Positions 1 to 64,000 of a stretch of DNA of 64,000 bases are shown here, piece by piece. The translations under genes and the position numbers were made by a program. Each line of letters begins with the position of its first letter. Within the stretch, counting starts at the first letter, position 1. Location of the stretch: contig CAMZEN010000007.1 of assembly GCA_947305775.1 (NCBI GenBank), positions 61-64,060 of the forward strand, written 5' to 3'. The notes below the pieces were generated by a model, which did not search any database, was not told the DNA's origin, and saw only the letters and a program-made list of their open reading frames with translations. The DNA is from an uncultured Verrucomicrobiota bacterium. GTDB lineage: Bacteria; Verrucomicrobiota; Kiritimatiellia; RFP12; UBA1067.

Positions 1-307
1 TGAGTTCTTGACCTGGACCTCTCACACAAACATCTTCTTTGTCTTCCGCGTCCCTTCCGAACCCTCTCACATGGGAGAGGATCAAGGGACACGCCTCAAG
101 CATCTGTTATCAAAGACCGTCATCCACCTTTTCAGGCGAACAGGTGGGTAGTATACCAAAAAACTGGTCGGGTGCGCAAGGGGGTATTTTAAAAATTTTT
201 GCGAATGGGGGAAACACTACTTCGACTGACGTGGACGACTCTCTTATTTTCTGTTGTGTGTGGCGCAAGGTATACCGTGCCAATAACAGCAACGAGAGCA
301 CAGATGC

Positions 308-1372
308 ATGATCGCTTTACGGCGATACGGGAAAAATGATATACTATGTATCATTATGCAATTCGACGTTTCGTACAGAAGCAAGGATGGACAACTGGAA
401 ATGGTGCGCATCGAGGCGGAGTCTCGTCAGGCGCTTTTTCCTGAACTCGCCAAACGTGGCATTTCGGCGATTCGCATACAGGACGCTACCGGGAAAGGCA
501 AACCCACCAAAGCCCGTCTGTCCAAGTCTGCCGGACACGCGAGGTCTTCCTCGCTCATGCGCGGCTTTCTGGCCGGAGCAATTGTGGTAGTCGCCGCATT
601 CGGCATATGGTATATAATAATAGGATTAAGGGATAAGGCTCAACAAACGGACAACGGCACAGAGAAGCCCGCAAAGATTGCCGAGGTCACGCCAGCCATT
701 GTGGCCAAGCCGAAGGCCGAAGAGCCAGCGCCTGAGCCAACACCAACAAAGCCAGAGCCTCCTCCTTTCGTAAAACGCCCTGGAGCGTTGCAACTTCCGA
801 ACGGGACGGTGATCACCTTCCGCCCTCCGCCACCTGGACAGGAGAAGACCGTCTGGGTGCATGGGCGAAAATACATAGCAGATTCGGAAGGCAACTTCTA
901 CGATGCCTCGCCTGTTCCAACCTTCGACAACCGCTTTGAGAACACAATGGAAGCCATGAGCGCGGTTGGCGGAGGTGTTTTGCCCGCTGCCGCACTGTCG
1001 ATTCCAAAGGATGATATAGTCAAGTATCTCTCCAGCCCCATCGTCATCAATGACAATGACTCGGAGGATATAGTCGAGAAGAAGATTGCCACCGCCGAAA
1101 TGAAGGAACTCCTGAAGGACTATATCAAGGACGGCGGCAATTGGGAAGACTTCGTTATGGAACTCAGCAATATCAAACGCAACGAACGCATGCTGCAGTC
1201 TCAGGCGATATCCGAAATCGCCAAGATGCTACGCGAGGGCGACGAGGAAGGCGCCCAAATGTATCGAGCCAGAGTTGACGAGTTCATGAAGTCCAAAGGC
1301 TATCGCGGTCTGAAAGTCCCGGAAAAGTGGGGACTGGGCGAACTGCCCGTTTCCGACGATGGCAATGAATGA
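308..1372 (+). CDS. hypothetical membrane-anchored protein with Pro/Glu-rich linker
   Basis: Long ORF containing one hydrophobic segment (FLAGAIVVVAAFGIWYIIIGL) followed by a PKAEEPAPEPTPTKPEPPP linker and an acidic C-terminal domain. The start is uncertain; alternative ATGs lie near 353 and 556. No recognisable family. Confidence 0.45.
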   Translation: MIALRRYGKNDILCIIMQFDVSYRSKDGQLEMVRIEAESRQALFPELAKRGISAIRIQDATGKGKPTKARLSKSAGHARSSSLMRGFLAGAIVVVAAFGIWYIIIGLRDKAQQTDNGTEKPAKIAEVTPAIVAKPKAEEPAPEPTPTKPEPPPFVKRPGALQLPNGTVITFRPPPPGQEKTVWVHGRKYIADSEGNFYDASPVPTFDNRFENTMEAMSAVGGGVLPAAALSIPKDDIVKYLSSPIVINDNDSEDIVEKKIATAEMKELLKDYIKDGGNWEDFVMELSNIKRNERMLQSQAISEIAKMLREGDEEGAQMYRARVDEFMKSKGYRGLKVPEKWGLGELPVSDDGNE

Positions 1373-1420
1373 CGCGACGAGGTGCTTTTGAAACTCTATC
1401 AAACCATAGGAGAAAAGAAA

Positions 1421-2209
1421 ATGAAGAAACTGATATCTGCCCTTACAGTAGTCGCAATCAGCTTGGTGTTCGCTGCAGACAAGGCGCCGACACAAGAAGA
1501 AGTCAAGAACATGTCTCCCGAAGAGCGCAAGGCTCTGTTCGAGCAGCGCACGGGTGGCATGGTTCGCCACGAAGCCGAGGGGCCGGCGATTGTTGTCGTC
1601 GACGCCCGTGCCACACCCGGCAAAGCTCTTGCACACTTCGAGCGCGAGAACATCAAGGCATATGGCTCGACGCCTGGTCTTCCGGTAAAGACATACGCCG
1701 CTCCCGTACAAGGTGAACCGATTTCCGCCGCACAAGACATTCTTGCAAAGGAAAGCGGCGCGATGGCGATTGTTATCGTCAATGGCGGAGCAGCAACACC
1801 TGGATTAACCGTATGCCCCGAAGACCGCGTCGCGGCCATCAACGCCGACCGCTACGACAACAACGAGATTCTGCTTCTTAAAGAAATATGGCGCACGATA
1901 GGTTTTATCGGTGGCGTCGGCTTCTCGCAGTATAGCGCCGATCCTATGCAGGCTGTCTATTCCAAAGAAGACCTTGAGTCGATGCAGGGGACGGCACTTC
2001 TGCCGACTTCGCTCAATGCGCTTCGCACCTTCAACAAGCGCTTTGGAATCACCCCAGCGTATTCGCTTCCCTACATTGCCGCCGTCCGCAAGGGCTGGGC
2101 TCCAGCCCCTACGAACGACAACCAAAAGGCAATATGGGAGAAGTTCCAGGCTGAAAAAGAGCGCGGCCCGTCGAATCCAATCCTGATTCCACCGCCCAGC
2201 AAGAAGTAG
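1421..2209 (+). CDS. hypothetical secreted protein
   Basis: ATG is preceded by a GGAGAAAAG ribosome-binding site. N-terminal signal peptide MKKLISALTVVAISLVFAA. The ORF runs 263 codons to a stop at 2209. No family recognised. Confidence 0.55.
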   Translation: MKKLISALTVVAISLVFAADKAPTQEEVKNMSPEERKALFEQRTGGMVRHEAEGPAIVVVDARATPGKALAHFERENIKAYGSTPGLPVKTYAAPVQGEPISAAQDILAKESGAMAIVIVNGGAATPGLTVCPEDRVAAINADRYDNNEILLLKEIWRTIGFIGGVGFSQYSADPMQAVYSKEDLESMQGTALLPTSLNALRTFNKRFGITPAYSLPYIAAVRKGWAPAPTNDNQKAIWEKFQAEKERGPSNPILIPPPSKK

Positions 2210-2212
2210 TCC

Positions 2213-3046
2213 GTGGCGAAGTTCACATACGTTTACCGTTCCTCAGATGGCGTCCGCCACGAGGAACAGATGACAGCCGGCTCGCGGGACGAGGCGTTTG
2301 CCTTGCTCCGTGAGCGTGGCATTAAGGCCATCAAGGTAATCGCCGCCGACGGTTCGAAGGCAAACGGCGAGATGATCGGGGTCCGAAAGCGTTATGTCGC
2401 GCTTGTATCCATCGTTGCCGCCGCCGTTGCGTCCTGTATCGCCTACTGGGGTGGGACCCGCGTCGGCGCGAACAAGCCAACCGAGGTCGTCTTGACGACT
2501 GATAATGGCTCCGTGAAAGTAAAAGCGTTGATCGCCCAGCCCCTTGCCCGACAGGAAATCCCAGGCAGCAGGGCAAGGATTGACGACCTTCCAGCAACGC
2601 TTTTCAAACATCCAGCCGAGGCGTTTCTTGCGCGTTTCGCCGAACCTGGCCGACCATTGCCCGATGCTGCCGAGACGCCGTCAGACGCCGATTTTCGCGC
2701 CGCTATAGCCGAGCCTATATACTTCGCTTCTAATGAACTGACCGAGCACATAGACCTTAAGCGCATCGTTGCAGGCATCAAGCGCGAGATGGCGGCCTAT
2801 CTTGACGGTGGGGGCACTGTGGAGGCCTACATCGTAGAGCTCGTCAAACGGCAGAAAATGGAGATCGTCTATCGCGAGAACGCTGAAAAGCGTCTCGAGA
2901 CGTTGCTCGATTCCGAAAAGAGCACCGAGGATGTATATGCATATTGGCTCAAGGCGAACGCCCAGCTTCAGGCAATGGGCATATATCCGCTCGTTCTGCC
3001 CGATTCCCTCCGCAAATACCAATTGAACATGGATTTTGACGAATAG
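2213..3046 (+). CDS. hypothetical single-pass membrane protein
   Basis: GTG start immediately after the upstream stop. The N-terminus (FTYVYRSSDGVRHEEQMTAGSRDEAFALLRERGIKAIKV) resembles the N-terminal cytoplasmic module of T2SS/T4P GspF-like proteins. One transmembrane helix (VALVSIVAAAVASCIAYW). 277 aa. Confidence 0.45.
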   Translation: MAKFTYVYRSSDGVRHEEQMTAGSRDEAFALLRERGIKAIKVIAADGSKANGEMIGVRKRYVALVSIVAAAVASCIAYWGGTRVGANKPTEVVLTTDNGSVKVKALIAQPLARQEIPGSRARIDDLPATLFKHPAEAFLARFAEPGRPLPDAAETPSDADFRAAIAEPIYFASNELTEHIDLKRIVAGIKREMAAYLDGGGTVEAYIVELVKRQKMEIVYRENAEKRLETLLDSEKSTEDVYAYWLKANAQLQAMGIYPLVLPDSLRKYQLNMDFDE

Positions 3047-3100
3047 CCGTGATTCCCTTTATACTGCCTCGCTTCATTTCCTAACAAAAGGAGGCAGAAA

Positions 3101-4048
3101 ATGGGGAGAATCATCCCGACTATTAAAATGGTGCTGGAGCACTATCCGAAATGTGCAGCCATTGAGCGCTTGCGCATGGAACGACCGAGCGAAAAAACGG
3201 TCTCGAACGTTACAGGTGCTCTTGTAAGGCTCTGCCGGCTTGGAGAAATCTCCTTGGACGAGCCTGTCGTCGTCTTCACCAGAAAACGTCTGGAACGTGT
3301 GTTCGACGGTGCAAGGCGCGACGGGCTCTCCCCCGTCACCATCTGGAGCTACATACTCTCGCTTCGGGCCATCTTCGCCAAATGGACGCGCCCGTATTAC
3401 GCAGACAAGAAGTGGACGGTTCCGGCGATTGAGCTACCCTCGTGCCGCCGTAAGGCTCCGCGCTATGTCCGCCCGGATTCAACTGTCCTCGCCAAGGTCA
3501 AGGAATGGTATGCATCCCTTGAAACTCGCCAAGACCCTCGCGAATGGGTGCTGGCAACGCTTATGCTGGAGTTCGCCATGCGAAACGGTGACGCAGAGGC
3601 TCTACGCTGGTCTGATTTTCGCAAGAAGGCCGGCACAACCATCCTCTGCTATACGCCGCACAAGACTCGACTATCATCGGGTCGCACAGTTGCCTGGCCC
3701 GTCCATCCAGACATCCTTGCACGGCTAGAGACATACCATGCTGCCGGCATCCCATACAACAAGCGCAGGGGTTGGTCAAAGAACGAAGACCGCGACTCCC
3801 GACTTGTTGTTCCCTGTGCCCGCGACGTCTTCGTGCGTCTCAACAAAGAACTGCGCGAGAAAAAGATATTCACCGGACACAAGGGCTGCTACGAACTCCG
3901 CAAGATTTGCATAGACCACATCTACCAGAAGTTCGGGGTAGAGGCGGCCTCTTCAATCTCCGGCGACGACATCCACACCGTCATGCACTATTACGCCGAT
4001 CCAAGCGCGGTCACGCAAGTCGGTGTCCGCGTCCTAGAACTTCTGTAG
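3101..4048 (+). CDS. tyrosine-type site-specific recombinase/integrase (phage integrase family)
   Basis: N-terminal SAM-like core-binding region. The conserved Arg box (AMRNGDAEALRWSDF) and a C-terminal H-x-x-LRK...H...Y region (TGHKGCYELRKICIDHIYQKFG ... ISGDDIHTVMHYY) are consistent with the R-K-H-R-H-Y catalytic signature. An RBS (AAAGGAGG) lies upstream. Confidence 0.55.
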   Translation: MGRIIPTIKMVLEHYPKCAAIERLRMERPSEKTVSNVTGALVRLCRLGEISLDEPVVVFTRKRLERVFDGARRDGLSPVTIWSYILSLRAIFAKWTRPYYADKKWTVPAIELPSCRRKAPRYVRPDSTVLAKVKEWYASLETRQDPREWVLATLMLEFAMRNGDAEALRWSDFRKKAGTTILCYTPHKTRLSSGRTVAWPVHPDILARLETYHAAGIPYNKRRGWSKNEDRDSRLVVPCARDVFVRLNKELREKKIFTGHKGCYELRKICIDHIYQKFGVEAASSISGDDIHTVMHYYADPSAVTQVGVRVLELL

Positions 4049-4131
4049 TGAAGAGCAAACCGCCCTTCTCTCATCACGATTTCTTTGTTCTGCCGGACAG
4101 GGTGAAAAGCCCTACAAAAAGGAACAAGACA

Positions 4132-4839
4132 ATGAAGAAACTCATGATTGCAGCAGCGGTTATGGCCGCAGGCGTCGCGATGGCAGATGGAATCGTCAGC
4201 TCGGATGTAGTCGGCTACCAGACTAAGACGGTGACGACAGGGTTCTCACTTCAGACCCCTACGTTCACTGATGTCGGCGTGGATGGCTATGACCTTGCAA
4301 ACTTCAAGTTTGTCGATGGTGCTGGTGATGGAACTGAGACGATTCAGGTCCTTGACGCAAACGGTGTCAACAATGAAACTTGGACTTGGCTCAACGGAAA
4401 CGTGGGCATGGCTGACGGTTGGTATGATTTCATTACCTGGGATCCGATTGTAGCCACTATCGTCCCTGGTGATGGCTATCTCATGAACGTTTCGGCCGAC
4501 GTTGATATGCAGTTCGCCGGTCAGGTCAAAAATGGTAAGACCACAGTGACGATTCCGGCAGGGTTCTTCATCGTCGGTAACTGCACACCTTCGCCTGTTA
4601 GCATTCAGGATCTAAAGCTCGTTAATGCTGCTGGTGACGGAACCGAAACAATTCAGGTGCTTGATGAAAATGGTGTCAACAATGAGACCTGGACATGGCT
4701 CAACGGTAATGTTGGAATGGCTGACGGTTGGTACGATTTCATTACTTGGGAACCAATCGTTGCGACCATTGCGCCCGGCGAGGCTTTTCTCTTGAATGTG
4801 TCGGCTGATGTCGATATGGAGGTGCCTTCAGTCCTCTAA
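4132..4839 (+). CDS. secreted tandem-repeat protein, paralog A1 (signal peptide plus two ~95-aa internal repeats)
   Basis: ATG at 4132 with RBS AAAGGAAC. Signal peptide MKKLMIAAAVMAAGVAMA. An internal duplication (…GAGDGTETIQVLD(A/E)NGVNNETWTWLNGNVGMADGWYDFITW…VSADVDM…) occurs twice. The conserved 42-nt leader begins at TTCTGCCGGACAG. Confidence 0.7.
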   Translation: MKKLMIAAAVMAAGVAMADGIVSSDVVGYQTKTVTTGFSLQTPTFTDVGVDGYDLANFKFVDGAGDGTETIQVLDANGVNNETWTWLNGNVGMADGWYDFITWDPIVATIVPGDGYLMNVSADVDMQFAGQVKNGKTTVTIPAGFFIVGNCTPSPVSIQDLKLVNAAGDGTETIQVLDENGVNNETWTWLNGNVGMADGWYDFITWEPIVATIAPGEAFLLNVSADVDMEVPSVL

Positions 4840-4893
4840 AGGATTTTGGTGTGCGGCATAGGGTCGCATGCTTATAAAAGGAAAACAATCAAA

Positions 4894-5436
4894 ATGAAGA
4901 AACTAATGATATTGGTTGCGGCGGCATCCCTCGCAGGGCTTGTCAATGCTGCAACCTGCAACTGGTCAGGGTCTGCTGTCGCTCTCAAGTCTGCGACAGA
5001 TGATCCAACTAAGTATACGGTCTATCTGCTTGATGCTACGGTGACCGACGCTTCGACGATGGCGGGGTACCTCACCAATGGTGACACCTCCTACCTCGCC
5101 GCCGCTACGGTCACAACTACAGCCGGCATCGCAGTTGGCTCGCCAGCTACGGCTGCTCGTTGGGGCAAGAATGGCTTCGGCAGCTATACGGCTGGTGATG
5201 CTTACACGTATTACACAGTAATCTTCAATGATGCGGTCGATAGCGCCGACTACTTCATGATCACGGCTGAGAAGGCCGCAACCGTGCCTTCGTCTGGTTC
5301 GCTTGCAATGTCGTTCGGCTCGCAGGCCAGCAACTCGTGGGTTGCGATGGGATCTTCCCCCGTCCCGGAGCCGACTTCGGGTCTCCTCATGCTCCTCGGC
5401 ATGGCTGGCTTGGCGCTCCGCCGTCGCCGCGCGTAA
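4894..5436 (+). CDS. PEP-CTERM sorting domain-containing protein, paralog B1
   Basis: RBS AAAAGGAAAAC then ATG. Signal peptide MKKLMILVAAASLAGLVNA. C-terminal VPEPTSGLLMLLGMAGLALRRRRA is a canonical PEP-CTERM sorting signal: PEP motif, transmembrane helix, Arg cluster. Confidence 0.75.
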   Translation: MKKLMILVAAASLAGLVNAATCNWSGSAVALKSATDDPTKYTVYLLDATVTDASTMAGYLTNGDTSYLAAATVTTTAGIAVGSPATAARWGKNGFGSYTAGDAYTYYTVIFNDAVDSADYFMITAEKAATVPSSGSLAMSFGSQASNSWVAMGSSPVPEPTSGLLMLLGMAGLALRRRRA

Positions 5437-5455
5437 TCTGATTCAATCAGTTCGC

Positions 5456-5490
5456 AACAAGAAGCCGCACTCATCCGAGCGCGGCTTTCT
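5456..5490 (+). terminator. GC-rich hairpin (REP-like) plus T-run downstream of B1
   Basis: GAAGCCGCACTCatccGAGCGCGGCTTTCTTATTG. The inverted repeat AAGCCGC…GCGGCTT is followed by a T-rich tract. The same hairpin family recurs at 6816-6847 and 10062-10096. Confidence 0.5.
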
Positions 5491-5548
5491 TATTGATTCG
5501 TGAGGTGGCTTGTGGCATTGGCGGACGACATGGTATAATACGGTTGGA

Positions 5549-6805
5549 ATGCGTTTAGAGTACTCGAGAACGGGAAAGCAGTTCTTTTTCGTCACGCTTG
5601 GCGTAGCCGAAAGACGATCTGTGCTTTCGCAACTTGGCGACGAAAAGAGCCGCCCAGAGCTGACCGAACTTGGCGAGCTGGTGAAGGCTGCGCTAAGAGC
5701 GGTGCACCGTGTTTGGTCGGCGGCGACTGTAAGCAACTACGTGATAATGCCCGACCATATCCATTATCTTCTTATAGTCGATTACGACCGAGACAAGTCG
5801 ATAAGCCCGCTATTTATCGCTCACCGTATCGCTGACGCGGTTGAAATGGCCGTCGCCAGAGGATTGGAACGAACGGGGGCTTGCGCCCCCGCACCCCCAG
5901 CGATGCCACCATCGCTAGCGACTCGCGCCCCAGCACTCCAAGCGATGCCACTACCATTGGCGACTCGCGCCCCAGCGCCTCCAACCGAGGGCGAGGCATT
6001 GAGAAAGCGACTGGCCGAGGAGCGCGTAGCAAAGATGGTCGCGCTCTTTAAAGTCGCCATAAAGGCCGCCAATCGCCGCGCAGCCGCTGGCTTGCTGAAG
6101 GTCGATAGTGGGCTTTGCTTCGGCGAGGCGGCTGGCTATAGCGCGGCGGCAGCTGGCGAAACGGCTGGGGGTGCGGGGGCGCGAGCCCCCGTCCGTTCCG
6201 TCGTCTTCGCCCGCGATTGCTACATTGAGCTTTCTTTTGACTCGCGCCAGCTAAAGGCCATTCGCAACTACATAAAGCTCAACCCAGCGCGCGCCCTTTG
6301 GAAGCTTCGCAACCCCGACCTCTTTCTACGCCATCGCGCAATAAAGGCGCATCGCCTCGCGCCGCTTGCGCCATTGAGCTTTGACGGCATTGGCGCCCTC
6401 ACCCTGCTAGGCTCGCCTTTTTTGTTTCATGTGCGGCTCACGCTAAAGAAGACAGTAGCCGAGCATGCCGTAGCCATAGAGGAGGTCGTCGAGAATGCGC
6501 GACGCGGAATGGTGCCGGTATCGGGCTTCATCTCGCCAGGCGAAAAAGAGGCGCTTAAGCGTCTCAAGGCCGAGCCTCGCGCACGCTTCGTGAAGCTTTT
6601 GCCTTATGCGTTGCCGTCGCGCTACGACCCCTCTGCCGAAGACAGCCGCGAAATCGCCGCAGGGAGAATGCTCATTCTCTCGCCATTTAGCGACACGCCG
6701 GCCATCTCGTCGGTTGAGATGAAGCGCGAGCCATCGGCAGCCCACGCCTTCCGTCGTAACTGCCTAGCCATGAACGACATCGCCGCAAAGCTTTGCAGTG
6801 AATAA
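5549..6805 (+). CDS. IS200-like / REP-associated tyrosine transposase (RAYT-like, Transposase_17 HUH Y1) with in-frame low-complexity insertion and C-terminal extension
   Basis: N-terminal region matches the RAYT pattern (…SRTGKQFFFVTLGVAERRSVL…ELV…YVIMPDHIHYLLIV, the HUH motif). A downstream catalytic-Tyr helix (KAIRNYIKLNPARALW) is present. 5876-6190 is a 315-bp in-frame segment bounded by 24-bp inverted repeats and containing a 42-bp tandem duplication. The ORF could begin at 5510; 5549 gives an RAYT-like N-terminus. A TATAAT box lies 8 nt upstream. Confidence 0.65.
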   Translation: MRLEYSRTGKQFFFVTLGVAERRSVLSQLGDEKSRPELTELGELVKAALRAVHRVWSAATVSNYVIMPDHIHYLLIVDYDRDKSISPLFIAHRIADAVEMAVARGLERTGACAPAPPAMPPSLATRAPALQAMPLPLATRAPAPPTEGEALRKRLAEERVAKMVALFKVAIKAANRRAAAGLLKVDSGLCFGEAAGYSAAAAGETAGGAGARAPVRSVVFARDCYIELSFDSRQLKAIRNYIKLNPARALWKLRNPDLFLRHRAIKAHRLAPLAPLSFDGIGALTLLGSPFLFHVRLTLKKTVAEHAVAIEEVVENARRGMVPVSGFISPGEKEALKRLKAEPRARFVKLLPYALPSRYDPSAEDSREIAAGRMLILSPFSDTPAISSVEMKREPSAAHAFRRNCLAMNDIAAKLCSE

Positions 6806-6815
6806 ACAATGAAGC

Positions 6816-6847
6816 CGCACTCGAAAGAGTGCGGCTTCTTTTGCGTT
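6816..6847. terminator. bidirectional hairpin terminator / REP-like hairpin between convergent genes
   Basis: GAAGCCGCACTCgaaaGAGTGCGGCTTCTTTT lies between the stop of the plus-strand transposase-like gene (6805) and the stop of minus-strand B2 (6862). U-runs are present on both strands. Confidence 0.55.
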
Positions 6848-6861
6848 CTGACTGAATCAGA

Positions 6862-7404
6862 TTACGCGCGGCGACGACGAAGCGCCAAGCCAGCCATGCC
6901 GAGGAGCATGAGGAGGCCAGAGGTCGGCTCTGGGACGGGGGAAGACCCCATCGCAACCCACGAGTTGCTGGCCTGCGAGCCAAACGCCATCTGAAGCGAG
7001 CCCGACGAAGGCACGGTTGCGGCCTTCTCAGCCGTGATCATGAAGTAATCCGCACTATCGATCGCATCATTGAATACGACAGTATAATACGTGTAGGCAT
7101 CACCGGCGGTATAGCTGCCGAAGCCATTGTAGCCCCAGCGAGCAGCCGTAACTGGCGAGCCAACTGCGATGCCGGCTGTAGTTGTAACCGTAGCGGCAGC
7201 GAGGTAGGAGGTATCACCCTTAGCAAGGTAACCCGCCATCGTCGAAGCGTCGGTCACAGAAGCATCAAGCAGAACTACTGCGTACTTCGTTGGATCATCT
7301 GTGGCAGACTGGAGCGCGACAGCAGCTCCAGACCAGTTGCAGGTTGCAGCATTGACAAGCCCTGCGAGGGATGCCGCCGCAACAAATATCATTAGTTTCT
7401 TCAT
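6862..7404 (-). CDS. PEP-CTERM sorting domain-containing protein, paralog B2
   Basis: MKKLMIFVAAASLAGLVNAATCNWSG… ends with VPEPTSGLLMLLGMAGLALRRRRA. About 85-90% identical to B1, in inverted orientation. Confidence 0.75.
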   Translation of the reverse strand: MKKLMIFVAAASLAGLVNAATCNWSGAAVALQSATDDPTKYAVVLLDASVTDASTMAGYLAKGDTSYLAAATVTTTAGIAVGSPVTAARWGYNGFGSYTAGDAYTYYTVVFNDAIDSADYFMITAEKAATVPSSGSLQMAFGSQASNSWVAMGSSPVPEPTSGLLMLLGMAGLALRRRRA

Positions 7405-7456
7405 TTTGTTTATTTTCCTTTCCAGCATGCGACCCTATGCCGCACACCAAAATCCT

Positions 7457-8163
7457 TTAGAGGACCGAAGGCACCTCCATATCGACATCAGCCGACACAT
7501 TCATAAGGAACGCTTCGCCGGGAGCAATGGTAGCATCGATTGATTCCCAAGTGACGGAATCGTACCAGCCGTCAGCCATGCCAACGTTTCCGTTGAGCCA
7601 CGCCCAAGTTACATTGTTAACACCATTTTCATCAAGCACCTGAATAACTTCGGTGCCGTCACCTGCAGCATTAACGAGCTTCAGGCTCTGGATGCTAATA
7701 GGCATAGGCGTGCAGTTACCGGCAACGAAGAACCCCGTTGGAACCGTCACTGTGGTCTTGCCATTTTTGACCTGACCGGCGAACTGCATATCAACATCAG
7801 CAGAGACATTCATGAGATAGCCATCACCAGGAACGATAGTGGCAGCAATAGGCTCCCAAGAGACGGAATCATACCAACCGTCAGGCATGCCCACGTTTCC
7901 GTTGAGCCACGCCCATGTCTCATTGTTGACGCCGTTCGCATCGAGAACCTGAATAACTTCAGTTCCGTCGCCGGCACCATTGACAAACTTGAAGTTTGCA
8001 AGGTCATAGCCATCCACGCCGACATCAGTGAACGTAGGGGTCTGAAGTGAGAACCCTGTCGTCACCGTCTTAGTCTGGTAGCCGACTACATCCGAGCTGA
8101 CGATTCCATCTGCCATCGCGACGCCTGCGGCCATAACCGCTGCTGCAATCATGAGTTTCTTCA
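7457..8163 (-). CDS. secreted tandem-repeat protein, paralog A2
   Basis: Signal peptide MKKLMIAAAVMAAGVAMADGIVSSDVVGYQTKT. Same two-repeat architecture as A1. The conserved leader (reverse complement TTCTGCCGGACAGGGTGAAAATCCCTACAAAAAGGAACAAGACA) sits at 8164-8207. Confidence 0.7.
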
Positions 8164-8419
8164 TTGTCTTGTTCCTTTTTGTAGGGATTTTCACCCTGTC
8201 CGGCAGAAGTAAGAAATTCAGCAGTCTCCCTTGGGTCGCAATTAGGGGTTCGCTCTCAGGCGAACGACTTGGTTGCGAATGTCCGTTCAACTCTTGACTT
8301 TCCAACTCCTTTCGGTGTTTTTGTTTTCCCCCGTGTAGCACCGCGCCCACTGTCAGGATTTGCCGCTCTAGCCTTCACAAGCCATAACCTTGGTCTGATG
8401 GGCCTTTACGACAATGGGA

Positions 8420-8428
8420 ATTATACCA
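8420..8428 (-). promoter_or_regulatory. extended -10 box TGGTATAAT (minus strand) inside a conserved ~45-nt motif
   Basis: The reverse complement of 8417-8431 is GGGAATTATACCAAA→TTTGGTATAATTCCC. The adjacent GCGCAAGGGGGTATTTT block is shared with positions 172-190. Confidence 0.35.
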
Positions 8429-8674
8429 AATTCTCGAGCGGCAGCGCAAGGGGGTATTTTGAGAAATATTGCAGACCTCATAAAGAGCGGCACAGAGACA
8501 TAGCAGAAAGTTATATTCACTTGTATTTTTGCTTTGTTAGACTTCATCGGCCACTATGTGCGATTGATACAGGGTGTCGTGCGGCTTTGCACATTGCGCA
8601 CGCCGACAAATTAATGAGTGTATTTAGCCATTCTGCCGGACAGGGTGAAAAGCCCTACAAAAAGGAACAAGACA

Positions 8675-9397
8675 ATGAAGAAACTCATGATTGCAGCGGC
8701 GGTTATGGCCGCCGGAGTCGCAATGGCAGATGGAATCGTAAGCTCGGATGTCGTCGGCTATCAGACAAAGACAACCGTAAGCGGGTTCAACTTCTTTACT
8801 CCTACGTTCAAGCAGGTAGGGGCTCCTGGAAAAACATTCAACATCAATGATATCGTTCTCGATCCAACAACAGCAACTGGTTACGGCGATAACATTCAGA
8901 TTCTTGACGAAGGTGGTTCTACAGTAGCCTCATATTACTGGATTCCAGCAGGTGATATTGTTGAAACTGCTTGCTGGACTGAAGATTTTGGGACGGCGGC
9001 GGATGTTGATTTTGAATCAGGTATGAGTTTCATCGTCGATACCTCAGCACCTGTTGCAGTTACTGTTGCTGGTCAAGTACTCACGGGAGATTTGACTGTT
9101 ACAGCAAACGCTGGATTCAATTTCATTGGCAATGCGTCACCAACAGCCATTGACATTCAGAAAATCACTCTTGATCCTACAACTGCAACTGGATATGGCG
9201 ACAACATTCAGATTCTTGATGACGGTGGAGCCACAATTGCATCGTATTATTGGATTCCTGCAGGAGACATAACAGAAAGCGCCTGCAGGACTGAGGATTT
9301 TGGTACAGCCGCTACTTATTCAATTGAGTCTGGATTAGGGTTCATTGTTGATGTCGCAAACGATAATGTTACTGTGACGATCCCCATGGCTCTCTAA
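8675..9397 (+). CDS. secreted tandem-repeat protein, paralog A3 (divergent repeat domain)
   Basis: Leader and first ~35 codons are about 90% identical at DNA level to A1/A2. The sequence then diverges into a different two-fold repeat (…LDPTTATGYGDNIQILD(E/D)GG…YYWIPAGDI…EDFGTAA…). Confidence 0.7.
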   Translation: MKKLMIAAAVMAAGVAMADGIVSSDVVGYQTKTTVSGFNFFTPTFKQVGAPGKTFNINDIVLDPTTATGYGDNIQILDEGGSTVASYYWIPAGDIVETACWTEDFGTAADVDFESGMSFIVDTSAPVAVTVAGQVLTGDLTVTANAGFNFIGNASPTAIDIQKITLDPTTATGYGDNIQILDDGGATIASYYWIPAGDITESACRTEDFGTAATYSIESGLGFIVDVANDNVTVTIPMAL

Positions 9398-9451
9398 ACG
9401 ATTTTGTCCGGCAATGGGTCGGATGAATACAAAGAAAAGGAAAATAACAAA

Positions 9452-10039
9452 ATGAAAAAGATAATGCTTGCGCTCAGTATAGCGCTTACAGCAGGGGTGA
9501 TGCAGGCTGCGTCACTTAACTGGGTTGTAGCAGGAGTCACCCTGCCAGAAACAACAACACCCGCAAATGGCGTTGCTGTCTATATGTTCCTTACGGCTGC
9601 TGGTGGAAACACCTTAAGCTTCGTTCCTACTGCATCACTTACAACCGTTTCTGAGGTTGAGAGTGCTATTACAGGGGGTACATTTACCGGTGCGGGTGCA
9701 TACGTTAGTTCAACGCTGAATTCGTCAGGTGCCACTACAGCGGCAACAGGCGTCAGCACTTCTTTTGGAGCTGGCGATTCGCTCACGGCATTTGCAGTCA
9801 TTTTTGACAATGCAGATGTATCGCTAGCGACAAGCTATATGATCGCTCAAAGCGCGACTGGCGATACTGAACTTTCTCAATCGTGGACATCATCAACAGG
9901 CGCGAAAGTTCTTAACTGGGGCAACCAGACAACCAACGGCACGACCTGGACTTCAATGGCCGCCGTCCCAGAGCCGACGAGCGGATTGCTCATGCTCCTC
10001 GGCATGGCTGGCTTGGCGCTTCGTCGTCGCCGCGCGTAA
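9452..10039 (+). CDS. PEP-CTERM sorting domain-containing protein, paralog B3 (divergent mature domain)
   Basis: RBS AAAAGGAAAA. Signal peptide MKKIMLALSIALTAGVMQA. The Thr/Ser/Gly-rich middle is unlike B1/B2. The final ~75 nt encoding VPEPTSGLLMLLGMAGLALRRRRA are nearly identical to B1/B2. Confidence 0.75.
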   Translation: MKKIMLALSIALTAGVMQAASLNWVVAGVTLPETTTPANGVAVYMFLTAAGGNTLSFVPTASLTTVSEVESAITGGTFTGAGAYVSSTLNSSGATTAATGVSTSFGAGDSLTAFAVIFDNADVSLATSYMIAQSATGDTELSQSWTSSTGAKVLNWGNQTTNGTTWTSMAAVPEPTSGLLMLLGMAGLALRRRRA

Positions 10040-10061
10040 CCGTCGATTAAGCCCGACAACG

Positions 10062-10096
10062 AAAGAAGCCGCACTCCTTCGAGTGCGGCTTTTATT
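10062..10096 (+). terminator. REP-like hairpin terminator downstream of B3
   Basis: GAAGCCGCACTCcttcGAGTGCGGCTTTTATTTATTG. Perfect 11-bp stem followed by a T-run. Confidence 0.55.
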
Positions 10097-10109
10097 TATT
10101 GACCAATGA

Positions 10110-10275
10110 CTGTTTGTGGTATTGACGGGTGACATGATATAATACAAATGCAATGCGTTTAGAATACTCGAAAACCAGGAAGCGCATAACCCGTCGGCTG
10201 CACACGCATTTCGCCGCAATTGCCTCGCAATGAACGACATCGCCACGAAGCTTTGCGGTGAATATAATAAAGCCG
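10110..10275 (+). pseudogene. internally deleted remnant of the IS200/RAYT-like gene (5' ~60 bp joined to 3' ~90 bp)
   Basis: 10121-10190 aligns to 5520-5580 (…GATATAATAC…ATGCGTTTAGAATACTCGAAAAC…). 10195-10270 aligns to 6735-6805 (…CATTTCGCCGCAATTGCCTCGCAATGAACGACATCGCCACGAAGCTTTGCGGTGAATA…). Confidence 0.5.
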
Positions 10276-10309
10276 CGCTGGGGTAAGATGTGCTATAATA
10301 TGCTACATC

Positions 10310-10684
10310 ATGGAAGCAAAACCATTAGGCATAATCGCAACTGTCGCCATGCTCGTCATGAGCAACCTTTTCATGACCTTCGCCTGGTATTGGCACCTTC
10401 GGCTCCAAAAGCCCGGCGCATCACATTGGCCCCTTCTCGCCATAATATTTGTGAGCTGGCTGATCGCCCTGGTCGAATACATGATAGCCGTTCCGGCCAA
10501 CAGGGTAGGTGTAGCCTCCGGCCTTAACGTCGCGCAGCTCAAGATAATCCAGGAGGTGGTTACCGTCTGCGTATTCGTTCCGTTCATGATCCTTTTCATG
10601 GGCGAGAAATGGCGTTGGGACTACCTCTGGGCCCTTCTGTGCATGGTGGGCGCTGTCTACTTCGTCAACCGGTCCAAGCTCTAG
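10310..10684 (+). CDS. DMT-family small membrane protein (DUF486)
   Basis: 124-aa protein with four predicted transmembrane helices. The SNLFMTFAWYWHLRL motif is typical of the DUF486 family. A TATAAT box lies ~10 nt upstream of the ATG, suggesting a possible leaderless transcript. Confidence 0.65.
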   Translation: MEAKPLGIIATVAMLVMSNLFMTFAWYWHLRLQKPGASHWPLLAIIFVSWLIALVEYMIAVPANRVGVASGLNVAQLKIIQEVVTVCVFVPFMILFMGEKWRWDYLWALLCMVGAVYFVNRSKL

Positions 10685-10709
10685 CGGAAATCCGGGCGAC
10701 GACCGTCAT

Positions 10710-12203
10710 ATGCGACTCCTATCCCAACGGCTTCTTCTGATCCTCCTTCTATGCCTTGCCGCGCCGGCGTTCGCGGCGAAGCCAAAGGCCATCGTGCTCT
10801 TCTATGCCGACGATCTCGGTTATGGCGACACATCCGCATATGGCCAGGCGAAGGTGCCGACGCCAAACCTCGAGCGCCTCGCGAGCGAAGGATGCCGCTT
10901 CTGCGACGCGCATTCGGCGACGCCGATCTGCACGCCATCGCGCTTTTCGCTGCTTACCGGACGCTACGCCTTTCGCAGACCTGGAACCCGCATACTCGAC
11001 GGCGATGCAAAGCTGATCCTGCCGGTGGAGGGCTCGGGCGAAGAGAATGTTACGCTGCCCGTCCTCATGAAACGCGCCGGATACCGCACCGCCGCAATCG
11101 GCAAGTGGCACCTCGGGCTCGGCAAGGGCGACGCCCCGATCGACTGGAACGGCACCATAAAGCCCTCGCCGCGCGAGGTCGGTTTCGACAAGTCGTTCGT
11201 GATGGCCGCGACCGCAGACCGCGTCCCCTGCGTATTCGTCGAGGACGGCGCCGTGGTCGGACTTGATCCGAATGATCCGATAGAGGTTTCGTATGACAAC
11301 GCGGAGCGCAAGTGGCCGGACGAGCTCACTGCGCATTCCAACCCCGAGCTTCTTAAGGAATGGGGGCGCCCTTCCGACCGCCAGCACGACAAGACGATAA
11401 TCGACGGCATCTCACGCATCGGCCACATGCGTGGAGGCAAGTCGGCCATATGGAAGGACCAGGATATCGCCGACCGCATAACCGCAGAAGCCGAGGCGTT
11501 CATAAAGGAATCATCAGGAAAGCCCATATTCCTCTACTTCGCGACAAACGACATACATGTGCCGCGCGACCCGTCGCCGCGCTTCAGAGGCGTCAGCAAG
11601 CTCGGCATACGCGGCGACGCGACAGTGCAGATGGACGATTGCCTAGGACGGATCCGCAAGGCGCTTGCGGAAAACGGATACAACGACACCCTCTTCATAT
11701 TCACGAGCGACAACGGTCCCAAGGTGTCCGACGGCTACGAGGATGGCGCACGCGACGACTGGGCGGACGAAAACCCCGCCGCGCCCTTCCGTGGCGGCAA
11801 GTATACGGTCTACGAAGGCGGAACCAGAATGCCCATGATCGTCGCGTGGCCCGGACGCGTCAAGCCGGGGACGGAGAACCATGCATTGATCTCACAAACG
11901 GACTTCGCGCGTTCGCTTGCCAAGATAGTGGATGTCGAGGTTCCGGCAGGAGCCTGCAGCGACAGCCAGGAACTCTCATATGTCCTTCTAGGCGACAGCG
12001 AGAAAGGCAGGGAAAGCCTCGTTGAGCAACCGGCGTGGGGCGCATGGGGCTACAGGAAAGGCGCATGGAAGCTGATAGACTCCGCCGAGCCTCAACTTTA
12101 CTTCCTCGACGACGACCCTGGTGAGCGAAACAACCTCGCCAAAGAGCAGCCCGCAAAGGTGGCCGAACTGCGCGCCGAACTCCGGGCGCTGACCGCCCAA
12201 TAG
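10710..12203 (+). CDS. arylsulfatase (formylglycine-dependent sulfatase family)
   Basis: Signal peptide is present. The sulfatase signature (…LFYADDLGYGDTSAYG…ATPICTPSRFSLLTGRY…) contains the C-x-P-x-R formylglycine motif. 497 aa. Confidence 0.9.
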   Translation: MRLLSQRLLLILLLCLAAPAFAAKPKAIVLFYADDLGYGDTSAYGQAKVPTPNLERLASEGCRFCDAHSATPICTPSRFSLLTGRYAFRRPGTRILDGDAKLILPVEGSGEENVTLPVLMKRAGYRTAAIGKWHLGLGKGDAPIDWNGTIKPSPREVGFDKSFVMAATADRVPCVFVEDGAVVGLDPNDPIEVSYDNAERKWPDELTAHSNPELLKEWGRPSDRQHDKTIIDGISRIGHMRGGKSAIWKDQDIADRITAEAEAFIKESSGKPIFLYFATNDIHVPRDPSPRFRGVSKLGIRGDATVQMDDCLGRIRKALAENGYNDTLFIFTSDNGPKVSDGYEDGARDDWADENPAAPFRGGKYTVYEGGTRMPMIVAWPGRVKPGTENHALISQTDFARSLAKIVDVEVPAGACSDSQELSYVLLGDSEKGRESLVEQPAWGAWGYRKGAWKLIDSAEPQLYFLDDDPGERNNLAKEQPAKVAELRAELRALTAQ

Positions 12204-12208
12204 CAACT

Positions 12209-13183
12209 TCAGCTGCGCTGGCCGCGTTTAGACAAGGCCGCGTCGAGAACGTTGAACACACCGGCCATCAGCGCGCCGGATATCGAATGCCAGACGCACG
12301 AGACTGCGGAGGCTATCGCCACCTCGGGCAGCGCCGGAAAGTGCCGCGCCGCAAGAACCGTCGCCAGACCGGCGTTCTGCATGCCGACCTCTATCGAAAT
12401 AGTGCGACGCTTGGGCTTCGTGAATCGGGCGACGACTCCAACAAGATAGCCAAGCACATAGCCAAGCGAATTATGGAGGAAGACGCCGACAAATATCAAA
12501 GCGCCGGACGAGGCGAAGTGGTGGCCATGCGCCGAGACGACCCCGCCCACTATCGCCGCAAGGCAAAGAACGGCGACACCCGGCATGACCTTCATCGTTT
12601 CACGATATACAGCACGATGCCCGAACCATGCATTAAAGCCGAATCCCAGGGCGACCGGCATTATGGTAACGATCAAGATCGAGCGGAACATTCCGATGGC
12701 ATCCACCTCGATGCTCTCGCCCGCAAGCCACATCATAAGAAGCGGCGTCATAAGCGGCGCAACGAGAGTTGAAAGCGAGGTCATGCCCACCGAAAACGCC
12801 ACATCGCCCTTGCAAAGAAAGCTCATGATGTTCGACGAGACACCGCCCGGACAACAGCCGACCAGAATTAAACCAATGCCAACGGCTTTAGGCAGCCCCA
12901 GCCAGTGGACCAGGCACCATGCAATGAGCGGCATCAGCGTGAACTGCGCAACAGCGCCGATCAAGATATCTAATGGGCGCGATGCAAGAATGCGGAAATC
13001 CTCGCCTTTGAGCGTCATGCCCATGGAAAGCATGATCACTCCAAGAATCACGGTTTGGGTAGTGCCGCGAACCCAAGCGAACGACTCCGGCACAAAGTAT
13101 GTTGCAACGGCCACGAAACCGACAAACGCAGGGGTGTATTTGGCCAACCACGCGGAAACTATCTGCAAAACTTTCATATACAC
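12209..13183 (-). CDS. bile acid:sodium symporter (BASS) family transporter
   Basis: Polytopic membrane protein with the LILVGCCPGGVSSN motif characteristic of BASS/SBF transporters. Confidence 0.75.
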   Translation of the reverse strand: MYMKVLQIVSAWLAKYTPAFVGFVAVATYFVPESFAWVRGTTQTVILGVIMLSMGMTLKGEDFRILASRPLDILIGAVAQFTLMPLIAWCLVHWLGLPKAVGIGLILVGCCPGGVSSNIMSFLCKGDVAFSVGMTSLSTLVAPLMTPLLMMWLAGESIEVDAIGMFRSILIVTIMPVALGFGFNAWFGHRAVYRETMKVMPGVAVLCLAAIVGGVVSAHGHHFASSGALIFVGVFLHNSLGYVLGYLVGVVARFTKPKRRTISIEVGMQNAGLATVLAARHFPALPEVAIASAVSCVWHSISGALMAGVFNVLDAALSKRGQRS

Positions 13184-13211
13184 ATTAAAGCAAACAAGGT
13201 TCTAGTATAAA

Positions 13212-14294
13212 TCAGCGGCTTTCGGCCGCAAGCGCGAGGCGAAGACGCTGATCGGTATCGTTGCGCTTCAACGCATCAAGGAGGTCATCCATGTCGCCCT
13301 CAATTATCCGGTCAAGCGAATATAGCGTAAGGTCTATGCGGTGGTCGGTCATGCGGTTCTGCGGAAAGTTGTACGTTCTTATCCGCTCGGACCTGTCGCC
13401 GGACCCTCTCAGGGTAAGCCTGTCAGCGCCAAGTTTCGCCTCCTCTTCGCGCCGCTTAAGGTCGAGTATGCGCGCCTTCAACGTCGCAAAGCACTTCTCT
13501 CGGTTTCGCTGCTGCGAGCGCTCGTCCTGGCACACCGCAACAAGTCCAGTGGGCAGGTGGGTCATGCGAACCGCGCTCTCGGTCTTGTTTACGTGCTGAC
13601 CTCCAGCGCCGCCGGCGCAGAAAAGATCTATTCGAATATCCTTCTCGGGAATCTCCAGCTCGTCCTCTTCGTCCGCCTCCGGAAAGACGATCACCGTTGC
13701 GGCGGAGGTGTGGATGCGCCCCTGGGCCTCAGTCTCTGGAACGCGCTGCACGCGGTGCCCGCCAGACTCGTAGCGGAAGCGTCCATAAGCCCCTTCTCCT
13801 ATAACGGTGAATACAATCTCCTTGTATCCGTCAAGCGACGTGGCGTTGGAATGCATGACCGACACCTTCCAACCGTGCGCTTCGCAATAGCGGGAATACA
13901 TCCTGAAGAGGTCCCCGGCGAAAAGCGCGGCCTCATCCCCTCCGGTGCCGGCGCGGATCTCCATCACGGCGTTTCTCGGTTCAAACGGATCCGGCGGAAG
14001 AAGCGCCCCGAGTATCTTGTGCTCCAACTCCGGGATGGCGGCCTTTAGACTCTCAATCTCCGCCGCGGCCTCTTCCCTGAAATCCGGGTCGTCCAGAAGA
14101 GCCTCGTTGCCGCTTATATCCGAAAGCGCCTTGGTGTACGCAGCGAAATTCGCCTCTAGCTTCTTCAGAAAGGCATGATCGCGCAGCGTAGCGCGATAGC
14201 GCTTCGCATCCGACAAAACACTTGGGTCGCTCAGGTCCGACTCTACGGACGCCAAACGACCCAGAACGTTCTTTATCTTCCCGGTATCGAGCAA
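13212..14294 (-). CDS. prfA: peptide chain release factor 1
   Basis: GGQ motif (GAGGQHVNKTESAVRMTHLPTG). P-E-T tripeptide in RVQRVPETEAQGRIHTSAATV, the RF1-type PxT motif rather than the SPF of RF2. 360 aa. Confidence 0.85.
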   Translation of the reverse strand: MLDTGKIKNVLGRLASVESDLSDPSVLSDAKRYRATLRDHAFLKKLEANFAAYTKALSDISGNEALLDDPDFREEAAAEIESLKAAIPELEHKILGALLPPDPFEPRNAVMEIRAGTGGDEAALFAGDLFRMYSRYCEAHGWKVSVMHSNATSLDGYKEIVFTVIGEGAYGRFRYESGGHRVQRVPETEAQGRIHTSAATVIVFPEADEEDELEIPEKDIRIDLFCAGGAGGQHVNKTESAVRMTHLPTGLVAVCQDERSQQRNREKCFATLKARILDLKRREEEAKLGADRLTLRGSGDRSERIRTYNFPQNRMTDHRIDLTLYSLDRIIEGDMDDLLDALKRNDTDQRLRLALAAESR

Positions 14295-14297
14295 AGC

Positions 14298-14504
14298 TTA
14301 CTTGGCGAACTTCGCGTAACGCTTCTTGAACGAATCGACGCGGCCCTCGGTATCGACCATCGTCTTCTGTCCGGTGAAGTACGGATGGCACGCAGAGCAG
14401 GTGTTTACCGTCATCTCCTTCTTCGTGGAACGGGTGTGAATGACGTTGCCGCACGCGCATGTAATCGTGGCGTCGCCGTAAGCCGGATGGATGTCCTTTT
14501 TCAT
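14298..14504 (-). CDS. rpmE: 50S ribosomal protein L31
   Basis: MKKDIHPAYGDATITCACGNVIHTRSTKKEMTVNTCSACHPYFTGQ… The L31 zinc-ribbon protein, 68 aa. The longer ORF on the track is an upstream extension without support. Confidence 0.85.
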   Translation of the reverse strand: MKKDIHPAYGDATITCACGNVIHTRSTKKEMTVNTCSACHPYFTGQKTMVDTEGRVDSFKKRYAKFAK

Positions 14505-14572
14505 TTGTCTTCTTTCCCTTTCGAAAATTGAGTATATATTATACCGTTTTCTGCGCCAATGCGCAAGGGGGG

Positions 14573-15181
14573 TCATGATCCAGGATGAACGGGATGTCCA
14601 CCAGCCTTGCACAACGGGCACTCCTCGGCCGTCCAGGTCGTAGGCGTCATCTGGACGAGCGAGAACATAGGTATATCGCCAAAAGTCACCTTTCCGCCGG
14701 ACCTGTCGACAAGCAGCACGACTGCGGCGACTTCGCATCCCGCCGCCTTCACGAGATCGATTGTCTCCTGAACGCGCCCGCCTTTCGTGACGACATCCTC
14801 CGCAACGACATACCTCTCGCCTGGCTTGAGCGTGAATCTGCGCATCGCAAGAACCGTGTTTGGCTTGCCGGTTGCGTCCACACCCTCACCCTGCACCTTC
14901 TCCGCGAAAACACACTTTACGTCAAGCGCGCGAGCAACCTCGTGCCCGACAAGAATACCGCCGACGGCAGGCGAGATAACGCCGTCCACGCGCCCAAGGT
15001 CGCACCCCGCCTTGGCCTTCTCGACCACAGCATCGCAAAGCTTCGCGGCGATGCGGGGATAGCGCAGCACATTCGCACACTGGAAATACCTGTCGGAATG
15101 AAGCTTGGACCTTAGCTCGAAATGCCCGTCCAGCAATGCGCCAGTTTCCTTGAATGCCTCCAAAACCTCTTCTTGGGTCAT
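14573..15181 (-). CDS. pyrE: orotate phosphoribosyltransferase
   Basis: PRPP-binding motif YVVAEDVVTKGGRVQETIDLVKAAG. Overall type-I PRTase fold sequence. 202 aa. Confidence 0.8.
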   Translation of the reverse strand: MTQEEVLEAFKETGALLDGHFELRSKLHSDRYFQCANVLRYPRIAAKLCDAVVEKAKAGCDLGRVDGVISPAVGGILVGHEVARALDVKCVFAEKVQGEGVDATGKPNTVLAMRRFTLKPGERYVVAEDVVTKGGRVQETIDLVKAAGCEVAAVVLLVDRSGGKVTFGDIPMFSLVQMTPTTWTAEECPLCKAGGHPVHPGS

Positions 15182-15204
15182 GATGTAGTCCTTTCGTTGT
15201 TCAA

Positions 15205-15684
15205 TCAGTCAAGCCTCAACAGCTCATCCTTGGTGAAAGCCTGGGTCGGCGCCCCTTCTCCGTCAGCGCGTTCGATCATCTCCGGCACAGGCGCCCTGTA
15301 GTCCGTCGGCGGAGAGAAATCGCGCTTGGGGAAAGGTGCCGACCTTGCCGTGCGAGTCCTTATGGATATGTCCGCAACCGGATCCAACTTCGCTTCCGGT
15401 ATCTCCTCTGCGAATATGTCGAGCCTGAGCCTGCGCACGCTCTCCGCGCTAACCTGCCATGCAGAGCGCGCGGCAGCGACGATTCGCCGCTCCTCATCAC
15501 CGTCCAAGGTGACGAACGCGCATGATGCCGGTGTTTTGTCGCTCTGGGGCACCGAATGCGTAGATGGGGACAGTGCCTTGTATGGAAAAGAATAGAATAT
15601 CGCCACCGGCAAAGCGAGCGTGGCGACGAGCTGTGCGATCTCGATGCGCAGGCTTCTGCGCGGTCTGTAGACGCGGCCTCTCAT
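15205..15684 (-). CDS. hypothetical membrane protein (possibly TonB-like partner of ExbBD)
   Basis: N-terminal transmembrane helix followed by a Pro-containing region. Overlaps exbD by 4 bp. No confident family assignment. Confidence 0.35.
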   Translation of the reverse strand: MRGRVYRPRRSLRIEIAQLVATLALPVAIFYSFPYKALSPSTHSVPQSDKTPASCAFVTLDGDEERRIVAAARSAWQVSAESVRRLRLDIFAEEIPEAKLDPVADISIRTRTARSAPFPKRDFSPPTDYRAPVPEMIERADGEGAPTQAFTKDELLRLD

Positions 15685-16160
15685 TCCTTGGTGGCCTCCG
15701 CCGACTTGCTTGATACAAGGATTCGTTCAAGACCGCTGTTTCGCGCGACAGACGATATCTTCGTGATCTCTTCACAAGCCACTCGCCTGTCCGACAACAC
15801 AAGAAGAGTCTTGAAATCAATCTTTGCGGCGCGTTCCGCAAGATGCTCGCCGAAAGACGCCAAAGAGACTCCATCGTCAAGGGAATATCGCGCATCATCG
15901 AAGAAAACGCAAGTTTCATCCTGAAGCGGCAGCACGAGAGCGACAAGCGGCGTAGCCTCGCCGTCAATGGCATTCCCCTCCGGCAGGTCGAATATTATAC
16001 CCTCTGCCTTGGTGAGGGTGCCGCCGATCATGTGAAACATAAGCAGAAGCACACCCACAGTCAACCAGGGCACCGCGACATAAAAAGGCCTGAACCAGGC
16101 AGGCATATGGCGCCACATGCCCTCCGGACGCTCAGGCATCCACCCCCACGCCGACTTCAT
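15681..16160 (-). CDS. exbD: biopolymer transport protein ExbD/TolR
   Basis: Single N-terminal transmembrane helix plus periplasmic domain (…IIFDLPEGNAIDGEATPLVALVL…). 4-bp overlaps with both neighbours. Confidence 0.65.
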   Translation of the reverse strand: MKSAWGWMPERPEGMWRHMPAWFRPFYVAVPWLTVGVLLLMFHMIGGTLTKAEGIIFDLPEGNAIDGEATPLVALVLPLQDETCVFFDDARYSLDDGVSLASFGEHLAERAAKIDFKTLLVLSDRRVACEEITKISSVARNSGLERILVSSKSAEATKE

Positions 16161-16759
16161 TCGAGCCCCTTCTCGGTGAAATGGCCCACGATCTGACTCG
16201 CTGTCGCCTCCATCTCGACCACAAGCCTCTCCATCCTCAGGCGAAGCATTGCGAACATGACCGACACGGGAATGGCGACGGCAAGGCCCATGGCGGCGGA
16301 GATGGCGCTATCCATTGCAACGCCAAGCAGGTCCGCCCTGGAAACGACCTGCTCCGCATTCACCATGAGTATCGTCCTGATGAAACCGATGATCGTGCCG
16401 AACAACCCTATAAGCGGCGAGATGTTGCCTATTATGGCAAGAGTGGCAAGACGCCTGTTCAAATAGCTCGCCTCTGCACGGCCTTGCGCATCCACGGCCT
16501 CCCTGAGCGCACGGGGAGATCCGTTCCTATGACGTATAGCAGTTGCGACCACCCGCGACACCGGCACAGCCGTATCCTCGCACATTGCGAGGGCTTCATC
16601 CTCGTTGCCTCTGGAAAGGATGTTGATTATGCCCTCGACAAAGTCCTGGTAATCGATCTGCGCACGTCTAAGCTCGAAGAAACGCTCAAAAAAGACGATG
16701 AGCGCGGCCAAAGCCATGATCATCAAAATCCAGAATACGGGTCCCCCCGAAATCGTCAT
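16157..16759 (-). CDS. exbB: MotA/TolQ/ExbB proton-channel family protein
   Basis: Three transmembrane helices. The conserved C-terminal ExbB/TolQ region (…LATLAIIGNISPLIGLFGTIIGFI…) is present. Confidence 0.75.
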   Translation of the reverse strand: MTISGGPVFWILMIMALAALIVFFERFFELRRAQIDYQDFVEGIINILSRGNEDEALAMCEDTAVPVSRVVATAIRHRNGSPRALREAVDAQGRAEASYLNRRLATLAIIGNISPLIGLFGTIIGFIRTILMVNAEQVVSRADLLGVAMDSAISAAMGLAVAIPVSVMFAMLRLRMERLVVEMEATASQIVGHFTEKGLE

Positions 16760-18840
16760 AGGAACTTTCCTTTCCTCTTTATGCGATCGATCCTTCGCGC
16801 AGCCTCCGCCGCAGCCGGAACATCGCTTTTCGAAACAAGCTTAAGAACGCTTACGGCCTGCTTGTCTCTGCCGCGGCTTTCGTATTCCTCGGCCAGGCGG
16901 AACGCGGCGCGGGCGAAGTCCGCCTTGGCGGTGTCGTCATATCTGAACCCGTTCTTGCGTCCGGCGCGGTAAGCGATCACAACCTGCGTATAGTACTGGT
17001 CTATGGCCTCGTCGAGACGCTTCAGGCGTTCAAGGGTTTTGCCGATCTTGAACGAAATCGACAGTCGCTCGGTCGGGGTGAGATTCTCGCCAAGAACGAC
17101 GGTCCTGTAAGCTTCCAAGGCGGCCACGTACCTTTCGGTGTTGTCCGCGCCCATGGCGAATAGCGCATCCGCCCTCAATATCTGGGCGCGAAGGCGATCC
17201 GCCGCCGTCACACCGGGCACAAGCGCAACCCGCTCAAGCACCAGAATCGCCTCGCCAAAGCGTGCGAGCTCGATAAGGGCCTCGCCCTGCACGAGAAAAC
17301 CCTGCGCCTTGGCCTCGGAATCCGGATACTTCGCCGCAAGCGTGCCGACCGTAGACACAGCCCGCTGATAGTCGCTTTCGGCGAACGCGGCGCGTGCAGC
17401 CCACACAAGCGCAACCGGCGCATATGCGGCCTCGGGCTCAAGCGCGGCATAGTCGGCAAACAGCACGGACGCATCATGCCATCTCGACTTGTTGTATGCA
17501 AACTTCGCAAGCCAGAGCGTCGCTTCGGCGCGCAACGACAGCGGAACCGAAATGTCGTTGGCGAGAATCTTGGCGTGGCGTTCCGCCTCATCGTCGCGTC
17601 CCTGTCCGTAAAGGCAAAGCACCACATAGTAGTCCATCCTCGGCCGTCTTGCGGAATCTTCTGCAGCGATCTTCTCGAACTTGCGCTGCGCATCGGCAAA
17701 CTTGTACTCGCTGTAGAGGGTGCGACCTTCATCCTCAAGCTCTTGCATCTTCAGGAGTCCGGCGAGCTTTTTGGCCGCCTCAGTGTCGGGATAGTCGCGC
17801 CGGACGGCGCGGTAGCGCTCCATAGCCTCGGCGCCGCGCCCAAGCGACGCAAGCGAGTCGCCGGCCTTGACGAGCGCAGTTGCCCTGACGGCCCTGTTCG
17901 TAGTCAGTTCAGCGGCACGGTCGAAAGCGACAAGCGCCTCCTCGTTTCGGCCAAGCTTCGACAACGCCCAGCCGCGTCCTTCCTGGAACGACGCATCCTT
18001 GGCGATATCGGGCCACGTCTCCAGCGCTTCGGCGAAAGTCCGGGCCGCCTCCGTCCATTCACCACGATCCAGGCGCGACTCGGCAAGCGCAATGAACACA
18101 TCGCGAGCGCCATCGGCGTCGGGAGAATCCATTACAAGCTTGCTTACCATTTTCGCGCCTTCGTCGAATGTAGTAGGATCCTTCAGCATCGCCACGCCAA
18201 GATGAAAACCGCACAACCGCTTGAGGTCTGGATCGCTCAGCTTTACGTACACCTCCATGAGCGCCCCGATGTCGCCAAGCCTGACCGCCGCCGCAACCCG
18301 CATCTGCTCGGATGCGCCGCTTCGAGCGACCCGGCCCCATATCTCCTCCGCACCTTTGTCGTTCGACATTGCAGAAAGCGCCTCGGCACGCAGCATGTCG
18401 GTCTCTACATCATTACCGCCTTCGGCATCAAGTATCTTAATGGCCCCTTCCGCGTCCCCGCCCGACAATGCCATCTCCGCCCGGAGCCGTGCAGATGTAT
18501 GGATGTTCGCCGCGTTGGAGAACTTGGTCTCGGCGAGGATCTTGGACGCCTCGTCGCGTGCGCCAAGACGCACCAGCGCGGAGGCGCGATAGCACAGGAA
18601 CTCTTCTCCGGTCGGATTGCCAAAGCCCTCAAGAGCCTTCATTACATCGGGCCATCTGCCCTCTCTTGCGAAGCTTTCCAACACGATGAGCTTCGCCTCG
18701 TCGCTGTCGTCTTCCTGCGCATGAGCCCTGGCGACACTCCAAAGTCCGTCGCGCAACGCCTCGCGGGCGACATCAAGACCGTCCGCAAACGCCGCGAACG
18801 CCACGCCCAAGGCAAGCAAAGCTGGAAGAGCGGCCTTCAC
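16756..18840 (-). CDS. tetratricopeptide-repeat protein (secreted)
   Basis: Signal peptide MKAALPALLALGVAFAAFA. Ala/Leu/Glu-rich TPR-like repeats run through all 694 aa. Co-oriented and overlapping with exbB. Confidence 0.6.
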   Translation of the reverse strand: MKAALPALLALGVAFAAFADGLDVAREALRDGLWSVARAHAQEDDSDEAKLIVLESFAREGRWPDVMKALEGFGNPTGEEFLCYRASALVRLGARDEASKILAETKFSNAANIHTSARLRAEMALSGGDAEGAIKILDAEGGNDVETDMLRAEALSAMSNDKGAEEIWGRVARSGASEQMRVAAAVRLGDIGALMEVYVKLSDPDLKRLCGFHLGVAMLKDPTTFDEGAKMVSKLVMDSPDADGARDVFIALAESRLDRGEWTEAARTFAEALETWPDIAKDASFQEGRGWALSKLGRNEEALVAFDRAAELTTNRAVRATALVKAGDSLASLGRGAEAMERYRAVRRDYPDTEAAKKLAGLLKMQELEDEGRTLYSEYKFADAQRKFEKIAAEDSARRPRMDYYVVLCLYGQGRDDEAERHAKILANDISVPLSLRAEATLWLAKFAYNKSRWHDASVLFADYAALEPEAAYAPVALVWAARAAFAESDYQRAVSTVGTLAAKYPDSEAKAQGFLVQGEALIELARFGEAILVLERVALVPGVTAADRLRAQILRADALFAMGADNTERYVAALEAYRTVVLGENLTPTERLSISFKIGKTLERLKRLDEAIDQYYTQVVIAYRAGRKNGFRYDDTAKADFARAAFRLAEEYESRGRDKQAVSVLKLVSKSDVPAAAEAARRIDRIKRKGKFL

Positions 18841-19752
18841 CTATATCACAGCCCCCATGTAGCCCATCTCTTCGAGTATCTTCGGGTTCTTCATCCAGTT
18901 AGGCTCGACCTTCACCCAAAGCTCAAGCGAAACCTTGACGCCGAAGACTTCAGAAAGCTCCTTCTCCGCCGCCTTGCGCGCACCCTTGATGGTCTGGGCC
19001 GACCGCCCGATGACAATAGGTTTCTGCGAAGGACGATTGACAAGCACGTCAACCGCGACGGCCCAGCGCCCGTTGCCTTCGGCTATTTCCTTGACCCTAA
19101 CGCCAAGCTCGTGCGGCAGCTCCTGATGGAGTTTTGAAAGGAACTTCTCGCGCACGGTGTCGGCTATCGCGAGCTTGCGCGGATAGTCAGTTACGACATC
19201 CTCCGGGAAAAGAGGCTCTCCCTCTTGAGCAAAGTCGAACAACGCATCCATCACGCCTTTCGCGCCGTCGTCGGTCAGGGCGCAGCAATCGACCCACACC
19301 GGCTTCACAGGAGACGGCTGCGGCGTTGTCGACGCCTCTTTCCAAGCTTCGCGGAACATGGATGAGAAGAATGGTTTCGCGTCACATTTGTTCAAGACGA
19401 ACACCACCCTGTCCGGGGCCTCCTTGGCCACGCGCTGCATCCACCCGACATCCTCAAGCTGAGGTTCCTGCGAGGCGTCAAACACGACGCATGTTATGTC
19501 GGTGCCGGCGGCGCTCCTCCTGGCCATGCGGTTAAGCAGCGTCCCAAGGGTGCCGACCGCCTTGTGCAGACCAGGAGTGTCCAGAAGGACGAGCTGCCCG
19601 CGCGGATCGGCCACTATGCCGCGCACCGTGTTGCGCGTCGTCTGCTCGACCGGCGAGACGATCGACACCTTCTCGCCGACAAGCCTGTTGACGAGAGTCG
19701 ATTTGCCCGCGTTAGTGCGGCCGACAACACCTACTATGGCAACCTTTGACAT
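18841..19752 (-). CDS. era: GTPase Era
   Basis: G1 motif GRTNAGKST, DTPG, NKCD and a C-terminal KH domain (…ELWVKVEPNWMKNPKILEEMGY). Confidence 0.85.
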   Translation of the reverse strand: MSKVAIVGVVGRTNAGKSTLVNRLVGEKVSIVSPVEQTTRNTVRGIVADPRGQLVLLDTPGLHKAVGTLGTLLNRMARRSAAGTDITCVVFDASQEPQLEDVGWMQRVAKEAPDRVVFVLNKCDAKPFFSSMFREAWKEASTTPQPSPVKPVWVDCCALTDDGAKGVMDALFDFAQEGEPLFPEDVVTDYPRKLAIADTVREKFLSKLHQELPHELGVRVKEIAEGNGRWAVAVDVLVNRPSQKPIVIGRSAQTIKGARKAAEKELSEVFGVKVSLELWVKVEPNWMKNPKILEEMGYMGAVI

Positions 19753-19756
19753 GCGC

Positions 19757-21433
19757 TCAAGGCACCGGGAAATCGGCCACCAACGCCCTGGCCGCGCTCT
19801 TTACGCGCTCCTGGACGGCAGTGTCGCCTATATTGTCCAGCACGTCGGCGATCCAGGTTCCGATCTTGATCATCTCGGCCTCCTTCATGCCGCGAGTCGT
19901 GACGGACGCTGTGCCTACACGAATGCCGGAAGTCTTGAAAGGCGACTCCGTATCATACGGAATGGTGTTCTTGTTGACGACTATGCCAGCCGCGTCCAGC
20001 GCTGCCGCGGCGTCCTTGCCGGTCATGCCGTGCGAATGGACGTCAACGAGGAAGAGATGGTTGTCCGTGCCGCCGGAAACGATGCGGTAGCCGCGATCCT
20101 GGATCGTCTTGCAGAGCACCTGGCAGTTCTTCACGATCTGCGCGGCATAGGCCTTGAACTCCGGCTGCATCGCCTCGCGGAAGCACACGGCCTTGGCCGC
20201 GATGACGTTTTCGAGCGGACCGCCCTGCATGCCCGGGAACACGGCGCTGTCGAGCGCCTTGGCATACTTCTCCTTGCAGAGCACAAGTCCGCCGCGAGGT
20301 CCGCGCAGAGTCTTGTGGGTCGTCGTCGTGACGAAGTCGGCATATGGCACTGGCGACTCGTGCTGCCCGCCGGCGACGAGACCGGCGATGTGGGCCATGT
20401 CAACCATCATTATGCAACCGACCTTGTCGCAGATCTCACGGATGCGCTTGAAGTCGATCTTGCGCGGATACGCGCTGGCGCCAGCAAGCAGTATCTTCGG
20501 CTTAACCTCGAGGGCCTGCCTCTCGAGCGCATCGTAATCGAGCGTCTCGGTCGTCTTGTCCACAGTGTACGGAACTATGTTGTACAGCTTGCCGGAGAAG
20601 TTCACAGGCGAACCGTGGGAGAGGTGTCCACCCTGATCCAGCGACATCGAAAGTATCGTGTCGCCCGGCTTGATCGTCGCGAAGTATACCGCCATGTTCG
20701 CAGAGCTGCCGCAATGAGGCTGGACGTTCGCGTGTTCTGCGCCGAAAAGCTCGCATGCGCGCTTGCGGGCCAGCTCCTCGACCGCGTCGACCGGCACACA
20801 GCCGGAATACCAGCGCTTCCCCGGATAGCCTTCGGCATACTTGTTGGTGAGAACGCTGCCTGTTGCCTCGCGGCACGCCCTGCTGCAGAAGTTCTCGGAC
20901 GCTATGAGGTTGATTTCGGTGTCTTCCTGCTCTGTCTGCGCCTTGATCGCGGCGAACACGTCGGGATCGTCGCGCATAAGGCCAGAAACGTCGCTCAGAC
21001 GGCATGCGCGTTCAAGCTTGATGCGACGGCGCACATGGCGCTCGCTTTCGTCGACGGGCGTGGATATGAACGTCTTCGCTATTTCAACAGCATATTCGGG
21101 CGAAACGAAGTCCGCACCAAGGCAAAGCACATTGGCGCCATTGTGCTGACGGGTCACCGTAGCCGTCTCCGTAGTGGGGCAAATGGCCGCGCGCACGTTC
21201 TGGAAACGGTTTGCGCACATGCCCATGCCAATTCCGCTACGGCATATCAGAATGCCGAAATCGGCTTCACCTGCAGATACAGACGTCGCAACGAGTGCTG
21301 CATAATCAGGGTAATCGCAGCTGGCACGGTCGGCAGGGCCTTTGTCGACAACCGTCGCAACAGGTGAAAGCGCTTTCACCAAAAGGGCCTTAAGGTCAAC
21401 TCCGCCGTGATCGGAGGCTATGACAATCTTCAT
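19757..21433 (-). CDS. predicted fusion: ribose-5-phosphate isomerase B (N-terminal) and serine hydroxymethyltransferase (C-terminal)
   Basis: Residues 1-~150 match RpiB/LacAB ([11 protein letters not shown]…ICRSGIGM…VLCLGADFV…). The rest matches SHMT (…INLIASENF…[17 protein letters not shown]…[13 protein letters not shown]…). The ORF is continuous, with no stop between the domains. Confidence 0.75.
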
Positions 21434-21472
21434 TTTCGATGTTTCTCCATTTCTAATTTCGCGATTTGGGAA

Positions 21473-22141
21473 TTATATTATACCAAAATTCCGTGCCTTA
21501 AGACACGTCTCCAACACGGCCGCGTCAATTGCGGACGGCACCTCTACGGGAAGAGCGTGCTCGGACCCCGCCACCATCGTTACGCACGAGTCCGGGAACA
21601 CGCTTTTCAGGAAATTGGCGTTGTCGGCGCGAACGATTCCGTCGTGCTCGCTCTGGAATATCCATACAGGACACCGCAACCGTCCGCTTGAGGCCAGATC
21701 GAGAAGCGGCTGCCTAAGATCGGTCGCCTTCAGGTATTCAAGCCCGCGCTTAAGGTTTTCATCGCTATCCATCATGTATGGATTCGGCTTGCCTTCCTGA
21801 ACCCCGAAGAACCCCTCAGCCTTTGTCATCTTTAGGCCCAGCTCAAGCGCGGCCAGGCGACGCTCGGTCATTCCGGGCCAGCATTCATCCTTCATCATGC
21901 GGGGCGTAGCGGCCACAAGAACGAGTCCCCTGACCTTCTCCGGGAACTCTATCGCCAGCCTAAGCGCACCACTGCCGCCCATCGACCAACCCACGAGCAC
22001 TGCGCCATCGACTTCGCGCATAGCCTTCTCGGGTTCGCCTGCAAGCTGCTCCATGTAGCTGAATATCCTGTCGCGCGGAAACTTGCACAGATCCCACGCC
22101 CTTTCGCTGGCCGCCCAGCCGTTGAGCACGAACGTCTTCAT
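21473..22141 (-). CDS. alpha/beta-fold hydrolase
   Basis: GWSMGG nucleophile-elbow motif. About 220 aa. Overlaps coaB by 4 bp. Confidence 0.6.
   Translation of the reverse strand: MKTFVLNGWAASERAWDLCKFPRDRIFSYMEQLAGEPEKAMREVDGAVLVGWSMGGSGALRLAIEFPEKVRGLVLVAATPRMMKDECWPGMTERRLAALELGLKMTKAEGFFGVQEGKPNPYMMDSDENLKRGLEYLKATDLRQPLLDLASSGRLRCPVWIFQSEHDGIVRADNANFLKSVFPDSCVTMVAGSEHALPVEVPSAIDAAVLETCLKARNFGII
21477..21485 (-). promoter_or_regulatory. extended -10 box TGGTATAAT upstream of rpiB-glyA
   Basis: The reverse complement of AATTATATTATACCAAAAT gives TTTGGTATAATATAATT, ~45 nt upstream of the start codon at 21433. Confidence 0.4.
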
Positions 22142-22755
22142 GCAAGACCCTCGGCGAAACGCACGATTCGCCGCGCTACGGCAAGCTTCGACATCATCGG
22201 AAGCCTCTCGACGGAGCCGTCCTTTCTAAGGAATGCAACGCGGTTTGTATCCGCACCGAACCCGGCCCCCCTCTCGGTTACGTCGTTCGCGACTATCATA
22301 TCAAGGCCCTTCTCGCGGCACTTCCGCGCGGCCTCAACCATGACATCGTTCGTTTCCGCCGCAAAACCTATCTTATGCCGGCAACGGACGCTCTTCAGGA
22401 TATCGGGATTCCTTACCAGCTTGAGAGTGCCATCCATCTCGCGCTTCTTGAGCTTCTTCGCCGCGCATTCCGCAGGGCGCCAGTCGGCCACCGCAGCAGT
22501 CGCAATGAACACATCGTCCCCGTCAAGCTCGCGCTCCACGACCGCCAGCATCTCCCTGGCGCTAGTTACATCGATCCTTCTGACGCCCTTGGGCGTCCTT
22601 AGCGCAACAGGTCCGGCGACCAGCACCACGTCGCGCCCGAGCTCAGCGGCTGCACGCGCGACGGCGAAACCCATCTTACCGGTCGAAGGGTTCGACAGGA
22701 AGCGCACCGGGTCGATGTGCTCCCTGGTCGGTCCGGCTGTCACAACATACTTCAT
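22138..22755 (-). CDS. coaB: phosphopantothenate--cysteine ligase (CoaB domain)
   Basis: VTAGPTREHIDPVRFLSNPSTGKMG is the DFP/CoaB nucleotide-binding signature. A standalone 205-aa protein. Confidence 0.75.
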   Translation of the reverse strand: MKYVVTAGPTREHIDPVRFLSNPSTGKMGFAVARAAAELGRDVVLVAGPVALRTPKGVRRIDVTSAREMLAVVERELDGDDVFIATAAVADWRPAECAAKKLKKREMDGTLKLVRNPDILKSVRCRHKIGFAAETNDVMVEAARKCREKGLDMIVANDVTERGAGFGADTNRVAFLRKDGSVERLPMMSKLAVARRIVRFAEGLA

Positions 22756-22762
22756 TGCGCCT

Positions 22763-26638
<3,876 letters not shown>

Positions 26639-26666
26639 GTGATAACTCCCTTCGAGATTGTGCTTT

Positions 26667-26675
26667 ATTATACCA
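26667..26675 (-). promoter_or_regulatory. extended -10 box TGGTATAAT upstream of purL
   Basis: The reverse complement of TTATTATACCAAAT gives ATTTGGTATAATAA, followed by the GAAGGGAG RBS before the ATG. Confidence 0.4.
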
Positions 26676-26989
26676 AATCCCGCCGCCCTGCGTTTCAAGT
26701 CAGACACAGAAATTGTAATTTGGAAAGCGCAATATCTAATCGAACACTTTTCTATGATGAAGTGCCGAAGTGGAAAAGGCGTAAGCCCACGAACCGGATG
26801 GGGATGAGAGCGAAAAGGCGCGTAACCAGCATGGCACCTAAACGCCGCCATTTACCCGTCCAGGAAAGCCTTTCCTTGGCGGGCCGTTCTTATCGGCACA
26901 ATGCCGTGAGAATAGTTGCATAGTCTACCCTACCATATCCTAATTATTCAAGCGCCGTCATGAATTGCTTCAATGAAGAACTATCGAAA

Positions 26990-27240
26990 GGGCAGGGAGA
27001 GCGGGCGAGACGCCCGCTCTCCCAAGGTAGGGGTCCGCTCTCCCAAGTAAGAGTGCATGCACTCCCAAGGCATTTATAGGCCAAATAGCACCTGTTGTGC
27101 CGCTGGTGCGCACCTCTTGATGCTCTGGTGCGCACCAGAAGTTACAAAGTACTAGTATTTTTGATCAAAAGTACTAGTACTTTTGCGCATAAGTACTAGT
27201 ACATTTGCACAAAAGTACTAGTACTTTGTAACATTTCCCC
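26990..27240. repeat. palindrome/repeat array in the purL upstream intergenic region
   Basis: Hairpin GAGAGCGGGCGagaCGCCCGCTCTC. Three copies of CTCCCAAG. Two copies of the palindrome CTGGTGCGCACC. Four direct copies of AAGTACTAGTAC(A/T)TTT at ~20-bp spacing (27150-27240). Confidence 0.6.
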
Positions 27241-27355
27241 CGCAGTGAAGGAACGCATGTCCTTGCATATCAAGCAAGGGCCTCATATTTGCGGACTTAC
27301 ATCCTAGTAAGATGCTCTGGCGGCAATGCTACAAGGACTGTACGAATTGTGACGA

Positions 27356-30300
27356 TTACTTGTCGCAACGCATCTTATCTGCGGACGAATGGGCGGTAAA
27401 CTCAGGCGCGTACATGCACTGGATCGTCGCAACCCCGCCCGAGAATTCGCCTTTATGCTGCACCCTGAACGAGGTTTCCAACACAAACGTACCCTTGTTT
27501 AGGCGATCAATATAGTAGTGGGTGGCCGTATCACGCGTAGACTGGTAGTAGCCAACGCCATCGCACCAGCGATACGACGACAGCACATCCACCGGCTCCG
27601 CGCATGCCGGTCTCTCATCCGAAATGTGCACAAACTCCAAACTTCTGTCGCTTTCGATCTCGAGCCGCGCCACGATCTCGTCGCCTTGCTCAAGCGCACC
27701 GTCGATGGAGGTCAGGCGCGTTCCTTCGGGGCCAGTCACCTTCTTGTAGTACTTTTTCTCCACGCGAAGTTCCTTGGGCTCATGCGCCCGCACCTTCAGG
27801 ACATCCTCAAAGTACGACCAATGCACGCCTCCCCATGAAACGCCCTTTCCGCCCGAACCCGTAAAGGCGATCTCGCCCATCTCGGGCTTGATGGCGTCCG
27901 CGGCAAAGCGGACGGACCACATTCCCGTGCCGGACTCTACACTCTCGGGCGCGACCTTCTCGCTGCCTAGCTCAACCCCCGCAAGAGAATCTCCCGCAAG
28001 CAGGTCAGTGCCGCCGCCAAGGAGCAGCGCATAGATAGCGTCCGCCGTCGCGGCAGTCGTCGTCCAGTCCTGCGTCTGATTCTGCTTCAGTATCCACACG
28101 TTGCACGCATCCGCCGCTTCTTCGTCACCGGTGACCTCCCGGAACGCTTCTACGATCAGCGCCTGTGTCGAGACCGGGGCGGCAAACACGCTGGACGAAA
28201 ATATCGATGGCCGTTTCCAGTACATGCCTAGTTCTTCAGAAACGATCCCCCGCTCCTTTATGGACGCCATGATTTCAAACGAAAGCTCGTCTTCGCCCAT
28301 CCTCTTAAGCGCAATCGCCGCGAGCGCCTGCGACTCGAGGCCTAGATCCATCCACGACTCCCTTAGATGATCGACGAACAGCTGCGCCAATGTCTTGTCC
28401 TTTGCCGAGGCGACACCAGCGAACGAATGCAGGTAGAGCCAGCGAACGTCGAATCCGTTTATGCGGAAAGGCAGGTTTTCCTTTAAGAGACGCATCTTGA
28501 CGCGGTCCGAAACCTCATAGTCCAACGACTCCAGCGCAGACTCAAAGAAGTCTGGGTGGTCAAGCCCGGTTAGATGCCTTAGCCTCGCAAAGCCTGTAAG
28601 GATGTAGAGCGTAATGCCATCGGATGAAGGTCCGCCAGGAAACCACGGCCAGCGTCCGTCCGCATTGCGCGCAACGCGCAGCTTCTCAATGCATCTGGTT
28701 TGCTCTTCCTTAAGACTATCCTTTCCAAACAGCGCACCCAACCTTGCGCGCGCCGCCTTCTCATGCTCCATGTCGCGAATCCACGGAGTACGTTCGAGCG
28801 CAATCGCCTTAAGGTGCGGGTTTGTCTCTAGCGGACTCTTGAGCGCCTCCGCCCCCGCAGCCTTCCATGCGTCGAATGTAGCCCGTATACGCGGGTCGGA
28901 GTTCGCTATGTAACTGCAAAGCGCATTCGCGTAAAAGCGGCTGAAGGTCTGTTCGCAGCACTCGTGCGGAAACTCCATCAGATAAGGAAGCGACAGAACC
29001 GCATACCATGCAGGATTCGACACGACGCGCACGGTAAGGTCCTGATGGCGGATCGTATCGGAGCCACCGCTCAACACAAGGTTCTCCAGCCTGAACGACT
29101 TCGTCTCACCGCCGCGGGCGTTAAGCTGGACCGCCTCCCGAACGAACATCCGCCGCGCAAGGACCGGAAGTACGCCTTCCTCGCCGTCGGCGAACGACTC
29201 GCCCTTGGCTTTCGCAACATACTTTAAGTACCCGCAACCGTCGGGAATCGCAACCGAGAAACCAAATGTCTTGGATTCGTGTGGCTTGAGCTCGAAGGCC
29301 TGAGAAGGCGGCTGCGGGAACTTGCCGCGACTTGCGGCGGCGGCATCCAGCTCCTCAAGCTGCAAAGAGACCTCGCCCTTCTGCGGAGCGTCTTCGGTGT
29401 TCGTGACCTTGACGGCAAAGATGAAGTCGTCACCCTCGCGGGCAAAGCGCGGCGCATTGGGTTCGCACATGAGCGGCTTCGCCGTCACGATTTCCTCGTT
29501 GCGGTATACTCCGCCATTGAGCGCATTATCGTGCGCGACCATCAGAAACTTCCAGCCCGTAAGTGCATCTGGCGCAGCAAAGGTAAACGACACGTTCCCG
29601 TCCGCGTCGGTCTCGAGATCTGGGAAGAAGAACGCCGTCTCCTGAAGATTCCTTCTGTGCGATTCCATCTCTTGAGGTCCGTCGTCCTCGGACGCGATGG
29701 GTGCGCGCGCGCGCATCTTTTCCATCATAACGCCATTCTCGGCAGAATCAGGCTCTTCACAAACCTCACACTCCATGAGGCAGTCTTCGTCGCCCCCCAT
29801 AAGCGCCCCACCGCAGGCAGCCGTCGCAAAACCTTTTGTCATGCGCCTCGAACGGAGCATCGGGTTGGGTAGCGTACGCCAGAAAGGCCACGTCACGTCG
29901 ACCGCATGATGAAACCCGTTCTTGAACGATCCGCCAATGGACGAGAGCCATACAGTTGAATTCTGGATTATAGGCGATCCGATGTAGCGCGGCCAGAGAG
30001 TGAAGTGCCGCGAAAAGCCAAGCGCTACATCGTGCCACCTGTACTCGTCCAACGAGCGGTCGTACATGAAGGCAAGGACCTCGGCCGGACCCGACACCTT
30101 GAACTTCCAGGTCTCCTCTTTGCCGGGGTAGAGTCTCTTGGTCAGATGTTCGACGGCAATATCAAGGTTCTTGTTGTCCCACGGCACATTTACCGTGCAG
30201 TGGTCGTGGTAGATGCGGTTTTCGCGCACGAATGTGGTCTCCACGCGAATCTCGCCGCGATGTTCATCCCCGACAGGGAGTTCATACAGCCATTTCGGGC

Positions 30301-33250
30301 TTTCACCTGAAACGACCGAATCAAGCAGAGTCTTTCCGTTGTTCTTCACCTTCACGCGGCAGTAGCCTGTATCGTATCCGGTACCCCAATACACCCGCAT
30401 CACATCACCGACCTTGACGGTATTCTTCTCGACGCGGCAGAAATCAGGGATGTTGAGCCCTAACGAATCTGCCGCCGCGTCGAACACGCAGAAGTTGTCG
30501 AAATCCTTGACCGTCCTGCCGTTGGGATCCATCGCCTCGAAGACCATCCTGTATGCGCCAACGCCAAGCTTAAGCTCCATCGTCCACGTTTCGGACTTGT
30601 CGCTGTTCGCATTGAGCGAAACGACTTCGTCACCGACTTCCCACGCCTCGTATTTCCACGGGCCCTTCCTTTCGTCGTCATAGCCATAGCGTCCCGATCC
30701 CGCGGGCTTGCGCACAGGCTTATCCGGCGCCTTGAGCCGAAACACCTTGAGCAATCCGTTTACCGGAACTTCCGTTCCTGCAAGTGAGCGAAGCGCGACT
30801 TTCGCCGCAATGCCTTTGCCGGCCTCATGCCAGTCACCCTCCGTCCAGACGCTCGCACGCCACGCAACGGTACCGATCTCAAACGATTCACTGGCGGTGC
30901 GCGTCTCACCAGTTCCGTCTGTGACGGACACGGTGATGGTGAAGTCGAACGATGGATCGCCCGAAAGGTCGGCGGTCGGCGACGCCTCCGGCGTAAAGAC
31001 CACGTTGAACGCTCCATTCTCGTCGGTCTGCGATTCACCCTTCGCGACAAAGTTATCGCCATCTTCGCGTTCGCCAAAGCCAAGTCGGCTCCACCAGTCG
31101 GGATAGCGCGTCGAACGCTCGACATGCCATTCCACCTTCGCATCCTGAACGGGCAGGCCAGAGTACGTGAGCGCCTTGCCGACCACCGTGACGGGGGCAC
31201 CCAGAGTTGCCTTGTCGGACACCTCCTCAATTTCCGTCGTGAATTTGGGACGTTTGTACTCCTCTATGTTGACATATTTTCGCGTCTCGCCGACATCGCC
31301 GTTCTCAAGAACGACACGTGCCCTTACGCCGTATCCGCCAGTAAGCCGATCGGACGGCGCAACGAAATCGCAAACGAACGATCCCCACTTGTTCGACTTG
31401 ACGCTTCTCGTCGCAACCTCCTTGCCGTTCGGGTCTGAAAGCTCAACCTTCACTGTCTCGCCAGGGAGTGTCCTGAAGTCTCGCGCTTGCGGGTCGGCAT
31501 GGTAGACGATTCCCTTAACCTTTATTTCCTGCCCGGGACGGTACAGCGACCGATCTGTAAAAAGCTCTATGTGATCAAGCGACTCCTTTTCGTCATACAT
31601 GAAGCCCGAAGCCTCTCTGCCTAGCGAAAGCACCTCTTCGCCATCCTTAACTACACGCACATGGCAGTTCAGGACACCGTTGACGCCTTTGGTCACGTCC
31701 GCCGCGAAGTACCCGTAGATGTCCGTCACATACGACTCCAGCAACTTTTCGAATCTTCCGCCTGTCTTGGGATATCCCCACAGCTCAACTTGGGCACCGG
31801 CCACAGGCTCTCCCGACTCTGCGCGGTAGACGGTTCCGCCAAAAGCTCCGTTACCGTTTTCGAGCGCGAGTGCAAGCGACGTGACGGTAACGTATTGTGC
31901 GAAGAGAGGTGCGACATTCTCGTCGAAACTGCCGCTAGGGGCGGCATAGAGAACGTAGTGCCCGGAAGGTATGTCTTGCGGCACCTGAAACTCAAACGTC
32001 TGCTCAGAATAATCCGGCTCGAGCGGAAGCGTTCGGCTCCATTCCCTCGCACCCTCACGATTCAGGTATTTGGATCGCATGGCATAGCGTCCATCCGAGC
32101 TGCAATAGAAGCCTTCGCCCATGGTTCTGTCGGCGACAAGATCTTCAAACGAGACCGGCACGAGCCTGAAATGCACCTTGGCCAGATTGCGAAGCCTTAC
32201 TTTCATGTCAGGCCATGGTACGCACCAGTTGCGCTCGACATCGACGGCAAGCTCCTTGGACTCGATCTCCGACACGATGTTCCCGCAAAGCTTTCCGCCA
32301 ATGGACTTCGGCGACTTCGCAGCATATTCTGCGGCAAGGTCATGCGCCGCGACAAGGTCTTTTCTGCCGCGCAGGATGTCAGCCTTCTTGGCGACGGCGA
32401 ACAGGGCGACCTCGGACTTTCCGTCATATCGCTTTATGAACTCGTCAATGAAACTCTCGAACACGGCATCGCGATCCCTTTGCGGCTTTGCATCGAAATC
32501 GCGAACGTATTCGGCGGCGGCAAGCTCGGCAGAGGCAAGCGCATCGACGTTGCCGTCATTTTTGTGAAAGTCGATGAGCCGCCCATATAGAGCAAGGCCC
32601 TTCTCCAACGTCTTGTCGGGTATTGTCTCGCCGTAGAACGCAATCGCGTCGCGAACGGCAAAGTCATAGAGGGTGGGACAATACGACTCCGGCAAGGTGC
32701 CCTTGTCAAAGAGCTCCTCCCAATCCGTGAGGCGCATGCCCTTAAGCTCATTTTCAAAGGCAAACACTTTCGCAAACTGCGACTTGAGGGTGTCGGCGAT
32801 CCGCTCGGGCGACCAAGGCGGCATGTTCTCCGCAGCAGCCTCGTCATCCAACTTCGTCGGAGCCGATCCGAACAAGCGCATGCGGCGCGAGTTTTCCAGA
32901 TAGGTGTGGGCCAGGTGAAGCTGCAGTACGGCTTGGAGCGGAGCAGGTTTCGAGTCGACAGACGCTGCAAGCGCAGGCAGCCAACCGGACGCATCTTCGT
33001 CCCTTAACACGCCCATCGCCTGTTCACGCAACAGGAACGCTCGCGCGGCGTCGGGCCATCGTGCGACGGCGATCGCCTCCCGCTCGATCTCGTCAACCTT
33101 ATTCGTAACTGTGCGCGGCAGTTCCTTGCGCTGCGCAATCTCGACGTCTTTCCACGCACTTGCAAAGTCATATTCCGCCATAGCAACTCCATTAAGAACC
33201 ACCGCCACGGCGAACGCCGCGGCAACTTTCATCGTAGCTTCAAGTTTCAT
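27356..33250 (-). CDS. alpha-2-macroglobulin family protein (bacterial large A2M)
   Basis: 1964 aa with a signal peptide. Repeated MG-like beta domains. Thioester-region-like motif FPHECCEQTFSR (compare GCLEQ of E. coli YfhM). Confidence 0.75.
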   Translation of the reverse strand: MKLEATMKVAAAFAVAVVLNGVAMAEYDFASAWKDVEIAQRKELPRTVTNKVDEIEREAIAVARWPDAARAFLLREQAMGVLRDEDASGWLPALAASVDSKPAPLQAVLQLHLAHTYLENSRRMRLFGSAPTKLDDEAAAENMPPWSPERIADTLKSQFAKVFAFENELKGMRLTDWEELFDKGTLPESYCPTLYDFAVRDAIAFYGETIPDKTLEKGLALYGRLIDFHKNDGNVDALASAELAAAEYVRDFDAKPQRDRDAVFESFIDEFIKRYDGKSEVALFAVAKKADILRGRKDLVAAHDLAAEYAAKSPKSIGGKLCGNIVSEIESKELAVDVERNWCVPWPDMKVRLRNLAKVHFRLVPVSFEDLVADRTMGEGFYCSSDGRYAMRSKYLNREGAREWSRTLPLEPDYSEQTFEFQVPQDIPSGHYVLYAAPSGSFDENVAPLFAQYVTVTSLALALENGNGAFGGTVYRAESGEPVAGAQVELWGYPKTGGRFEKLLESYVTDIYGYFAADVTKGVNGVLNCHVRVVKDGEEVLSLGREASGFMYDEKESLDHIELFTDRSLYRPGQEIKVKGIVYHADPQARDFRTLPGETVKVELSDPNGKEVATRSVKSNKWGSFVCDFVAPSDRLTGGYGVRARVVLENGDVGETRKYVNIEEYKRPKFTTEIEEVSDKATLGAPVTVVGKALTYSGLPVQDAKVEWHVERSTRYPDWWSRLGFGEREDGDNFVAKGESQTDENGAFNVVFTPEASPTADLSGDPSFDFTITVSVTDGTGETRTASESFEIGTVAWRASVWTEGDWHEAGKGIAAKVALRSLAGTEVPVNGLLKVFRLKAPDKPVRKPAGSGRYGYDDERKGPWKYEAWEVGDEVVSLNANSDKSETWTMELKLGVGAYRMVFEAMDPNGRTVKDFDNFCVFDAAADSLGLNIPDFCRVEKNTVKVGDVMRVYWGTGYDTGYCRVKVKNNGKTLLDSVVSGESPKWLYELPVGDEHRGEIRVETTFVRENRIYHDHCTVNVPWDNKNLDIAVEHLTKRLYPGKEETWKFKVSGPAEVLAFMYDRSLDEYRWHDVALGFSRHFTLWPRYIGSPIIQNSTVWLSSIGGSFKNGFHHAVDVTWPFWRTLPNPMLRSRRMTKGFATAACGGALMGGDEDCLMECEVCEEPDSAENGVMMEKMRARAPIASEDDGPQEMESHRRNLQETAFFFPDLETDADGNVSFTFAAPDALTGWKFLMVAHDNALNGGVYRNEEIVTAKPLMCEPNAPRFAREGDDFIFAVKVTNTEDAPQKGEVSLQLEELDAAAASRGKFPQPPSQAFELKPHESKTFGFSVAIPDGCGYLKYVAKAKGESFADGEEGVLPVLARRMFVREAVQLNARGGETKSFRLENLVLSGGSDTIRHQDLTVRVVSNPAWYAVLSLPYLMEFPHECCEQTFSRFYANALCSYIANSDPRIRATFDAWKAAGAEALKSPLETNPHLKAIALERTPWIRDMEHEKAARARLGALFGKDSLKEEQTRCIEKLRVARNADGRWPWFPGGPSSDGITLYILTGFARLRHLTGLDHPDFFESALESLDYEVSDRVKMRLLKENLPFRINGFDVRWLYLHSFAGVASAKDKTLAQLFVDHLRESWMDLGLESQALAAIALKRMGEDELSFEIMASIKERGIVSEELGMYWKRPSIFSSSVFAAPVSTQALIVEAFREVTGDEEAADACNVWILKQNQTQDWTTTAATADAIYALLLGGGTDLLAGDSLAGVELGSEKVAPESVESGTGMWSVRFAADAIKPEMGEIAFTGSGGKGVSWGGVHWSYFEDVLKVRAHEPKELRVEKKYYKKVTGPEGTRLTSIDGALEQGDEIVARLEIESDRSLEFVHISDERPACAEPVDVLSSYRWCDGVGYYQSTRDTATHYYIDRLNKGTFVLETSFRVQHKGEFSGGVATIQCMYAPEFTAHSSADKMRCDK

Positions 33251-33262
33251 GAAGTTATTATA

Positions 33263-34228
33263 TCAAAGCTTGGGAGAAAATATGCGACGTATGTTAGCCA
33301 GGCCCTCGGCGAGATCTTCGCGCGGTACGGAAGAAGATGGCTCCACGACCACATGGGCTACGTTTTCTGCAAGAAGCCTGAGCGCCGCGAAATCGACATT
33401 GCCCTTGCCTGGCGGCAGATGATCGTCGAAATAGTCCCTTACGTCGTTGAGATGCATCCCCGCAAAGGCGTTCTCGCGGCTGTCGAGGCAGGACGGCTTC
33501 TCAATCCATCCGTGCATGTACCTTACTCGGTCGTGACCGGTATCGAACCAGGCCTTTACCGGTGCATCCTTGAACTCATCCAGCAGCTCGCACATCTCCC
33601 CTTCGTCCGGAAAGCCCTCGTAGTAAGGCAGGTTCTCGAACGCCAGGGTTACGCGTTTTTCCTGAAGTATGGGCACCAACAGCGAAATCTCTTTCTTGAA
33701 ATGCTCAAGCAGCTTTGCCCCGCGCGCCTTGCGAACGGTCTTCGCTCTAGCGAGCATGCTACGGTACGCCGAGGCGTTTACGTCGTTGCCGCATTTGTTG
33801 AGGGTCGTGCGCAGCGTTCCGGAATCGTTCACGCGAAACAGGCCCGAGAATGCCACGCGTCCAGCATGCAACACTACCGTATCGGCGCCAATGTCGGCGG
33901 CAAACCGCACATTGTTGGCGATGTGGGCGCGCGCAAGCGCCCTGGCCTCGGAGTCGAAGCTTGCGAGAGTGAAAAGCTCCGGATGTCCCGACGGCGCAGA
34001 AATCGGAACCGGACAGAATGCATGGATGCTGCCGACCGGCATTTCGTCCAGCCGAGCCTTGAAACCATCGACCTGTTCGCGAGTGGTGCGGAAGCCAAGC
34101 TCCAACGCGTCGAAACCAAGCGAAAGCGCTTCGTCTACAACAGCCTCACCGCTTTTAAGGCGTGTATTGCACCAGTTTGTGGAAAGAGCTATTTTCACGG
34201 CCAAGTTATCCTGTCTGCCATGGCGCAA
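33263..34228 (-). CDS. sugar phosphate isomerase/epimerase (xylose-isomerase-like TIM barrel)
   Basis: DALELGF…VVLHAG… pattern of the AP-endonuclease-2 / TIM-barrel family. 321 aa. Confidence 0.55.
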   Translation of the reverse strand: MRHGRQDNLAVKIALSTNWCNTRLKSGEAVVDEALSLGFDALELGFRTTREQVDGFKARLDEMPVGSIHAFCPVPISAPSGHPELFTLASFDSEARALARAHIANNVRFAADIGADTVVLHAGRVAFSGLFRVNDSGTLRTTLNKCGNDVNASAYRSMLARAKTVRKARGAKLLEHFKKEISLLVPILQEKRVTLAFENLPYYEGFPDEGEMCELLDEFKDAPVKAWFDTGHDRVRYMHGWIEKPSCLDSRENAFAGMHLNDVRDYFDDHLPPGKGNVDFAALRLLAENVAHVVVEPSSSVPREDLAEGLANIRRIFSPKL

Positions 34229-35043
34229 AGCACGGCTTCATCGCCCATGTAACGTTCGGTGCGACGGCTCGCCTCCTCTACCGCTTCTATATTGCGGAAC
34301 GCCAAATGCCGCGGAAGCGCACCCGCCACCATCCAATCCCGAACAAAGCGCATGATCGTCCTGTAGAAAGCCTTGCGAACAACCGGAACATCCTCGTCCT
34401 CTGCCGCGTCCTTAAGCTCGCCAAGTATCTCCGCCAGACGACGACCTGCAAGAGCCTTTTTGAAAACACCGTCTATCCCTTTGGCGACGAACACCTCGGC
34501 GACTGCATCATATGCTTCACCCTCAAGCACTCCGGACGGCATGGGCAGGTCTATCCGCTGAGTGCGGGAGACTATCGTAGGCAATATCGAGTCCGGCCTG
34601 TCGGTCAGCAGCAGAAAGAGCGTATTGGGCGTCGGTTCCTCAAGCAGCTTAAGGAATGAATTCGCGGCAGCTGTCTCCAGACGGTCCGCTCCGACAATAA
34701 CACCGACTTTCCATCCGCCCGAAAATGCGGTCGTGGCCATCGGCGCTATCATGCGCTCGCGCATCGAATCAGTATGGATCGTCCGACTCTTGCCCTCAGG
34801 CTCAAGGTACACGATGTCGGGATGGCAGCGGTTCGCCACCTGTGTAGAGCTTTCCGGAAACAGCTTGCGAAGAACCAGCTCCGCAAACTCCATGCATCCG
34901 CCCTTCAGATCGCCGCATACAAGGTAGCCGTGCGCAGCGTGTCCGCCCTCTATCGCACGGGACACCATTTCGAACGCGTCGTGTACGGCCTGATCCATTT
35001 TTACGCCCACGCCTTGTTTACGGTCTCCAGCACACTTCTCCAC
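34195..35043 (-). CDS. holB: DNA polymerase III subunit delta-prime
   Basis: AAA+ clamp-loader features: HAYLVCGDLKGG, FLKLLEEPTPNTLFLL, SRTQRIDLPMP (SRC-like). Lies downstream of tmk. The start may be the internal MDQAVH, giving an end at 34998. Confidence 0.75.
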   Translation of the reverse strand: MEKCAGDRKQGVGVKMDQAVHDAFEMVSRAIEGGHAAHGYLVCGDLKGGCMEFAELVLRKLFPESSTQVANRCHPDIVYLEPEGKSRTIHTDSMRERMIAPMATTAFSGGWKVGVIVGADRLETAAANSFLKLLEEPTPNTLFLLLTDRPDSILPTIVSRTQRIDLPMPSGVLEGEAYDAVAEVFVAKGIDGVFKKALAGRRLAEILGELKDAAEDEDVPVVRKAFYRTIMRFVRDWMVAGALPRHLAFRNIEAVEEASRRTERYMGDEAVLCAMADRITWP

Positions 35044-35651
35044 ACATCGTCCGGTGAACCGTTCGCGTCCAACACCTTTATGCGTCCAGGATCCGCCGCC
35101 GCAAGCTCCATGAAACCAGCGCGAAGCCGCTGATGGAAGGCGTCGCCCGCCTGCTCAATGCGATCCGACACTGTGTTGGTTGCGGCCTCGCGGCGCCGCA
35201 TGCGTTCGCAGGCGACATCTGGACGCACATCCAAAAGGAGCGTAAGATCAGGAGCAAGACCATCGCACGCAAAGTCATTCATGCGCCGAAGGTCGTCCAA
35301 CCGAAGGCCCCTTCCGTAGCCCTGGTATGCAAATGTGGAGTCGCTGAAGCGGTCGCAGACGACCCATTTGCCGGCGGAAAGCGCGGGCCTTATGACGTTG
35401 CGCACAAGCTGGGCTCTCGCGGCAAGGAAAAGAAGAAGCTCGCTCCTGTCGCATGGAGGGTCCTCGCGCTCATCCTTGAGAAGCGCGCGTATCAGCTCCG
35501 CGAGGCGCGTCCCGCCAGGCTCGCGCGTCACCACAACTTCTATACCGGATGCCCGAAGATGGTCCACAAGCCGTTTCACCTGGGTGGACTTTCCGCATCC
35601 TTCTCCGCCTTCGAAAGTTATGAACCGACCTTTCATTGCGCTACACGTCAA
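35001..35651 (-). CDS. tmk: thymidylate kinase
   Basis: P-loop FITFEGGEGCGKST, then …VVTREPGG…. 216 aa. Confidence 0.9.
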   Translation of the reverse strand: MTCSAMKGRFITFEGGEGCGKSTQVKRLVDHLRASGIEVVVTREPGGTRLAELIRALLKDEREDPPCDRSELLLFLAARAQLVRNVIRPALSAGKWVVCDRFSDSTFAYQGYGRGLRLDDLRRMNDFACDGLAPDLTLLLDVRPDVACERMRRREAATNTVSDRIEQAGDAFHQRLRAGFMELAAADPGRIKVLDANGSPDDVWRSVLETVNKAWA

Positions 35652-36318
35652 TCTTAATGATCTTCCTTATCATGAGCCATCCGACCGTTATGAGGACGAG
35701 CACAACGACTATAGCAATAACGCCCGGCAGACTGCAGAAGAACGGTATCATCAATTGGGGCTTGCTTATTGTGATGATTACGCCAAGCACGAACGGCATG
35801 AGCGAAACGATTACGCCCTGCATCCTTCCCTGCGCCGTCAAAGTCTTCACCTTGCGCTCGATCTTCATGCGCCCGCGTATGGTGTCGGATATCTTGTCGA
35901 ATATCTCGGTGACGTTGCCACCAGTCTTGCGGCTGATGAGTATTGCAGTGGTCACAAGGGTTAGGTCGTCCGACCCTACCCGCTGCGAAAGCGATTCGAG
36001 TGCGTCTTCGAAGCCCATGCCAATGCGAATCTGCTGCTGAAGTATGCGAAACTCTTCACTCACCGGAGCCTCGTCAAGATCCACAACCGCATCGAACGCC
36101 TGCGATATCGAGAACCCTGCACGAAGAGCATTGGACATGGTCGCAAGCGCTTCAGGAAGCTGCAAATTGAACTTCGCCCGCCTGCGTTCGTCCAGCCATC
36201 GCGCAAGAGGAGACTCTCCGTTCTGCCAGCCCGCCTTTATCTTCACGCCGGAGGCAAAATACCAAGCAAGGCCTCCAAGGGATATTGCGAAAAGCGTTAC
36301 TATGAGCCAGACCATCAT
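35641..36318 (-). CDS. Tad/Flp pilus assembly protein TadB/TadC (T2SS-F domain)
   Basis: Membrane protein with a GspF-like region (…LPEALATMSNALRAGFSISQAF…). Follows the cpaF-like ATPase. Confidence 0.65.
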   Translation of the reverse strand: MMVWLIVTLFAISLGGLAWYFASGVKIKAGWQNGESPLARWLDERRRAKFNLQLPEALATMSNALRAGFSISQAFDAVVDLDEAPVSEEFRILQQQIRIGMGFEDALESLSQRVGSDDLTLVTTAILISRKTGGNVTEIFDKISDTIRGRMKIERKVKTLTAQGRMQGVIVSLMPFVLGVIITISKPQLMIPFFCSLPGVIAIVVVLVLITVGWLMIRKIIKIDV

Positions 36319-36331
36319 GCCTCAAACCTCA

Positions 36332-38056
36332 TCAGGTGCGCACTATGTTCACGTCTACGGACGCATCGGGGTTGAACATCCTCGGATCGACCGACAGCCC
36401 ACGTCCGGCAAGTCTGTCGAAGAACGTCGGCATCGCGCCTGTTGGCTTGAACTCGCCGATTATCTTGCCGTGATTGCCCACGCCGATCTGCTTGAACGCA
36501 AAGAGGTCCTGCATGACAATCTGGTTGCCCTCAAGTCCAGTCACCTCAGAAATCGCAACGACCTTGCGGGAGCCGTCCGACAAGCGTGACTCGTGGATGA
36601 TTATGTCAACGGCGCTGGAGATCTGTTCGCGTATGGCGCGCGATGGCAGCTCCATCCCACTCATTAGAACCATCGTCTCAAGGCGCGATATGACATCACG
36701 CGGTGAGTTTGCATGGACTGTCGTAAGTGAACCGTCATGACCTGTGTTCATCGCCTGCAGCATGTCAAGCGCTTCACCGCCACGGCATTCACCGACGATT
36801 ATGCGGTCTGGCCGCATTCTGAGGCAGTTCTTTACAAGATCACGAATCGTCACGGCACCCTTGCCCTCAATGTTCGGCGGCCGCGCCTCCAGACGTATTA
36901 CATGCGGCTGCTGAAGCCTGAGTTCGGCGGCATCCTCGACGGACACTATGCGCTCAGTTGCCGGGATGTATCCCGAAAGCAGGTTCAACAGCGTAGTCTT
37001 GCCCGATCCCGTTCCCCCTGAGACGACAATATTCTTACGCAAAAGTACGCAAAGCTTCATGAACTCGGCCATGTTGTGCGACCATGTGCCGAAGCGAATG
37101 AAATCATCCGGCGAAAGGGCCTTCTTGGCGAATTTCCTTATCGTGATCGTCGGGCCAGAAAGCGACAGCGGCGCAATGATGGCGTTTACGCGCGAACCAT
37201 CAGAAAGGCGCGCATCGACGTATGGCTGAGACTCGTCGATCCGTCGGCCGAGCGGCGATACAATGCGCTCTATGACGGCAAGCACGCTCGCGTCATCCGT
37301 AAACTGGCAGTCTGAAAGCTCAAGCCGTCCATTACGCTCAACATACACCTTGGACGGCCCGTTCACCATGATTTCGCTCACAGTGTCGTCGTCCAGAAGC
37401 TCCTCCAACGGGCCAAGCCTCATGGCTTCGTTGAAAACGTCGTACTCCAACCGGACAGGATCGATCCCGGCAGGAAGAAGCCCATTCGCCACGACCTCAT
37501 CGATGATCTGGCGTATCTTCTCCTGCGCACGCTCCTCAAGGCCCTCTCGGTCGACGCCCTGCACCGTCAACCGTTTCATGTCCATGCGCTTCAGCAATTC
37601 GCGCTGTATCTGCTCCTGCACGCTACGCCTAAGTTCTCGCATGGGATCCGGCGCTGGTCCAGACTCATCGGCATTATCCGCGCTTGAAGAAGCAACGCCC
37701 TGCCCGTCAAAGGCTGATGGTTCCTCTTCATTCTGGGCAGGCTGGGCCACCGACATGTCGGCTGCCGCGCCAGCATCTTCGCTTACGCGCAGCATGCAAG
37801 AGCCGATCTGGACTATCATGCCGCCAGTAAGCCTTACCATGCCGTCTATTGGTTCGCCATTGACGAAAGTGCCGTTGGACGAATGAAGATCCTCTATCGC
37901 GGCCTCTCCGTCGCGCACTGTGAGCATGGCATGCCGTTCGGAAACATCCTGGAACGGAAAGCATATGCGGCATGAACTGCCGCGCCCTATCATGTAGCTG
38001 CCGTCGGCAAGCTCTCGCGTCTCGCGCCGTCCCTCGACGAGAGTCGTAAGCGTCAT
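36332..38056 (-). CDS. CpaF/TadA-type secretion ATPase with N-terminal FHA domain
   Basis: N-terminal FHA fold (…[15 protein letters not shown]…[29 protein letters not shown]). C-terminal VirB11/CpaF ATPase with Walker A ([15 protein letters not shown]) and Walker B. Confidence 0.85.
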
Positions 38057-38059
38057 GGA

Positions 38060-38869
38060 CTAGCGCCCCCCGATCCTGCGCTGGCGCTCTACGTTCAAGG
38101 CCTCCAGCTCCGCCTTGACCTTTTCGAAATCAACTTTGGGAAGCTCGCGCTCGTACCAGGTATCGTTGCGCGAACGCAACGTAAGTACGAGCCGTCCCTT
38201 CATCTGTTCGGCAAAGACCAGTATCTCCGCCTCACGCGGCGAAACCTCAAGGGTCACCGTCGCGTAGCCGCGCTCTAAATCGCCCTGACCCTGCTGAGTC
38301 TTGGCGGTGGTCTGTCCAACCGCGAGCACAAGCACGTTCTGAAGGATCGTCCGGGTCTCTATGTCGCCGTTCCTTATCTTGCCGTCGGCGCCAGGGAACG
38401 CAAACGTGCCGATCACGTCAACGTGGTCGTTTGGCCGGACCATGCCCGAAACCGATGCGGCGCCGCTGCAGTTGATCGACACGGCGCGCATCTTGGGCTT
38501 TATGTCTGCGGCAAGGCCCTTGACCGTCGGGTCTCCGCCCTCGATGTCGCTCCAGAAGACGACATCTCCGGCTGCATGGCCGAGAAGCGTACGCTTGCCA
38601 ACGACATCCTGGATGCTTTCGCGCGTGAGCGCCTGACCACGAAGGCCAAGCGCAGGTGCACGACGGACCGCCAGGTCTTCTGCCGCAAGCACCGTGCCGC
38701 CCGGGATCTCCTTGGCGAACACAAGTACGTCAATCGTTCCATAGCGCTTGCCGAGTGCGTCTTTCTGGGCCTGCACCTCGGCTTCCTTGGCGGATATGTA
38801 GAATCTCGTAAGGACCGCCGCAACAAGTCCGACGGCAAGGCTTATCACCAGAACGATCTTGCGCTTCAT
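38060..38869 (-). CDS. cpaB: Flp pilus assembly protein CpaB (SAF domain)
   Basis: N-terminal transmembrane helix. Domain architecture matches CpaB/RcpC. Lies immediately upstream of the cpaF-like gene. Confidence 0.7.
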   Translation of the reverse strand: MKRKIVLVISLAVGLVAAVLTRFYISAKEAEVQAQKDALGKRYGTIDVLVFAKEIPGGTVLAAEDLAVRRAPALGLRGQALTRESIQDVVGKRTLLGHAAGDVVFWSDIEGGDPTVKGLAADIKPKMRAVSINCSGAASVSGMVRPNDHVDVIGTFAFPGADGKIRNGDIETRTILQNVLVLAVGQTTAKTQQGQGDLERGYATVTLEVSPREAEILVFAEQMKGRLVLTLRSRNDTWYERELPKVDFEKVKAELEALNVERQRRIGGR

Positions 38870-38870
38870 C

Positions 38871-40634
38871 TCAGAACAGACCCTTCACTTTTCCGGTTTC
38901 GACGTCTACGCTGATCCGCCGGTAGGCAGGCGAAGCGGAGGTGCCAGGCATGAGCTTGATTTCTCCGGCGACGGGTACGATAAGTCCGGCGCCCTGATAT
39001 ATCAGAACATCCTTCACCGGCATGCGCCATCCCTTCGGACGACCAAGAAGCTTGGGATCGTGCGAGAGCGAGTATTGCGTCTTCGCGACGCATATCGGCA
39101 GCCTGGCCGTTTCGGGATTAGACTGGAAAAGCTCAAGCTTCTTCAGCGCCTCGGGTTCGAAGTCCACGCCGTCGCCGCCGTAGACCTCCTTGACCTGCTT
39201 TTCGATGCGGTCCTTGAGAGGCTCGGCGAGGTCGCAGAGGAATTCGAAGTTATTGGGTTCGTCGCAGGCGGCAAGAACGGCTTCAGCAAGTTCAAGCGCG
39301 CCATCGCCGCCCTTTAGCCAGTGGTCGCTGACGGCAAACCTGGCCCCGGCGCTCTCGGCTATGGACCTTACAAGGTCGCGCTCCGCCTGAGTATCGGTAT
39401 AGAATGCGTTTAGGCAGACTACCGGCTGAATACCCGAACGGCGAATGATGTCTATGTGGGCAAGCAGATTGTCGCAGCCCTTCTTCAGAAGCTCGAGGTT
39501 CTCCGTCGTGTACACAGGGTCCAGAGGCAGCCCGGCCTTTACGGCAGGCGCGCCGCCGTGGGCCTTCAACGCACGAACGGTTGCAACCAGCACCACAGCG
39601 TCGGGCTTCAGGCCAGAGCAACGGCACTTGATGTTCCAGAACTTCTCATAGCCCATGTCGCTGGCAAAGCCGCTCTCGGTGACAACATAATCCCCAAGCG
39701 CACAGGCCAATCGGTCGGCCACCACAGAGTTCTGCCCTATAGCTATGTTGGCAAAAGGCCCGGCATGAACGAATACGGGCTGCCCCTCGATGGACTGCAT
39801 GAGTGTAGGCTTGATGGCATTGACCAGAAGCGCACACATTGCACCGTCCACCTCGAGATCGGCCGTCATTACAGGCGCACCACTCTTGTCATATGCGACT
39901 ATGATCTTGGAAAGTCGATTCTTGAGGTCAGCCAGGTCAGAGCTCATGGCAAGAATCGCCATAACCTCCGAGGCGACAGTAATATAGAAACCGCTCGCGC
40001 AGTTGAAGCCGTCCAGCTTGCCGCCGCGTCCAATCTCGATGCTTCTCAAACCCTGTGCGCAGAAATCCATCGCCCAGCGGAACTGGATGCGGTCTGGATC
40101 GATGTCGAGACGCTTTAGGCCGCGCTCGGCGAGCCACGCATCGTCATGGTTGCGCTCATGCTGCATGCGGGCGTTAAGAGCGACCATCGCAAGGTTGTTC
40201 GCGTTGGTGATGGCGTCAATATCGCCCGTCAACCCCAGGGAAAGGGACGTCAGCGGAACGACCTGGGCAAGACCGCCGCCGGCGGCGCTGCCCTTTATGT
40301 TGAACGTAGGACCTCCCGAAGGCTGGCGCACGCATCCAACAACCTTCTTGCCGAGCTTGCCAAGCCCCTCGACAAGTCCAAGCGTCGTGGTGGTCTTGCC
40401 CTCGCCAAGCGCGGTCGGGGTTATGGCTGTAACGTCTATGTACTTGCCCTTGCGTCCTGCGCCTACACGCCGCAGCACTTTCGTCACATCGACCTTCGCG
40501 AGCACCCGTCCGTAGGGCTCCCACTCGTCGTCCTTCAGGCCAAGTTCCGCTACAAGCTCCTTGGCAGGTCTGAGGTTCTCTTCGGCAGCTTCCGCAATCT
40601 GCCAGTCCTTCATTTTGGTGGGATCAAGTTTCAT
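38871..40634 (-). CDS. fhs: formate--tetrahydrofolate ligase
   Basis: ATP-binding motif TPTALGEGKTTTTLGL and overall FTHFS sequence. 587 aa. Confidence 0.9.
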   Translation of the reverse strand: MKLDPTKMKDWQIAEAAEENLRPAKELVAELGLKDDEWEPYGRVLAKVDVTKVLRRVGAGRKGKYIDVTAITPTALGEGKTTTTLGLVEGLGKLGKKVVGCVRQPSGGPTFNIKGSAAGGGLAQVVPLTSLSLGLTGDIDAITNANNLAMVALNARMQHERNHDDAWLAERGLKRLDIDPDRIQFRWAMDFCAQGLRSIEIGRGGKLDGFNCASGFYITVASEVMAILAMSSDLADLKNRLSKIIVAYDKSGAPVMTADLEVDGAMCALLVNAIKPTLMQSIEGQPVFVHAGPFANIAIGQNSVVADRLACALGDYVVTESGFASDMGYEKFWNIKCRCSGLKPDAVVLVATVRALKAHGGAPAVKAGLPLDPVYTTENLELLKKGCDNLLAHIDIIRRSGIQPVVCLNAFYTDTQAERDLVRSIAESAGARFAVSDHWLKGGDGALELAEAVLAACDEPNNFEFLCDLAEPLKDRIEKQVKEVYGGDGVDFEPEALKKLELFQSNPETARLPICVAKTQYSLSHDPKLLGRPKGWRMPVKDVLIYQGAGLIVPVAGEIKLMPGTSASPAYRRISVDVETGKVKGLF

Positions 40635-40646
40635 GATTGTATTATA

Positions 40647-41210
40647 TCAAATCTCCGGTGCAGTCGCACCTTCGGCAGGGGAACCTTCAACGGCGACTTC
40701 ACCCAAGGTCTTGGTGCCCGAAAGCAAGGCCACAACCTGCGACTGCACCTCGGCCAGGTTCTCAAGACGTATGCGCGGATCAAGTATGACGAAAGTGTCG
40801 CCGCTTTTGCGATCCTCGTATACCCTTCGTATCGTGCCGTCTGGCTGCGGCTTTGCGTCCCTTTCGATGAGTATCTTGGAGCGCTCCAGCATCACGGCAA
40901 GCACATATACGACATTTTTCATCGCCGGGTCGTCTAGCGTGATGAGCTTCCTTATTAGCTCGCCGGCATCCTCTTTCTTGAGAGGATCCTTCTTTTCCTC
41001 CTTTACCGGCGCAAGATATACGCCATCCCACTGCGAGAACGGTTCCCAATCGCGCTCTGCCGTTTTCCAGCACTCTGGGTGGCAGTCGTAGCGCTCGTAT
41101 CCGCCGTTCGTTTCCCTAAGTGCGCTTACGACAGGAGTCTTGTCCAATAGGGGCTTTTCGCATATCGTGCAGACATGGCCCCTAGACCTTATGTTCCATT
41201 CTTGTGACAT
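40647..41210 (-). CDS. hypothetical protein (N-terminal Cys/His cluster)
   Basis: 187 aa, with CTIC…CHPEC near the N-terminus. A TATAAT box lies 6 nt upstream of the ATG, suggesting a possible leaderless transcript. Confidence 0.4.
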   Translation of the reverse strand: MSQEWNIRSRGHVCTICEKPLLDKTPVVSALRETNGGYERYDCHPECWKTAERDWEPFSQWDGVYLAPVKEEKKDPLKKEDAGELIRKLITLDDPAMKNVVYVLAVMLERSKILIERDAKPQPDGTIRRVYEDRKSGDTFVILDPRIRLENLAEVQSQVVALLSGTKTLGEVAVEGSPAEGATAPEI

Positions 41211-41218
41211 GGCGGGAA

Positions 41219-41920
41219 TTATGCCTTAAGGCTCATTTCGTCCAGGATGGCTCGTGCGGCGGCGGCGGGGTCGGGGGCGGCAAGGATCGGACGGCCGACG
41301 ACGAGGTGTGTAGAACCGTCGCGCACGGCATCCGCCGGTGTCGCGACACGCTTCTGGTCTCCAACTGCCTCGCCTGCGGGACGCACTCCTGGGGTGATAA
41401 AAAGCGTGCCTGGCGCCAACGTCTTAGAAAGGGCACCCACTTCCATAGGCGAACACACAAGCCCGTGAGCACCGCAACCGGTAGCAAAGTGCGCCATCGC
41501 CAAGACCTGATCTGCTGGTGTGCGACCGATTATTCCGACATCCTCCAGGTCGCTCCTGTCAAGGGACGTAAGCACCGTCACGGCGAGAATCTTCGGCCCC
41601 GCCTCGCCAAACTCGGCGGCGGCGTCTGCCGCAGCGCGGATCATCGCCTTGCCTCCGACCGAGTGTATCGTCATCAAATCGACACCAAGCTTCCCGCCCG
41701 ATCGCACTGCGCGCTCCACCGTTCTAGGTATGTCGTGGAACTTGAGGTCGAGAAACACCTTCTTTCCCAGATCCTTCACGGCCTTGACGACGTCAGGACC
41801 CTCCGCCGTGAACAGCTCTAGCCCGATCTTGTAGAACCCGACCGGGTCCCCGATGAGCTTCACCTTCTCAACGGCCTCTTCGCGCGTCTGCACATCCAGA
41901 GCGACAATCAACTCTGCCAT
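41219..41920 (-). CDS. pyrF: orotidine 5'-phosphate decarboxylase
   Basis: LIVALDV…KIGLELF…FLDLKFHDIPRTV. Classic OMPDC motifs. Confidence 0.9.
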   Translation of the reverse strand: MAELIVALDVQTREEAVEKVKLIGDPVGFYKIGLELFTAEGPDVVKAVKDLGKKVFLDLKFHDIPRTVERAVRSGGKLGVDLMTIHSVGGKAMIRAAADAAAEFGEAGPKILAVTVLTSLDRSDLEDVGIIGRTPADQVLAMAHFATGCGAHGLVCSPMEVGALSKTLAPGTLFITPGVRPAGEAVGDQKRVATPADAVRDGSTHLVVGRPILAAPDPAAAARAILDEMSLKA

Positions 41921-41940
41921 TTCATTTCCTCCGTTCTGTT

Positions 41941-43302
41941 TTAACTTGTTTTAAGACTTTTACGCACATATGCGATGCCATCCTCGCGGCATGCGAAGAC
42001 GCCATCAAGCTGTGCCTCATAGCAATCTTTCAAAATCCGCCCGAACTCCACACCCGGCCTCAAGCCCAGCGCGATGAGGTCGCGCCCCATTACCATTGGA
42101 GCCGGAGCCGAATCCGCAATCTTCATCCTCTCCGCTTCCGCCGCAAGCCACTCAAGCGCCGTCGGGTCGCTCGGGAAAGGCGGACGCCCCTCGTCGTCCG
42201 CAGCGGCGACCCTTATGAGCCTGTCGATCCTGACGACTTCGGCGGCAAGACGACGAATCGCACTCTCCCCAGCGTGCGACTTCCACATCGCAAACGGACG
42301 CATGTGGCACCTTACAAGAGGAACCACTTCCTTCAATATCCGCTCTTCGTTTGTAAGCCGCCTCAGGAACGACCTGGTTGGCTCCACGCCTGCCTCATCG
42401 TGACCCAATGAGCGAATGCGCTTCTTCCGCGGGTCGTAGCGCGTAGTGGACGGCTTGCCGAAGTCATGGCAGAGGACGGCCAGACCGACGATGATGTCGT
42501 CCGACTCTCCCTTTCTGCGCCGCGCAAAAGCGTCCAGACAGCAAAGTGTGTGGTTCCACACGTCCCCTTCCGGATGCCATTCGGGCGCCTGCTTGCATCC
42601 TATGAGCGCGTCAAGCTCGGGGTAGTACCTCACCCATCCAACGTCCTTCAGGAAATTCAGTCCGGCGGAAATCTCGATGCCTCGCGTCAGCAGTTTCGCC
42701 CATTCTTCAAAAAGCCTTTCGCTAGGGAGTCCCTCAGGCGTCATTTCGCGGCAGATGGCTATTGTCTCCGCAGCCGGTTTGAGTCCGAAGCGAGCTACGA
42801 ACTGCATGCCCCTTAACACCCTGAGAGGATCTTCGCGGAAGTGTTCCGACACATGTCTAAGGACCTTAGCCGTGAGGTCTGCACGTCCGTTCCACGGATC
42901 CACTATTTCGTCTGTAAGGGGATCACGGTAGATGGCATTCACAGTGAAGTCGCGCCGTGCAGCGGCATCCTTTACGGAGAGCGCAGGGTCGTAGTCCATG
43001 CCAAACGCCTTGTGTCCAAGGCCCAACTTTGTCTCGCGCCGCGGAATCGCAACATCGATGTCATGGCCATGAAGCTTCACGACACCGAAAGATGCGCCCA
43101 CGAGGTCAAGGTGGAACGTTTTGGCTAGAATGGCTTGTAGCTCGTCCGGGGCAATGCCAAAGACTTCGATGTCGAAATCCTTGGACTTTATCCCAAGCAG
43201 TTCGTCGCGAACGCATCCGCCGACAAGGAGTGCGCGTCCGCAATGCGCTTTCGCGATGCGCGCAACTTCGCGCACCGCCTCAATGTCGTCCATCCCAGTC
43301 AT
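41941..43302 (-). CDS. cca: CCA tRNA nucleotidyltransferase with HD domain
   Basis: Poly(A) polymerase head motif GGCVRDELLG…DFDIEV. HD motif LCHDFGK. 453 aa. Confidence 0.8.
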   Translation of the reverse strand: MTGMDDIEAVREVARIAKAHCGRALLVGGCVRDELLGIKSKDFDIEVFGIAPDELQAILAKTFHLDLVGASFGVVKLHGHDIDVAIPRRETKLGLGHKAFGMDYDPALSVKDAAARRDFTVNAIYRDPLTDEIVDPWNGRADLTAKVLRHVSEHFREDPLRVLRGMQFVARFGLKPAAETIAICREMTPEGLPSERLFEEWAKLLTRGIEISAGLNFLKDVGWVRYYPELDALIGCKQAPEWHPEGDVWNHTLCCLDAFARRRKGESDDIIVGLAVLCHDFGKPSTTRYDPRKKRIRSLGHDEAGVEPTRSFLRRLTNEERILKEVVPLVRCHMRPFAMWKSHAGESAIRRLAAEVVRIDRLIRVAAADDEGRPPFPSDPTALEWLAAEAERMKIADSAPAPMVMGRDLIALGLRPGVEFGRILKDCYEAQLDGVFACREDGIAYVRKSLKTS

Positions 43303-44507
43303 GTGCGCTTCTTGAGAACCGCAAGGGTCTCGAAGCGTGCGGTGCGCGGGAACATGTCGACCCAGCGGACAGACTCAAGGTCATATCCACGGCAGATTAT
43401 GCGCAGATCCCTCACTAGCGTTGCGGGATCGCAACTGACGTACATTACGCGCGGCGCGTGCGACGCGGCAATCCATTCAGGAACGCGCTGCTCCAATCCG
43501 CCGCGCGGCGGATCCAGAATGACCGTCGAATGTGAGCCAACCTTGATGCGCTTCAGGTTTCGCCCGACTTCCTCGGCGAAGAAGAGTCCGGCGACACCCT
43601 GAGCGGCAGCGTTCTTCTTGGCAAAGTCGATTGCCTGGCGTCCCGACTCCACACCGACGAGTCGGGGAGCGGACGCCGCCGCGGCACCTGCGCAGCAGAG
43701 ACCGAACACTCCGACTCCGCAGTAGAGGTCCAGGATGTTCGGCGCATAGCCGACGCCTTTCATGTATTCATCCACAACTGCCTTCGCAAGCGCCTCGCCT
43801 GCTACCGGGTTCACCTGATAGAAGCCGTCGGACGGCACCTCGAACACCTTGCCGCATGTGGTTTCTTTGAGTACAAGCCCTCGGGGAGCGTCGCCTATCC
43901 ACCACTGCACGCCACTTCTCGGCGTCCATCGTATGGTGACGTTGCCCTTCCGCTCAGTATCACGACGAACGGACGGTGCCCCCTGGGTAAGAAGCGTCAT
44001 CACGTGGCGACGTATCTCTGGAATCTTCGCGTTTATCTCCGGTCGGGCAAGGGGATCTTCCATCACATCGACTATCTCGTGGCTCGGCTCGATGCGGTAG
44101 CCGAGCGCCCAGCCAGTCCCCCGTTTCGCAAAGTGGTATACGACCTTGTTGCGGTAATTTGCAGGCTGCTGCTCGCACGGGATGCGCCCGAAGCTGCGCG
44201 GAGAAAGCCGGGCGCGCTCGAGCGCTTCGGCAAGCTGCGCCTCCTTTGCGTCAAGCTCCGCAGAATAGGAGAGGTTCGAGTACACCATGCCTGGAATCGG
44301 TGCGGGGCCTGTCCCTATGCGGTCCGGACTGGGCTCGACCACCTCGACGAGACGCGCTTTCACGAACTTGCGCTTCTCCTCATAGATCTCGGCCTTAACG
44401 TTTTCGCCCGCGAATGCGCCCGGCACGAACACGACGCGTCCGTCACCGAGCCTGCCGAGCCCGTCGCCGCCGTATACGCTTTTCGCTATGTAGACGGTGG
44501 AGGTCAT
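43299..44507 (-). CDS. TRAM-domain class I SAM-dependent RNA (uracil-5)-methyltransferase (RlmD/TrmA family)
   Basis: N-terminal TRAM-like beta domain. SAM motif ILDLYCGVGVFGL. Catalytic VILDPPRGG and C-terminal YVSCDP. Confidence 0.7.
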   Translation of the reverse strand: MTSTVYIAKSVYGGDGLGRLGDGRVVFVPGAFAGENVKAEIYEEKRKFVKARLVEVVEPSPDRIGTGPAPIPGMVYSNLSYSAELDAKEAQLAEALERARLSPRSFGRIPCEQQPANYRNKVVYHFAKRGTGWALGYRIEPSHEIVDVMEDPLARPEINAKIPEIRRHVMTLLTQGAPSVRRDTERKGNVTIRWTPRSGVQWWIGDAPRGLVLKETTCGKVFEVPSDGFYQVNPVAGEALAKAVVDEYMKGVGYAPNILDLYCGVGVFGLCCAGAAAASAPRLVGVESGRQAIDFAKKNAAAQGVAGLFFAEEVGRNLKRIKVGSHSTVILDPPRGGLEQRVPEWIAASHAPRVMYVSCDPATLVRDLRIICRGYDLESVRWVDMFPRTARFETLAVLKKRT

Positions 44508-44519
44508 GGGCCGATACCT

Positions 44520-44840
44520 TTACTGCGCCCAGATCTTCTCGAGCGCGTAGTATGCGCGAGCCTCGGGCGAAAACACGTGGACTACGACATCCACATAGTC
44601 TACAACAATCCACCCGCTCTCCGGATCGCCGCTCGTGCGGTAGCTCGCGACGCCAGCCGCCTTCATGACGGACTGAGACTCGGCGACAAGCGCCTTCAAG
44701 TGCGGCGCGGCGGTTCCTGTGGCAACGACAAAAAAGTCGGCGAGCGAGGACTTGCCCCTCACGTCGTAAACCTTTACATCTTCGCCCTTACGGTCCTTCA
44801 GGGCTTGTGCGATTGTTTCTGCTTGCTGTTCGACAGTCAT
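44520..44840 (-). CDS. rsfS: ribosome silencing factor RsfS (iojap family)
   Basis: …GWIVVDYVDVVVHVFSPEARAYYALEKIW… 106 aa. Confidence 0.85.
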   Translation of the reverse strand: MTVEQQAETIAQALKDRKGEDVKVYDVRGKSSLADFFVVATGTAAPHLKALVAESQSVMKAAGVASYRTSGDPESGWIVVDYVDVVVHVFSPEARAYYALEKIWAQ

Positions 44841-44861
44841 GCTGTTATTATACCAAAACTA

Positions 44862-45542
44862 TCATGCCTGCGCACCGTCCTGGCTTACGCCGACTATGCC
44901 CGTGGAGAAGCCTGTGCGCACAAAAGCATAGTTGCGCATTCCGTCTGGTGCGACAATGATCGCTCCTGCGTCGAGAAACCGCGGCCATGTATCGCGTGAC
45001 CGAACTTCATATGCTCCGCGCGTGGAAAGAAAAGCGGCGATGTACAGATCATGGGTCGCCACAATCATCAGACGGGCCCTGAAGCGCTCTAACAACCATT
45101 TCTCCATAGAGTCGGACGACTCGTGGATTTCGTTAAAGCCGCGCATGCTGCCTTTATCCATGTACTCTATGCTCGCCGGGAAAAAGTTCTCCGGCGGGGT
45201 AAACACGTGCAGCACCTCGAGAGCGTCGCGATAATAGAAGCTTTCATTGCCGAGCAGCCCGTCAACCGGTATTTCAGGCGAAGCCACACCCATCCCTTCG
45301 GCTATCAGCGCCGCCGTCATACGCGTTCTTCGCAGCGGACTTGCAATGAACTGAACAGATCCGGCAAACGGCGCAAGCGCCTCTCCGAAAAGACGCGCCG
45401 TGCGCTCGCCCTCGGCAGTAAGCGGCAACGAGTCGCCAAAGGTAGGATCGGTGGGATCCATCTTCGGCCGCTCCGCATGGCGCACCAGCAAAATGACGCG
45501 CGAGCCTTCCCGAAGGGCGCTCGCGACATCATCCAACGTCAT
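44862..45542 (-). CDS. histidine phosphatase family protein (phosphoglycerate-mutase-like)
   Basis: Catalytic RHG-type motif LLVRHAERP. Start placed at MTLDDV to avoid a 60-bp overlap with the upstream gene; the track ORF extends to 45617. Confidence 0.55.
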   Translation of the reverse strand: MTLDDVASALREGSRVILLVRHAERPKMDPTDPTFGDSLPLTAEGERTARLFGEALAPFAGSVQFIASPLRRTRMTAALIAEGMGVASPEIPVDGLLGNESFYYRDALEVLHVFTPPENFFPASIEYMDKGSMRGFNEIHESSDSMEKWLLERFRARLMIVATHDLYIAAFLSTRGAYEVRSRDTWPRFLDAGAIIVAPDGMRNYAFVRTGFSTGIVGVSQDGAQA

Positions 45543-45556
45543 TTCTGCGTTACCGG

Positions 45557-48500
45557 TCACTGCGGTTTGCGCACGATTATCGTGCGGTTTGGCCGTGCGC
45601 TGCCTAGGCGGCTCCATTCCTTCAGCAGGCCAAAATAGTCACGCGCGAACACCGTCTGGATGCGCGGTGCGCAAGTACGGGCTACATCCACCACCAACCG
45701 TCCTTCGGCGTCGACGGAAGTGCTTATGCCGTACGAGAACCATACATCGTAGAAGTTGAGCGGATTCCTGAAGTCATATCCGCGCGGCAGATGGTCGGGC
45801 ACCGTGTATCCCTCCGGGAACGTAATGGTATAACGCACCCTGCTGCCCTCCACGGCATCTACGCACAGCGGCCCCTCACGATCGACGCCAGTGAGCGGGA
45901 AGAGCGGCGTGTAGAAGTCCGGCAGGACAATCGACATCAAATCGCCCTTGACGGCCGCGAAGTGAGGAACGTTGCACGAGAACGACATCTTCGCCGGATA
46001 CGACTCGGTGTCCGTCACAAGCTCGCCCGTTGCGCTCGCCCCCTGCGCTATCGTAGCGACGAGCTCCTGTATGTGGCGTCTCCTGTCCTCCGAAAGCATT
46101 TCCGCGTACTTCTTCCGGAATGTCCCCACGCCGCCGCCCCAACGGGTGCGGACTATGTCGAAGTCGGCCGAGCCATCCTCGTGCACCGAAACCGTTACTT
46201 CGGCTGTGTAGTAGGGGTTGAACTCGACCGGCTGTTCCACAAACTCGAACGTCTCGGTCACCGGATCGAAATAGTGCGAACCGGCATATGGCGAAAGACC
46301 TATGGGCGTGTACTCGTTCTCGGTACCCACGAACGTGTTCTTTACTTTGCGGCCGAAAGGCAGAAGGCCCCAAAGCCACCCGCCCTCGTACTCGCGAACA
46401 CGGCAGAGCGGTATCGCAAACTGGCGAACGTCGGGGAACCTCGTCATGGCGACTTCCTTAAGCTGAGGGTCCATGCCGCCGTCGGAGGACGAGAATACGA
46501 CATCCGCCTCATACCCGGCGCCGCGCAGAAGCGCGCACATGGTACGGATGAAATCGAGCCGTGTAGCATAGTGCTCCTTGAGAACAACTTCTGGATCGGT
46601 AAGCTGGGCCTCGATCGGAACTTCGTACAGGGAAGGTCCGACAACGCTTATGTTCCTGGACATCCAGTCGCGTATCTCCTTGATCTGCCTGCGCTCGCCA
46701 GCAACGGGCTTCACGTCCGCCGCCTTTCTAAGCTTCTCCGCTACATTGTGGAACGAATTCGAGCTAACGTGCCATATGTCGCGCCAGAAGTCGCCGGGCG
46801 ACTCCATGGGCTCCGCCTTCAGCAACCTCGGATTGATGACGGTGCGAACATCGCCGTTGATCCTTACTGTCAGCTCGTCCGTCGGTTCGAACACGTCAAA
46901 CGCCCACCATCCGCAAAATGGCGCAGGAGCGTCCTTGACGGTATTCTTGATGACGTACTTGATCGTGCTTCCGATCTCGACAGAAGGCAGGTTCACCACC
47001 ATCTGCTTCGATGCCGGATACCGCGGCGCGGACGACGCCCACGCGCAGTCCATTACGTTGACCTCATGCTCGCTGAGGTGGGCGACCTTGCCGTCGGGGC
47101 TGGTGACGAACGCCTCAAGCACCTCAACAGTCTCCCACGTCGGATTGAACGTGAAAGTCAGCTCGGAAGAGTTCTTCTTGCCGTCGTAGGTAAGGATCTC
47201 CTTGACGACAGTGTTGGTCACAGTCCAGCTGCTGTCGCCATCCAGGTCGATCTCGGACCTGTTCACCCAATAGCGGACGTTCGCATTCGACAGGGTGTCC
47301 TTCGCGAACGATGGCCTTTCACGCTCCGAGGAATCGACGTCTTTCATAGCCACCCTGATGTTTGCGTACTCTTCCGGCGAGAACTCCACATCGTTCACGG
47401 CAACACGGCGGAACACAACCAGCTCATCTCCTTCAATCCTAAAGGTGCGATCGTACTGGTATTTGCCGCCTATGTGCTTGTCGGGGGGCAGGGTCAACGC
47501 CCTGCCGATGGAGTCGCCGAGCTTGAGGCGCAGATTCTCGACTGCGGAGGCGGTGTAGTCCACCACAAGCGGATACTTCCTCTTTTCAAGCGACGTCTTG
47601 CCGGAAAGGATCCAGCTTACCGCTCCAAGCGAAGGCGTAACAAGCGGGGCGTTAAGCTCATCGCTGAAGTCGCCGCGCGAAATGGAGTCCGTTATGCGCG
47701 AAACGATCTTGACGCCGAGCGGAACCGACATGTCGTGCAGATCTACAGGGGTGATGTCGCACTGGATGAGTTCGGCGCCCGGGAAGCGGTTGCGGAGTAT
47801 CGTCTCGAACATCTTGCGGCGGGCCTCTGGCCTGCGCCTGAGAAGCACCTGGCGGAAGATGTTGTCGTTCATGCCGTTGAAGACGAGATTCTGCGTAAGC
47901 ATGATCGCACCGTCGCTGGTGAGGGACCCGAACGCATCGACCACCAGAGCGTTGTCGGGCTCTGCTGGCGGTATGGGCGACGTCCTAAGCGTTTCTCCAT
48001 CGGGGCGCGCAACGAGGTACGACCGGTTGGAGAGGTATGCCGGCATTATATCGCGGCTCGACTCGTCCGTCGGGTCCATAAGCACGTACTTGCCGTCATG
48101 CTGGTCGTCAAGACCTGAAGATGGGTCGTAATCGGGGTTCGCCGCAGCGACGATCGCATGGTTGAAGAACGGCGAAGGAACCTCCGGATCCTTCTTGGTG
48201 CCATTGTGTATGAGAACCGGAAATGCCTCTATGCCGGCGATCCTGAGCATCGCGACGAGAAGCGCGGCCTTGTCGCGGCACACGCCGTAGCGGTTGCCGA
48301 AGGTTATGTCGACGTCGTGCGGCGCATAACCCGGAGACGTATCTTCCATGGTGAGGCCCATGTAGCGCACCTCCTGGGCGACCCACTTGTAGAGGCTCTT
48401 CACCTTGGCATCAAAGGTATCGGCACCCTGTATGACGCTGAAGACCTTGTTCGAGATTGCCTCGTTCGTCTTTAACAGGTGGGGCAGGCTGAGGTCCCAG

Positions 48501-49267
48501 TACCACTGGGAAAGGTCCTCCCACCTTTCGGCCGTCGACACCTGAATGTTCTCTACGAGCGAGTAGAAAGGCGGCGTATCGGGTTCGGAGAACGACTGCG
48601 GCGAGTTTGTGGCGCGCCACGTATGAACAACGCGGCCATCGGCGTTCGTCACATGGCTCTCCTCGACGTTGCCAAGCGGATTGCGCACAGCCATCTTCCT
48701 GAGAGGCAGATCCTTGGGCGCGGTGACGCAGTATACCGATTCCAGGATCGGACATTCCCACTCGACGATGGTCATGTCTGCGAACTGCCCGTCAACGCGC
48801 GACTTGAAAGTCGACCGCTCTATGACGGTGTGGATCGTTTCGCCAACCATCAAGCCCGGCACGCGGCAGGCTACCTTACGGTGCATGGGATCGTATATGT
48901 TCTCCGCCATGGACGAGTTGTCGGTCGTCTCCTTCATCGTGGCGGCTATGTCCACCGCACGCTCCACGCCGTTGGTGCCTATTATGCCAACAGACACAAT
49001 CTTTGCCAAACCATAGCGCGACGAATAGGCGACGGAGAGTTCGCTTTCCTCGCGGCGCCCCTTTTCGGTCAGTATCTTAACCCAATTCTCATCTTTGTTG
49101 AAGTACGTACCGTCGGTAGCGTACTCTATGTTCCGCAAGCTCTTGACAAGCACGGCATTCGCATCAGGATACTTTTCAAGGGTGATGTCATCGTCGGCGA
49201 AAACGCATGCCGAAAAAACCAATGCCGTCCAAAGAAGCACCGCTTCCTTTCTTGTCGCAGATGTCAT
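45557..49267 (-). CDS. large secreted protein with transglutaminase-like core (DUF3857-like N-terminus)
   Basis: Signal peptide is present. Transglutaminase-like motif GVCRDKAALLVAMLRIAGIEAFPV. 1236 aa. Confidence 0.55.
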   Translation of the reverse strand: MTSATRKEAVLLWTALVFSACVFADDDITLEKYPDANAVLVKSLRNIEYATDGTYFNKDENWVKILTEKGRREESELSVAYSSRYGLAKIVSVGIIGTNGVERAVDIAATMKETTDNSSMAENIYDPMHRKVACRVPGLMVGETIHTVIERSTFKSRVDGQFADMTIVEWECPILESVYCVTAPKDLPLRKMAVRNPLGNVEESHVTNADGRVVHTWRATNSPQSFSEPDTPPFYSLVENIQVSTAERWEDLSQWYWDLSLPHLLKTNEAISNKVFSVIQGADTFDAKVKSLYKWVAQEVRYMGLTMEDTSPGYAPHDVDITFGNRYGVCRDKAALLVAMLRIAGIEAFPVLIHNGTKKDPEVPSPFFNHAIVAAANPDYDPSSGLDDQHDGKYVLMDPTDESSRDIMPAYLSNRSYLVARPDGETLRTSPIPPAEPDNALVVDAFGSLTSDGAIMLTQNLVFNGMNDNIFRQVLLRRRPEARRKMFETILRNRFPGAELIQCDITPVDLHDMSVPLGVKIVSRITDSISRGDFSDELNAPLVTPSLGAVSWILSGKTSLEKRKYPLVVDYTASAVENLRLKLGDSIGRALTLPPDKHIGGKYQYDRTFRIEGDELVVFRRVAVNDVEFSPEEYANIRVAMKDVDSSERERPSFAKDTLSNANVRYWVNRSEIDLDGDSSWTVTNTVVKEILTYDGKKNSSELTFTFNPTWETVEVLEAFVTSPDGKVAHLSEHEVNVMDCAWASSAPRYPASKQMVVNLPSVEIGSTIKYVIKNTVKDAPAPFCGWWAFDVFEPTDELTVRINGDVRTVINPRLLKAEPMESPGDFWRDIWHVSSNSFHNVAEKLRKAADVKPVAGERRQIKEIRDWMSRNISVVGPSLYEVPIEAQLTDPEVVLKEHYATRLDFIRTMCALLRGAGYEADVVFSSSDGGMDPQLKEVAMTRFPDVRQFAIPLCRVREYEGGWLWGLLPFGRKVKNTFVGTENEYTPIGLSPYAGSHYFDPVTETFEFVEQPVEFNPYYTAEVTVSVHEDGSADFDIVRTRWGGGVGTFRKKYAEMLSEDRRRHIQELVATIAQGASATGELVTDTESYPAKMSFSCNVPHFAAVKGDLMSIVLPDFYTPLFPLTGVDREGPLCVDAVEGSRVRYTITFPEGYTVPDHLPRGYDFRNPLNFYDVWFSYGISTSVDAEGRLVVDVARTCAPRIQTVFARDYFGLLKEWSRLGSARPNRTIIVRKPQ

Positions 49268-49333
49268 GTTACGTTCCTTGCTCAGTGATTGTTGGTACTG
49301 GATTCCCCAAAAGAGAAAAAGATTTGTAATTGT

Positions 49334-49342
49334 ATTATACCA
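49334..49342 (-). promoter_or_regulatory. extended -10 box TGGTATAAT upstream of the 45557-49267 gene
   Basis: The reverse complement of TGTATTATACCAAATT gives AATTTGGTATAATACA, about 65 nt upstream of the start codon. Confidence 0.35.
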
Positions 49343-49437
49343 AATTTTGGCCGCGCTCGCCGAACACTATCTCGACAAAAAAAGAAATGCGCCCCCCGAG
49401 GACGGGGGACGCATTGCGTCTTTATCTACCCGCCGCC

Positions 49438-51390
49438 TTATTGGGCGAGCGCGGCGGACACGTCGGCAAGAACCTGACGCAGCGCCTTGGGGACGCGGTG
49501 GGCCGTCTTGGAGGCAACCTTGGAGTCCTTGGACGGCTTGGCGTCGTACTCGTCGTACGAGGCGCCGACCGTTGCGATCTCCTTCTTCCAGCCCTCGACG
49601 TCAACCTTGAGGATCTCCTCGAGGTCGGCCTTGACGACATGGAACTTCGCGGTCTCGTCGTTGTTCGAGAGATCGATGTCCTGCGCGAACGGGATGTTGC
49701 CGATCGGGGTCTCGTTGGCCTTCACCTGACCCTCTATGCGCTGGCAGATCCACTTGAGGACGCGGCTGTTGTCGCCGAAGCCAGGCCACATGAAGCGGCC
49801 ATCCTCGCCCTTGCGGAACCAGTTCACGAAGTATATCTTGGGCAGCTTCGTCGCATCGGCGGAGGTGCGCTCCATCTCCAGCCAGTGCTGGAAGTAGTCG
49901 CACACATTGTAGCCGAAGAACGGGAGCATCGCCATCGGGTCGCGGCGGACCTGGCCGATCTGGTCGGAGATGACGGCGGCGGTGACCTCTGAACCGGCGG
50001 CGGAACCCATGAACACGCCGTGGGTCCAGCTCTTTGCCTCGTTCACCAGAGGAATCGTCGAAGGACGGCGTCCACCGAAGAGGACCGCGTCGATCGGCAC
50101 GCCCGTGGGCTTCTTGTTGTAGAGGCCGTTGAAGCCGGCCTTGTCCAGCACGGGGCAGTTCTCGGCGGGGGCGGTGAAGCGGCTGTTCTTGTGGGCCGCC
50201 ACATAGCCGAGCTCCTTGATCTCCTTCTTGGTCATGCCGGGCTTCGGACCCATGCGATATGGATCGTCCGCGCAGACGTAGCAGGGATTGCCCTTCCAGT
50301 CGACGCCTTCCTTAGGAGCCTTGACGCCCATGTCCTCCCACCAGATGTCGCCGTCGGGCGTAAGAACGACGTTCGTGAAGATCGTGCCCTTCTTGCAGCT
50401 CTTGAGCGCGTTGGGGTTGGAATCCATGGAAGTTCCCGGCGCAACGCCGAAGAAGCCGTTCTCGGGGTTGATTGCGTAAAGACGGCCGTCGTCGCCGGGC
50501 TTGAGCCAAGCGATATCGTCGCCGATCGTCTGGAGCTTCCAGCCATCGAGCTTGGGCTGCATCATGGCGAGGTTCGTCTTGCCGCAGGCGGACGGGAACG
50601 CCGCCGTAACGTGATACTGCTTCTTCTCGGGAGAAGTGAGCGTAAGGATGAGCATGTGCTCGGCCATCCAACCCTGATCCTTGGCGAGCTTGGACGCGAT
50701 GCGGAGCGCGAAGCACTTCTTGCCGAGGAGGGCGTTGCCGCCGTAGCCGGAACCGAACGACCAGATCTCGCGGTCCTCAGGGAACTGCGTGATGTACTTG
50801 TCTTCGATCTTCTTGGCGCAGGGCCAGGAGACGTCCTTCTCGCCCTTCTTGAGAGGAGCGCCGACGGAGTGGATGCAGGGGATGAAGTCGCCATCCGTGC
50901 CGAGATGCTTGATCACGGCGTCGCCGGTGCGCGTCATGATGTTCATGTTGACGACGACGTAAGGCGAGTCGGTGATCTCGATGCCGTACTGGGTGATCGG
51001 GTTGCCGATCGGTCCCATCGCGAACGGGATGACGTACATCGTGCGGCCCTTCATGCAGCCGGTATACGCCTTCGTCATCTTCTTCTTCATCTCGACGGGA
51101 TCCATCCAGTGGTTCGTCGGGCCCGCGTCGATCTCGCGCTTGGAGCAGATGAACGTACGACCCTCGACGCGCGCAACGTCGCTCTCGTGCGAGCGGGCGA
51201 GGTAGCAATCGGGACGCTTCTTGGCGTTCAGTTTTATGAACTGCCCGTTCTTGACCATCATCTCGCAAATGGCGAGATGCTCGGCCTTCGTGCCCTTCAC
51301 GACCACGATCTTATCGGGCGTGCAGACCTTGTTCCACTTGTCAACCCATGCGAACACCTTGGCATTCGCGAACTTCGGCGTCTTGGCCAT
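49438..51390 (-). CDS. pckG: phosphoenolpyruvate carboxykinase (GTP)
   Basis: Kinase-1a motif FPSACGKTNLAM and overall GTP-PEPCK sequence. 650 aa. Confidence 0.9.
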   Translation of the reverse strand: MAKTPKFANAKVFAWVDKWNKVCTPDKIVVVKGTKAEHLAICEMMVKNGQFIKLNAKKRPDCYLARSHESDVARVEGRTFICSKREIDAGPTNHWMDPVEMKKKMTKAYTGCMKGRTMYVIPFAMGPIGNPITQYGIEITDSPYVVVNMNIMTRTGDAVIKHLGTDGDFIPCIHSVGAPLKKGEKDVSWPCAKKIEDKYITQFPEDREIWSFGSGYGGNALLGKKCFALRIASKLAKDQGWMAEHMLILTLTSPEKKQYHVTAAFPSACGKTNLAMMQPKLDGWKLQTIGDDIAWLKPGDDGRLYAINPENGFFGVAPGTSMDSNPNALKSCKKGTIFTNVVLTPDGDIWWEDMGVKAPKEGVDWKGNPCYVCADDPYRMGPKPGMTKKEIKELGYVAAHKNSRFTAPAENCPVLDKAGFNGLYNKKPTGVPIDAVLFGGRRPSTIPLVNEAKSWTHGVFMGSAAGSEVTAAVISDQIGQVRRDPMAMLPFFGYNVCDYFQHWLEMERTSADATKLPKIYFVNWFRKGEDGRFMWPGFGDNSRVLKWICQRIEGQVKANETPIGNIPFAQDIDLSNNDETAKFHVVKADLEEILKVDVEGWKKEIATVGASYDEYDAKPSKDSKVASKTAHRVPKALRQVLADVSAALAQ

Positions 51391-51458
51391 GTTTTTTACT
51401 CCTTAAGGTTGCCCCTTTTAGGGCGTGATTAAAGCATTGTGTTGATTATATCATAATA

Positions 51459-52040
51459 CTACGCATCCGCGCAACCGCAAAACGGTTCTATTCCGGAAAG
51501 AGGCGGGTGCTTCTTGTCCTTTTCGCTGAGCGTCAACGGCACACCTATCTCCGGCCACTTTATTCCGAGCGCAGGGTCGTCGAAACGCATGCCCCTGTCG
51601 GCCTCAGGATTGTAGAGGTTGTCGCATTTGTAGCTGAATAGCGTATTGTCCTCAAGCACTATGAAGCCGTGGGCGAACCCCCGAGGAATGTAGAACTGCT
51701 TCATGTTCTCGCCCGATAGCGTAACCGCCACATGCCTGCCGTATGTCGGCGAACCCTTGCGTATGTCAACTGCGACATCCCAAACGGCACCGCGTATCAC
51801 ACGCACCAGTTTGGCCTGCGTATGCGGCGCAGCCTGCCAGTGAAGTCCGCGCACAACGCCCTTCATGGAGAAGGATTCGTTGTCCTGAACAAAATCGGAC
51901 ATTATGCCGGCCGCCTTGTAGCGTGCCGCATTGTACGTTTCGCAGAAGTACCCGCGAGCATCCCTGAACACATTCGGCGTAACGATCTTTACGCCTTCGA
52001 TTTCGGTTTCAACTACTTCCATGGCAAAAAATTGTACCAT
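51459..52040 (-). CDS. rfbC: dTDP-4-dehydrorhamnose 3,5-epimerase
   Basis: RmlC cupin motifs (…RGLHWQ…QAKLVRVIRGAVWDVAVDIR…). 193 aa. An alternative start at the internal MEVVET is possible. Confidence 0.85.
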   Translation of the reverse strand: MVQFFAMEVVETEIEGVKIVTPNVFRDARGYFCETYNAARYKAAGIMSDFVQDNESFSMKGVVRGLHWQAAPHTQAKLVRVIRGAVWDVAVDIRKGSPTYGRHVAVTLSGENMKQFYIPRGFAHGFIVLEDNTLFSYKCDNLYNPEADRGMRFDDPALGIKWPEIGVPLTLSEKDKKHPPLSGIEPFCGCADA

Positions 52041-52053
52041 ATCAGGCCGCTCA

Positions 52054-52215
52054 ATGCAATACGAGTTTTATAAAATGCGCGTCTGCGCATTGCCGCGCGA
52101 CATCTTAGAGCCCGCTTGGCATGACTGGATTGTGAAGCGCGAGGACCAACTCGACGCCTTTCGCCGCTACATTCGCGAAAACCCCGCCCGCGCCAGCCGA
52201 CGCGACCGTCCTAAG
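52054..52215 (+). pseudogene. C-terminal remnant of a second RAYT/IS200-like Y1 transposase
   Basis: Translation …WHDWIVKREDQLDAFRRYIRENPARASRR matches the catalytic-Tyr helix YI(R/K)xNP(A/V)RA and parallels KAIRNYIKLNPARA in the gene at 5549-6805. The HUH region is absent. Confidence 0.4.
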
Positions 52216-52299
52216 CGTCCTACTAGCCGCCCACAACCCAACCACGACTCTCCCGCGACTCTTGGACAAAAGTGCGTGCACTTTCTGGACAACACCGAA

Positions 52300-52815
52300 A
52301 AAGCGGGGACAGTCCCCGCACTCACCCAAACCTTTGCGACCTTCGCGAACTTCGCGTGAGTCCACACCCGCCCCAAAAAGCGGGGACAGTCCCTTGATTC
52401 GCGCGGCACACTTATTGCAATAAGTGTTCCAAGACTTCATTGTTCTGCCCGCTATTCTGCGGGTACGGATGCCAACTGAAGCCGAAAAGATGAATTTCTA
52501 TGCAATAAACCTGCCAGATACCTTCGTATCATCCAGTCCGACCTTTGTATCATCCAGTACCGACTCTGTATCATCCAGTAGGGACCTTTGTATCTTTGTG
52601 ATACACAAACAGAGAAACAAAACAGATAACAAAACAGATTTTAACAGAGAACCAATTGCCCTGGATAAAGTTGTTGAATCCATGTAGAGACTGTCCCCCC
52701 CCCCCCAAAAAAAAAAGCGGGGACAGTCCCCGCACTCACCCAAAACCTTTGCGACCTTCGCGAAGTTCGCGTGAGCTCCCACCCCCGCAAAAAGCGGGGA
52801 CAGGCACCGCAAGTT
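52300..52815 (+). repeat. composite repeat element, copy A (REP-like hairpins plus iteron core)
   Basis: Near-identical to 58860-59365. Contains four AAAAGCGGGGACAG(TCCCCGC) hairpin units. 18-bp palindrome CACTTATTGCAATAAGTG (52409-52426). Three GTATCATCCAGT iterons at 21-bp spacing (52526-52579). Inverted pair TGTATC…GATACA. C12A10 tract (52695-52716) enclosed by GACTGTCCCC/GGGGACAGTC. Confidence 0.75.
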
Positions 52816-52944
52816 CTGTGATGTCCAGAAGCTAATGCAAGATTCTCTTGCGTTTAGTTCTGAACACGACACGATCAAGCGCGGGGAGCCCCGCCTTATA
52901 ATGCCTAGCCGGTGCGGAGATGCACAGTGGTTTTGAAAACAAAA

Positions 52945-54894
52945 CTACTCGCCGAACTTGACCTTGAAGAACTGCGAGGGTGCCGCCTCGGGAGCGGCGA
53001 CCTCGAGAGTCATCTTGACCGCGCTCTTCTTCTCTTTGACAGTCACGCCGCCTGCCATCGGCGCAGCATCTTCAAGCTCGGACAGGGATCCGGCGCGGTA
53101 AACCTTGACGACATCCTCATCGACCGCCACGCCGGAAGCGTCGTTCTCGATTTCCGCAAAGATTGTGATCGTGCACTTGTCGTTCTCGACCTGCGCGAAC
53201 TTAACTACTTCCGACGCGCCGCCTGTTCCGAATGCCGGCTCGGCCACCGCGCCCGTCACCGCGACACCGTTGATTGTCACGCGAATCCCCCCTGGGATGG
53301 ACACCGCATGTGAGGTCGCGCCCTCGATGACATCGCCATCCGCTGCCGTCCAATCGGACTCAAGAAGCGAAAGGTCAGCAATCTTGCTGAATGTCGCAGT
53401 GTAAGTCGTGTTGCTCACAGCCGGTTCAATCGCAGGCGTCCAGCCAGTAAACACCCAGCGGTAAGGTGCGTCAGCCCCACCTTTCGTCGCTGCAGCGTGT
53501 GCAGGCACCGCATTGCTGGGAACGATTGTCGTCTCGATCTCCGTACCGTCTTCGTTGAGCCATGTGATATCGAACTTGTATTCCGGCTCAAAAATAAGCG
53601 TTTTCCCATCCTCGCTTTCGTACCGTATCACATTTTCGGAAATGTTTTGAGCAGCACCAACATAGACAGTAGTTTTACCGTGAATTTCGACCCTACTTAT
53701 CGTTGACTCGACCGTCAGAGTGCCGCACCAGATTGTGCCAGGATTATATAAACTAGTACCGCTAGCGACGACGGTAACCTCACCACCCTTGAACGTGACA
53801 GAAGTCGTGTAAATAGCGAAATACGAAGATGTCTCGATCTCAACAACACCACCTTCAAATACGATGCTGCTTTCAACAGAGGAATCTCTTCGACCAATTA
53901 CACCGTTGTTTACAAGTCTGCCGGTGCTCCCCTTTATCGTCAGAGTCGGTGCTGTTCCATTTACGCGAATGGCATAGTATGTAACATTTGACACTACATT
54001 CACCGTTTCGTCGGCAAGAATTATGGTGGCACTGCCGCTGCAGTCGATTGCGGGGGCATCACCTCCTTCGGGAATCGAAATCGTCGCATCCGACAAGGTT
54101 ATGGTCGCACCATCAGGAATTATAATACCGTATGACGTGGAGCCTGTCAGCACATCGCCGTTATGGACCGTGTATGTTCCGGTCAGTTCCGACAAATCGA
54201 CCGTTGTGCCGGTCGTGCCCGGATCGTCGCCTGGATCATCGCCCGGGTCTTCACCAGGATCTTCCGCCATCTTCGCCTGAGTGATGGTGACGGTTTTCCC
54301 GGCTATGTATATTGTAGCCTGGCGGGCGTCGCCAGTGTTCGCCGCGACAGTGAAGTTAACGCTTCCAGGGCCGCTTCCGCTGTTAGCCGAGAAGGTTATC
54401 CAATTGCAGGACATATAATTCTCCACAGCGTAGGTGCTTCCCCACGAAACGCCGGAATCGACCGAAACGGTCAGCGTGCCGCTTCCGCCAGATGCTTCGA
54501 ATGATGTCTTGCTGCATGATACTATTGCACTTTTGCCGGATTGTGTAATATCGCAGGCTGCGTTCCAGACGGACGTGGAACCTTGGAGCCTGAAATACAC
54601 ATGCAAAAGTCGCTCATTTACAGAGGTGCTTTTCGATACTGTCACCGTCACCGAATCGCCTATACTGATGTATTGCTTGTTGACAGAAACGCTCGAATCG
54701 GATGTAAACACATAAAGTTCAGTTGATGATGGCCATTCACCCGTGCTGGTGTATTCGCTGGTTATGGAAAAGGTGCCGCCGTTGGCCGAGACGGTTCTTG
54801 TCTTTGGCGATATTGTCCAGCCAGCAAACGATTGCAGAGCGGAGAAGACCGCCAACGAAAGACAGGCAAGTGTTGCCAGAGTCTTGTTCTTCAT
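52945..54894 (-). CDS. large secreted beta-rich (Ig-like/BACON-like) protein
   Basis: Signal peptide MKNKTLATLACLSLAVFSALQSFA. Thr/Ser/Val-rich repeated beta-strand segments. Acidic (GEDPGDDPGDDPG) linker. 649 aa. Confidence 0.5.
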   Translation of the reverse strand: MKNKTLATLACLSLAVFSALQSFAGWTISPKTRTVSANGGTFSITSEYTSTGEWPSSTELYVFTSDSSVSVNKQYISIGDSVTVTVSKSTSVNERLLHVYFRLQGSTSVWNAACDITQSGKSAIVSCSKTSFEASGGSGTLTVSVDSGVSWGSTYAVENYMSCNWITFSANSGSGPGSVNFTVAANTGDARQATIYIAGKTVTITQAKMAEDPGEDPGDDPGDDPGTTGTTVDLSELTGTYTVHNGDVLTGSTSYGIIIPDGATITLSDATISIPEGGDAPAIDCSGSATIILADETVNVVSNVTYYAIRVNGTAPTLTIKGSTGRLVNNGVIGRRDSSVESSIVFEGGVVEIETSSYFAIYTTSVTFKGGEVTVVASGTSLYNPGTIWCGTLTVESTISRVEIHGKTTVYVGAAQNISENVIRYESEDGKTLIFEPEYKFDITWLNEDGTEIETTIVPSNAVPAHAAATKGGADAPYRWVFTGWTPAIEPAVSNTTYTATFSKIADLSLLESDWTAADGDVIEGATSHAVSIPGGIRVTINGVAVTGAVAEPAFGTGGASEVVKFAQVENDKCTITIFAEIENDASGVAVDEDVVKVYRAGSLSELEDAAPMAGGVTVKEKKSAVKMTLEVAAPEAAPSQFFKVKFGE

Positions 54895-55066
54895 GTCTGT
54901 TACCCTTATACGCTTGTTCCGTTCGGCTGTTTGCCGCAGGGGTTGAACGGAAGAAGTCCCCGCGACACGTTCTGCTGAGACGGCTGGCATGACCACATCC
55001 AGACAACCAGTCGCCATACTTACATACGCATGGCGCAGGGAAAAATTATGCGGCGAGGGGAAAAAA

Positions 55067-55663
55067 CTATTCGCCGTAAGCCGACTCGACGGCGGCGATC
55101 ATGCGATCGATGCGGTGCTTTATCTGGCGAAGCGCGTTGATCTTGAGATCATGTGCGGCGGCGACCTCTTCCGCAGGGCGGCAGTCGAGTGCGTAGGCGC
55201 GATATGCCGCGACAGTGCGCGGGTCCAGCATCGTCCGCGAAAGCACATGCTCAACCGCCGCCGCATGACGCGCCGCGCGAAGGCGTACATCGACAATGGT
55301 GGCAGCGTCCATCACACCGGACTCGACCTCCAGCCCATCAATCGGCACCGTGCGCCCTTCTCCTCGCGCGGCGGCGCGTCTGTGCATATCTACGAGAAGC
55401 CGCCGCACCATCGAGTAAAGATAGCTCCTGAAGCGACCCTTCTTGCGTTTGTAGCCGCCGCCACGCAACACGTCCACAAGCCGGATCATTACTTCCTGCA
55501 CCACATCGTCGGCGTTGCTCCCATTGACGCCGCCCAGCTCATCTGCGTATCGCCTTATCACCGGCGTGTACAGCTCTGCAAAGCGCTCCCATTCCGCAGA
55601 GTCGTCGCCGTCGGCAAACTCGGATATCTTCCGCAAAAGCGTCTGAGGAGTGTCTGGCGTCAT
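55067..55663 (-). CDS. RNA polymerase sigma-70 factor, ECF subfamily
   Basis: Region-2-like DDVVQEVMIRLV…YLYSMVRRLLVDMHRR. C-terminal region-4 HTH (…HDLKINALRQIKHRIDRM). Overlaps the downstream kinase gene by 4 bp. Confidence 0.65.
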   Translation of the reverse strand: MTPDTPQTLLRKISEFADGDDSAEWERFAELYTPVIRRYADELGGVNGSNADDVVQEVMIRLVDVLRGGGYKRKKGRFRSYLYSMVRRLLVDMHRRAAARGEGRTVPIDGLEVESGVMDAATIVDVRLRAARHAAAVEHVLSRTMLDPRTVAAYRAYALDCRPAEEVAAAHDLKINALRQIKHRIDRMIAAVESAYGE

Positions 55664-57342
55664 TGTCTCTCCATGGCGAGGTCCGGCCCGATGCAGATCC
55701 GGAACAATGCATGTATCCCTTCAGGCTTGCATATCCAGCGCGCATCGTGCGCCTGACGGATAAGGCATTTGGTTCCGCCGCGCAGCGGATCGATCTCTTC
55801 TGCGGCGTACGCAAGGTCGTCGGACGAATTCACGCGGTCGAGCACGACCTGCTCGCTGTCGGTCCAGCCACATGAAATGCCCCACCCGTTGAACGCCTTG
55901 TGCGGAAGCAGGCGGATGTCGTCGCGATAAGCGACACCAGACACGTTCGTCGCTGCCTCTGCAAGGTTCCTTGTCGCACCCGCGTCCCAATACACGTCTT
56001 CGAACGCAAGCGGCCATTTGCCGCCTTCAAGAAGCGCATATTCAAGTTCCGCCTCGGTCGGAAGGCGAAAGACGTAGCCCTCGGGAAGAATGTGGCCGTA
56101 GGTGCGGTTCAGGCACCGGCAGAATTCCTCGCCTTCTGGATACCACAACCTGTATACGACATCATATTCCGGGAAGGCGGCTTCGAATGCGGCTGACGCC
56201 ATGTCGCGCTTCCGGTTGGCCTTGATTGTGCGGCACTGCCGCGCGGCAACCGGCATCGCGCCAATCCAGAACGGGCGCGTTATCGTCACCTTGTGGTCAG
56301 GCTTGTTGTTCGGCCATTGCCCGCTGGACATCATGAACGATCCTGCCGGGCACGCGCAGAAGACCATTTCGCCGCCGCCATCCAAGGCGAGCGACTTTAC
56401 GCGCGGCGTATGGAACGTTGGCGGAAGAGCCCATTCGCCTTCAGTATCGAATCGAGACAGCGACTCTGACCCGTTCGCCGGCGGATCATTTAATCGGAAC
56501 ATCACCAGACCCGCAACAACAGCAAACGCTGCAGATACCGTCAAAGCCGCCGCGATGCGCCGTCCGCGGGATGGTCGATGACCGGCCACTCCCAAGAGCT
56601 GAGGTATCGACCGACGCCAGAAATCGCCAAACGGGGCAAGCATTCCACCTACATCCACCCCCGGTTCGTACCACATGCCGGTAAGCAGCCTGAAAAACAT
56701 GACGCCTAGCGCATACCTGTCGGATTCAGGCGTCGCGGGCGCGCCGGCGCGGACCGCCGGAGAAAGGTAGAAGTATGTTCCCATCACGGGGCGCGTTCCC
56801 GTAGATTCGCCCTCAACGAACGTTGTGGTAACTTCGAGTGCGTCCTTAAGCTCTTCGCCGAAGATGCGCGAGACGCCAAAGTCGGAAAGGTGCGCATGAC
56901 CGTCGGCGTCTATGAGAACATTCTCCAGCTTGACGTCGCGATGCACCACACCGCGCCGCGCAAGGTAGGCAAGGACGCCGGAAATTTCCGCAAACCAGCG
57001 GCGGGCGTCCGCATCCGATACGGCGCCCCGCTTGCGCAAATCCTCAAGCGTAGTGGCCTCGCCATCGCGGCCAAGCACGAGATCCATCGTGAAGAACGGC
57101 TCCCCGCCGGACTCGTCCTCTCCGGCGTCGTATACTCCAACGAGGTGCGGATGGGCCAGGTGCGACAGCAACCGTGCTTCTGCACAAAAACGCTTCTTCA
57201 GAAAATCCCCGTTCTTCTTCGTCACCGAAAAGAGCTTAAGAGCAAAGCGTCGACCATTCTGGGACTCGACCTCGTATACGCGCCCCATTCCGCCTCGTCC
57301 AATGAAGCGGACGATGCGATACCTTCCTATATGACCGTCCAC
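55660..57342 (-). CDS. Ser/Thr protein kinase fused to a C-terminal FGE-sulfatase (SUMF1-like) domain
   Basis: Hanks kinase motifs (GRGGMGRVYEV, ALKLF, HRDVKLENVLID, DFGVSR). A transmembrane segment (AAALTVSAAFAVVAGLVMF). FGE-family domain (…FWIGAMPV…YRLPTEAELEYALLEGG…). Confidence 0.75.
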   Translation of the reverse strand: MDGHIGRYRIVRFIGRGGMGRVYEVESQNGRRFALKLFSVTKKNGDFLKKRFCAEARLLSHLAHPHLVGVYDAGEDESGGEPFFTMDLVLGRDGEATTLEDLRKRGAVSDADARRWFAEISGVLAYLARRGVVHRDVKLENVLIDADGHAHLSDFGVSRIFGEELKDALEVTTTFVEGESTGTRPVMGTYFYLSPAVRAGAPATPESDRYALGVMFFRLLTGMWYEPGVDVGGMLAPFGDFWRRSIPQLLGVAGHRPSRGRRIAAALTVSAAFAVVAGLVMFRLNDPPANGSESLSRFDTEGEWALPPTFHTPRVKSLALDGGGEMVFCACPAGSFMMSSGQWPNNKPDHKVTITRPFWIGAMPVAARQCRTIKANRKRDMASAAFEAAFPEYDVVYRLWYPEGEEFCRCLNRTYGHILPEGYVFRLPTEAELEYALLEGGKWPLAFEDVYWDAGATRNLAEAATNVSGVAYRDDIRLLPHKAFNGWGISCGWTDSEQVVLDRVNSSDDLAYAAEEIDPLRGGTKCLIRQAHDARWICKPEGIHALFRICIGPDLAMERQ

Positions 57343-57354
57343 GATTGACAGGTA

Positions 57355-57870
57355 TTATAGCATATCAAGCGGGAACGAACAACGGAGGAGCGGCAGAAAT
57401 GGTAAGATTTCATGCAGCCGCTTTATGTATGCTTCAGTCAAGGCGGACGTGGCGGTCATGATTATCTTATCGACTGCGCGGAAATGGTTCGCCGTCTCGA
57501 CAATATCGTCAACAGGCACGTCCGCGCCAAACTCACCTATCGTCTTCGTCTCGAAGATCCATCGTGTCTGTTCGTGCGTAAGGCGACTTCCCTCGATGTG
57601 GTTCGAGTTGTAGGTGATGTCAATTTGAAGGCGATGGTAAAGTCCGCCTGAGATGCGTGAACTTCGCTCCGCCTCCAGAACGCCGAGAACGGTTGTGGGG
57701 AATGTCCGGCGGCGCTTGCGCTCAGGCTTGGCGGCATTAGCCGGTATTCGCCATTCTCCTTGATCTAATATAGCCCCTGCTATGCGGTTGTCGGCGCAAT
57801 ACGAGCGTACCTGACGGGGTGTTATTCCCCATTTTGCGGCAATCTCTTCTATAGTCATAAAATCCATCAA
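57355..57870 (-). CDS. HTH domain plus Fic N-terminal fragment (3'-truncated Fic-family ORF)
   Basis: N-terminal MerR/excisionase-like HTH (TIEEIAAKWGITPRQVRSYC). Then the Fic N-region motif YNSNHIEGSRLTHEQTRWIFE. Ends before any HPFx(D/E)GNGR motif. Confidence 0.5.
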   Translation of the reverse strand: MMDFMTIEEIAAKWGITPRQVRSYCADNRIAGAILDQGEWRIPANAAKPERKRRRTFPTTVLGVLEAERSSRISGGLYHRLQIDITYNSNHIEGSRLTHEQTRWIFETKTIGEFGADVPVDDIVETANHFRAVDKIIMTATSALTEAYIKRLHEILPFLPLLRCSFPLDML

Positions 57871-58273
57871 AAAGCCTCCTTCGTGTTTTGCGGAAGTTTA
57901 TCCCCCTCAAAAGGAAGTATATCAAAGAGCAAATTGTGGGCTGATTTGCCAAGATAAACTTCCGCAGCACTCATGTATTTCATAGTTCACCTCCATGCGA
58001 AACTTTTTCCACCTGAAGCGAAATATATCCCGCGATTTTTAGGTGCTGACCCCATGGAAGTGCATGTCGGGGTGATGGCATCCACCCTGTCACCGTTGAA
58101 TCGCCGCAACCACGCTTTGATGCCGTCATACTGGGCGCGGCAGAACTTCTTGGAAACGCTCATCGCGCAACGCCCCCTCGCCGGAACCGGCATCATGCTG
58201 CGGTTCTCCACACGCTTCAGCCCCGACATGATCAAGACGGCGTATGCTCCGGTGCAGGTAAAGGCGTTGACGA

Positions 58274-58855
58274 TCATTTGATGTAACCTTTGCGCTTGTC
58301 CGCCACAACCTCCCAATGTCCACCTTTGTCAGGGCCGACGCGGCGGATGAGGTTGGCGTCTTTCAGCTTGCGGATGTTCCATCTCACGCCGTCAACTGAA
58401 AGCCCAGTAGCGTTCGCCAGCTCTGCCAAAGTGACATCCGGCATCGACTTCATGACCGACATTATTTTCTCGGTAGTTTTCTTGTCAGTCTTTGCGGCGG
58501 CAATCTCGTATGCCTTGCCCTTGGCCTTGAGCGTCCGCAGAATCTTGTCGAGCATGAAATCGATGAACGGCCCGCACTCGCCGGCGGCGGTTGAGGCGCG
58601 GATTGCCTGGTAGTATTCCTGCTGGTGCGCCCAGACGATGTTCTCGACGGGCGCACCGTAGAACTCGTTGCGCCAGGAGCCGAGAAGCGCGGTCTGCCAG
58701 AGCCGCCCGGTGCGTCCGTTGCCGTCCGGGAACGGATGGATGAACTCGAACTCGTAGTGGAACACGCAGCTCTTGATCAGCACGGGGTCTTCGCTGTCCG
58801 CAAGCCATGCGAAGAGGTCTTTCACGAGCGAGGGAACGTTAATCAAGCGCGGGGA
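58274..58855 (-). pseudogene. Fic family protein, 5'-truncated at the boundary of repeat copy B
   Basis: Contains the Fic catalytic motif HPFPDGNGRTGR and a C-terminal winged-helix (…LAELANATGLSVDGVRWNIRKLKDANLIRRVG…). The expected ~80 N-terminal Fic residues are replaced by repeat sequence upstream of ~58855. Confidence 0.5.
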
Positions 58856-58859
58856 CCCA

Positions 58860-59365
58860 AAATTGAGAGCGCGAAAAGCGGGGACAGGCCCCATGTGCGT
58901 TGCGCGTGAGCCCACACCCGCCCCCAAAAGCGGGGACAAGTCCCCTGATTCGCGCAGCACACTTATTGCAATAAGTGTTCCAAGACTTCATTGTTCTGCC
59001 CGCTATTCTGCGGGTACGGATGCCAACTGAAGCCGAAAAGATGAATTTCTATGCAATAAACCTGCCAGATACCTTCGTATCATCCAGTCCGACCTTTGTA
59101 TCATCCAGTACCGACTCTGTATCATCCAGTAGGGACCTTTGTATCTTTGTGATACACAAACAGAGAAACAAAACAGATAACAAAACAGATTTTAACAGAG
59201 AACCAATTGCCCTGGATAAAGTTGTTGAATCCATGTAGAGACTGTCCCCCCCCCCCCAAAAAAAAAGCGGGGACAGTCCCCGCACTCACCCAAAACCATT
59301 GCGACCTTCGCGAACTTCGCGTGAGCCCACACCCGCCGCAAAAGCGGGGACAGGCACCGCAAGTT
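58860..59365 (+). repeat. composite repeat element, copy B
   Basis: Direct repeat of 52300-52815. Same hairpins, 18-bp palindrome (58959-58976), three iterons (59077-59130) and a C12A9 tract (59246-59266). The left-most hairpin unit is diverged. Confidence 0.75.
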
Positions 59366-59399
59366 CTCACCAACCCAGCCAACCCTTTCTTTAGGTTCG

Positions 59400-59810
59400 G
59401 GTTGGATTTACTTTCTATTCTCTTTTGTGTCTCACTGTGAGACGGTGGGGGGCTCACTGTGAGACGGTCTCCCCCTCACGAGAAGCAGGCTGCGGCCTCG
59501 CGAGGTGCACCCTAGGGGGTAGCACGGTGCGGGTCCCTAACCTGCACGCTCTCCGTCTAGGGGGTTTTTCGACTGCGACCCCCTAGGGTCAGCTCGTCAG
59601 CGAGACGCCCGCTCTCCCAGCTGAGACGCTCTCCCAGGCTGGCGGGCGCTGCGCAAAAAAGACCCTAGGGCAAATGAAAAAGACCCTAGGGCGACAGCAA
59701 AACTTCCCTACGGGAAAACGAAAAGTCCCCTAGGGCTAAATCAAATCAACAGCACGGGAAAAACAACATGGCAAAGCCAAAATTCACAAAATAGCCTCCG
59801 GGGGTCCGTC
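59400..59810. repeat. palindrome-rich noncoding region
   Basis: Two copies of CTCACTGTGAGACGGT. At least six copies of the palindrome CCCTAGGG, three of them in AAAGACCCTAGGGC context. The GAGACGCCCGCTCTCCCA block is shared with 27003-27020. No ORF with coding character. Confidence 0.55.
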
Positions 59811-60828
59811 ACAACCCGCAGATTCGCCGCATATTATCCATGAAAACATGTTTGGCGAAGCTGGAAGCATTAGCGCGACAGGCATCAACCGACCATGGGC
59901 GAGACTCGAATTCCTCTATTGCGCCGCAAAGCGATTCGACGGATTCTTCGCCGAAGAAAAGCCCGGTTTCGCCATCGCGAACGGTCTCGAGCGCACCGCC
60001 TTTGCCGAGCGCGATAACGGGCGTGCCAGCCGCCTGCGCCTCGACCGGGACAATGCCAAAATCCTCGACACCCGGAAAGAGAAGCGCCCTCGCCCCCGCA
60101 TAAATAGACCGAAGTTCGATGTTTGTGACGTTTCCGCCACCGGCAACCACAAGACGCCTGCCCATCCTGCGACATGCATCTTCAGCCAAATCCAGCCGTT
60201 TGTACGATACATTTGCGCCGACAAAGAGGTAGTAGCCTTGGTCGGACCTTTCGACATTCCGGAAGAAATCAACATCTACCGGCGGATGCACGACAACCGA
60301 ATCGCGGCCGTATATCCTCTTTATGCGATCCGCCACAAACGCGGAATTTGCGACAAACTCGTCAACACTCTCGGCGCTCTTCAGATCCTCCTTGCGGAGA
60401 TATCCGGTGAAGAGCGCCATGGCAAGTTTGCCGCCGACTCCTGCGTTCCGGTAATATTCGTCATGCATGTCCCACAAATAGCGCATTGGAGTGTGGCAAT
60501 AGCATATGTGCCGCGCACCCTTCGGCTTTCGGATGCCCTTTACAGGTCCGGATTCGCTGGAGACAATCAGGTCGTACCCGTCCAAGTCAAGCAATCTGGA
60601 CGCGATAGGCATGAGCGGGAGATACGCCTGTGGATGCCTGCGGCCAAGAGGAAGTCGCGATATCAAACTTTCCGTAACACGCCGTCCCTCGAACAGTCCC
60701 TCCATGTTCTTAGGCAGATACGCATGAGTGAAAATATCTGCCTCGGGTAGCAACTCGCCAAGCGCGGCAAGCACCTTCTCTCCGCCACGCACGTTCGTAA
60801 GCCAGTAGTGAAGAAGAGCTGTCTTCAT
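59809..60828 (-). CDS. glycosyltransferase family 4
   Basis: C-terminal GT-B EX7E region EDFGIVPVEAQAAGTPVIA. 339 aa. Confidence 0.75.
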   Translation of the reverse strand: MKTALLHYWLTNVRGGEKVLAALGELLPEADIFTHAYLPKNMEGLFEGRRVTESLISRLPLGRRHPQAYLPLMPIASRLLDLDGYDLIVSSESGPVKGIRKPKGARHICYCHTPMRYLWDMHDEYYRNAGVGGKLAMALFTGYLRKEDLKSAESVDEFVANSAFVADRIKRIYGRDSVVVHPPVDVDFFRNVERSDQGYYLFVGANVSYKRLDLAEDACRRMGRRLVVAGGGNVTNIELRSIYAGARALLFPGVEDFGIVPVEAQAAGTPVIALGKGGALETVRDGETGLFFGEESVESLCGAIEEFESRPWSVDACRANASSFAKHVFMDNMRRICGL

Positions 60829-61742
60829 GTCGAATCCCTCAAAAGGCCTGCAAGTGCGTCCGAATCCTCAACAGCGAAGAGTTTTGCCGCCGCATAGCCC
60901 TTCAGCACATCGCGATTGCCCGGACAGTCCGATGCCATAACCCTTCGCCCTCGTGCAACAGCCTCGAGCAGCAAGTAAGGCATGCCTTCCCATCTGCTCG
61001 GCGCGACAAGCGTCCTGCCGCACACCATGTACACCCCGGCGTCTGGAATCTCGCCGGCGAACTCAACAATGTCAAGAATGCCTCTCTTCGCGGCAAACTC
61101 CTTGTCCGCCGCCAAAGTCTCCCCGCCGCCTATCATTAGAACACGCTTGCCGTCCCTGCGCAAATCTTCCTGAACAGCCGCAATCGCACGCAAAAGGATG
61201 TCCTGTCCTTTCTGCAGATTGAACCGCGCTATGCATACGAACGCGAATTCATCCTTGCCGTAGCGCAAGCCCGTCGCAGGCATTGTGAACTCAGAAAGCT
61301 CCACCGTATTGGGCTCCACCGACACAGGAAGAGATGGACCATACAGTCGCTGGATATCAGCCGCGTCAGTTTCCGTAAGCGCTATCAGACCGTCGCATCT
61401 GCGGTAGAGCCAGCGTTCCAGCCAAAGGCGAAAAGTCCGCTTAAGCCGATTGGCGGCCACCTTCGGCAGAAAGTCGTATTTGCGCAGATGTATGCCGTGC
61501 ACAGTGAAAACGACCTTGCCCTTGGGCCGCGAAAATGGATTACCCAAAAGCTGCACCAACGCCTTCAGGTGGTTGACGTGTATGATTTCCGCGGCCCACT
61601 CGTCCATCTTCGCGGCGGTGCATTCGCCTCGATCCGAGAAGAACACCCGCGTCTCGTCGCCAGGATGCGCAGCGATCTGGCGACGGATATACTCCATCCC
61701 ACCACCAACCGAATCGCGGTCTATGAGATAGGCGATCTTCAT
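60825..61742 (-). CDS. glycosyltransferase family 4
   Basis: …SRWEGMPYLLLEAVARGRRVMASD… 4-bp overlaps with neighbours. Confidence 0.75.
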   Translation of the reverse strand: MKIAYLIDRDSVGGGMEYIRRQIAAHPGDETRVFFSDRGECTAAKMDEWAAEIIHVNHLKALVQLLGNPFSRPKGKVVFTVHGIHLRKYDFLPKVAANRLKRTFRLWLERWLYRRCDGLIALTETDAADIQRLYGPSLPVSVEPNTVELSEFTMPATGLRYGKDEFAFVCIARFNLQKGQDILLRAIAAVQEDLRRDGKRVLMIGGGETLAADKEFAAKRGILDIVEFAGEIPDAGVYMVCGRTLVAPSRWEGMPYLLLEAVARGRRVMASDCPGNRDVLKGYAAAKLFAVEDSDALAGLLRDST

Positions 61743-62611
61743 TTGCGAAACCTCATGGCAACGAATCCTACAACATGCTTTACAAACGAACGGACCCCGC
61801 GACGGCGAATGCTAGCAAGCACTCTGGCAAGAATTCCACTTTTGTTTGCCAAGCGAACATCCTTGGACAGAATATTGAAAGCCTCCCTGAACCTGTCGAG
61901 CTTCCCCGCGGCAGACAGACGGCGTTGAGCTTCCTCCAGTGCGTCGCGCCAGGCGTTCGGAGTTTCGTTTTTCGTCGCCTGGAGCCCACCCCCTCCATGT
62001 ATCCTATATTTATAAAAGACACGGTCGAGAACTGAAATCCTTGATGCGCGGCAAAGGGCCTCGACTGTAAAGGCCAAATCATTAGATCGCGGTATCTCCT
62101 GAAACCGAATATTCTGATCGACAATGAAAGACCTTCTAAACAGCTTGTTCCAAGGACATGTTGCGTATGCCTTCAGGAACCCATCGCTTTGCGGCAAAAC
62201 CGAAATATCTAGCGGCATCGGCGTCACCATTCCAGTGGCGTCGTCAAACTCATCTGCATTGAACACGACGATGTCGGCACCATCTCGTTCCGCAAAATCG
62301 ACAATCGACTTCTCGGCATCTTCCAGAACCACATCATCGGCATCGACAAAATGAAGCCAATTGCCCGTCGCGGCAGAAAGCCCAACATTGCGGGCGGCAC
62401 CTGCCCCGCGACCGCTTTCGCAACGCATTACTTTGACGCGGGAGTCTGCGGCGGCATAATCTTCCAGGATGGACAAAGACTCATCGGCAGAACCATTGTC
62501 CACGCAAATCACCTCGACGTCTCGCAGCGACTGCGAAAGCACCGAGTCCAGACACTCGCGGAGGTGCCGCGCGGCGTTTCGAACCGGGATTATGACGGAC
62601 ACCTGCGGCAT
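61739..62611 (-). CDS. glycosyltransferase family 2
   Basis: VSVIIPVRNAARHL…VEVICVDNGSADES…VDADD. GT-A fold with DxD motif. Confidence 0.8.
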   Translation of the reverse strand: MPQVSVIIPVRNAARHLRECLDSVLSQSLRDVEVICVDNGSADESLSILEDYAAADSRVKVMRCESGRGAGAARNVGLSAATGNWLHFVDADDVVLEDAEKSIVDFAERDGADIVVFNADEFDDATGMVTPMPLDISVLPQSDGFLKAYATCPWNKLFRRSFIVDQNIRFQEIPRSNDLAFTVEALCRASRISVLDRVFYKYRIHGGGGLQATKNETPNAWRDALEEAQRRLSAAGKLDRFREAFNILSKDVRLANKSGILARVLASIRRRGVRSFVKHVVGFVAMRFRK

Positions 62612-63546
62612 AAGACCCCGAATGCATGTTTGACCATGTAGACGAACCCACGACAGCGAAATCGAATGTACAGTCTGTACATGCGTTCCTTCAACGAAGG
62701 CACGGTCCCTTCCAACCTATGTATCTGCAAAAGATAGACAGCGCGACGCTCCTTTAGGGCAAGCATCAATCGCCGATTCAACCCGCCGCGCTCCAACAAC
62801 CCGCAGACTTCATCGTAACACATACGATAGCCGTCGAGATGACGGGGCGACGATATGGACGCCATCGAACTTCCCTCGTGGACCTTGCGGCGGTACAATC
62901 GCCATGGCCTGTGGCTGGTGCGTGCGGCGGCAATCATCACCCGCGTCATGAAAATGTCATCTTCGTGGAATATTCTGCAATTGGGGAATCGGATGCCGCA
63001 CTTTGACAAGAATTCCCGACGAAAAAGAGCTATCCATAGGCACACGCAATACTCATTGCGCTTCAAAAAACGGGCAAACAATTCCGATCCATCATAGATG
63101 CCCGAATAATAATTCCCTTCGCGAACATAATCCTTTGGATTAACCGATGCTTTACCGGCATCAAATCCAGCATCTACCGTGGTTTCCGCGTCGAAAAAGA
63201 GAGCATCCAACTGCCCGCGATCAGCCTCGCAAACCAGGCGTTCCAACGCATCGGCGGAGGCCAATTCGTCGTCCGCGTCCATGAAGTAGACATATTTACC
63301 GACGGCTCTTTCTAGTCCATAATTGCGAGCCATCCCCTGTCCGGAATTCTTCTGGGCAAGCAGTACTACGCGGTTGTCCTTTGCGACATACTCCGCCAGA
63401 ACCGCCGCGCTACCGTCCGTAGAGCCGTCGTCAACGCAAATGACTTCAATGTCGCGAAGCGTCTGGCCGAGAACTGAGTCAAGGCATTGTCGAAGATAGC
63501 ATCCAGCGTTGTAAACTGGAATGACTATGGATACCCTATGCGTCAA
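62590..63546 (-). CDS. glycosyltransferase family 2
   Basis: VSIVIPVYNAGCYL…IEVICVDDGSTDGS…MDADD. GT-A fold. Confidence 0.8.
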   Translation of the reverse strand: MTHRVSIVIPVYNAGCYLRQCLDSVLGQTLRDIEVICVDDGSTDGSAAVLAEYVAKDNRVVLLAQKNSGQGMARNYGLERAVGKYVYFMDADDELASADALERLVCEADRGQLDALFFDAETTVDAGFDAGKASVNPKDYVREGNYYSGIYDGSELFARFLKRNEYCVCLWIALFRREFLSKCGIRFPNCRIFHEDDIFMTRVMIAAARTSHRPWRLYRRKVHEGSSMASISSPRHLDGYRMCYDEVCGLLERGGLNRRLMLALKERRAVYLLQIHRLEGTVPSLKERMYRLYIRFRCRGFVYMVKHAFGVLCRRCPS

Positions 63547-63998
63547 TACTGCCTCCCAAAGAACACCCTGCGCAATGTGTACGCCAGACCGTTCTCATTA
63601 TAGCATTGCACTGCTCGCATGACCACGCCCGGACAGCACGACAAAATCCACTTTGGCATGTTGCCGAATTTGCAACCCACCAAATCGAGACGGAAGACGT
63701 CAGCCATACGACATATCTTCTTGAAGTCTTTCTTTCTGGACCTTTCAAGGGCTTGATCCGCGTGTCTCAACCTCTCTGCCTCGTTGACAAACGAAAGCGC
63801 ATGCTGGCGCACCCATTTTCTAGTTTCGCTCTGCTCCGGGAAGGTGGAAGCGATGTCAGAAAGCCGCTCTATCAGCGTTTTGACGACATCTAGCCGCGTT
63901 TCATTGTCAGAATGTTTCGTCATTGTCGAGTCGTCCCTTACGAGACGGAGGAAGAGTTCGTCAACGAAACACGCCACGCGCTTCGCTGCGAGCATCAC
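63543..63998 (-). CDS. hypothetical protein, N-terminally truncated by the window edge
   Basis: ORF continues beyond position 64000. No recognisable family. Confidence 0.35.
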   Translation of the reverse strand: MMLAAKRVACFVDELFLRLVRDDSTMTKHSDNETRLDVVKTLIERLSDIASTFPEQSETRKWVRQHALSFVNEAERLRHADQALERSRKKDFKKICRMADVFRLDLVGCKFGNMPKWILSCCPGVVMRAVQCYNENGLAYTLRRVFFGRQY

Positions 63999-64000
63999 CC

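Follow-up and report, generated by a model that had tools for sequence, protein, structure and literature searches.

The window analysed here, a stretch of 64,000 nucleotides, contains two copies of a repeat whose cores we consider rather likely, judging from their sequence, to be relics of a small phage-type replication module with a candidate origin inside the linker of its initiator gene. Where it is intact, in relatives, the module is a cassette of about 1.8 kb in which an O-like initiator gene overlaps a DnaC-like helicase-loader gene and which is closed by a second iteron array, this one palindromic. Three GTATCATCCAGT iterons spaced by two helical turns, an inverted pair of their half-sites and a run of A-rich 12-bp repeats make up the candidate origin (called the block below). 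The window keeps only this cis-acting block, twice, without initiator, loader or promoter, and its copies therefore cannot fire on their own. They could be either dead relics or origin-only sites relying on an intact module elsewhere in the genome.

The repeat unit was found to be longer than the span given in the first-pass annotation of this DNA, with copy A covering approximately 52298-52817 and copy B approximately 58870-59367. The copies lie in direct orientation, 6.55 kb apart, and show zero differences over the 301 bp corresponding to 52406-52706. Outside this stretch they differ by one A in the C/A tract (C12A10 in copy A versus C12A9 in copy B), as the annotation had stated, and each REP-like flank contains four mismatches and one or two gap columns. 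The features that it had listed (palindrome, iterons, inverted pair, A-rich repeats, C/A tracts and hairpin arms) are all present in both copies at the positions it gave. The annotated features of the region are as follows (strand is given where one was assigned).

52065-59804: 7.74-kb island with both repeat copies, missing from the close relative L098.
52270-52285: second palindrome, AAAGTGCGTGCACTTT, closer to the form found in the family.
52298-52394: REP-like 77-bp units with hairpin GCGGGGACAGTCCCCGC, left of the core; within the window confined to the island.
52409-52426 (copy A) and 58960-58977 (copy B): 18-bp perfect palindrome CACTTATTGCAATAAGTG, candidate operator.
52424-52687, plus strand: 87-aa ORF of copy A, truncated remnant of an O-like initiator gene (tblastn of full-length relatives).
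52526-52579, plus strand: three direct iterons GTATCATCCAGT at 21-bp phase, starting at 52526, 52547 and 52568, each encoding V-S-S-S.
52589-52605, plus strand: inverted pair of iteron half-sites TGTATC...GATACA, with TGTATC at 52589 and GATACA at 52600.
52606-52650, plus strand: A-rich run of about four 12-bp repeats (AAACAGAnAAC), candidate DNA-unwinding element.
52689-52817, minus strand: partial inverted REP arm, C12A10 and 1.5 REP-like units; terminator downstream of the 690-aa gene.
52945-58960, minus strand: cargo between the copies, with genes for a 690-aa secreted protein, an ECF sigma factor and a Ser/Thr kinase with an FGE-sulfatase domain, and two Fic gene fragments.
58870-59367, plus strand: copy B, whole unit, with ORF 58975-59238, palindrome 58960-58977, iterons at 59077, 59098 and 59119, and C12A9 at 59246-59266.
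59505-59745: further iteron array, at the right end of the island, with four 21-22-bp units AAAAAGACCCTAGGGC at 59656-59741 and further CCCTAGGG sites upstream.

The iterons of copy B have exactly the 21-bp spacing of copy A. By our own arithmetic, approximately 0.008 exact matches to the 12-mer would be expected in 64 kb on both strands. In the A-rich run, which adjoins the iterons and is a candidate unwinding element, AACAAAACAGAT occurs twice, at 52616 and 52628, and Tandem Repeats Finder reported a period of 12 with 2.7 copies; the GC content of the A-rich part (52600-52649) is 0.30 with an AT skew of +0.66, compared with a window mean GC of 0.57. For the palindrome CACTTATTGCAATAAGTG, 0.03 matches are expected by chance even with three mismatches tolerated. 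Although the palindrome is present as the first-pass annotation described it, its sequence is not kept in relatives, where it aligns weakly with a different palindrome, AAAATGCGTGCATTTT, located upstream of the initiator promoter. The palindrome CACTTATTGCAATAAGTG is a candidate operator.

The 87-aa ORF reading through the core had been judged unlikely to be real. The frame is in fact the ancestral one of a real gene, which in the window is reduced to a truncated promoter-less fragment. A protein search with the ORF returned homologs (P0001-P0011) with E values of 1e-23 to 1e-27, and a second search using the longest homolog as the query yielded full-length proteins of 226-249 aa; the intact gene was found in rumen metagenome contigs. 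The full-length relatives match the window only via residues 68/81-150/160, at 52430-52675 (tblastn). What remains in the ORF is the end of the winged-helix wing together with the linker and the A-rich part; the ORF lacks the C-terminal domain, the promoter and the N-terminal HTH domain, which is deleted in the window copies save for approximately 15-30 codons. No sigma-70-like promoter was found at the window ORF, and exact-protein look-up gave no record for the ORF or for the ECF sigma factor of the island. Two earlier lines were abandoned. A minus-strand 78-aa ORF with LDDT repeats was dropped after the plus-frame homologs surfaced, and a six-frame comparison of the window with the rumen locus L001 alone, which gave no sign of purifying selection on a protein, was misleading because both sequences are truncated relics.

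The N-terminal winged helix of the full-length protein matches Pfam HTH_36 (1.7e-11), with a weak match to DnaD_N, and the same domain matches PHROGs 270, 428 and 391 (replication initiation / O-like) at 1e-8 to 1e-11, the best value being 1.6e-11. The C-terminal domain is conserved and has no match in Pfam or PHROGs; no Rep_3 match was found for the initiator. The iterons occupy codons ~108-128 of 243, between the HTH and the C-terminal domain, and together with the A-rich repeats they encode the linker peptide (VSSS repeated, then KQRNKTDNKTD). The family is narrow, with three clusters at E <= 1e-30 and eight at E <= 1e-10 among 1.84 billion representative proteins. At the corresponding position of the linker, distant homologs have other repeated peptides, with an E/K/Q-rich stretch after them.

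In every longer contig the next gene after the initiator encodes a DnaC-like helicase loader, overlapping the initiator stop codon by 4 bp (L102-L109). The loader gene matches PHROG 3277 (DnaC-like helicase loader) at 1.7e-17, with weak matches to DnaI and DnaC among solved structures; in the 64-kb window, tblastn found neither an intact initiator nor a loader. The arrays that close the cassettes at the 3' end consist of 4-6 units with palindromic cores at 21-23 bp phase, in a sequence specific to each variant. The array at the right end of the island, with five occurrences of CCCTAGGG and none elsewhere in the 64 kb, corresponds to these variant-specific arrays closing every intact module. 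In contrast, the intragenic iterons are constant between variants although the putative recognition helix varies. The origin-like architecture proposed for the core from its repeats alone is thereby supported: the block sits in the linker of an O-like initiator gene, with a DnaC-like loader gene next to it.

We compared the block among relatives at the DNA level. The iterons start 36, 57 and 78 nt past a fixed landmark in all 11 distinct sequences. Their number varies between three, two (L109) and one (P0007), and the 21-bp phase, on whose conservation the first-pass annotation had staked its reading, is kept in every one of the 11 relatives. Over all pairs, identical residues are encoded by the identical codon in 313 of 361 cases within the block (87%) versus 1309 of 2115 in the rest of the gene (62%), and individual divergent pairs reach p = 2e-5 in this comparison. 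Six full-length genes were aligned by codon for a synonymous profile. In this profile, a share of 0.4-0.55 of the identical residues had different codons in the domains, compared with 0.21-0.27 in the iterons and 0.02-0.13 in the A-rich part, which is the most synonymously constrained part of the gene. Amino-acid divergence is higher over the block than over the domains, despite the lower synonymous difference. The block also uses codons that are otherwise rare in these genes: GTA (61% vs 12%), AAA (94% vs 39%), TCA and AGT (27% each vs 6-7%), as well as ACA and AGA. The inverted pair is a perfect GTATCAC-N-GTGATAC in L105, L106/L108 and L110, and a compensatory T-A to G-C swap within it was found in 5 of the 11 sequences.

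We regard it as improbable that the block is mere low-complexity, disordered Ser/Lys/Asn-rich linker whose repeats are kept by slippage, with no cis role, and that the window copies are pseudogene debris. The linker is probably a tolerant, disordered segment, with a predicted pLDDT of 23-32 in an AlphaFold model of the initiator that is poor overall (13-sequence alignment, mean pLDDT 46.5). The number of repeats ranges from one to three among close relatives, as slippage predicts, and the occurrence of GGATCA in every iteron of L102 points to concerted evolution; slippage and gene conversion can keep tandem repeats uniform and thereby inflate apparent conservation. However, the synonymous constraint is not limited to the tandem 12-mers but spans the A-rich part and the unique inverted repeat too, and the same rare codons are retained between lineages with 66-78% protein identity. 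The 9-bp spacers between the iterons vary freely, whereas the 12-mers do not. In L106 a +1/-1 frameshift pair alters the peptide while the DNA is retained, and the block is still present in several independent deletion derivatives (L099, P0007, L100, L001/L101 and the window). Taken together, the synonymous constraint, the rare codons, the survival of the DNA through a frameshift and its retention after deletion indicate that the block acts as a putative cis-acting DNA element overlapping the coding linker. The first-pass annotation had set a protein-coding homolog against an origin. Such homologs do exist, but the apparent cis-acting function overlaps the coding sequence, as in lambda.

The origin-within-initiator design is an already known, classical one, met here in a little-studied rumen bacterial lineage. 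Lambda has four iterons of 19 bp, each with dyad symmetry. Iterons and an AT-rich tract form the lambda origin midway in gene O, whose product is lengthened by extra iterons: lambda has four and Stx phages have six, adding residues to the O protein (PMC7466680). The family described here shares with O and ori-lambda the placement of iterons and an AT-rich tract between an N-terminal DNA-binding and a C-terminal domain, a next gene for helicase loading, a variable number of iterons and matches to O-like PHROGs. It differs in that there are three direct 12-bp iterons, phased at 21 bp, and a single inverted pair, in that the loader is AAA+ DnaC-like and not P, and in that the C-terminal domain has no counterpart in Pfam or PHROGs. 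Moreover, the module stands alone in chromosomes, with no further phage genes in view, and similarity to phage records is nearly absent.

A second parallel is provided by oriL of the Bacillus phage SPP1, which lies inside gene 38 and combines initiator-bound repeats with an AT-rich unwinding element; a 356-bp fragment is sufficient once the proteins are supplied (PMC5737612). The features shared with G38P and oriL are the origin in the initiator gene and the helicase-loader gene (G39P) after it, and a 356-bp origin served by supplied proteins is what an origin-only relic like the window core would depend on. The Pfam family of G38P is another one, pfam09524 (PMC5737612). SPP1 also encodes its own helicase, G40P, whereas the module here has no accompanying helicase gene. 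Iteron-containing theta plasmids of the RepA, pi and TrfA class carry direct repeats about two helical turns apart, an A/T-rich neighbour and the initiator gene alongside. The direct repeats two turns apart beside A-rich DNA and the initiator gene are common to these origins and the present module, but here the initiator is not of the Rep_3/WH1-WH2 type, the iterons lie inside the coding sequence, and there is no plasmid match in DNA or protein.

The intact relatives thus combine the features by which an origin within an initiator gene is recognised: a winged helix, intragenic phased repeats, an AT-rich neighbour, a downstream loader and selection at the DNA level. The homology, position and conservation of the block and the constraint on its DNA are direct observations. 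Since the layout matches that of lambda O/ori-lambda and SPP1 G38P/oriL, the order of events at the block, like any present-day activity of it, is inferred by analogy: the initiator would bind the inverted pair as well as the phased iterons, melting of the A-rich run (GC 0.30) would follow, and the DnaC-like protein would put the host helicase on the melted DNA.

Several points count against the replication-module reading. None of the three iterons has the dyad symmetry seen in lambda (GTATCATCCAGT is not self-complementary, and only the fourth site is an inverted pair). Every module has a variant-specific 3' array, which may itself be where the initiator binds and replication starts, or may be an additional origin, and the constancy of the intragenic iterons does not follow the variation of the putative recognition helix. 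Slippage and gene conversion may have inflated the apparent conservation of the tandem repeats, the structure model of the initiator is poor, and the window copies are devoid of all trans-acting factors. Finally, sequence similarity to known phages and plasmids is near nil. The first-pass annotation had suggested a search of phage and plasmid databases; none of 50,697 phage and 72,556 plasmid records was matched by the core in blastn, and tblastn of the full-length initiator gave one weak phage match (24% of the query) and none in plasmids. An exact two-iteron pattern searched in 185,579 species genomes identified two loci, of which L001 is a true relative and L002 an unrelated 21-bp tandem repeat. 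A relaxed pattern returned 8 viral-contig and 87 metagenome-contig loci, which blastn revealed to be chance matches only, and a peptide-pattern scan of viral contigs found nothing.

We also examined the setting of the two copies. The metagenome contig L098 aligns to the window at 45202-52064 with 98.9% identity and at 59805-61350 with 91.9%, with nothing in between. Because L098 joins rfbC directly to the glycosyltransferase gene, 46 bp away, window positions 52065-59804 constitute an island. From left to right it contains an ORF fragment, the first palindrome, REP-like units, core A, the 6-kb cargo, core B and the CCCTAGGG array. With one 6.55-kb repeat unit taken out, the island has the same layout as the truncated elements in L001, L100 and L101, so the cargo probably entered by recombination between two core copies, an event by which the direct repeats around it would be most simply explained. 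The L001 locus, in a genome of uncultured rumen Lentisphaerae, shares 91% identity with the window over ~200 bp. A tRNA-Leu gene is located 60 bp from one truncated copy.

The island and its relatives bear on a further alternative, which we hold to be unlikely, namely that the block is a recombination, attachment or mobilisation site, that the duplication arose by site-specific or Campbell-type integration and that the origin is the 3' palindromic array. The same cassette, with 99.2% identity over 1759 bp, occurs in the unrelated flanks of L106 and L108, L098 provides an empty site without the window island, and the block stands as a direct repeat on either side of the cargo. Four long contexts (L102, L103, L105 and L109) show no integrase or other phage gene within 5-10 kb, which is in line with this alternative as well. 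The 3' arrays, being palindromic, phased and variant-specific, resemble lambda-type iterons co-evolving with their initiator. On the other hand, the boundaries of the elements lie at the outer arrays and not at the block, the module has no known recombinase, and ordinary homologous recombination involving two 0.5-kb copies accounts for the duplication just as well. At the module ends no convincing target-site duplications or terminal inverted repeats were found; the L106/L108 variant shows only a possible imperfect inverted repeat of 10 bp. Lying between the initiator domains and beside an A-rich tract, the block has the position of the lambda and SPP1 origins, in keeping with the replication-module reading.

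The first-pass annotation had also offered a partition site, and phased direct repeats are indeed typical of par centromeres as well. We consider a plasmid- or phage-type centromere very improbable, because no ParA/ParB, ParM/ParR or related gene was found in ten contexts or in the window island; the constant partners of the block are an initiator and a helicase loader.

The C/A tract, regarded at first as part of the core, was found to belong elsewhere. In copy A, C12 occupies 52695-52706 and A10 occupies 52707-52716. The arms of the surrounding hairpin, GACTGTCCCC (52689) and GGGGACAGTC (52719), are present and give a strong fold, and the left arm resembles a partial inverted copy of the 77-bp REP-like unit. 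With T10 after it, GCGGGGACTGTCCCCGC on the minus strand is scored as an intrinsic terminator, the A10 run being the T-tract of one such REP-like terminator. The tract and its hairpin are thus real; however, none of the relatives contains them, and we therefore assign them to the REP-like flanks and not to the conserved element. The flanks are similar to REP/REPIN sequences with RAYT in being short, GC-rich, near-palindromic intergenic hairpins that are repeated, clustered and arrayed; they differ in that the units are 77 bp long and, in this window, restricted to the island, and in that the neighbouring ORF fragment has no Pfam match. This fragment (52085-52200) adjoins the REP-like units and ends in ...WHDWIVKREDQLDAFRRYIRENPARA, a possibly RAYT-like terminal motif; Pfam gives no support for a RAYT identity of the fragment.

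That the core is a structured small RNA is hardly credible: terminator-like hairpins bracket it on the minus strand and the flank has a folding z-score of -5.6, though this signal stems from the REP-like hairpins, whereas Rfam gave nothing credible (whole window at gathering thresholds, core at E <= 10), the RNAalifold consensus of 11 sequences (-5.2 kcal/mol, covariation term +0.2) has no covariation support, no promoter-like site was found and the reading frame is conserved in the intact relatives. The first-pass annotation had named such an RNA among the findings that would refute its reading; no structured non-coding RNA explains the block. The window contains no tRNA genes.

Beyond the replication-module reading itself, a wider joint picture can be drawn, which we offer as speculation with a small chance of being correct. 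The 1.8-kb cassette may be a recombinase-less, self-contained element spreading among chromosomal sites of rumen Lentisphaerae, or a secondary chromosomal origin, or a helicase-loader system under domestication. The window cores would then be non-autonomous satellites, replicated or mobilised with the help of proteins provided in trans, and the 6.5-kb duplication would be the scar of a circular origin-bearing molecule integrated by homology.

The analysis turns an anonymous 0.5-kb repeat into the identifiable cis-acting middle of a replication-initiator gene, and provides a clean, computation-only example of DNA-level selection overlapping a coding sequence. To our knowledge, almost no mobile genetic elements have been described in rumen bacteria of the Lentisphaerae kind, for which lambda-style origin-in-gene modules are now documented. 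The occurrence of the cassette at several chromosomal sites without a recombinase raises the small question of how it moves; this recombinase-less cassette and its origin-only derivatives are most worth following, the C/A tract being a side issue. The intact 1.8-kb cassette is also a candidate minimal replicon or shuttle vector for uncultured or hard-to-manipulate bacteria of this kind.

The interval between rfbC and the glycosyltransferase gene (window 52065-59804), an island that holds repeat copies A and B, is in its entirety an insertion/deletion polymorphism between the window and its close relative L098. Because identity to L098 falls from 98.9% on the left of the island to 91.9% on the right, the sequence comparison suggests a recombination boundary at this variable polysaccharide locus. 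Fic/DOC gene sequence is present in the island as two non-contiguous fragments (window 57355-57870 and 58274-58960), one N-terminal with an HTH and the other with the Fic motif and a winged HTH, and this arrangement suggests gene decay or rearrangement within the island.

In both repeat copies the core, a fragment of an O-like initiator gene with iterons, is flanked by REP-like units of 77 bp with the hairpin GCGGGGACAGTCCCCGC, which within the window are confined to the island:

Window 52298-52394, REP-like unit
Window 52717-52817, REP-like unit
Window 58870-58945, REP-like unit
Window 59267-59367, REP-like unit

On the minus strand, these units read as intrinsic terminators. Nearly all the differences that separate copies A and B, ~11 of them, lie in the REP-like units; the 301-bp core has none. 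In the stretch from core B to the CCCTAGGG array there is a perfect 16-bp direct repeat, CTCACTGTGAGACGGT (window 59431-59468), whose two copies are 22 bp apart and which contains the inverted repeat CTCAC/GTGAG.

Every cassette, the intact initiator and helicase-loader module of the relatives, terminates in an array of 4-6 units that recur every 21-23 bp and whose palindromic cores vary in sequence by variant (CCCTAGGG, TACCCCTAGGGGTA, GTCCTAGGAC, AATCACCGGACGATT):

Window 59505-59745, matching array at the right end of the island
L102 9748-9875, cassette-end array
L106 1786-1941, cassette-end array
L103 3894-4011, cassette-end array

At the left end of the cassette, the L102 clade carries 2-3 TTTACCGCGGTAAA palindromes. 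The truncated elements each contain 2-6 tandem 21-bp dyad-symmetric units, CCGCAGAATTTGCGGATTTTT, adjoined by a ~45-bp stretch of nearly all A/T:

L100 701-842, CCGCAGAATTTGCGGATTTTT array
L001 ~7440-7520, CCGCAGAATTTGCGGATTTTT array
L101 655-700, CCGCAGAATTTGCGGATTTTT array

Together, array and A/T stretch look like a candidate second, lambda-like origin; the array also falls within a called minus-strand ORF.

Elsewhere in the window, large inverted repeats at 4079-8217, whose arms (794 and 581 nt) are 90% complementary, contain internal 309-bp tandem duplications, and the ORFs that they enclose have their 3' ends in common, as repeats. A near-perfect 92-bp palindrome of AGTACTAGTA motifs (27141-27232; 46-nt arms, 89% complementary) is intergenic, upstream of a 1964-aa ORF. 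The motif ...TAGTATA...GCGCAAGGGGGTATTT..., found in intergenic DNA at 145-202 and 8415-8472 and adjoining tRNA-Leu in L100 (~160-200), may be a lineage-specific promoter or leader motif.

The identical 12-mer GTATCATCCAGT occurs in an unrelated AT-rich rumen contig (L002 3917-4060) in six tandem 21-bp units, part of a seven-unit array inside an ORF; the match is likely to be coincidental, the product of a heptad-repeat protein.

More distant initiator homologs (P0031, P0034, P0036) carry different repeated linker peptides (GATVAP, AEGExISP, NGETIAP), followed by an E-, K- and Q-rich stretch. Linker repeats thus seem to characterize the wider initiator family in general.

Follow-up and report, generated by a model that had tools for sequence, protein, structure and literature searches.

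The locus described here is, on balance, probably a signalling cassette in three parts, from a Kiritimatiellae bacterium of the rumen or gut, formed by a kinase sensor, an ECF-type sigma factor and a promoter adjacent to the sigma factor gene. It lies in a stretch of 64,000 nucleotides that was analysed as a whole (hereafter the window), and the coordinates of its features are listed in Table 1. The cassette is a further member of the already recognised class of kinase-partnered sigma factors. Two items are new: the conserved ECF-type promoter, and a covarying leader RNA of the relatives that has no match in Rfam.

Table 1. Features of the kinase and sigma factor locus (positions in the window).
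Feature	Position	Strand	Description	Basis
Candidate extended -10-like element	57354-57362	minus	TGCTATAAT, 12-20 nt upstream of the kinase GTG	
Transmembrane Hanks-type Ser/Thr kinase gene	55660-57342	minus	560 aa, GTG start	ORF listing
Cytoplasmic kinase domain	56578-57321	minus	~aa 8-255	Pfam and homologue alignment
Single transmembrane helix	56491-56559	minus	~aa 262-284, IAAALTVSAAFAVVAGLVMF	Hydropathy peak 2.33
Extracytoplasmic FGE-sulfatase-fold domain, non-catalytic	55678-56400	minus	~aa 315-555	Domain model and Foldseek
ATGA overlap	55660-55663	minus	Kinase stop TGA and sigma factor start ATG (caATGAcg)	Sequence
ECF-type sigma factor gene	55067-55663	minus	198 aa, ATG start	
Conserved ECF-type promoter motif	55024-55051	minus	GCATAAT-N15-(T)GCGTAT, 16 nt after the sigma factor stop codon	
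Box	55004-55015	minus	GGCGACTGGTTG, predicted 5' end of the ECF-driven transcript	
Degenerate leader RNA remnant	54930-55021	minus		Covariance model R1, 13.7 bits, E 0.028
Predicted target gene	52945-54894	minus	649-aa secreted protein, signal peptide MKNKTLATLACLSLAVFSALQSFA, BACON-like N-terminal repeats	
Two intrinsic terminators	52717-52733 and 52303-52319	minus	GCGGGGACTGTCCCCGC and T run, end of the transcription unit	

On the minus strand the kinase gene comes first and the sigma factor gene second. The 4-bp overlap of the two genes that had been reported from a sequence-only reading of this DNA was found again, with GGAGAG located 5 nt upstream of the sigma factor ATG. The same 4-nt overlap was present in 9 other loci, and in the remaining ones the genes were separated by gaps of 12-88 nt. 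The kinase gene was located directly upstream of the sigma factor gene, on the same strand, in all sufficiently long loci from Kiritimatiellae or 'Verrucomicrobia' MAGs (L002-L020), and this pairing was kept over sigma factor identities from 75% down to 41%; it was also present in contigs from metagenomes that had been retrieved independently, by way of the RNA core described below. The homologues came from Kiritimatiellae MAGs of goat, sheep and cattle rumen. Outside this clade the nearest sigma factors were planctomycete proteins (28-29% identity), and these adjoin Hanks kinases too. Since a kinase of 100% identity and sigma factors of 98-99% identity were found on independent public contigs, the locus is not an assembly artefact. 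No paralogues of the kinase, the sigma factor or the downstream protein were detected by tblastn in the window besides the genes themselves. The cassette is flanked by two 465-bp repeats and adjoins two truncated Fic genes; because of this setting, and because its leader RNA carries a deletion (see below), the copy in the window may be rearranged or partly decayed.

Anti-sigma factors are co-encoded in 114 of 157 ECF groups, an arrangement that is typical, not obligatory. None had been noticed beside the present pair, and a search under corrected annotation gave the same result: no ORF with anti-sigma features adjoins it. One candidate, formed by the N-terminal 41 codons of a 690-aa ORF listed from 55017, was rejected. 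This ORF is an over-extension of the 649-aa protein; the 41 codons overlap a non-coding motif conserved at the nucleotide level and are missing from the orthologues, with which the alignment of the protein starts at its signal peptide (MKNKTL). The description of the locus as that of an ECF sigma factor of a PVC-group bacterium whose partner is a transmembrane Hanks kinase in place of an anti-sigma factor holds.

The kinase begins with VDGHIGRYRIVRFIGRGGMG. Its public gene call starts 18 aa downstream, within the glycine loop, and the GTG start is favoured by the homologue alignment. Residues 8-222 matched Pfam Pkinase (E 8e-34), and the catalytic motifs of a Hanks-type kinase are intact (GRGGMG at 15-20, K36, E55, H134-R-D136, N141 and D154-F-G156), with their residues invariant in 49 homologues. 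The activation loop is rich in threonine (TTTFVEGESTGTRPVMGTYFY), and PknA, StkP and PknB were the best solved relatives of the domain. In the full-length model (mean pLDDT 86) the transmembrane segment formed one long helix (residues 259-283); sequence and models together establish a single-pass kinase with a non-enzymatic FGE-fold domain. Pkinase and FGE-sulfatase are combined in more than 100 homologue clusters, and Pkinase followed by a transmembrane helix and FGE-sulfatase is a recognised bacterial kinase architecture, the 'Proteo1' family (bioRxiv 10.1101/2025.01.12.632604). No sigma factor connection is drawn in that survey for its FGE-sulfatase (formerly DUF323) kinases. From these the present family differs in its short kinase core (~250 aa), its constant pairing with an ECF sigma factor and an ectodomain exchangeable with LRR_5.

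The sigma factor (N-terminus M-T-P-D-T-P-Q-T-L-L) matched Pfam Sigma70_r2 (E 2e-10) and, over residues 24-186, NCBIfam TIGR02937 sigma70-ECF at 52.6 bits (cut-off 42.9). The TIGR02937 match spans region 4, for which no Pfam model reached E 0.1. In its length, and in having sigma2 and sigma4 only, the protein agrees with ECF (group 4) sigma factors (~170-220 aa). NCBIfam yielded the superfamily model only, for this protein as for its planctomycete relatives; Pfam PF07638 gave no match at E <0.1, and phmmer found no solved relatives in the PDB at E up to 0.01. When a profile of the sigma factor was run against a 90%-clustered database, only the same close family was returned. An exhaustive search of representatives returned 41 proteins at E <=1e-30 and 1221 at E <=1e-10; these are sequences without genomic context and were used solely for motif conservation. 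Region 2.2 reads N50-A-D-D-V-V-Q-E (NADD) in the window and DADD in the family form; the motif, written as (D/N)ADDxVQ(E/D) or, for its first four positions, as (D/E)(A/V)DD, was present in 21/21 family members, and it was acidic in most of ~100 remote representatives. The family alignment showed no conserved Ser or Thr in the linker between sigma2 and sigma4. T5 and T8 are widely conserved, which may be mere helix capping.

Kinase-associated ECF groups are without anti-sigma factors, and direct phosphorylation has been proven for ECF43 (PMC7826278, PMC8999054, PMC13147305), the sole kinase-linked group for which a mechanism has been established experimentally (PMC8999054, PMC13147305). In ECF43 (EcfP/PknT of Vibrio parahaemolyticus and EcfK/PknS of Xanthomonas citri), as in the cassette, the ECF sigma factor adjoins a transmembrane Hanks kinase with a variable extracytoplasmic sensor domain and there is no anti-sigma factor (PMC8999054, PMC13147305). 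However, region 2.2 of ECF43 is without the acidic DAED-type motif and has a phosphorylatable Thr (QTTA/STTA) (PMC13147305, PMC8999054). The cassette therefore shares with ECF43 the neighbouring kinase and the lack of an anti-sigma factor but not the non-acidic, Thr-containing region 2.2. Because the acidic motif is kept, the sigma factor is not a phospho-switch of the ECF43 type, its phosphosite cannot be the region 2.2 threonine of that group, and the ECF43 kinase mechanism is not simply transferable; for the same reason the protein could bind core RNA polymerase unmodified. ECF59, ECF61, ECF62, ECF217 (Planctomycetes), ECF283 and ECF267 are, like the cassette, kinase-linked and without anti-sigma factors, keep a DAED-like acidic motif as the sigma factor of the window does, and are mechanistically uncharacterised (PMC7826278, PMC8999054). 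Compared by description, and by its identity with the planctomycete proteins, the sigma factor resembles these less studied groups. The gene order of the planctomycete kinase-linked loci is sigma factor then kinase, the reverse of that in the window.

In the reading preferred here, kinase and sigma factor would be co-transcribed and translationally coupled, probably constitutively from an extended -10 promoter of the housekeeping type. TGCTATAAT is the candidate for this promoter, and similar elements (TGnTAnnnT) were found upstream of orthologous kinases. We infer the stimulus, the phosphorylation and the use of the ECF promoter alike: on receipt of a stimulus the kinase would switch the sigma factor on after translation, most likely by phosphorylating it directly, an activation to which the conserved gene pairing and the ECF43 precedent point.

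Kinase control might be exerted without phosphorylation of the sigma factor, the kinase domain or juxtamembrane segment tethering it like an anti-sigma factor until autophosphorylation of the kinase or binding of a ligand sets it free; this is unlikely, although several observations fit it. With region 2.2 acidic and no conserved linker Ser or Thr, the sigma factor would need restraint rather than activation, and the tight translational coupling would favour a 1:1 complex. Moreover, the kinase adjacent to the sigma factor in the planctomycete locus L021 carries at its N-terminus an HxxxCxxC extension of the type seen in zinc anti-sigma factors, an indication that one protein can unite sequestration with kinase function. 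The kinase of the window, in contrast, has no N-terminal extension (its glycine loop starts at residue 15), has only ~40 residues separating kinase core and membrane helix, and contains no anti-sigma domain detectable with Pfam or NCBIfam. Since its catalytic residues are all invariant across the family, phosphotransfer is argued to matter.

Less probable again is a pair that is co-transcribed and functionally independent, with the kinase acting on other substrates and the sigma factor controlled by its synthesis alone. Purely transcriptional regulation occurs in some ECF groups (PMC8999054), and no phosphosite was nominated with confidence in the present sigma factor. However, adjacency, order and strand are kept across sigma factor identities from 75% down to ~35% and across swaps of the kinase ectodomain, the planctomycete relatives are kinase-linked as well, and no ECF-type promoter precedes the operon, so that nothing indicates control of the sigma factor at the level of transcription. 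In the 400 nt upstream of the orthologous kinases no ECF-type motif was found for any of them; because no copy of the promoter was found there, the usual autoregulation of ECF sigma factors is absent.

Phosphorylation-dependent activation of the sigma factor would lead to the promoter motif that follows its gene. This motif, which in its shorter form CATAAT-N15-GCGTAT covers 55024-55049, is unique in the window (0.06 occurrences expected), and was found at the same position and in register across 8 orthologous loci whose flanks diverge. An ECF-type promoter was also located upstream of 34/39 copies of the leader RNA, including second copies without an adjacent sigma factor gene. The -35 variants GCrTAAy and TGTCAy sort with different sequences of the region 4.2 recognition helix, a correlation that may reflect shared descent because it follows clade boundaries. 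Its position, its conservation and the co-variation of -35 element and region 4.2 suggest that the motif would be the target promoter of the sigma factor itself, aimed at the BACON-like gene: once active, the sigma factor would bring RNA polymerase to GCATAAT-N15-GCGTAT just downstream of its own gene, and the secreted BACON-like surface protein would be made. A relaxed form of the promoter pattern matched the window once, at 1693-1717, with 3.3 matches expected, and this match was treated as chance.

The 649-aa product of the predicted target gene had no Pfam match. In BLASTP it matched the N-terminal end of the BACON/Laminin_G_3 protein encoded after the sigma factor in locus L006 (E 3e-17), in an alignment that begins at the signal peptide. 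Candidate targets across the family are large BACON, LamG or FGE-like surface proteins, dynamin-like GTPases and ATPases.

In relatives, the ECF promoter heads a composite module that precedes one or several different target genes. The other parts of this module are a 5' box, a promoter of the sigma70 type and a structured, terminator-bearing leader RNA. The leader RNA (~150-200 nt) is covarying. None of the 4227 Rfam covariance models matched at its gathering score in the window or in loci L004, L013, L017 and L019, and none matched the leader RNA copy of L017 at E up to 1. The box and the invariant RNA core GGCAUACCAGUCGCC are reverse complements of each other, and the two make up 14-16-nt inverted repeats that enclose the TTGAcc/TGnTAtAAT promoter. 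Compensatory changes of the RNA type were present in the closing helix and in the terminator stem; because the model-guided alignment recovers the closing helix alone, of the internal helices, the terminator stem was shown per sequence. Scanning metagenomes for the RNA core as a 17-mer gave many chance matches in soil, lake and marine contigs, and only matches confirmed by the covariance model were used.

In the window the box pattern occurs once only. The leader remnant there retains the box, the core in mutated form (CATGCCAGCCGTCTC) and, of the terminator, the 3' arm (ACGTGTCGCGGGGAC followed by TTCTTCC); missing from it are the promoter of the sigma70 type, the 5' strand and the terminator's 5' arm. 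The remnant aligned to the 3' parts of intact copies and is a deletion derivative that has lost its middle; its folding was no better than that of shuffled sequences (z = 0.38).

The arrangement of repeats could also be read as a DNA-level element, a recombination site or an invertible promoter, of which the motif after the sigma factor gene would be the outer arm and not a promoter for the sigma factor. The inverted repeats do enclose a sigma70-type promoter ahead of genes for surface proteins and other variable genes, the module is present in several copies per contig, and the deletion in the window falls exactly between box and core. Such an element is nevertheless very improbable: all module copies (42/42) face the same way with respect to the gene downstream and the sigma factor upstream, no recombinase gene was found beside them, the compensatory changes in the closing helix and terminator stem are of the RNA type, and the GCGTAT and -35 blocks fall beyond the inverted repeat and keep a constant spacing like that of a promoter.

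If the motif is a promoter of the sigma factor, a further role can be proposed tentatively, as a possibility we rather doubt: the kinase and sigma factor pair may be the master switch of a modular regulon in which every target gene would have the composite module, an element not described before, ahead of it, and in which the choice between the ECF and the housekeeping promoter sets the fold of the RNA and hence read-through. The ECF transcript would start with the 14-16-nt box, exactly complementary to the invariant core, and the housekeeping-type promoter would act ~100 nt downstream of the ECF promoter. As the core would sit in the terminator loop of the 150-200-nt structured leader, promoter choice would select between two mutually exclusive folds, and the chosen fold would determine if read-through transcription enters the target gene. 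The window would then hold a copy shortened by a deletion that joins the ECF promoter almost immediately to the gene. If true, this would be a new class of riboregulator, coupled to a sigma factor and with no counterpart in Rfam.

At the other end of the proposed signalling chain, the FGE-like nature of the kinase ectodomain, suggested earlier from sequence, was borne out as a matter of fold. Residues 331-441 matched Pfam FGE-sulfatase (E 7.6e-8) over part of the profile. The model of the ectodomain (pLDDT 92, pTM 0.91) matched PvdO (5hha), TvpA (2y3c), the FGE of S. coelicolor (2q17) and PorK in a Foldseek search of the PDB; the Foldseek probability was 1.0 against 2q17 and 6muj, with TM ~0.5, which places it in the FGE fold. 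In profile searches PorK/GldK, TvpA and FGEs were matched, over the RLPTEAEWEYA core only; the match to true FGEs is confined to this central core and never extends to the catalytic segment. The best structural and profile matches were PvdO, Treponema TvpA and, from the type IX secretion system, PorK/GldK. Like the ectodomain, these proteins contain the RLPTEAEWEYA core and lack the FGE cysteine pair; unlike it, they have no kinase attached, and their identity to it is 14-17%.

True FGEs have two catalytic copper-binding cysteines (CxxxxC) ~24-29 residues ahead of a C-terminal GFRC motif; in human SUMF1 the cysteines are at C336, C341 and C365. Because the profile match stops short of the catalytic segment, the test for these cysteines rests on conservation in the family and on spacing. 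Among 49 homologues C331 and C550 were the only invariant cysteines of the ectodomain. C526 and C538 of the window protein are 12 residues apart, not in a CxxxxC arrangement, and were present in 2/49 homologues. No CxxxxC pair ahead of a terminal 'FRxC' motif was found in the family, whose consensus there is R-x-G-x-L-x-L-S-R-Q-x-x-x-Q-R-W-L-M. The ectodomain is thus not a true FGE, and, since the catalytic pair is missing, a binding or sensor domain rather than an enzyme. Within the kinase family it is swappable, being either FGE-like or LRR_5, and the FGE-like form is therefore one of several sensor modules and not a defining trait. Located outside the cytoplasmic membrane, the lectin-like FGE-fold domain would sense a ligand or a partner.

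The sulfatase noted at 10710-12203 is real (PF00884, E 1.6e-48, with CTPSR at residue 74), but a connection with the cassette, as the sequence-only reading had implied, found no support: the two are 43 kb apart, with purL, PEPCK, FTHFS and other housekeeping genes between them. That the ectodomain is a working FGE which matures such sulfatases, with the kinase reporting on that activity, is scarcely credible: the Pfam match, the FGE fold and the presence of a Cys-type sulfatase in the same window speak for it, but there is no CxxxxC, only C331 and C550 being invariant, PvdO, TvpA and PorK, the nearest structures, are non-FGE members, the same sigma factor family pairs equally with LRR_5 ectodomains, the sulfatase is distant, and FGE depends on O2 and copper, while the rumen in which these organisms live is anoxic.

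ECF sigma factors with a partner kinase form a recognised class of signalling systems, with a mechanism known for ECF43 only, and for the kinase-linked groups that keep the acidic motif no phosphosite, stimulus or regulon is known so far. The Kiritimatiellae family is an unusually complete system of this kind, with a compact kinase, exchangeable sensors (FGE-like or LRR_5) and a highly conserved 198-aa sigma factor, and it offers a sharply defined candidate promoter beside the sigma factor gene together with candidate target genes. In addition, a conserved, covarying leader RNA absent from Rfam is tightly linked to these sigma factor genes in bacteria of gut and rumen, which are degraders of complex glycans. 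Should the chain from kinase to sigma factor to promoter be confirmed, it would provide orthogonal sigma factor and promoter parts for synthetic circuits, and would explain how kinase-linked ECF sigma factors other than ECF43 work.

Both genes of the cassette were found where the sequence-only reading had placed them, as open reading frames with the corresponding domain matches, and this was confirmed by independent public contigs that hold both genes in identical or 98-99% identical form. The kinase gene lies upstream and the sigma gene second, which clarifies the earlier description; the 4-bp overlap described there is the ATGA common to both genes, and GGAGAG stands 5 nt 5' of the sigma ATG. 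In Pfam searches, kinase residues 8-222 matched Pkinase (E 8e-34) and residues 331-441 gave a partial FGE-sulfatase match (E 7.6e-8); one strongly hydrophobic helix was found at about residues 262-284. The kinase catalytic signatures (GRGGMG, K36, E55, HRD134-136, N141 and DFG154-156) were complete and invariant across 49 homologues. The sigma protein matched Sigma70_r2 (Pfam) and, over residues 24-186, TIGR02937 above the curated cut-off.

Features of the cassette, its surroundings and related loci (unprefixed positions are those of the window; L-numbers are related loci or contigs outside it)
Feature	Position	Strand	Basis or remark
Hanks-type kinase gene, 560 aa, GTG start	57342-55660	-	ORF listing, Pfam
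ECF-type sigma gene, 198 aa	55663-55067	-	ORF listing, Pfam, TIGR02937
ATGA overlap, kinase/sigma genes	55660-55663	-	sequence
Large ORF downstream of sigma gene	end at 52945	-	ORF listing
Secreted BACON-like protein gene, 649 aa, predicted target	54894-52945	-	follows promoter motif
Extended -10-like element TGCTATAAT upstream of kinase gene	57362-57354	-	sequence
Predicted ECF promoter, GCATAAT-N15-(T)GCGTAT	55051-55024	-	16 nt 3' of sigma stop
Leader RNA remnant	54930-55021	-	covariance model 13.7 bits, E 0.028
Direct repeats of 465 bp, 97% identity	52353-52826 and 58903-59367		
Truncated Fic gene, first	58274-58960	-	HPFxDGNGR core, winged HTH
Truncated Fic gene, second	57355-57870	-	N-terminal HTH_17, Fic N-terminal half
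Type II/IV secretion ATPase (T2SSE) with N-terminal FHA domain	36332-38056	-	
Leader RNA copies	L004:8735-8907; L008:4953-5099; L013:6754-6901; L017:847-1018; L019:6837-7005		
Leader RNA, 35 further copies	L026-L101		
FGE-fold genes after leader RNA	L052:5369-7969; also L027, L066, L083, L087, L090, L097		

No ORF with anti-sigma features was found around the kinase-sigma pair in the ORF listing or by Pfam and NCBIfam searches, as the first reading had held. The sole topology-compatible candidate, a 690-aa ORF from ATG 55017 (it would have a hydrophobic helix after 41 cytoplasmic residues), was rejected on two grounds. Its first 41 codons overlie a nucleotide-conserved block, and no ATG or reading frame is conserved in the loci sharing that block. 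The protein alignment, moreover, begins at a signal peptide (MKNKTL, start 54894); the protein from this start aligns with the N-terminus of a BACON/Laminin_G_3 protein (E 3e-17) whose gene comes after the sigma gene in related locus L006.

The ectodomain had been called FGE-like and plausibly a sensor. Its domain-only AlphaFold model was confident (pLDDT 92, pTM 0.91), and the significant Foldseek matches in the PDB were FGE-sulfatase-fold proteins only, ranked PvdO, Treponema TvpA, Streptomyces FGE, PorK and OvoA at 14-17% identity. The best matches of the family profile were to PorK/GldK (E 2e-8), those to true FGEs being weak (about 1e-4), and in both cases they lay only within the RLPTEAEWEYA...GLYDM core. 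In FGE, copper is bound by two catalytic cysteines, arranged as CxxxxC and placed 24-29 residues ahead of the terminal GFRC. Among the 49 homologues only C331 ('CACPAG') and C550 ('FRICIGP') were invariant, and C526 and C538 of the window ectodomain, 12 residues apart, occurred in 2 of 49 sequences; the catalytic pair is therefore absent and the domain is not a true FGE. FGE also requires oxygen, whereas the habitat of these bacteria is anoxic, so that FGE activity is unlikely. It is further argued against by the interchange of the domain with LRR_5: the ectodomain is FGE-like in the window and in related loci L004, L019 and L020, with L002, L006 and other loci having LRR_5 in its place. We concluded that the ectodomain is a binding or sensor module and not an enzyme; sensing would be its presumptive role.

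The predicted ECF promoter after the sigma gene occurs once in the 64-kb window (0.06 expected) and has a CGT-containing -10 element, as is typical of ECF promoters. In orthologous loci the bipartite motif was found at the same place with fixed spacing and diverging flanks, and a conserved box (GGCGrCTGGTTGTC) lies about 10 nt beyond it. No GCATAAT-N15-GCGTAT-type motif was found upstream of any kinase gene examined in the window and orthologous loci; TGnTAnnnT extended -10-like elements were present there. These data suggest that the kinase-sigma operon is expressed constitutively, that control of sigma is post-translational and that the output of the cassette is the gene downstream of sigma. 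The promoter would presumably be used by the window sigma factor. Two strong terminators follow the BACON-like gene.

Beyond the promoter, seven related loci (L004, L008, L010, L013, L016, L017 and L019) share another conserved block of non-coding sequence. Judged from the alignments, this block is a structured RNA, because it has a covarying closing helix, recovered de novo by RNAalifold, and a U-run preceded by a stem. The 14-bp closing helix was 100% paired in the first 7 sequences, with three covarying pairs. Metagenome matches to the invariant 17-mer core, filtered by covariance model, gave 42 copies, in which the helix was 99.5% paired, against 22-49% for slid controls, and showed 69 doubly changed cells and 5 covarying pairs; RNAalifold recovered this same helix. 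The RNA spans 150-200 nt, with invariant core GGCAUACCAGUCGCCUC and a covarying closing helix of 14-16 bp. Nearly every copy has a stem of 12-17 bp and then a U-run, the stem sequences being quite different between clades; this covarying terminator stem carries the core in its loop of about 45 nt. No Rfam family matched the RNA.

Retrieval of the copies was independent of proteins, and a sigma homologue still lay 90-260 nt upstream on the same strand in about 25 of the roughly 33 copies with enough upstream sequence. An ECF-type promoter, (GCrTAAy or TGTCAy)-N13-18-GCGTwT, was found upstream of 34 of 39 copies, its -35 variant sorting with the sequence of the sigma region 4.2 helix; in 35 of 39 the RNA is immediately preceded by an extended -10 element. 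After the ECF -10 comes a 14-16-nt stretch that reverse-complements the invariant core, with a mean box-core duplex energy of -21.9 kcal/mol versus -10.9 for random 35-mers (7 of 680 controls were as good). Because of this complementarity we hypothesize that transcripts from the two promoters would fold differently; any role of the leader RNA is putative. Two copies are present on some contigs, standing 40-90 nt 5' of different genes. The genes that follow are diverse (an 866-aa FGE-domain protein, an AAA ATPase with HTH, a dynamin-like GTPase pair, giant BACON/LamG proteins). An FGE-sulfatase-fold domain with 25-41% identity to the kinase ectodomain is frequent among their products, so that the sensor domain and some predicted targets may share a fold and perhaps a ligand. 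At L072, the kinase and an FGE-like protein are encoded by separate adjoining genes.

In the window copy of this module the ECF promoter is retained together with the box (55004-55015), a mutated core and the terminator 3' arm; missing are the 5' strand, the sigma70-type promoter and the terminator 5' arm. This amounts to an internal deletion, leaving about 130 nt between the ECF promoter and the start codon; folding gave no significant structure in the remaining leader. The 465-bp repeats bracket the two truncated Fic genes, the kinase, sigma and BACON-like genes, and had no counterpart in any related locus compared. The repeat holds perfect terminator hairpins (GCGGGGACAGTCCCCGC), which the rest of the window lacks, together with a TGTATC...GATACA palindrome and three iteron-like repeats of 21-22 bp (TTYGTATCATCCAGT...). 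The Fic-family genes stand in tandem: the first lacks its N-terminus and starts inside the repeat, and the second ends 12 nt 5' of the kinase start, inside the putative kinase promoter. The bracketed segment sits between rfbC and a glycosyltransferase gene, and no synteny beyond the cassette was found in relatives, which fits a rearrangement-prone surface-structure locus.

The gene at 10710-12203, read earlier as a bona fide formylglycine-dependent sulfatase, is a genuine Cys-type sulfatase gene. It lies 43 kb from the cassette, separated from it by purL, PEPCK, formate-tetrahydrofolate ligase, alpha-2-macroglobulin and secretion genes, and no link between the two was found. FHA domains read phospho-threonine, and Ser/Thr kinase signalling in this genome may have the FHA-bearing T2SSE ATPase as a further client.

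Every named homologue came from a Kiritimatiellae MAG (some deposited as Lentisphaerae or Verrucomicrobia) recovered from the rumen or gut of goats, sheep or cattle. The sigma proteins form a tight family (each about 198 aa, about 65% identical, 73% mean column identity) that is also small, with 41 representatives at E <= 1e-30 and 1221 at E <= 1e-10 among 1.84 billion cluster representatives. Wherever a related locus held enough sequence, the kinase gene directly preceded the sigma gene on the same strand, with the same 4-nt overlap or a 12-88 nt gap, and the pairing was kept down to about 35-41% sigma identity (L019, L020 and metagenome contigs). The nearest sigmas outside the clade are planctomycete (28-29% identity); there too a Hanks kinase adjoins, but the order is sigma then kinase. 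In the planctomycete Roseimaritima sediminicola (L021:6605-8614) the kinase beside a related sigma is extended N-terminally by about 110 aa that include HVEQCESCQRRL and that the window kinase lacks. This HxxxCxxC zinc anti-sigma-like motif suggests that the protein may be an anti-sigma-kinase fusion; zf-HC2 was not called in the extension by Pfam.

In ECF43, 59-62, 217, 267 and 283 a kinase is conserved and an anti-sigma factor usually absent (PMC7826278). In ECF43, the absence of the acidic DAED/DxxD residues from region 2.2 leaves the members inactive until a Thr at that place (QTTA/STTA) is phosphorylated, EcfK having a second site in the linker (PMC8999054, PMC13147305); a DAED-like motif is retained by the remaining kinase-linked groups, which are uncharacterised (PMC8999054). 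In contrast to ECF43, the window sigma family keeps the acidic motif: region 2.2 reads N-A-D-D-V-V-Q-E in the window and (D/E)(A/V)DDxVQ(D/E) in 21 of 21 members, and acidic residues likewise occupy these positions in about 100 remote representatives. On this sequence evidence ECF43 membership and mechanism are excluded. The family alignment showed no conserved Ser or Thr in the linker; hydroxyl residues are conserved at T144 and T150 of region 4.1 and at T5 and T8 of the N-terminal 'PDTPxTLL' motif, which remote relatives share and which could be a helix cap. These four are only candidate sites for the presumed phosphorylation of sigma by the kinase. Assignment of the pair to an established but poorly characterised class, with a Hanks kinase instead of an anti-sigma factor, was essentially right: it is a kinase-partnered ECF sigma of the known class, of the poorly understood type in which the acidic core-binding motif is kept, and it probably represents a new group within that class.
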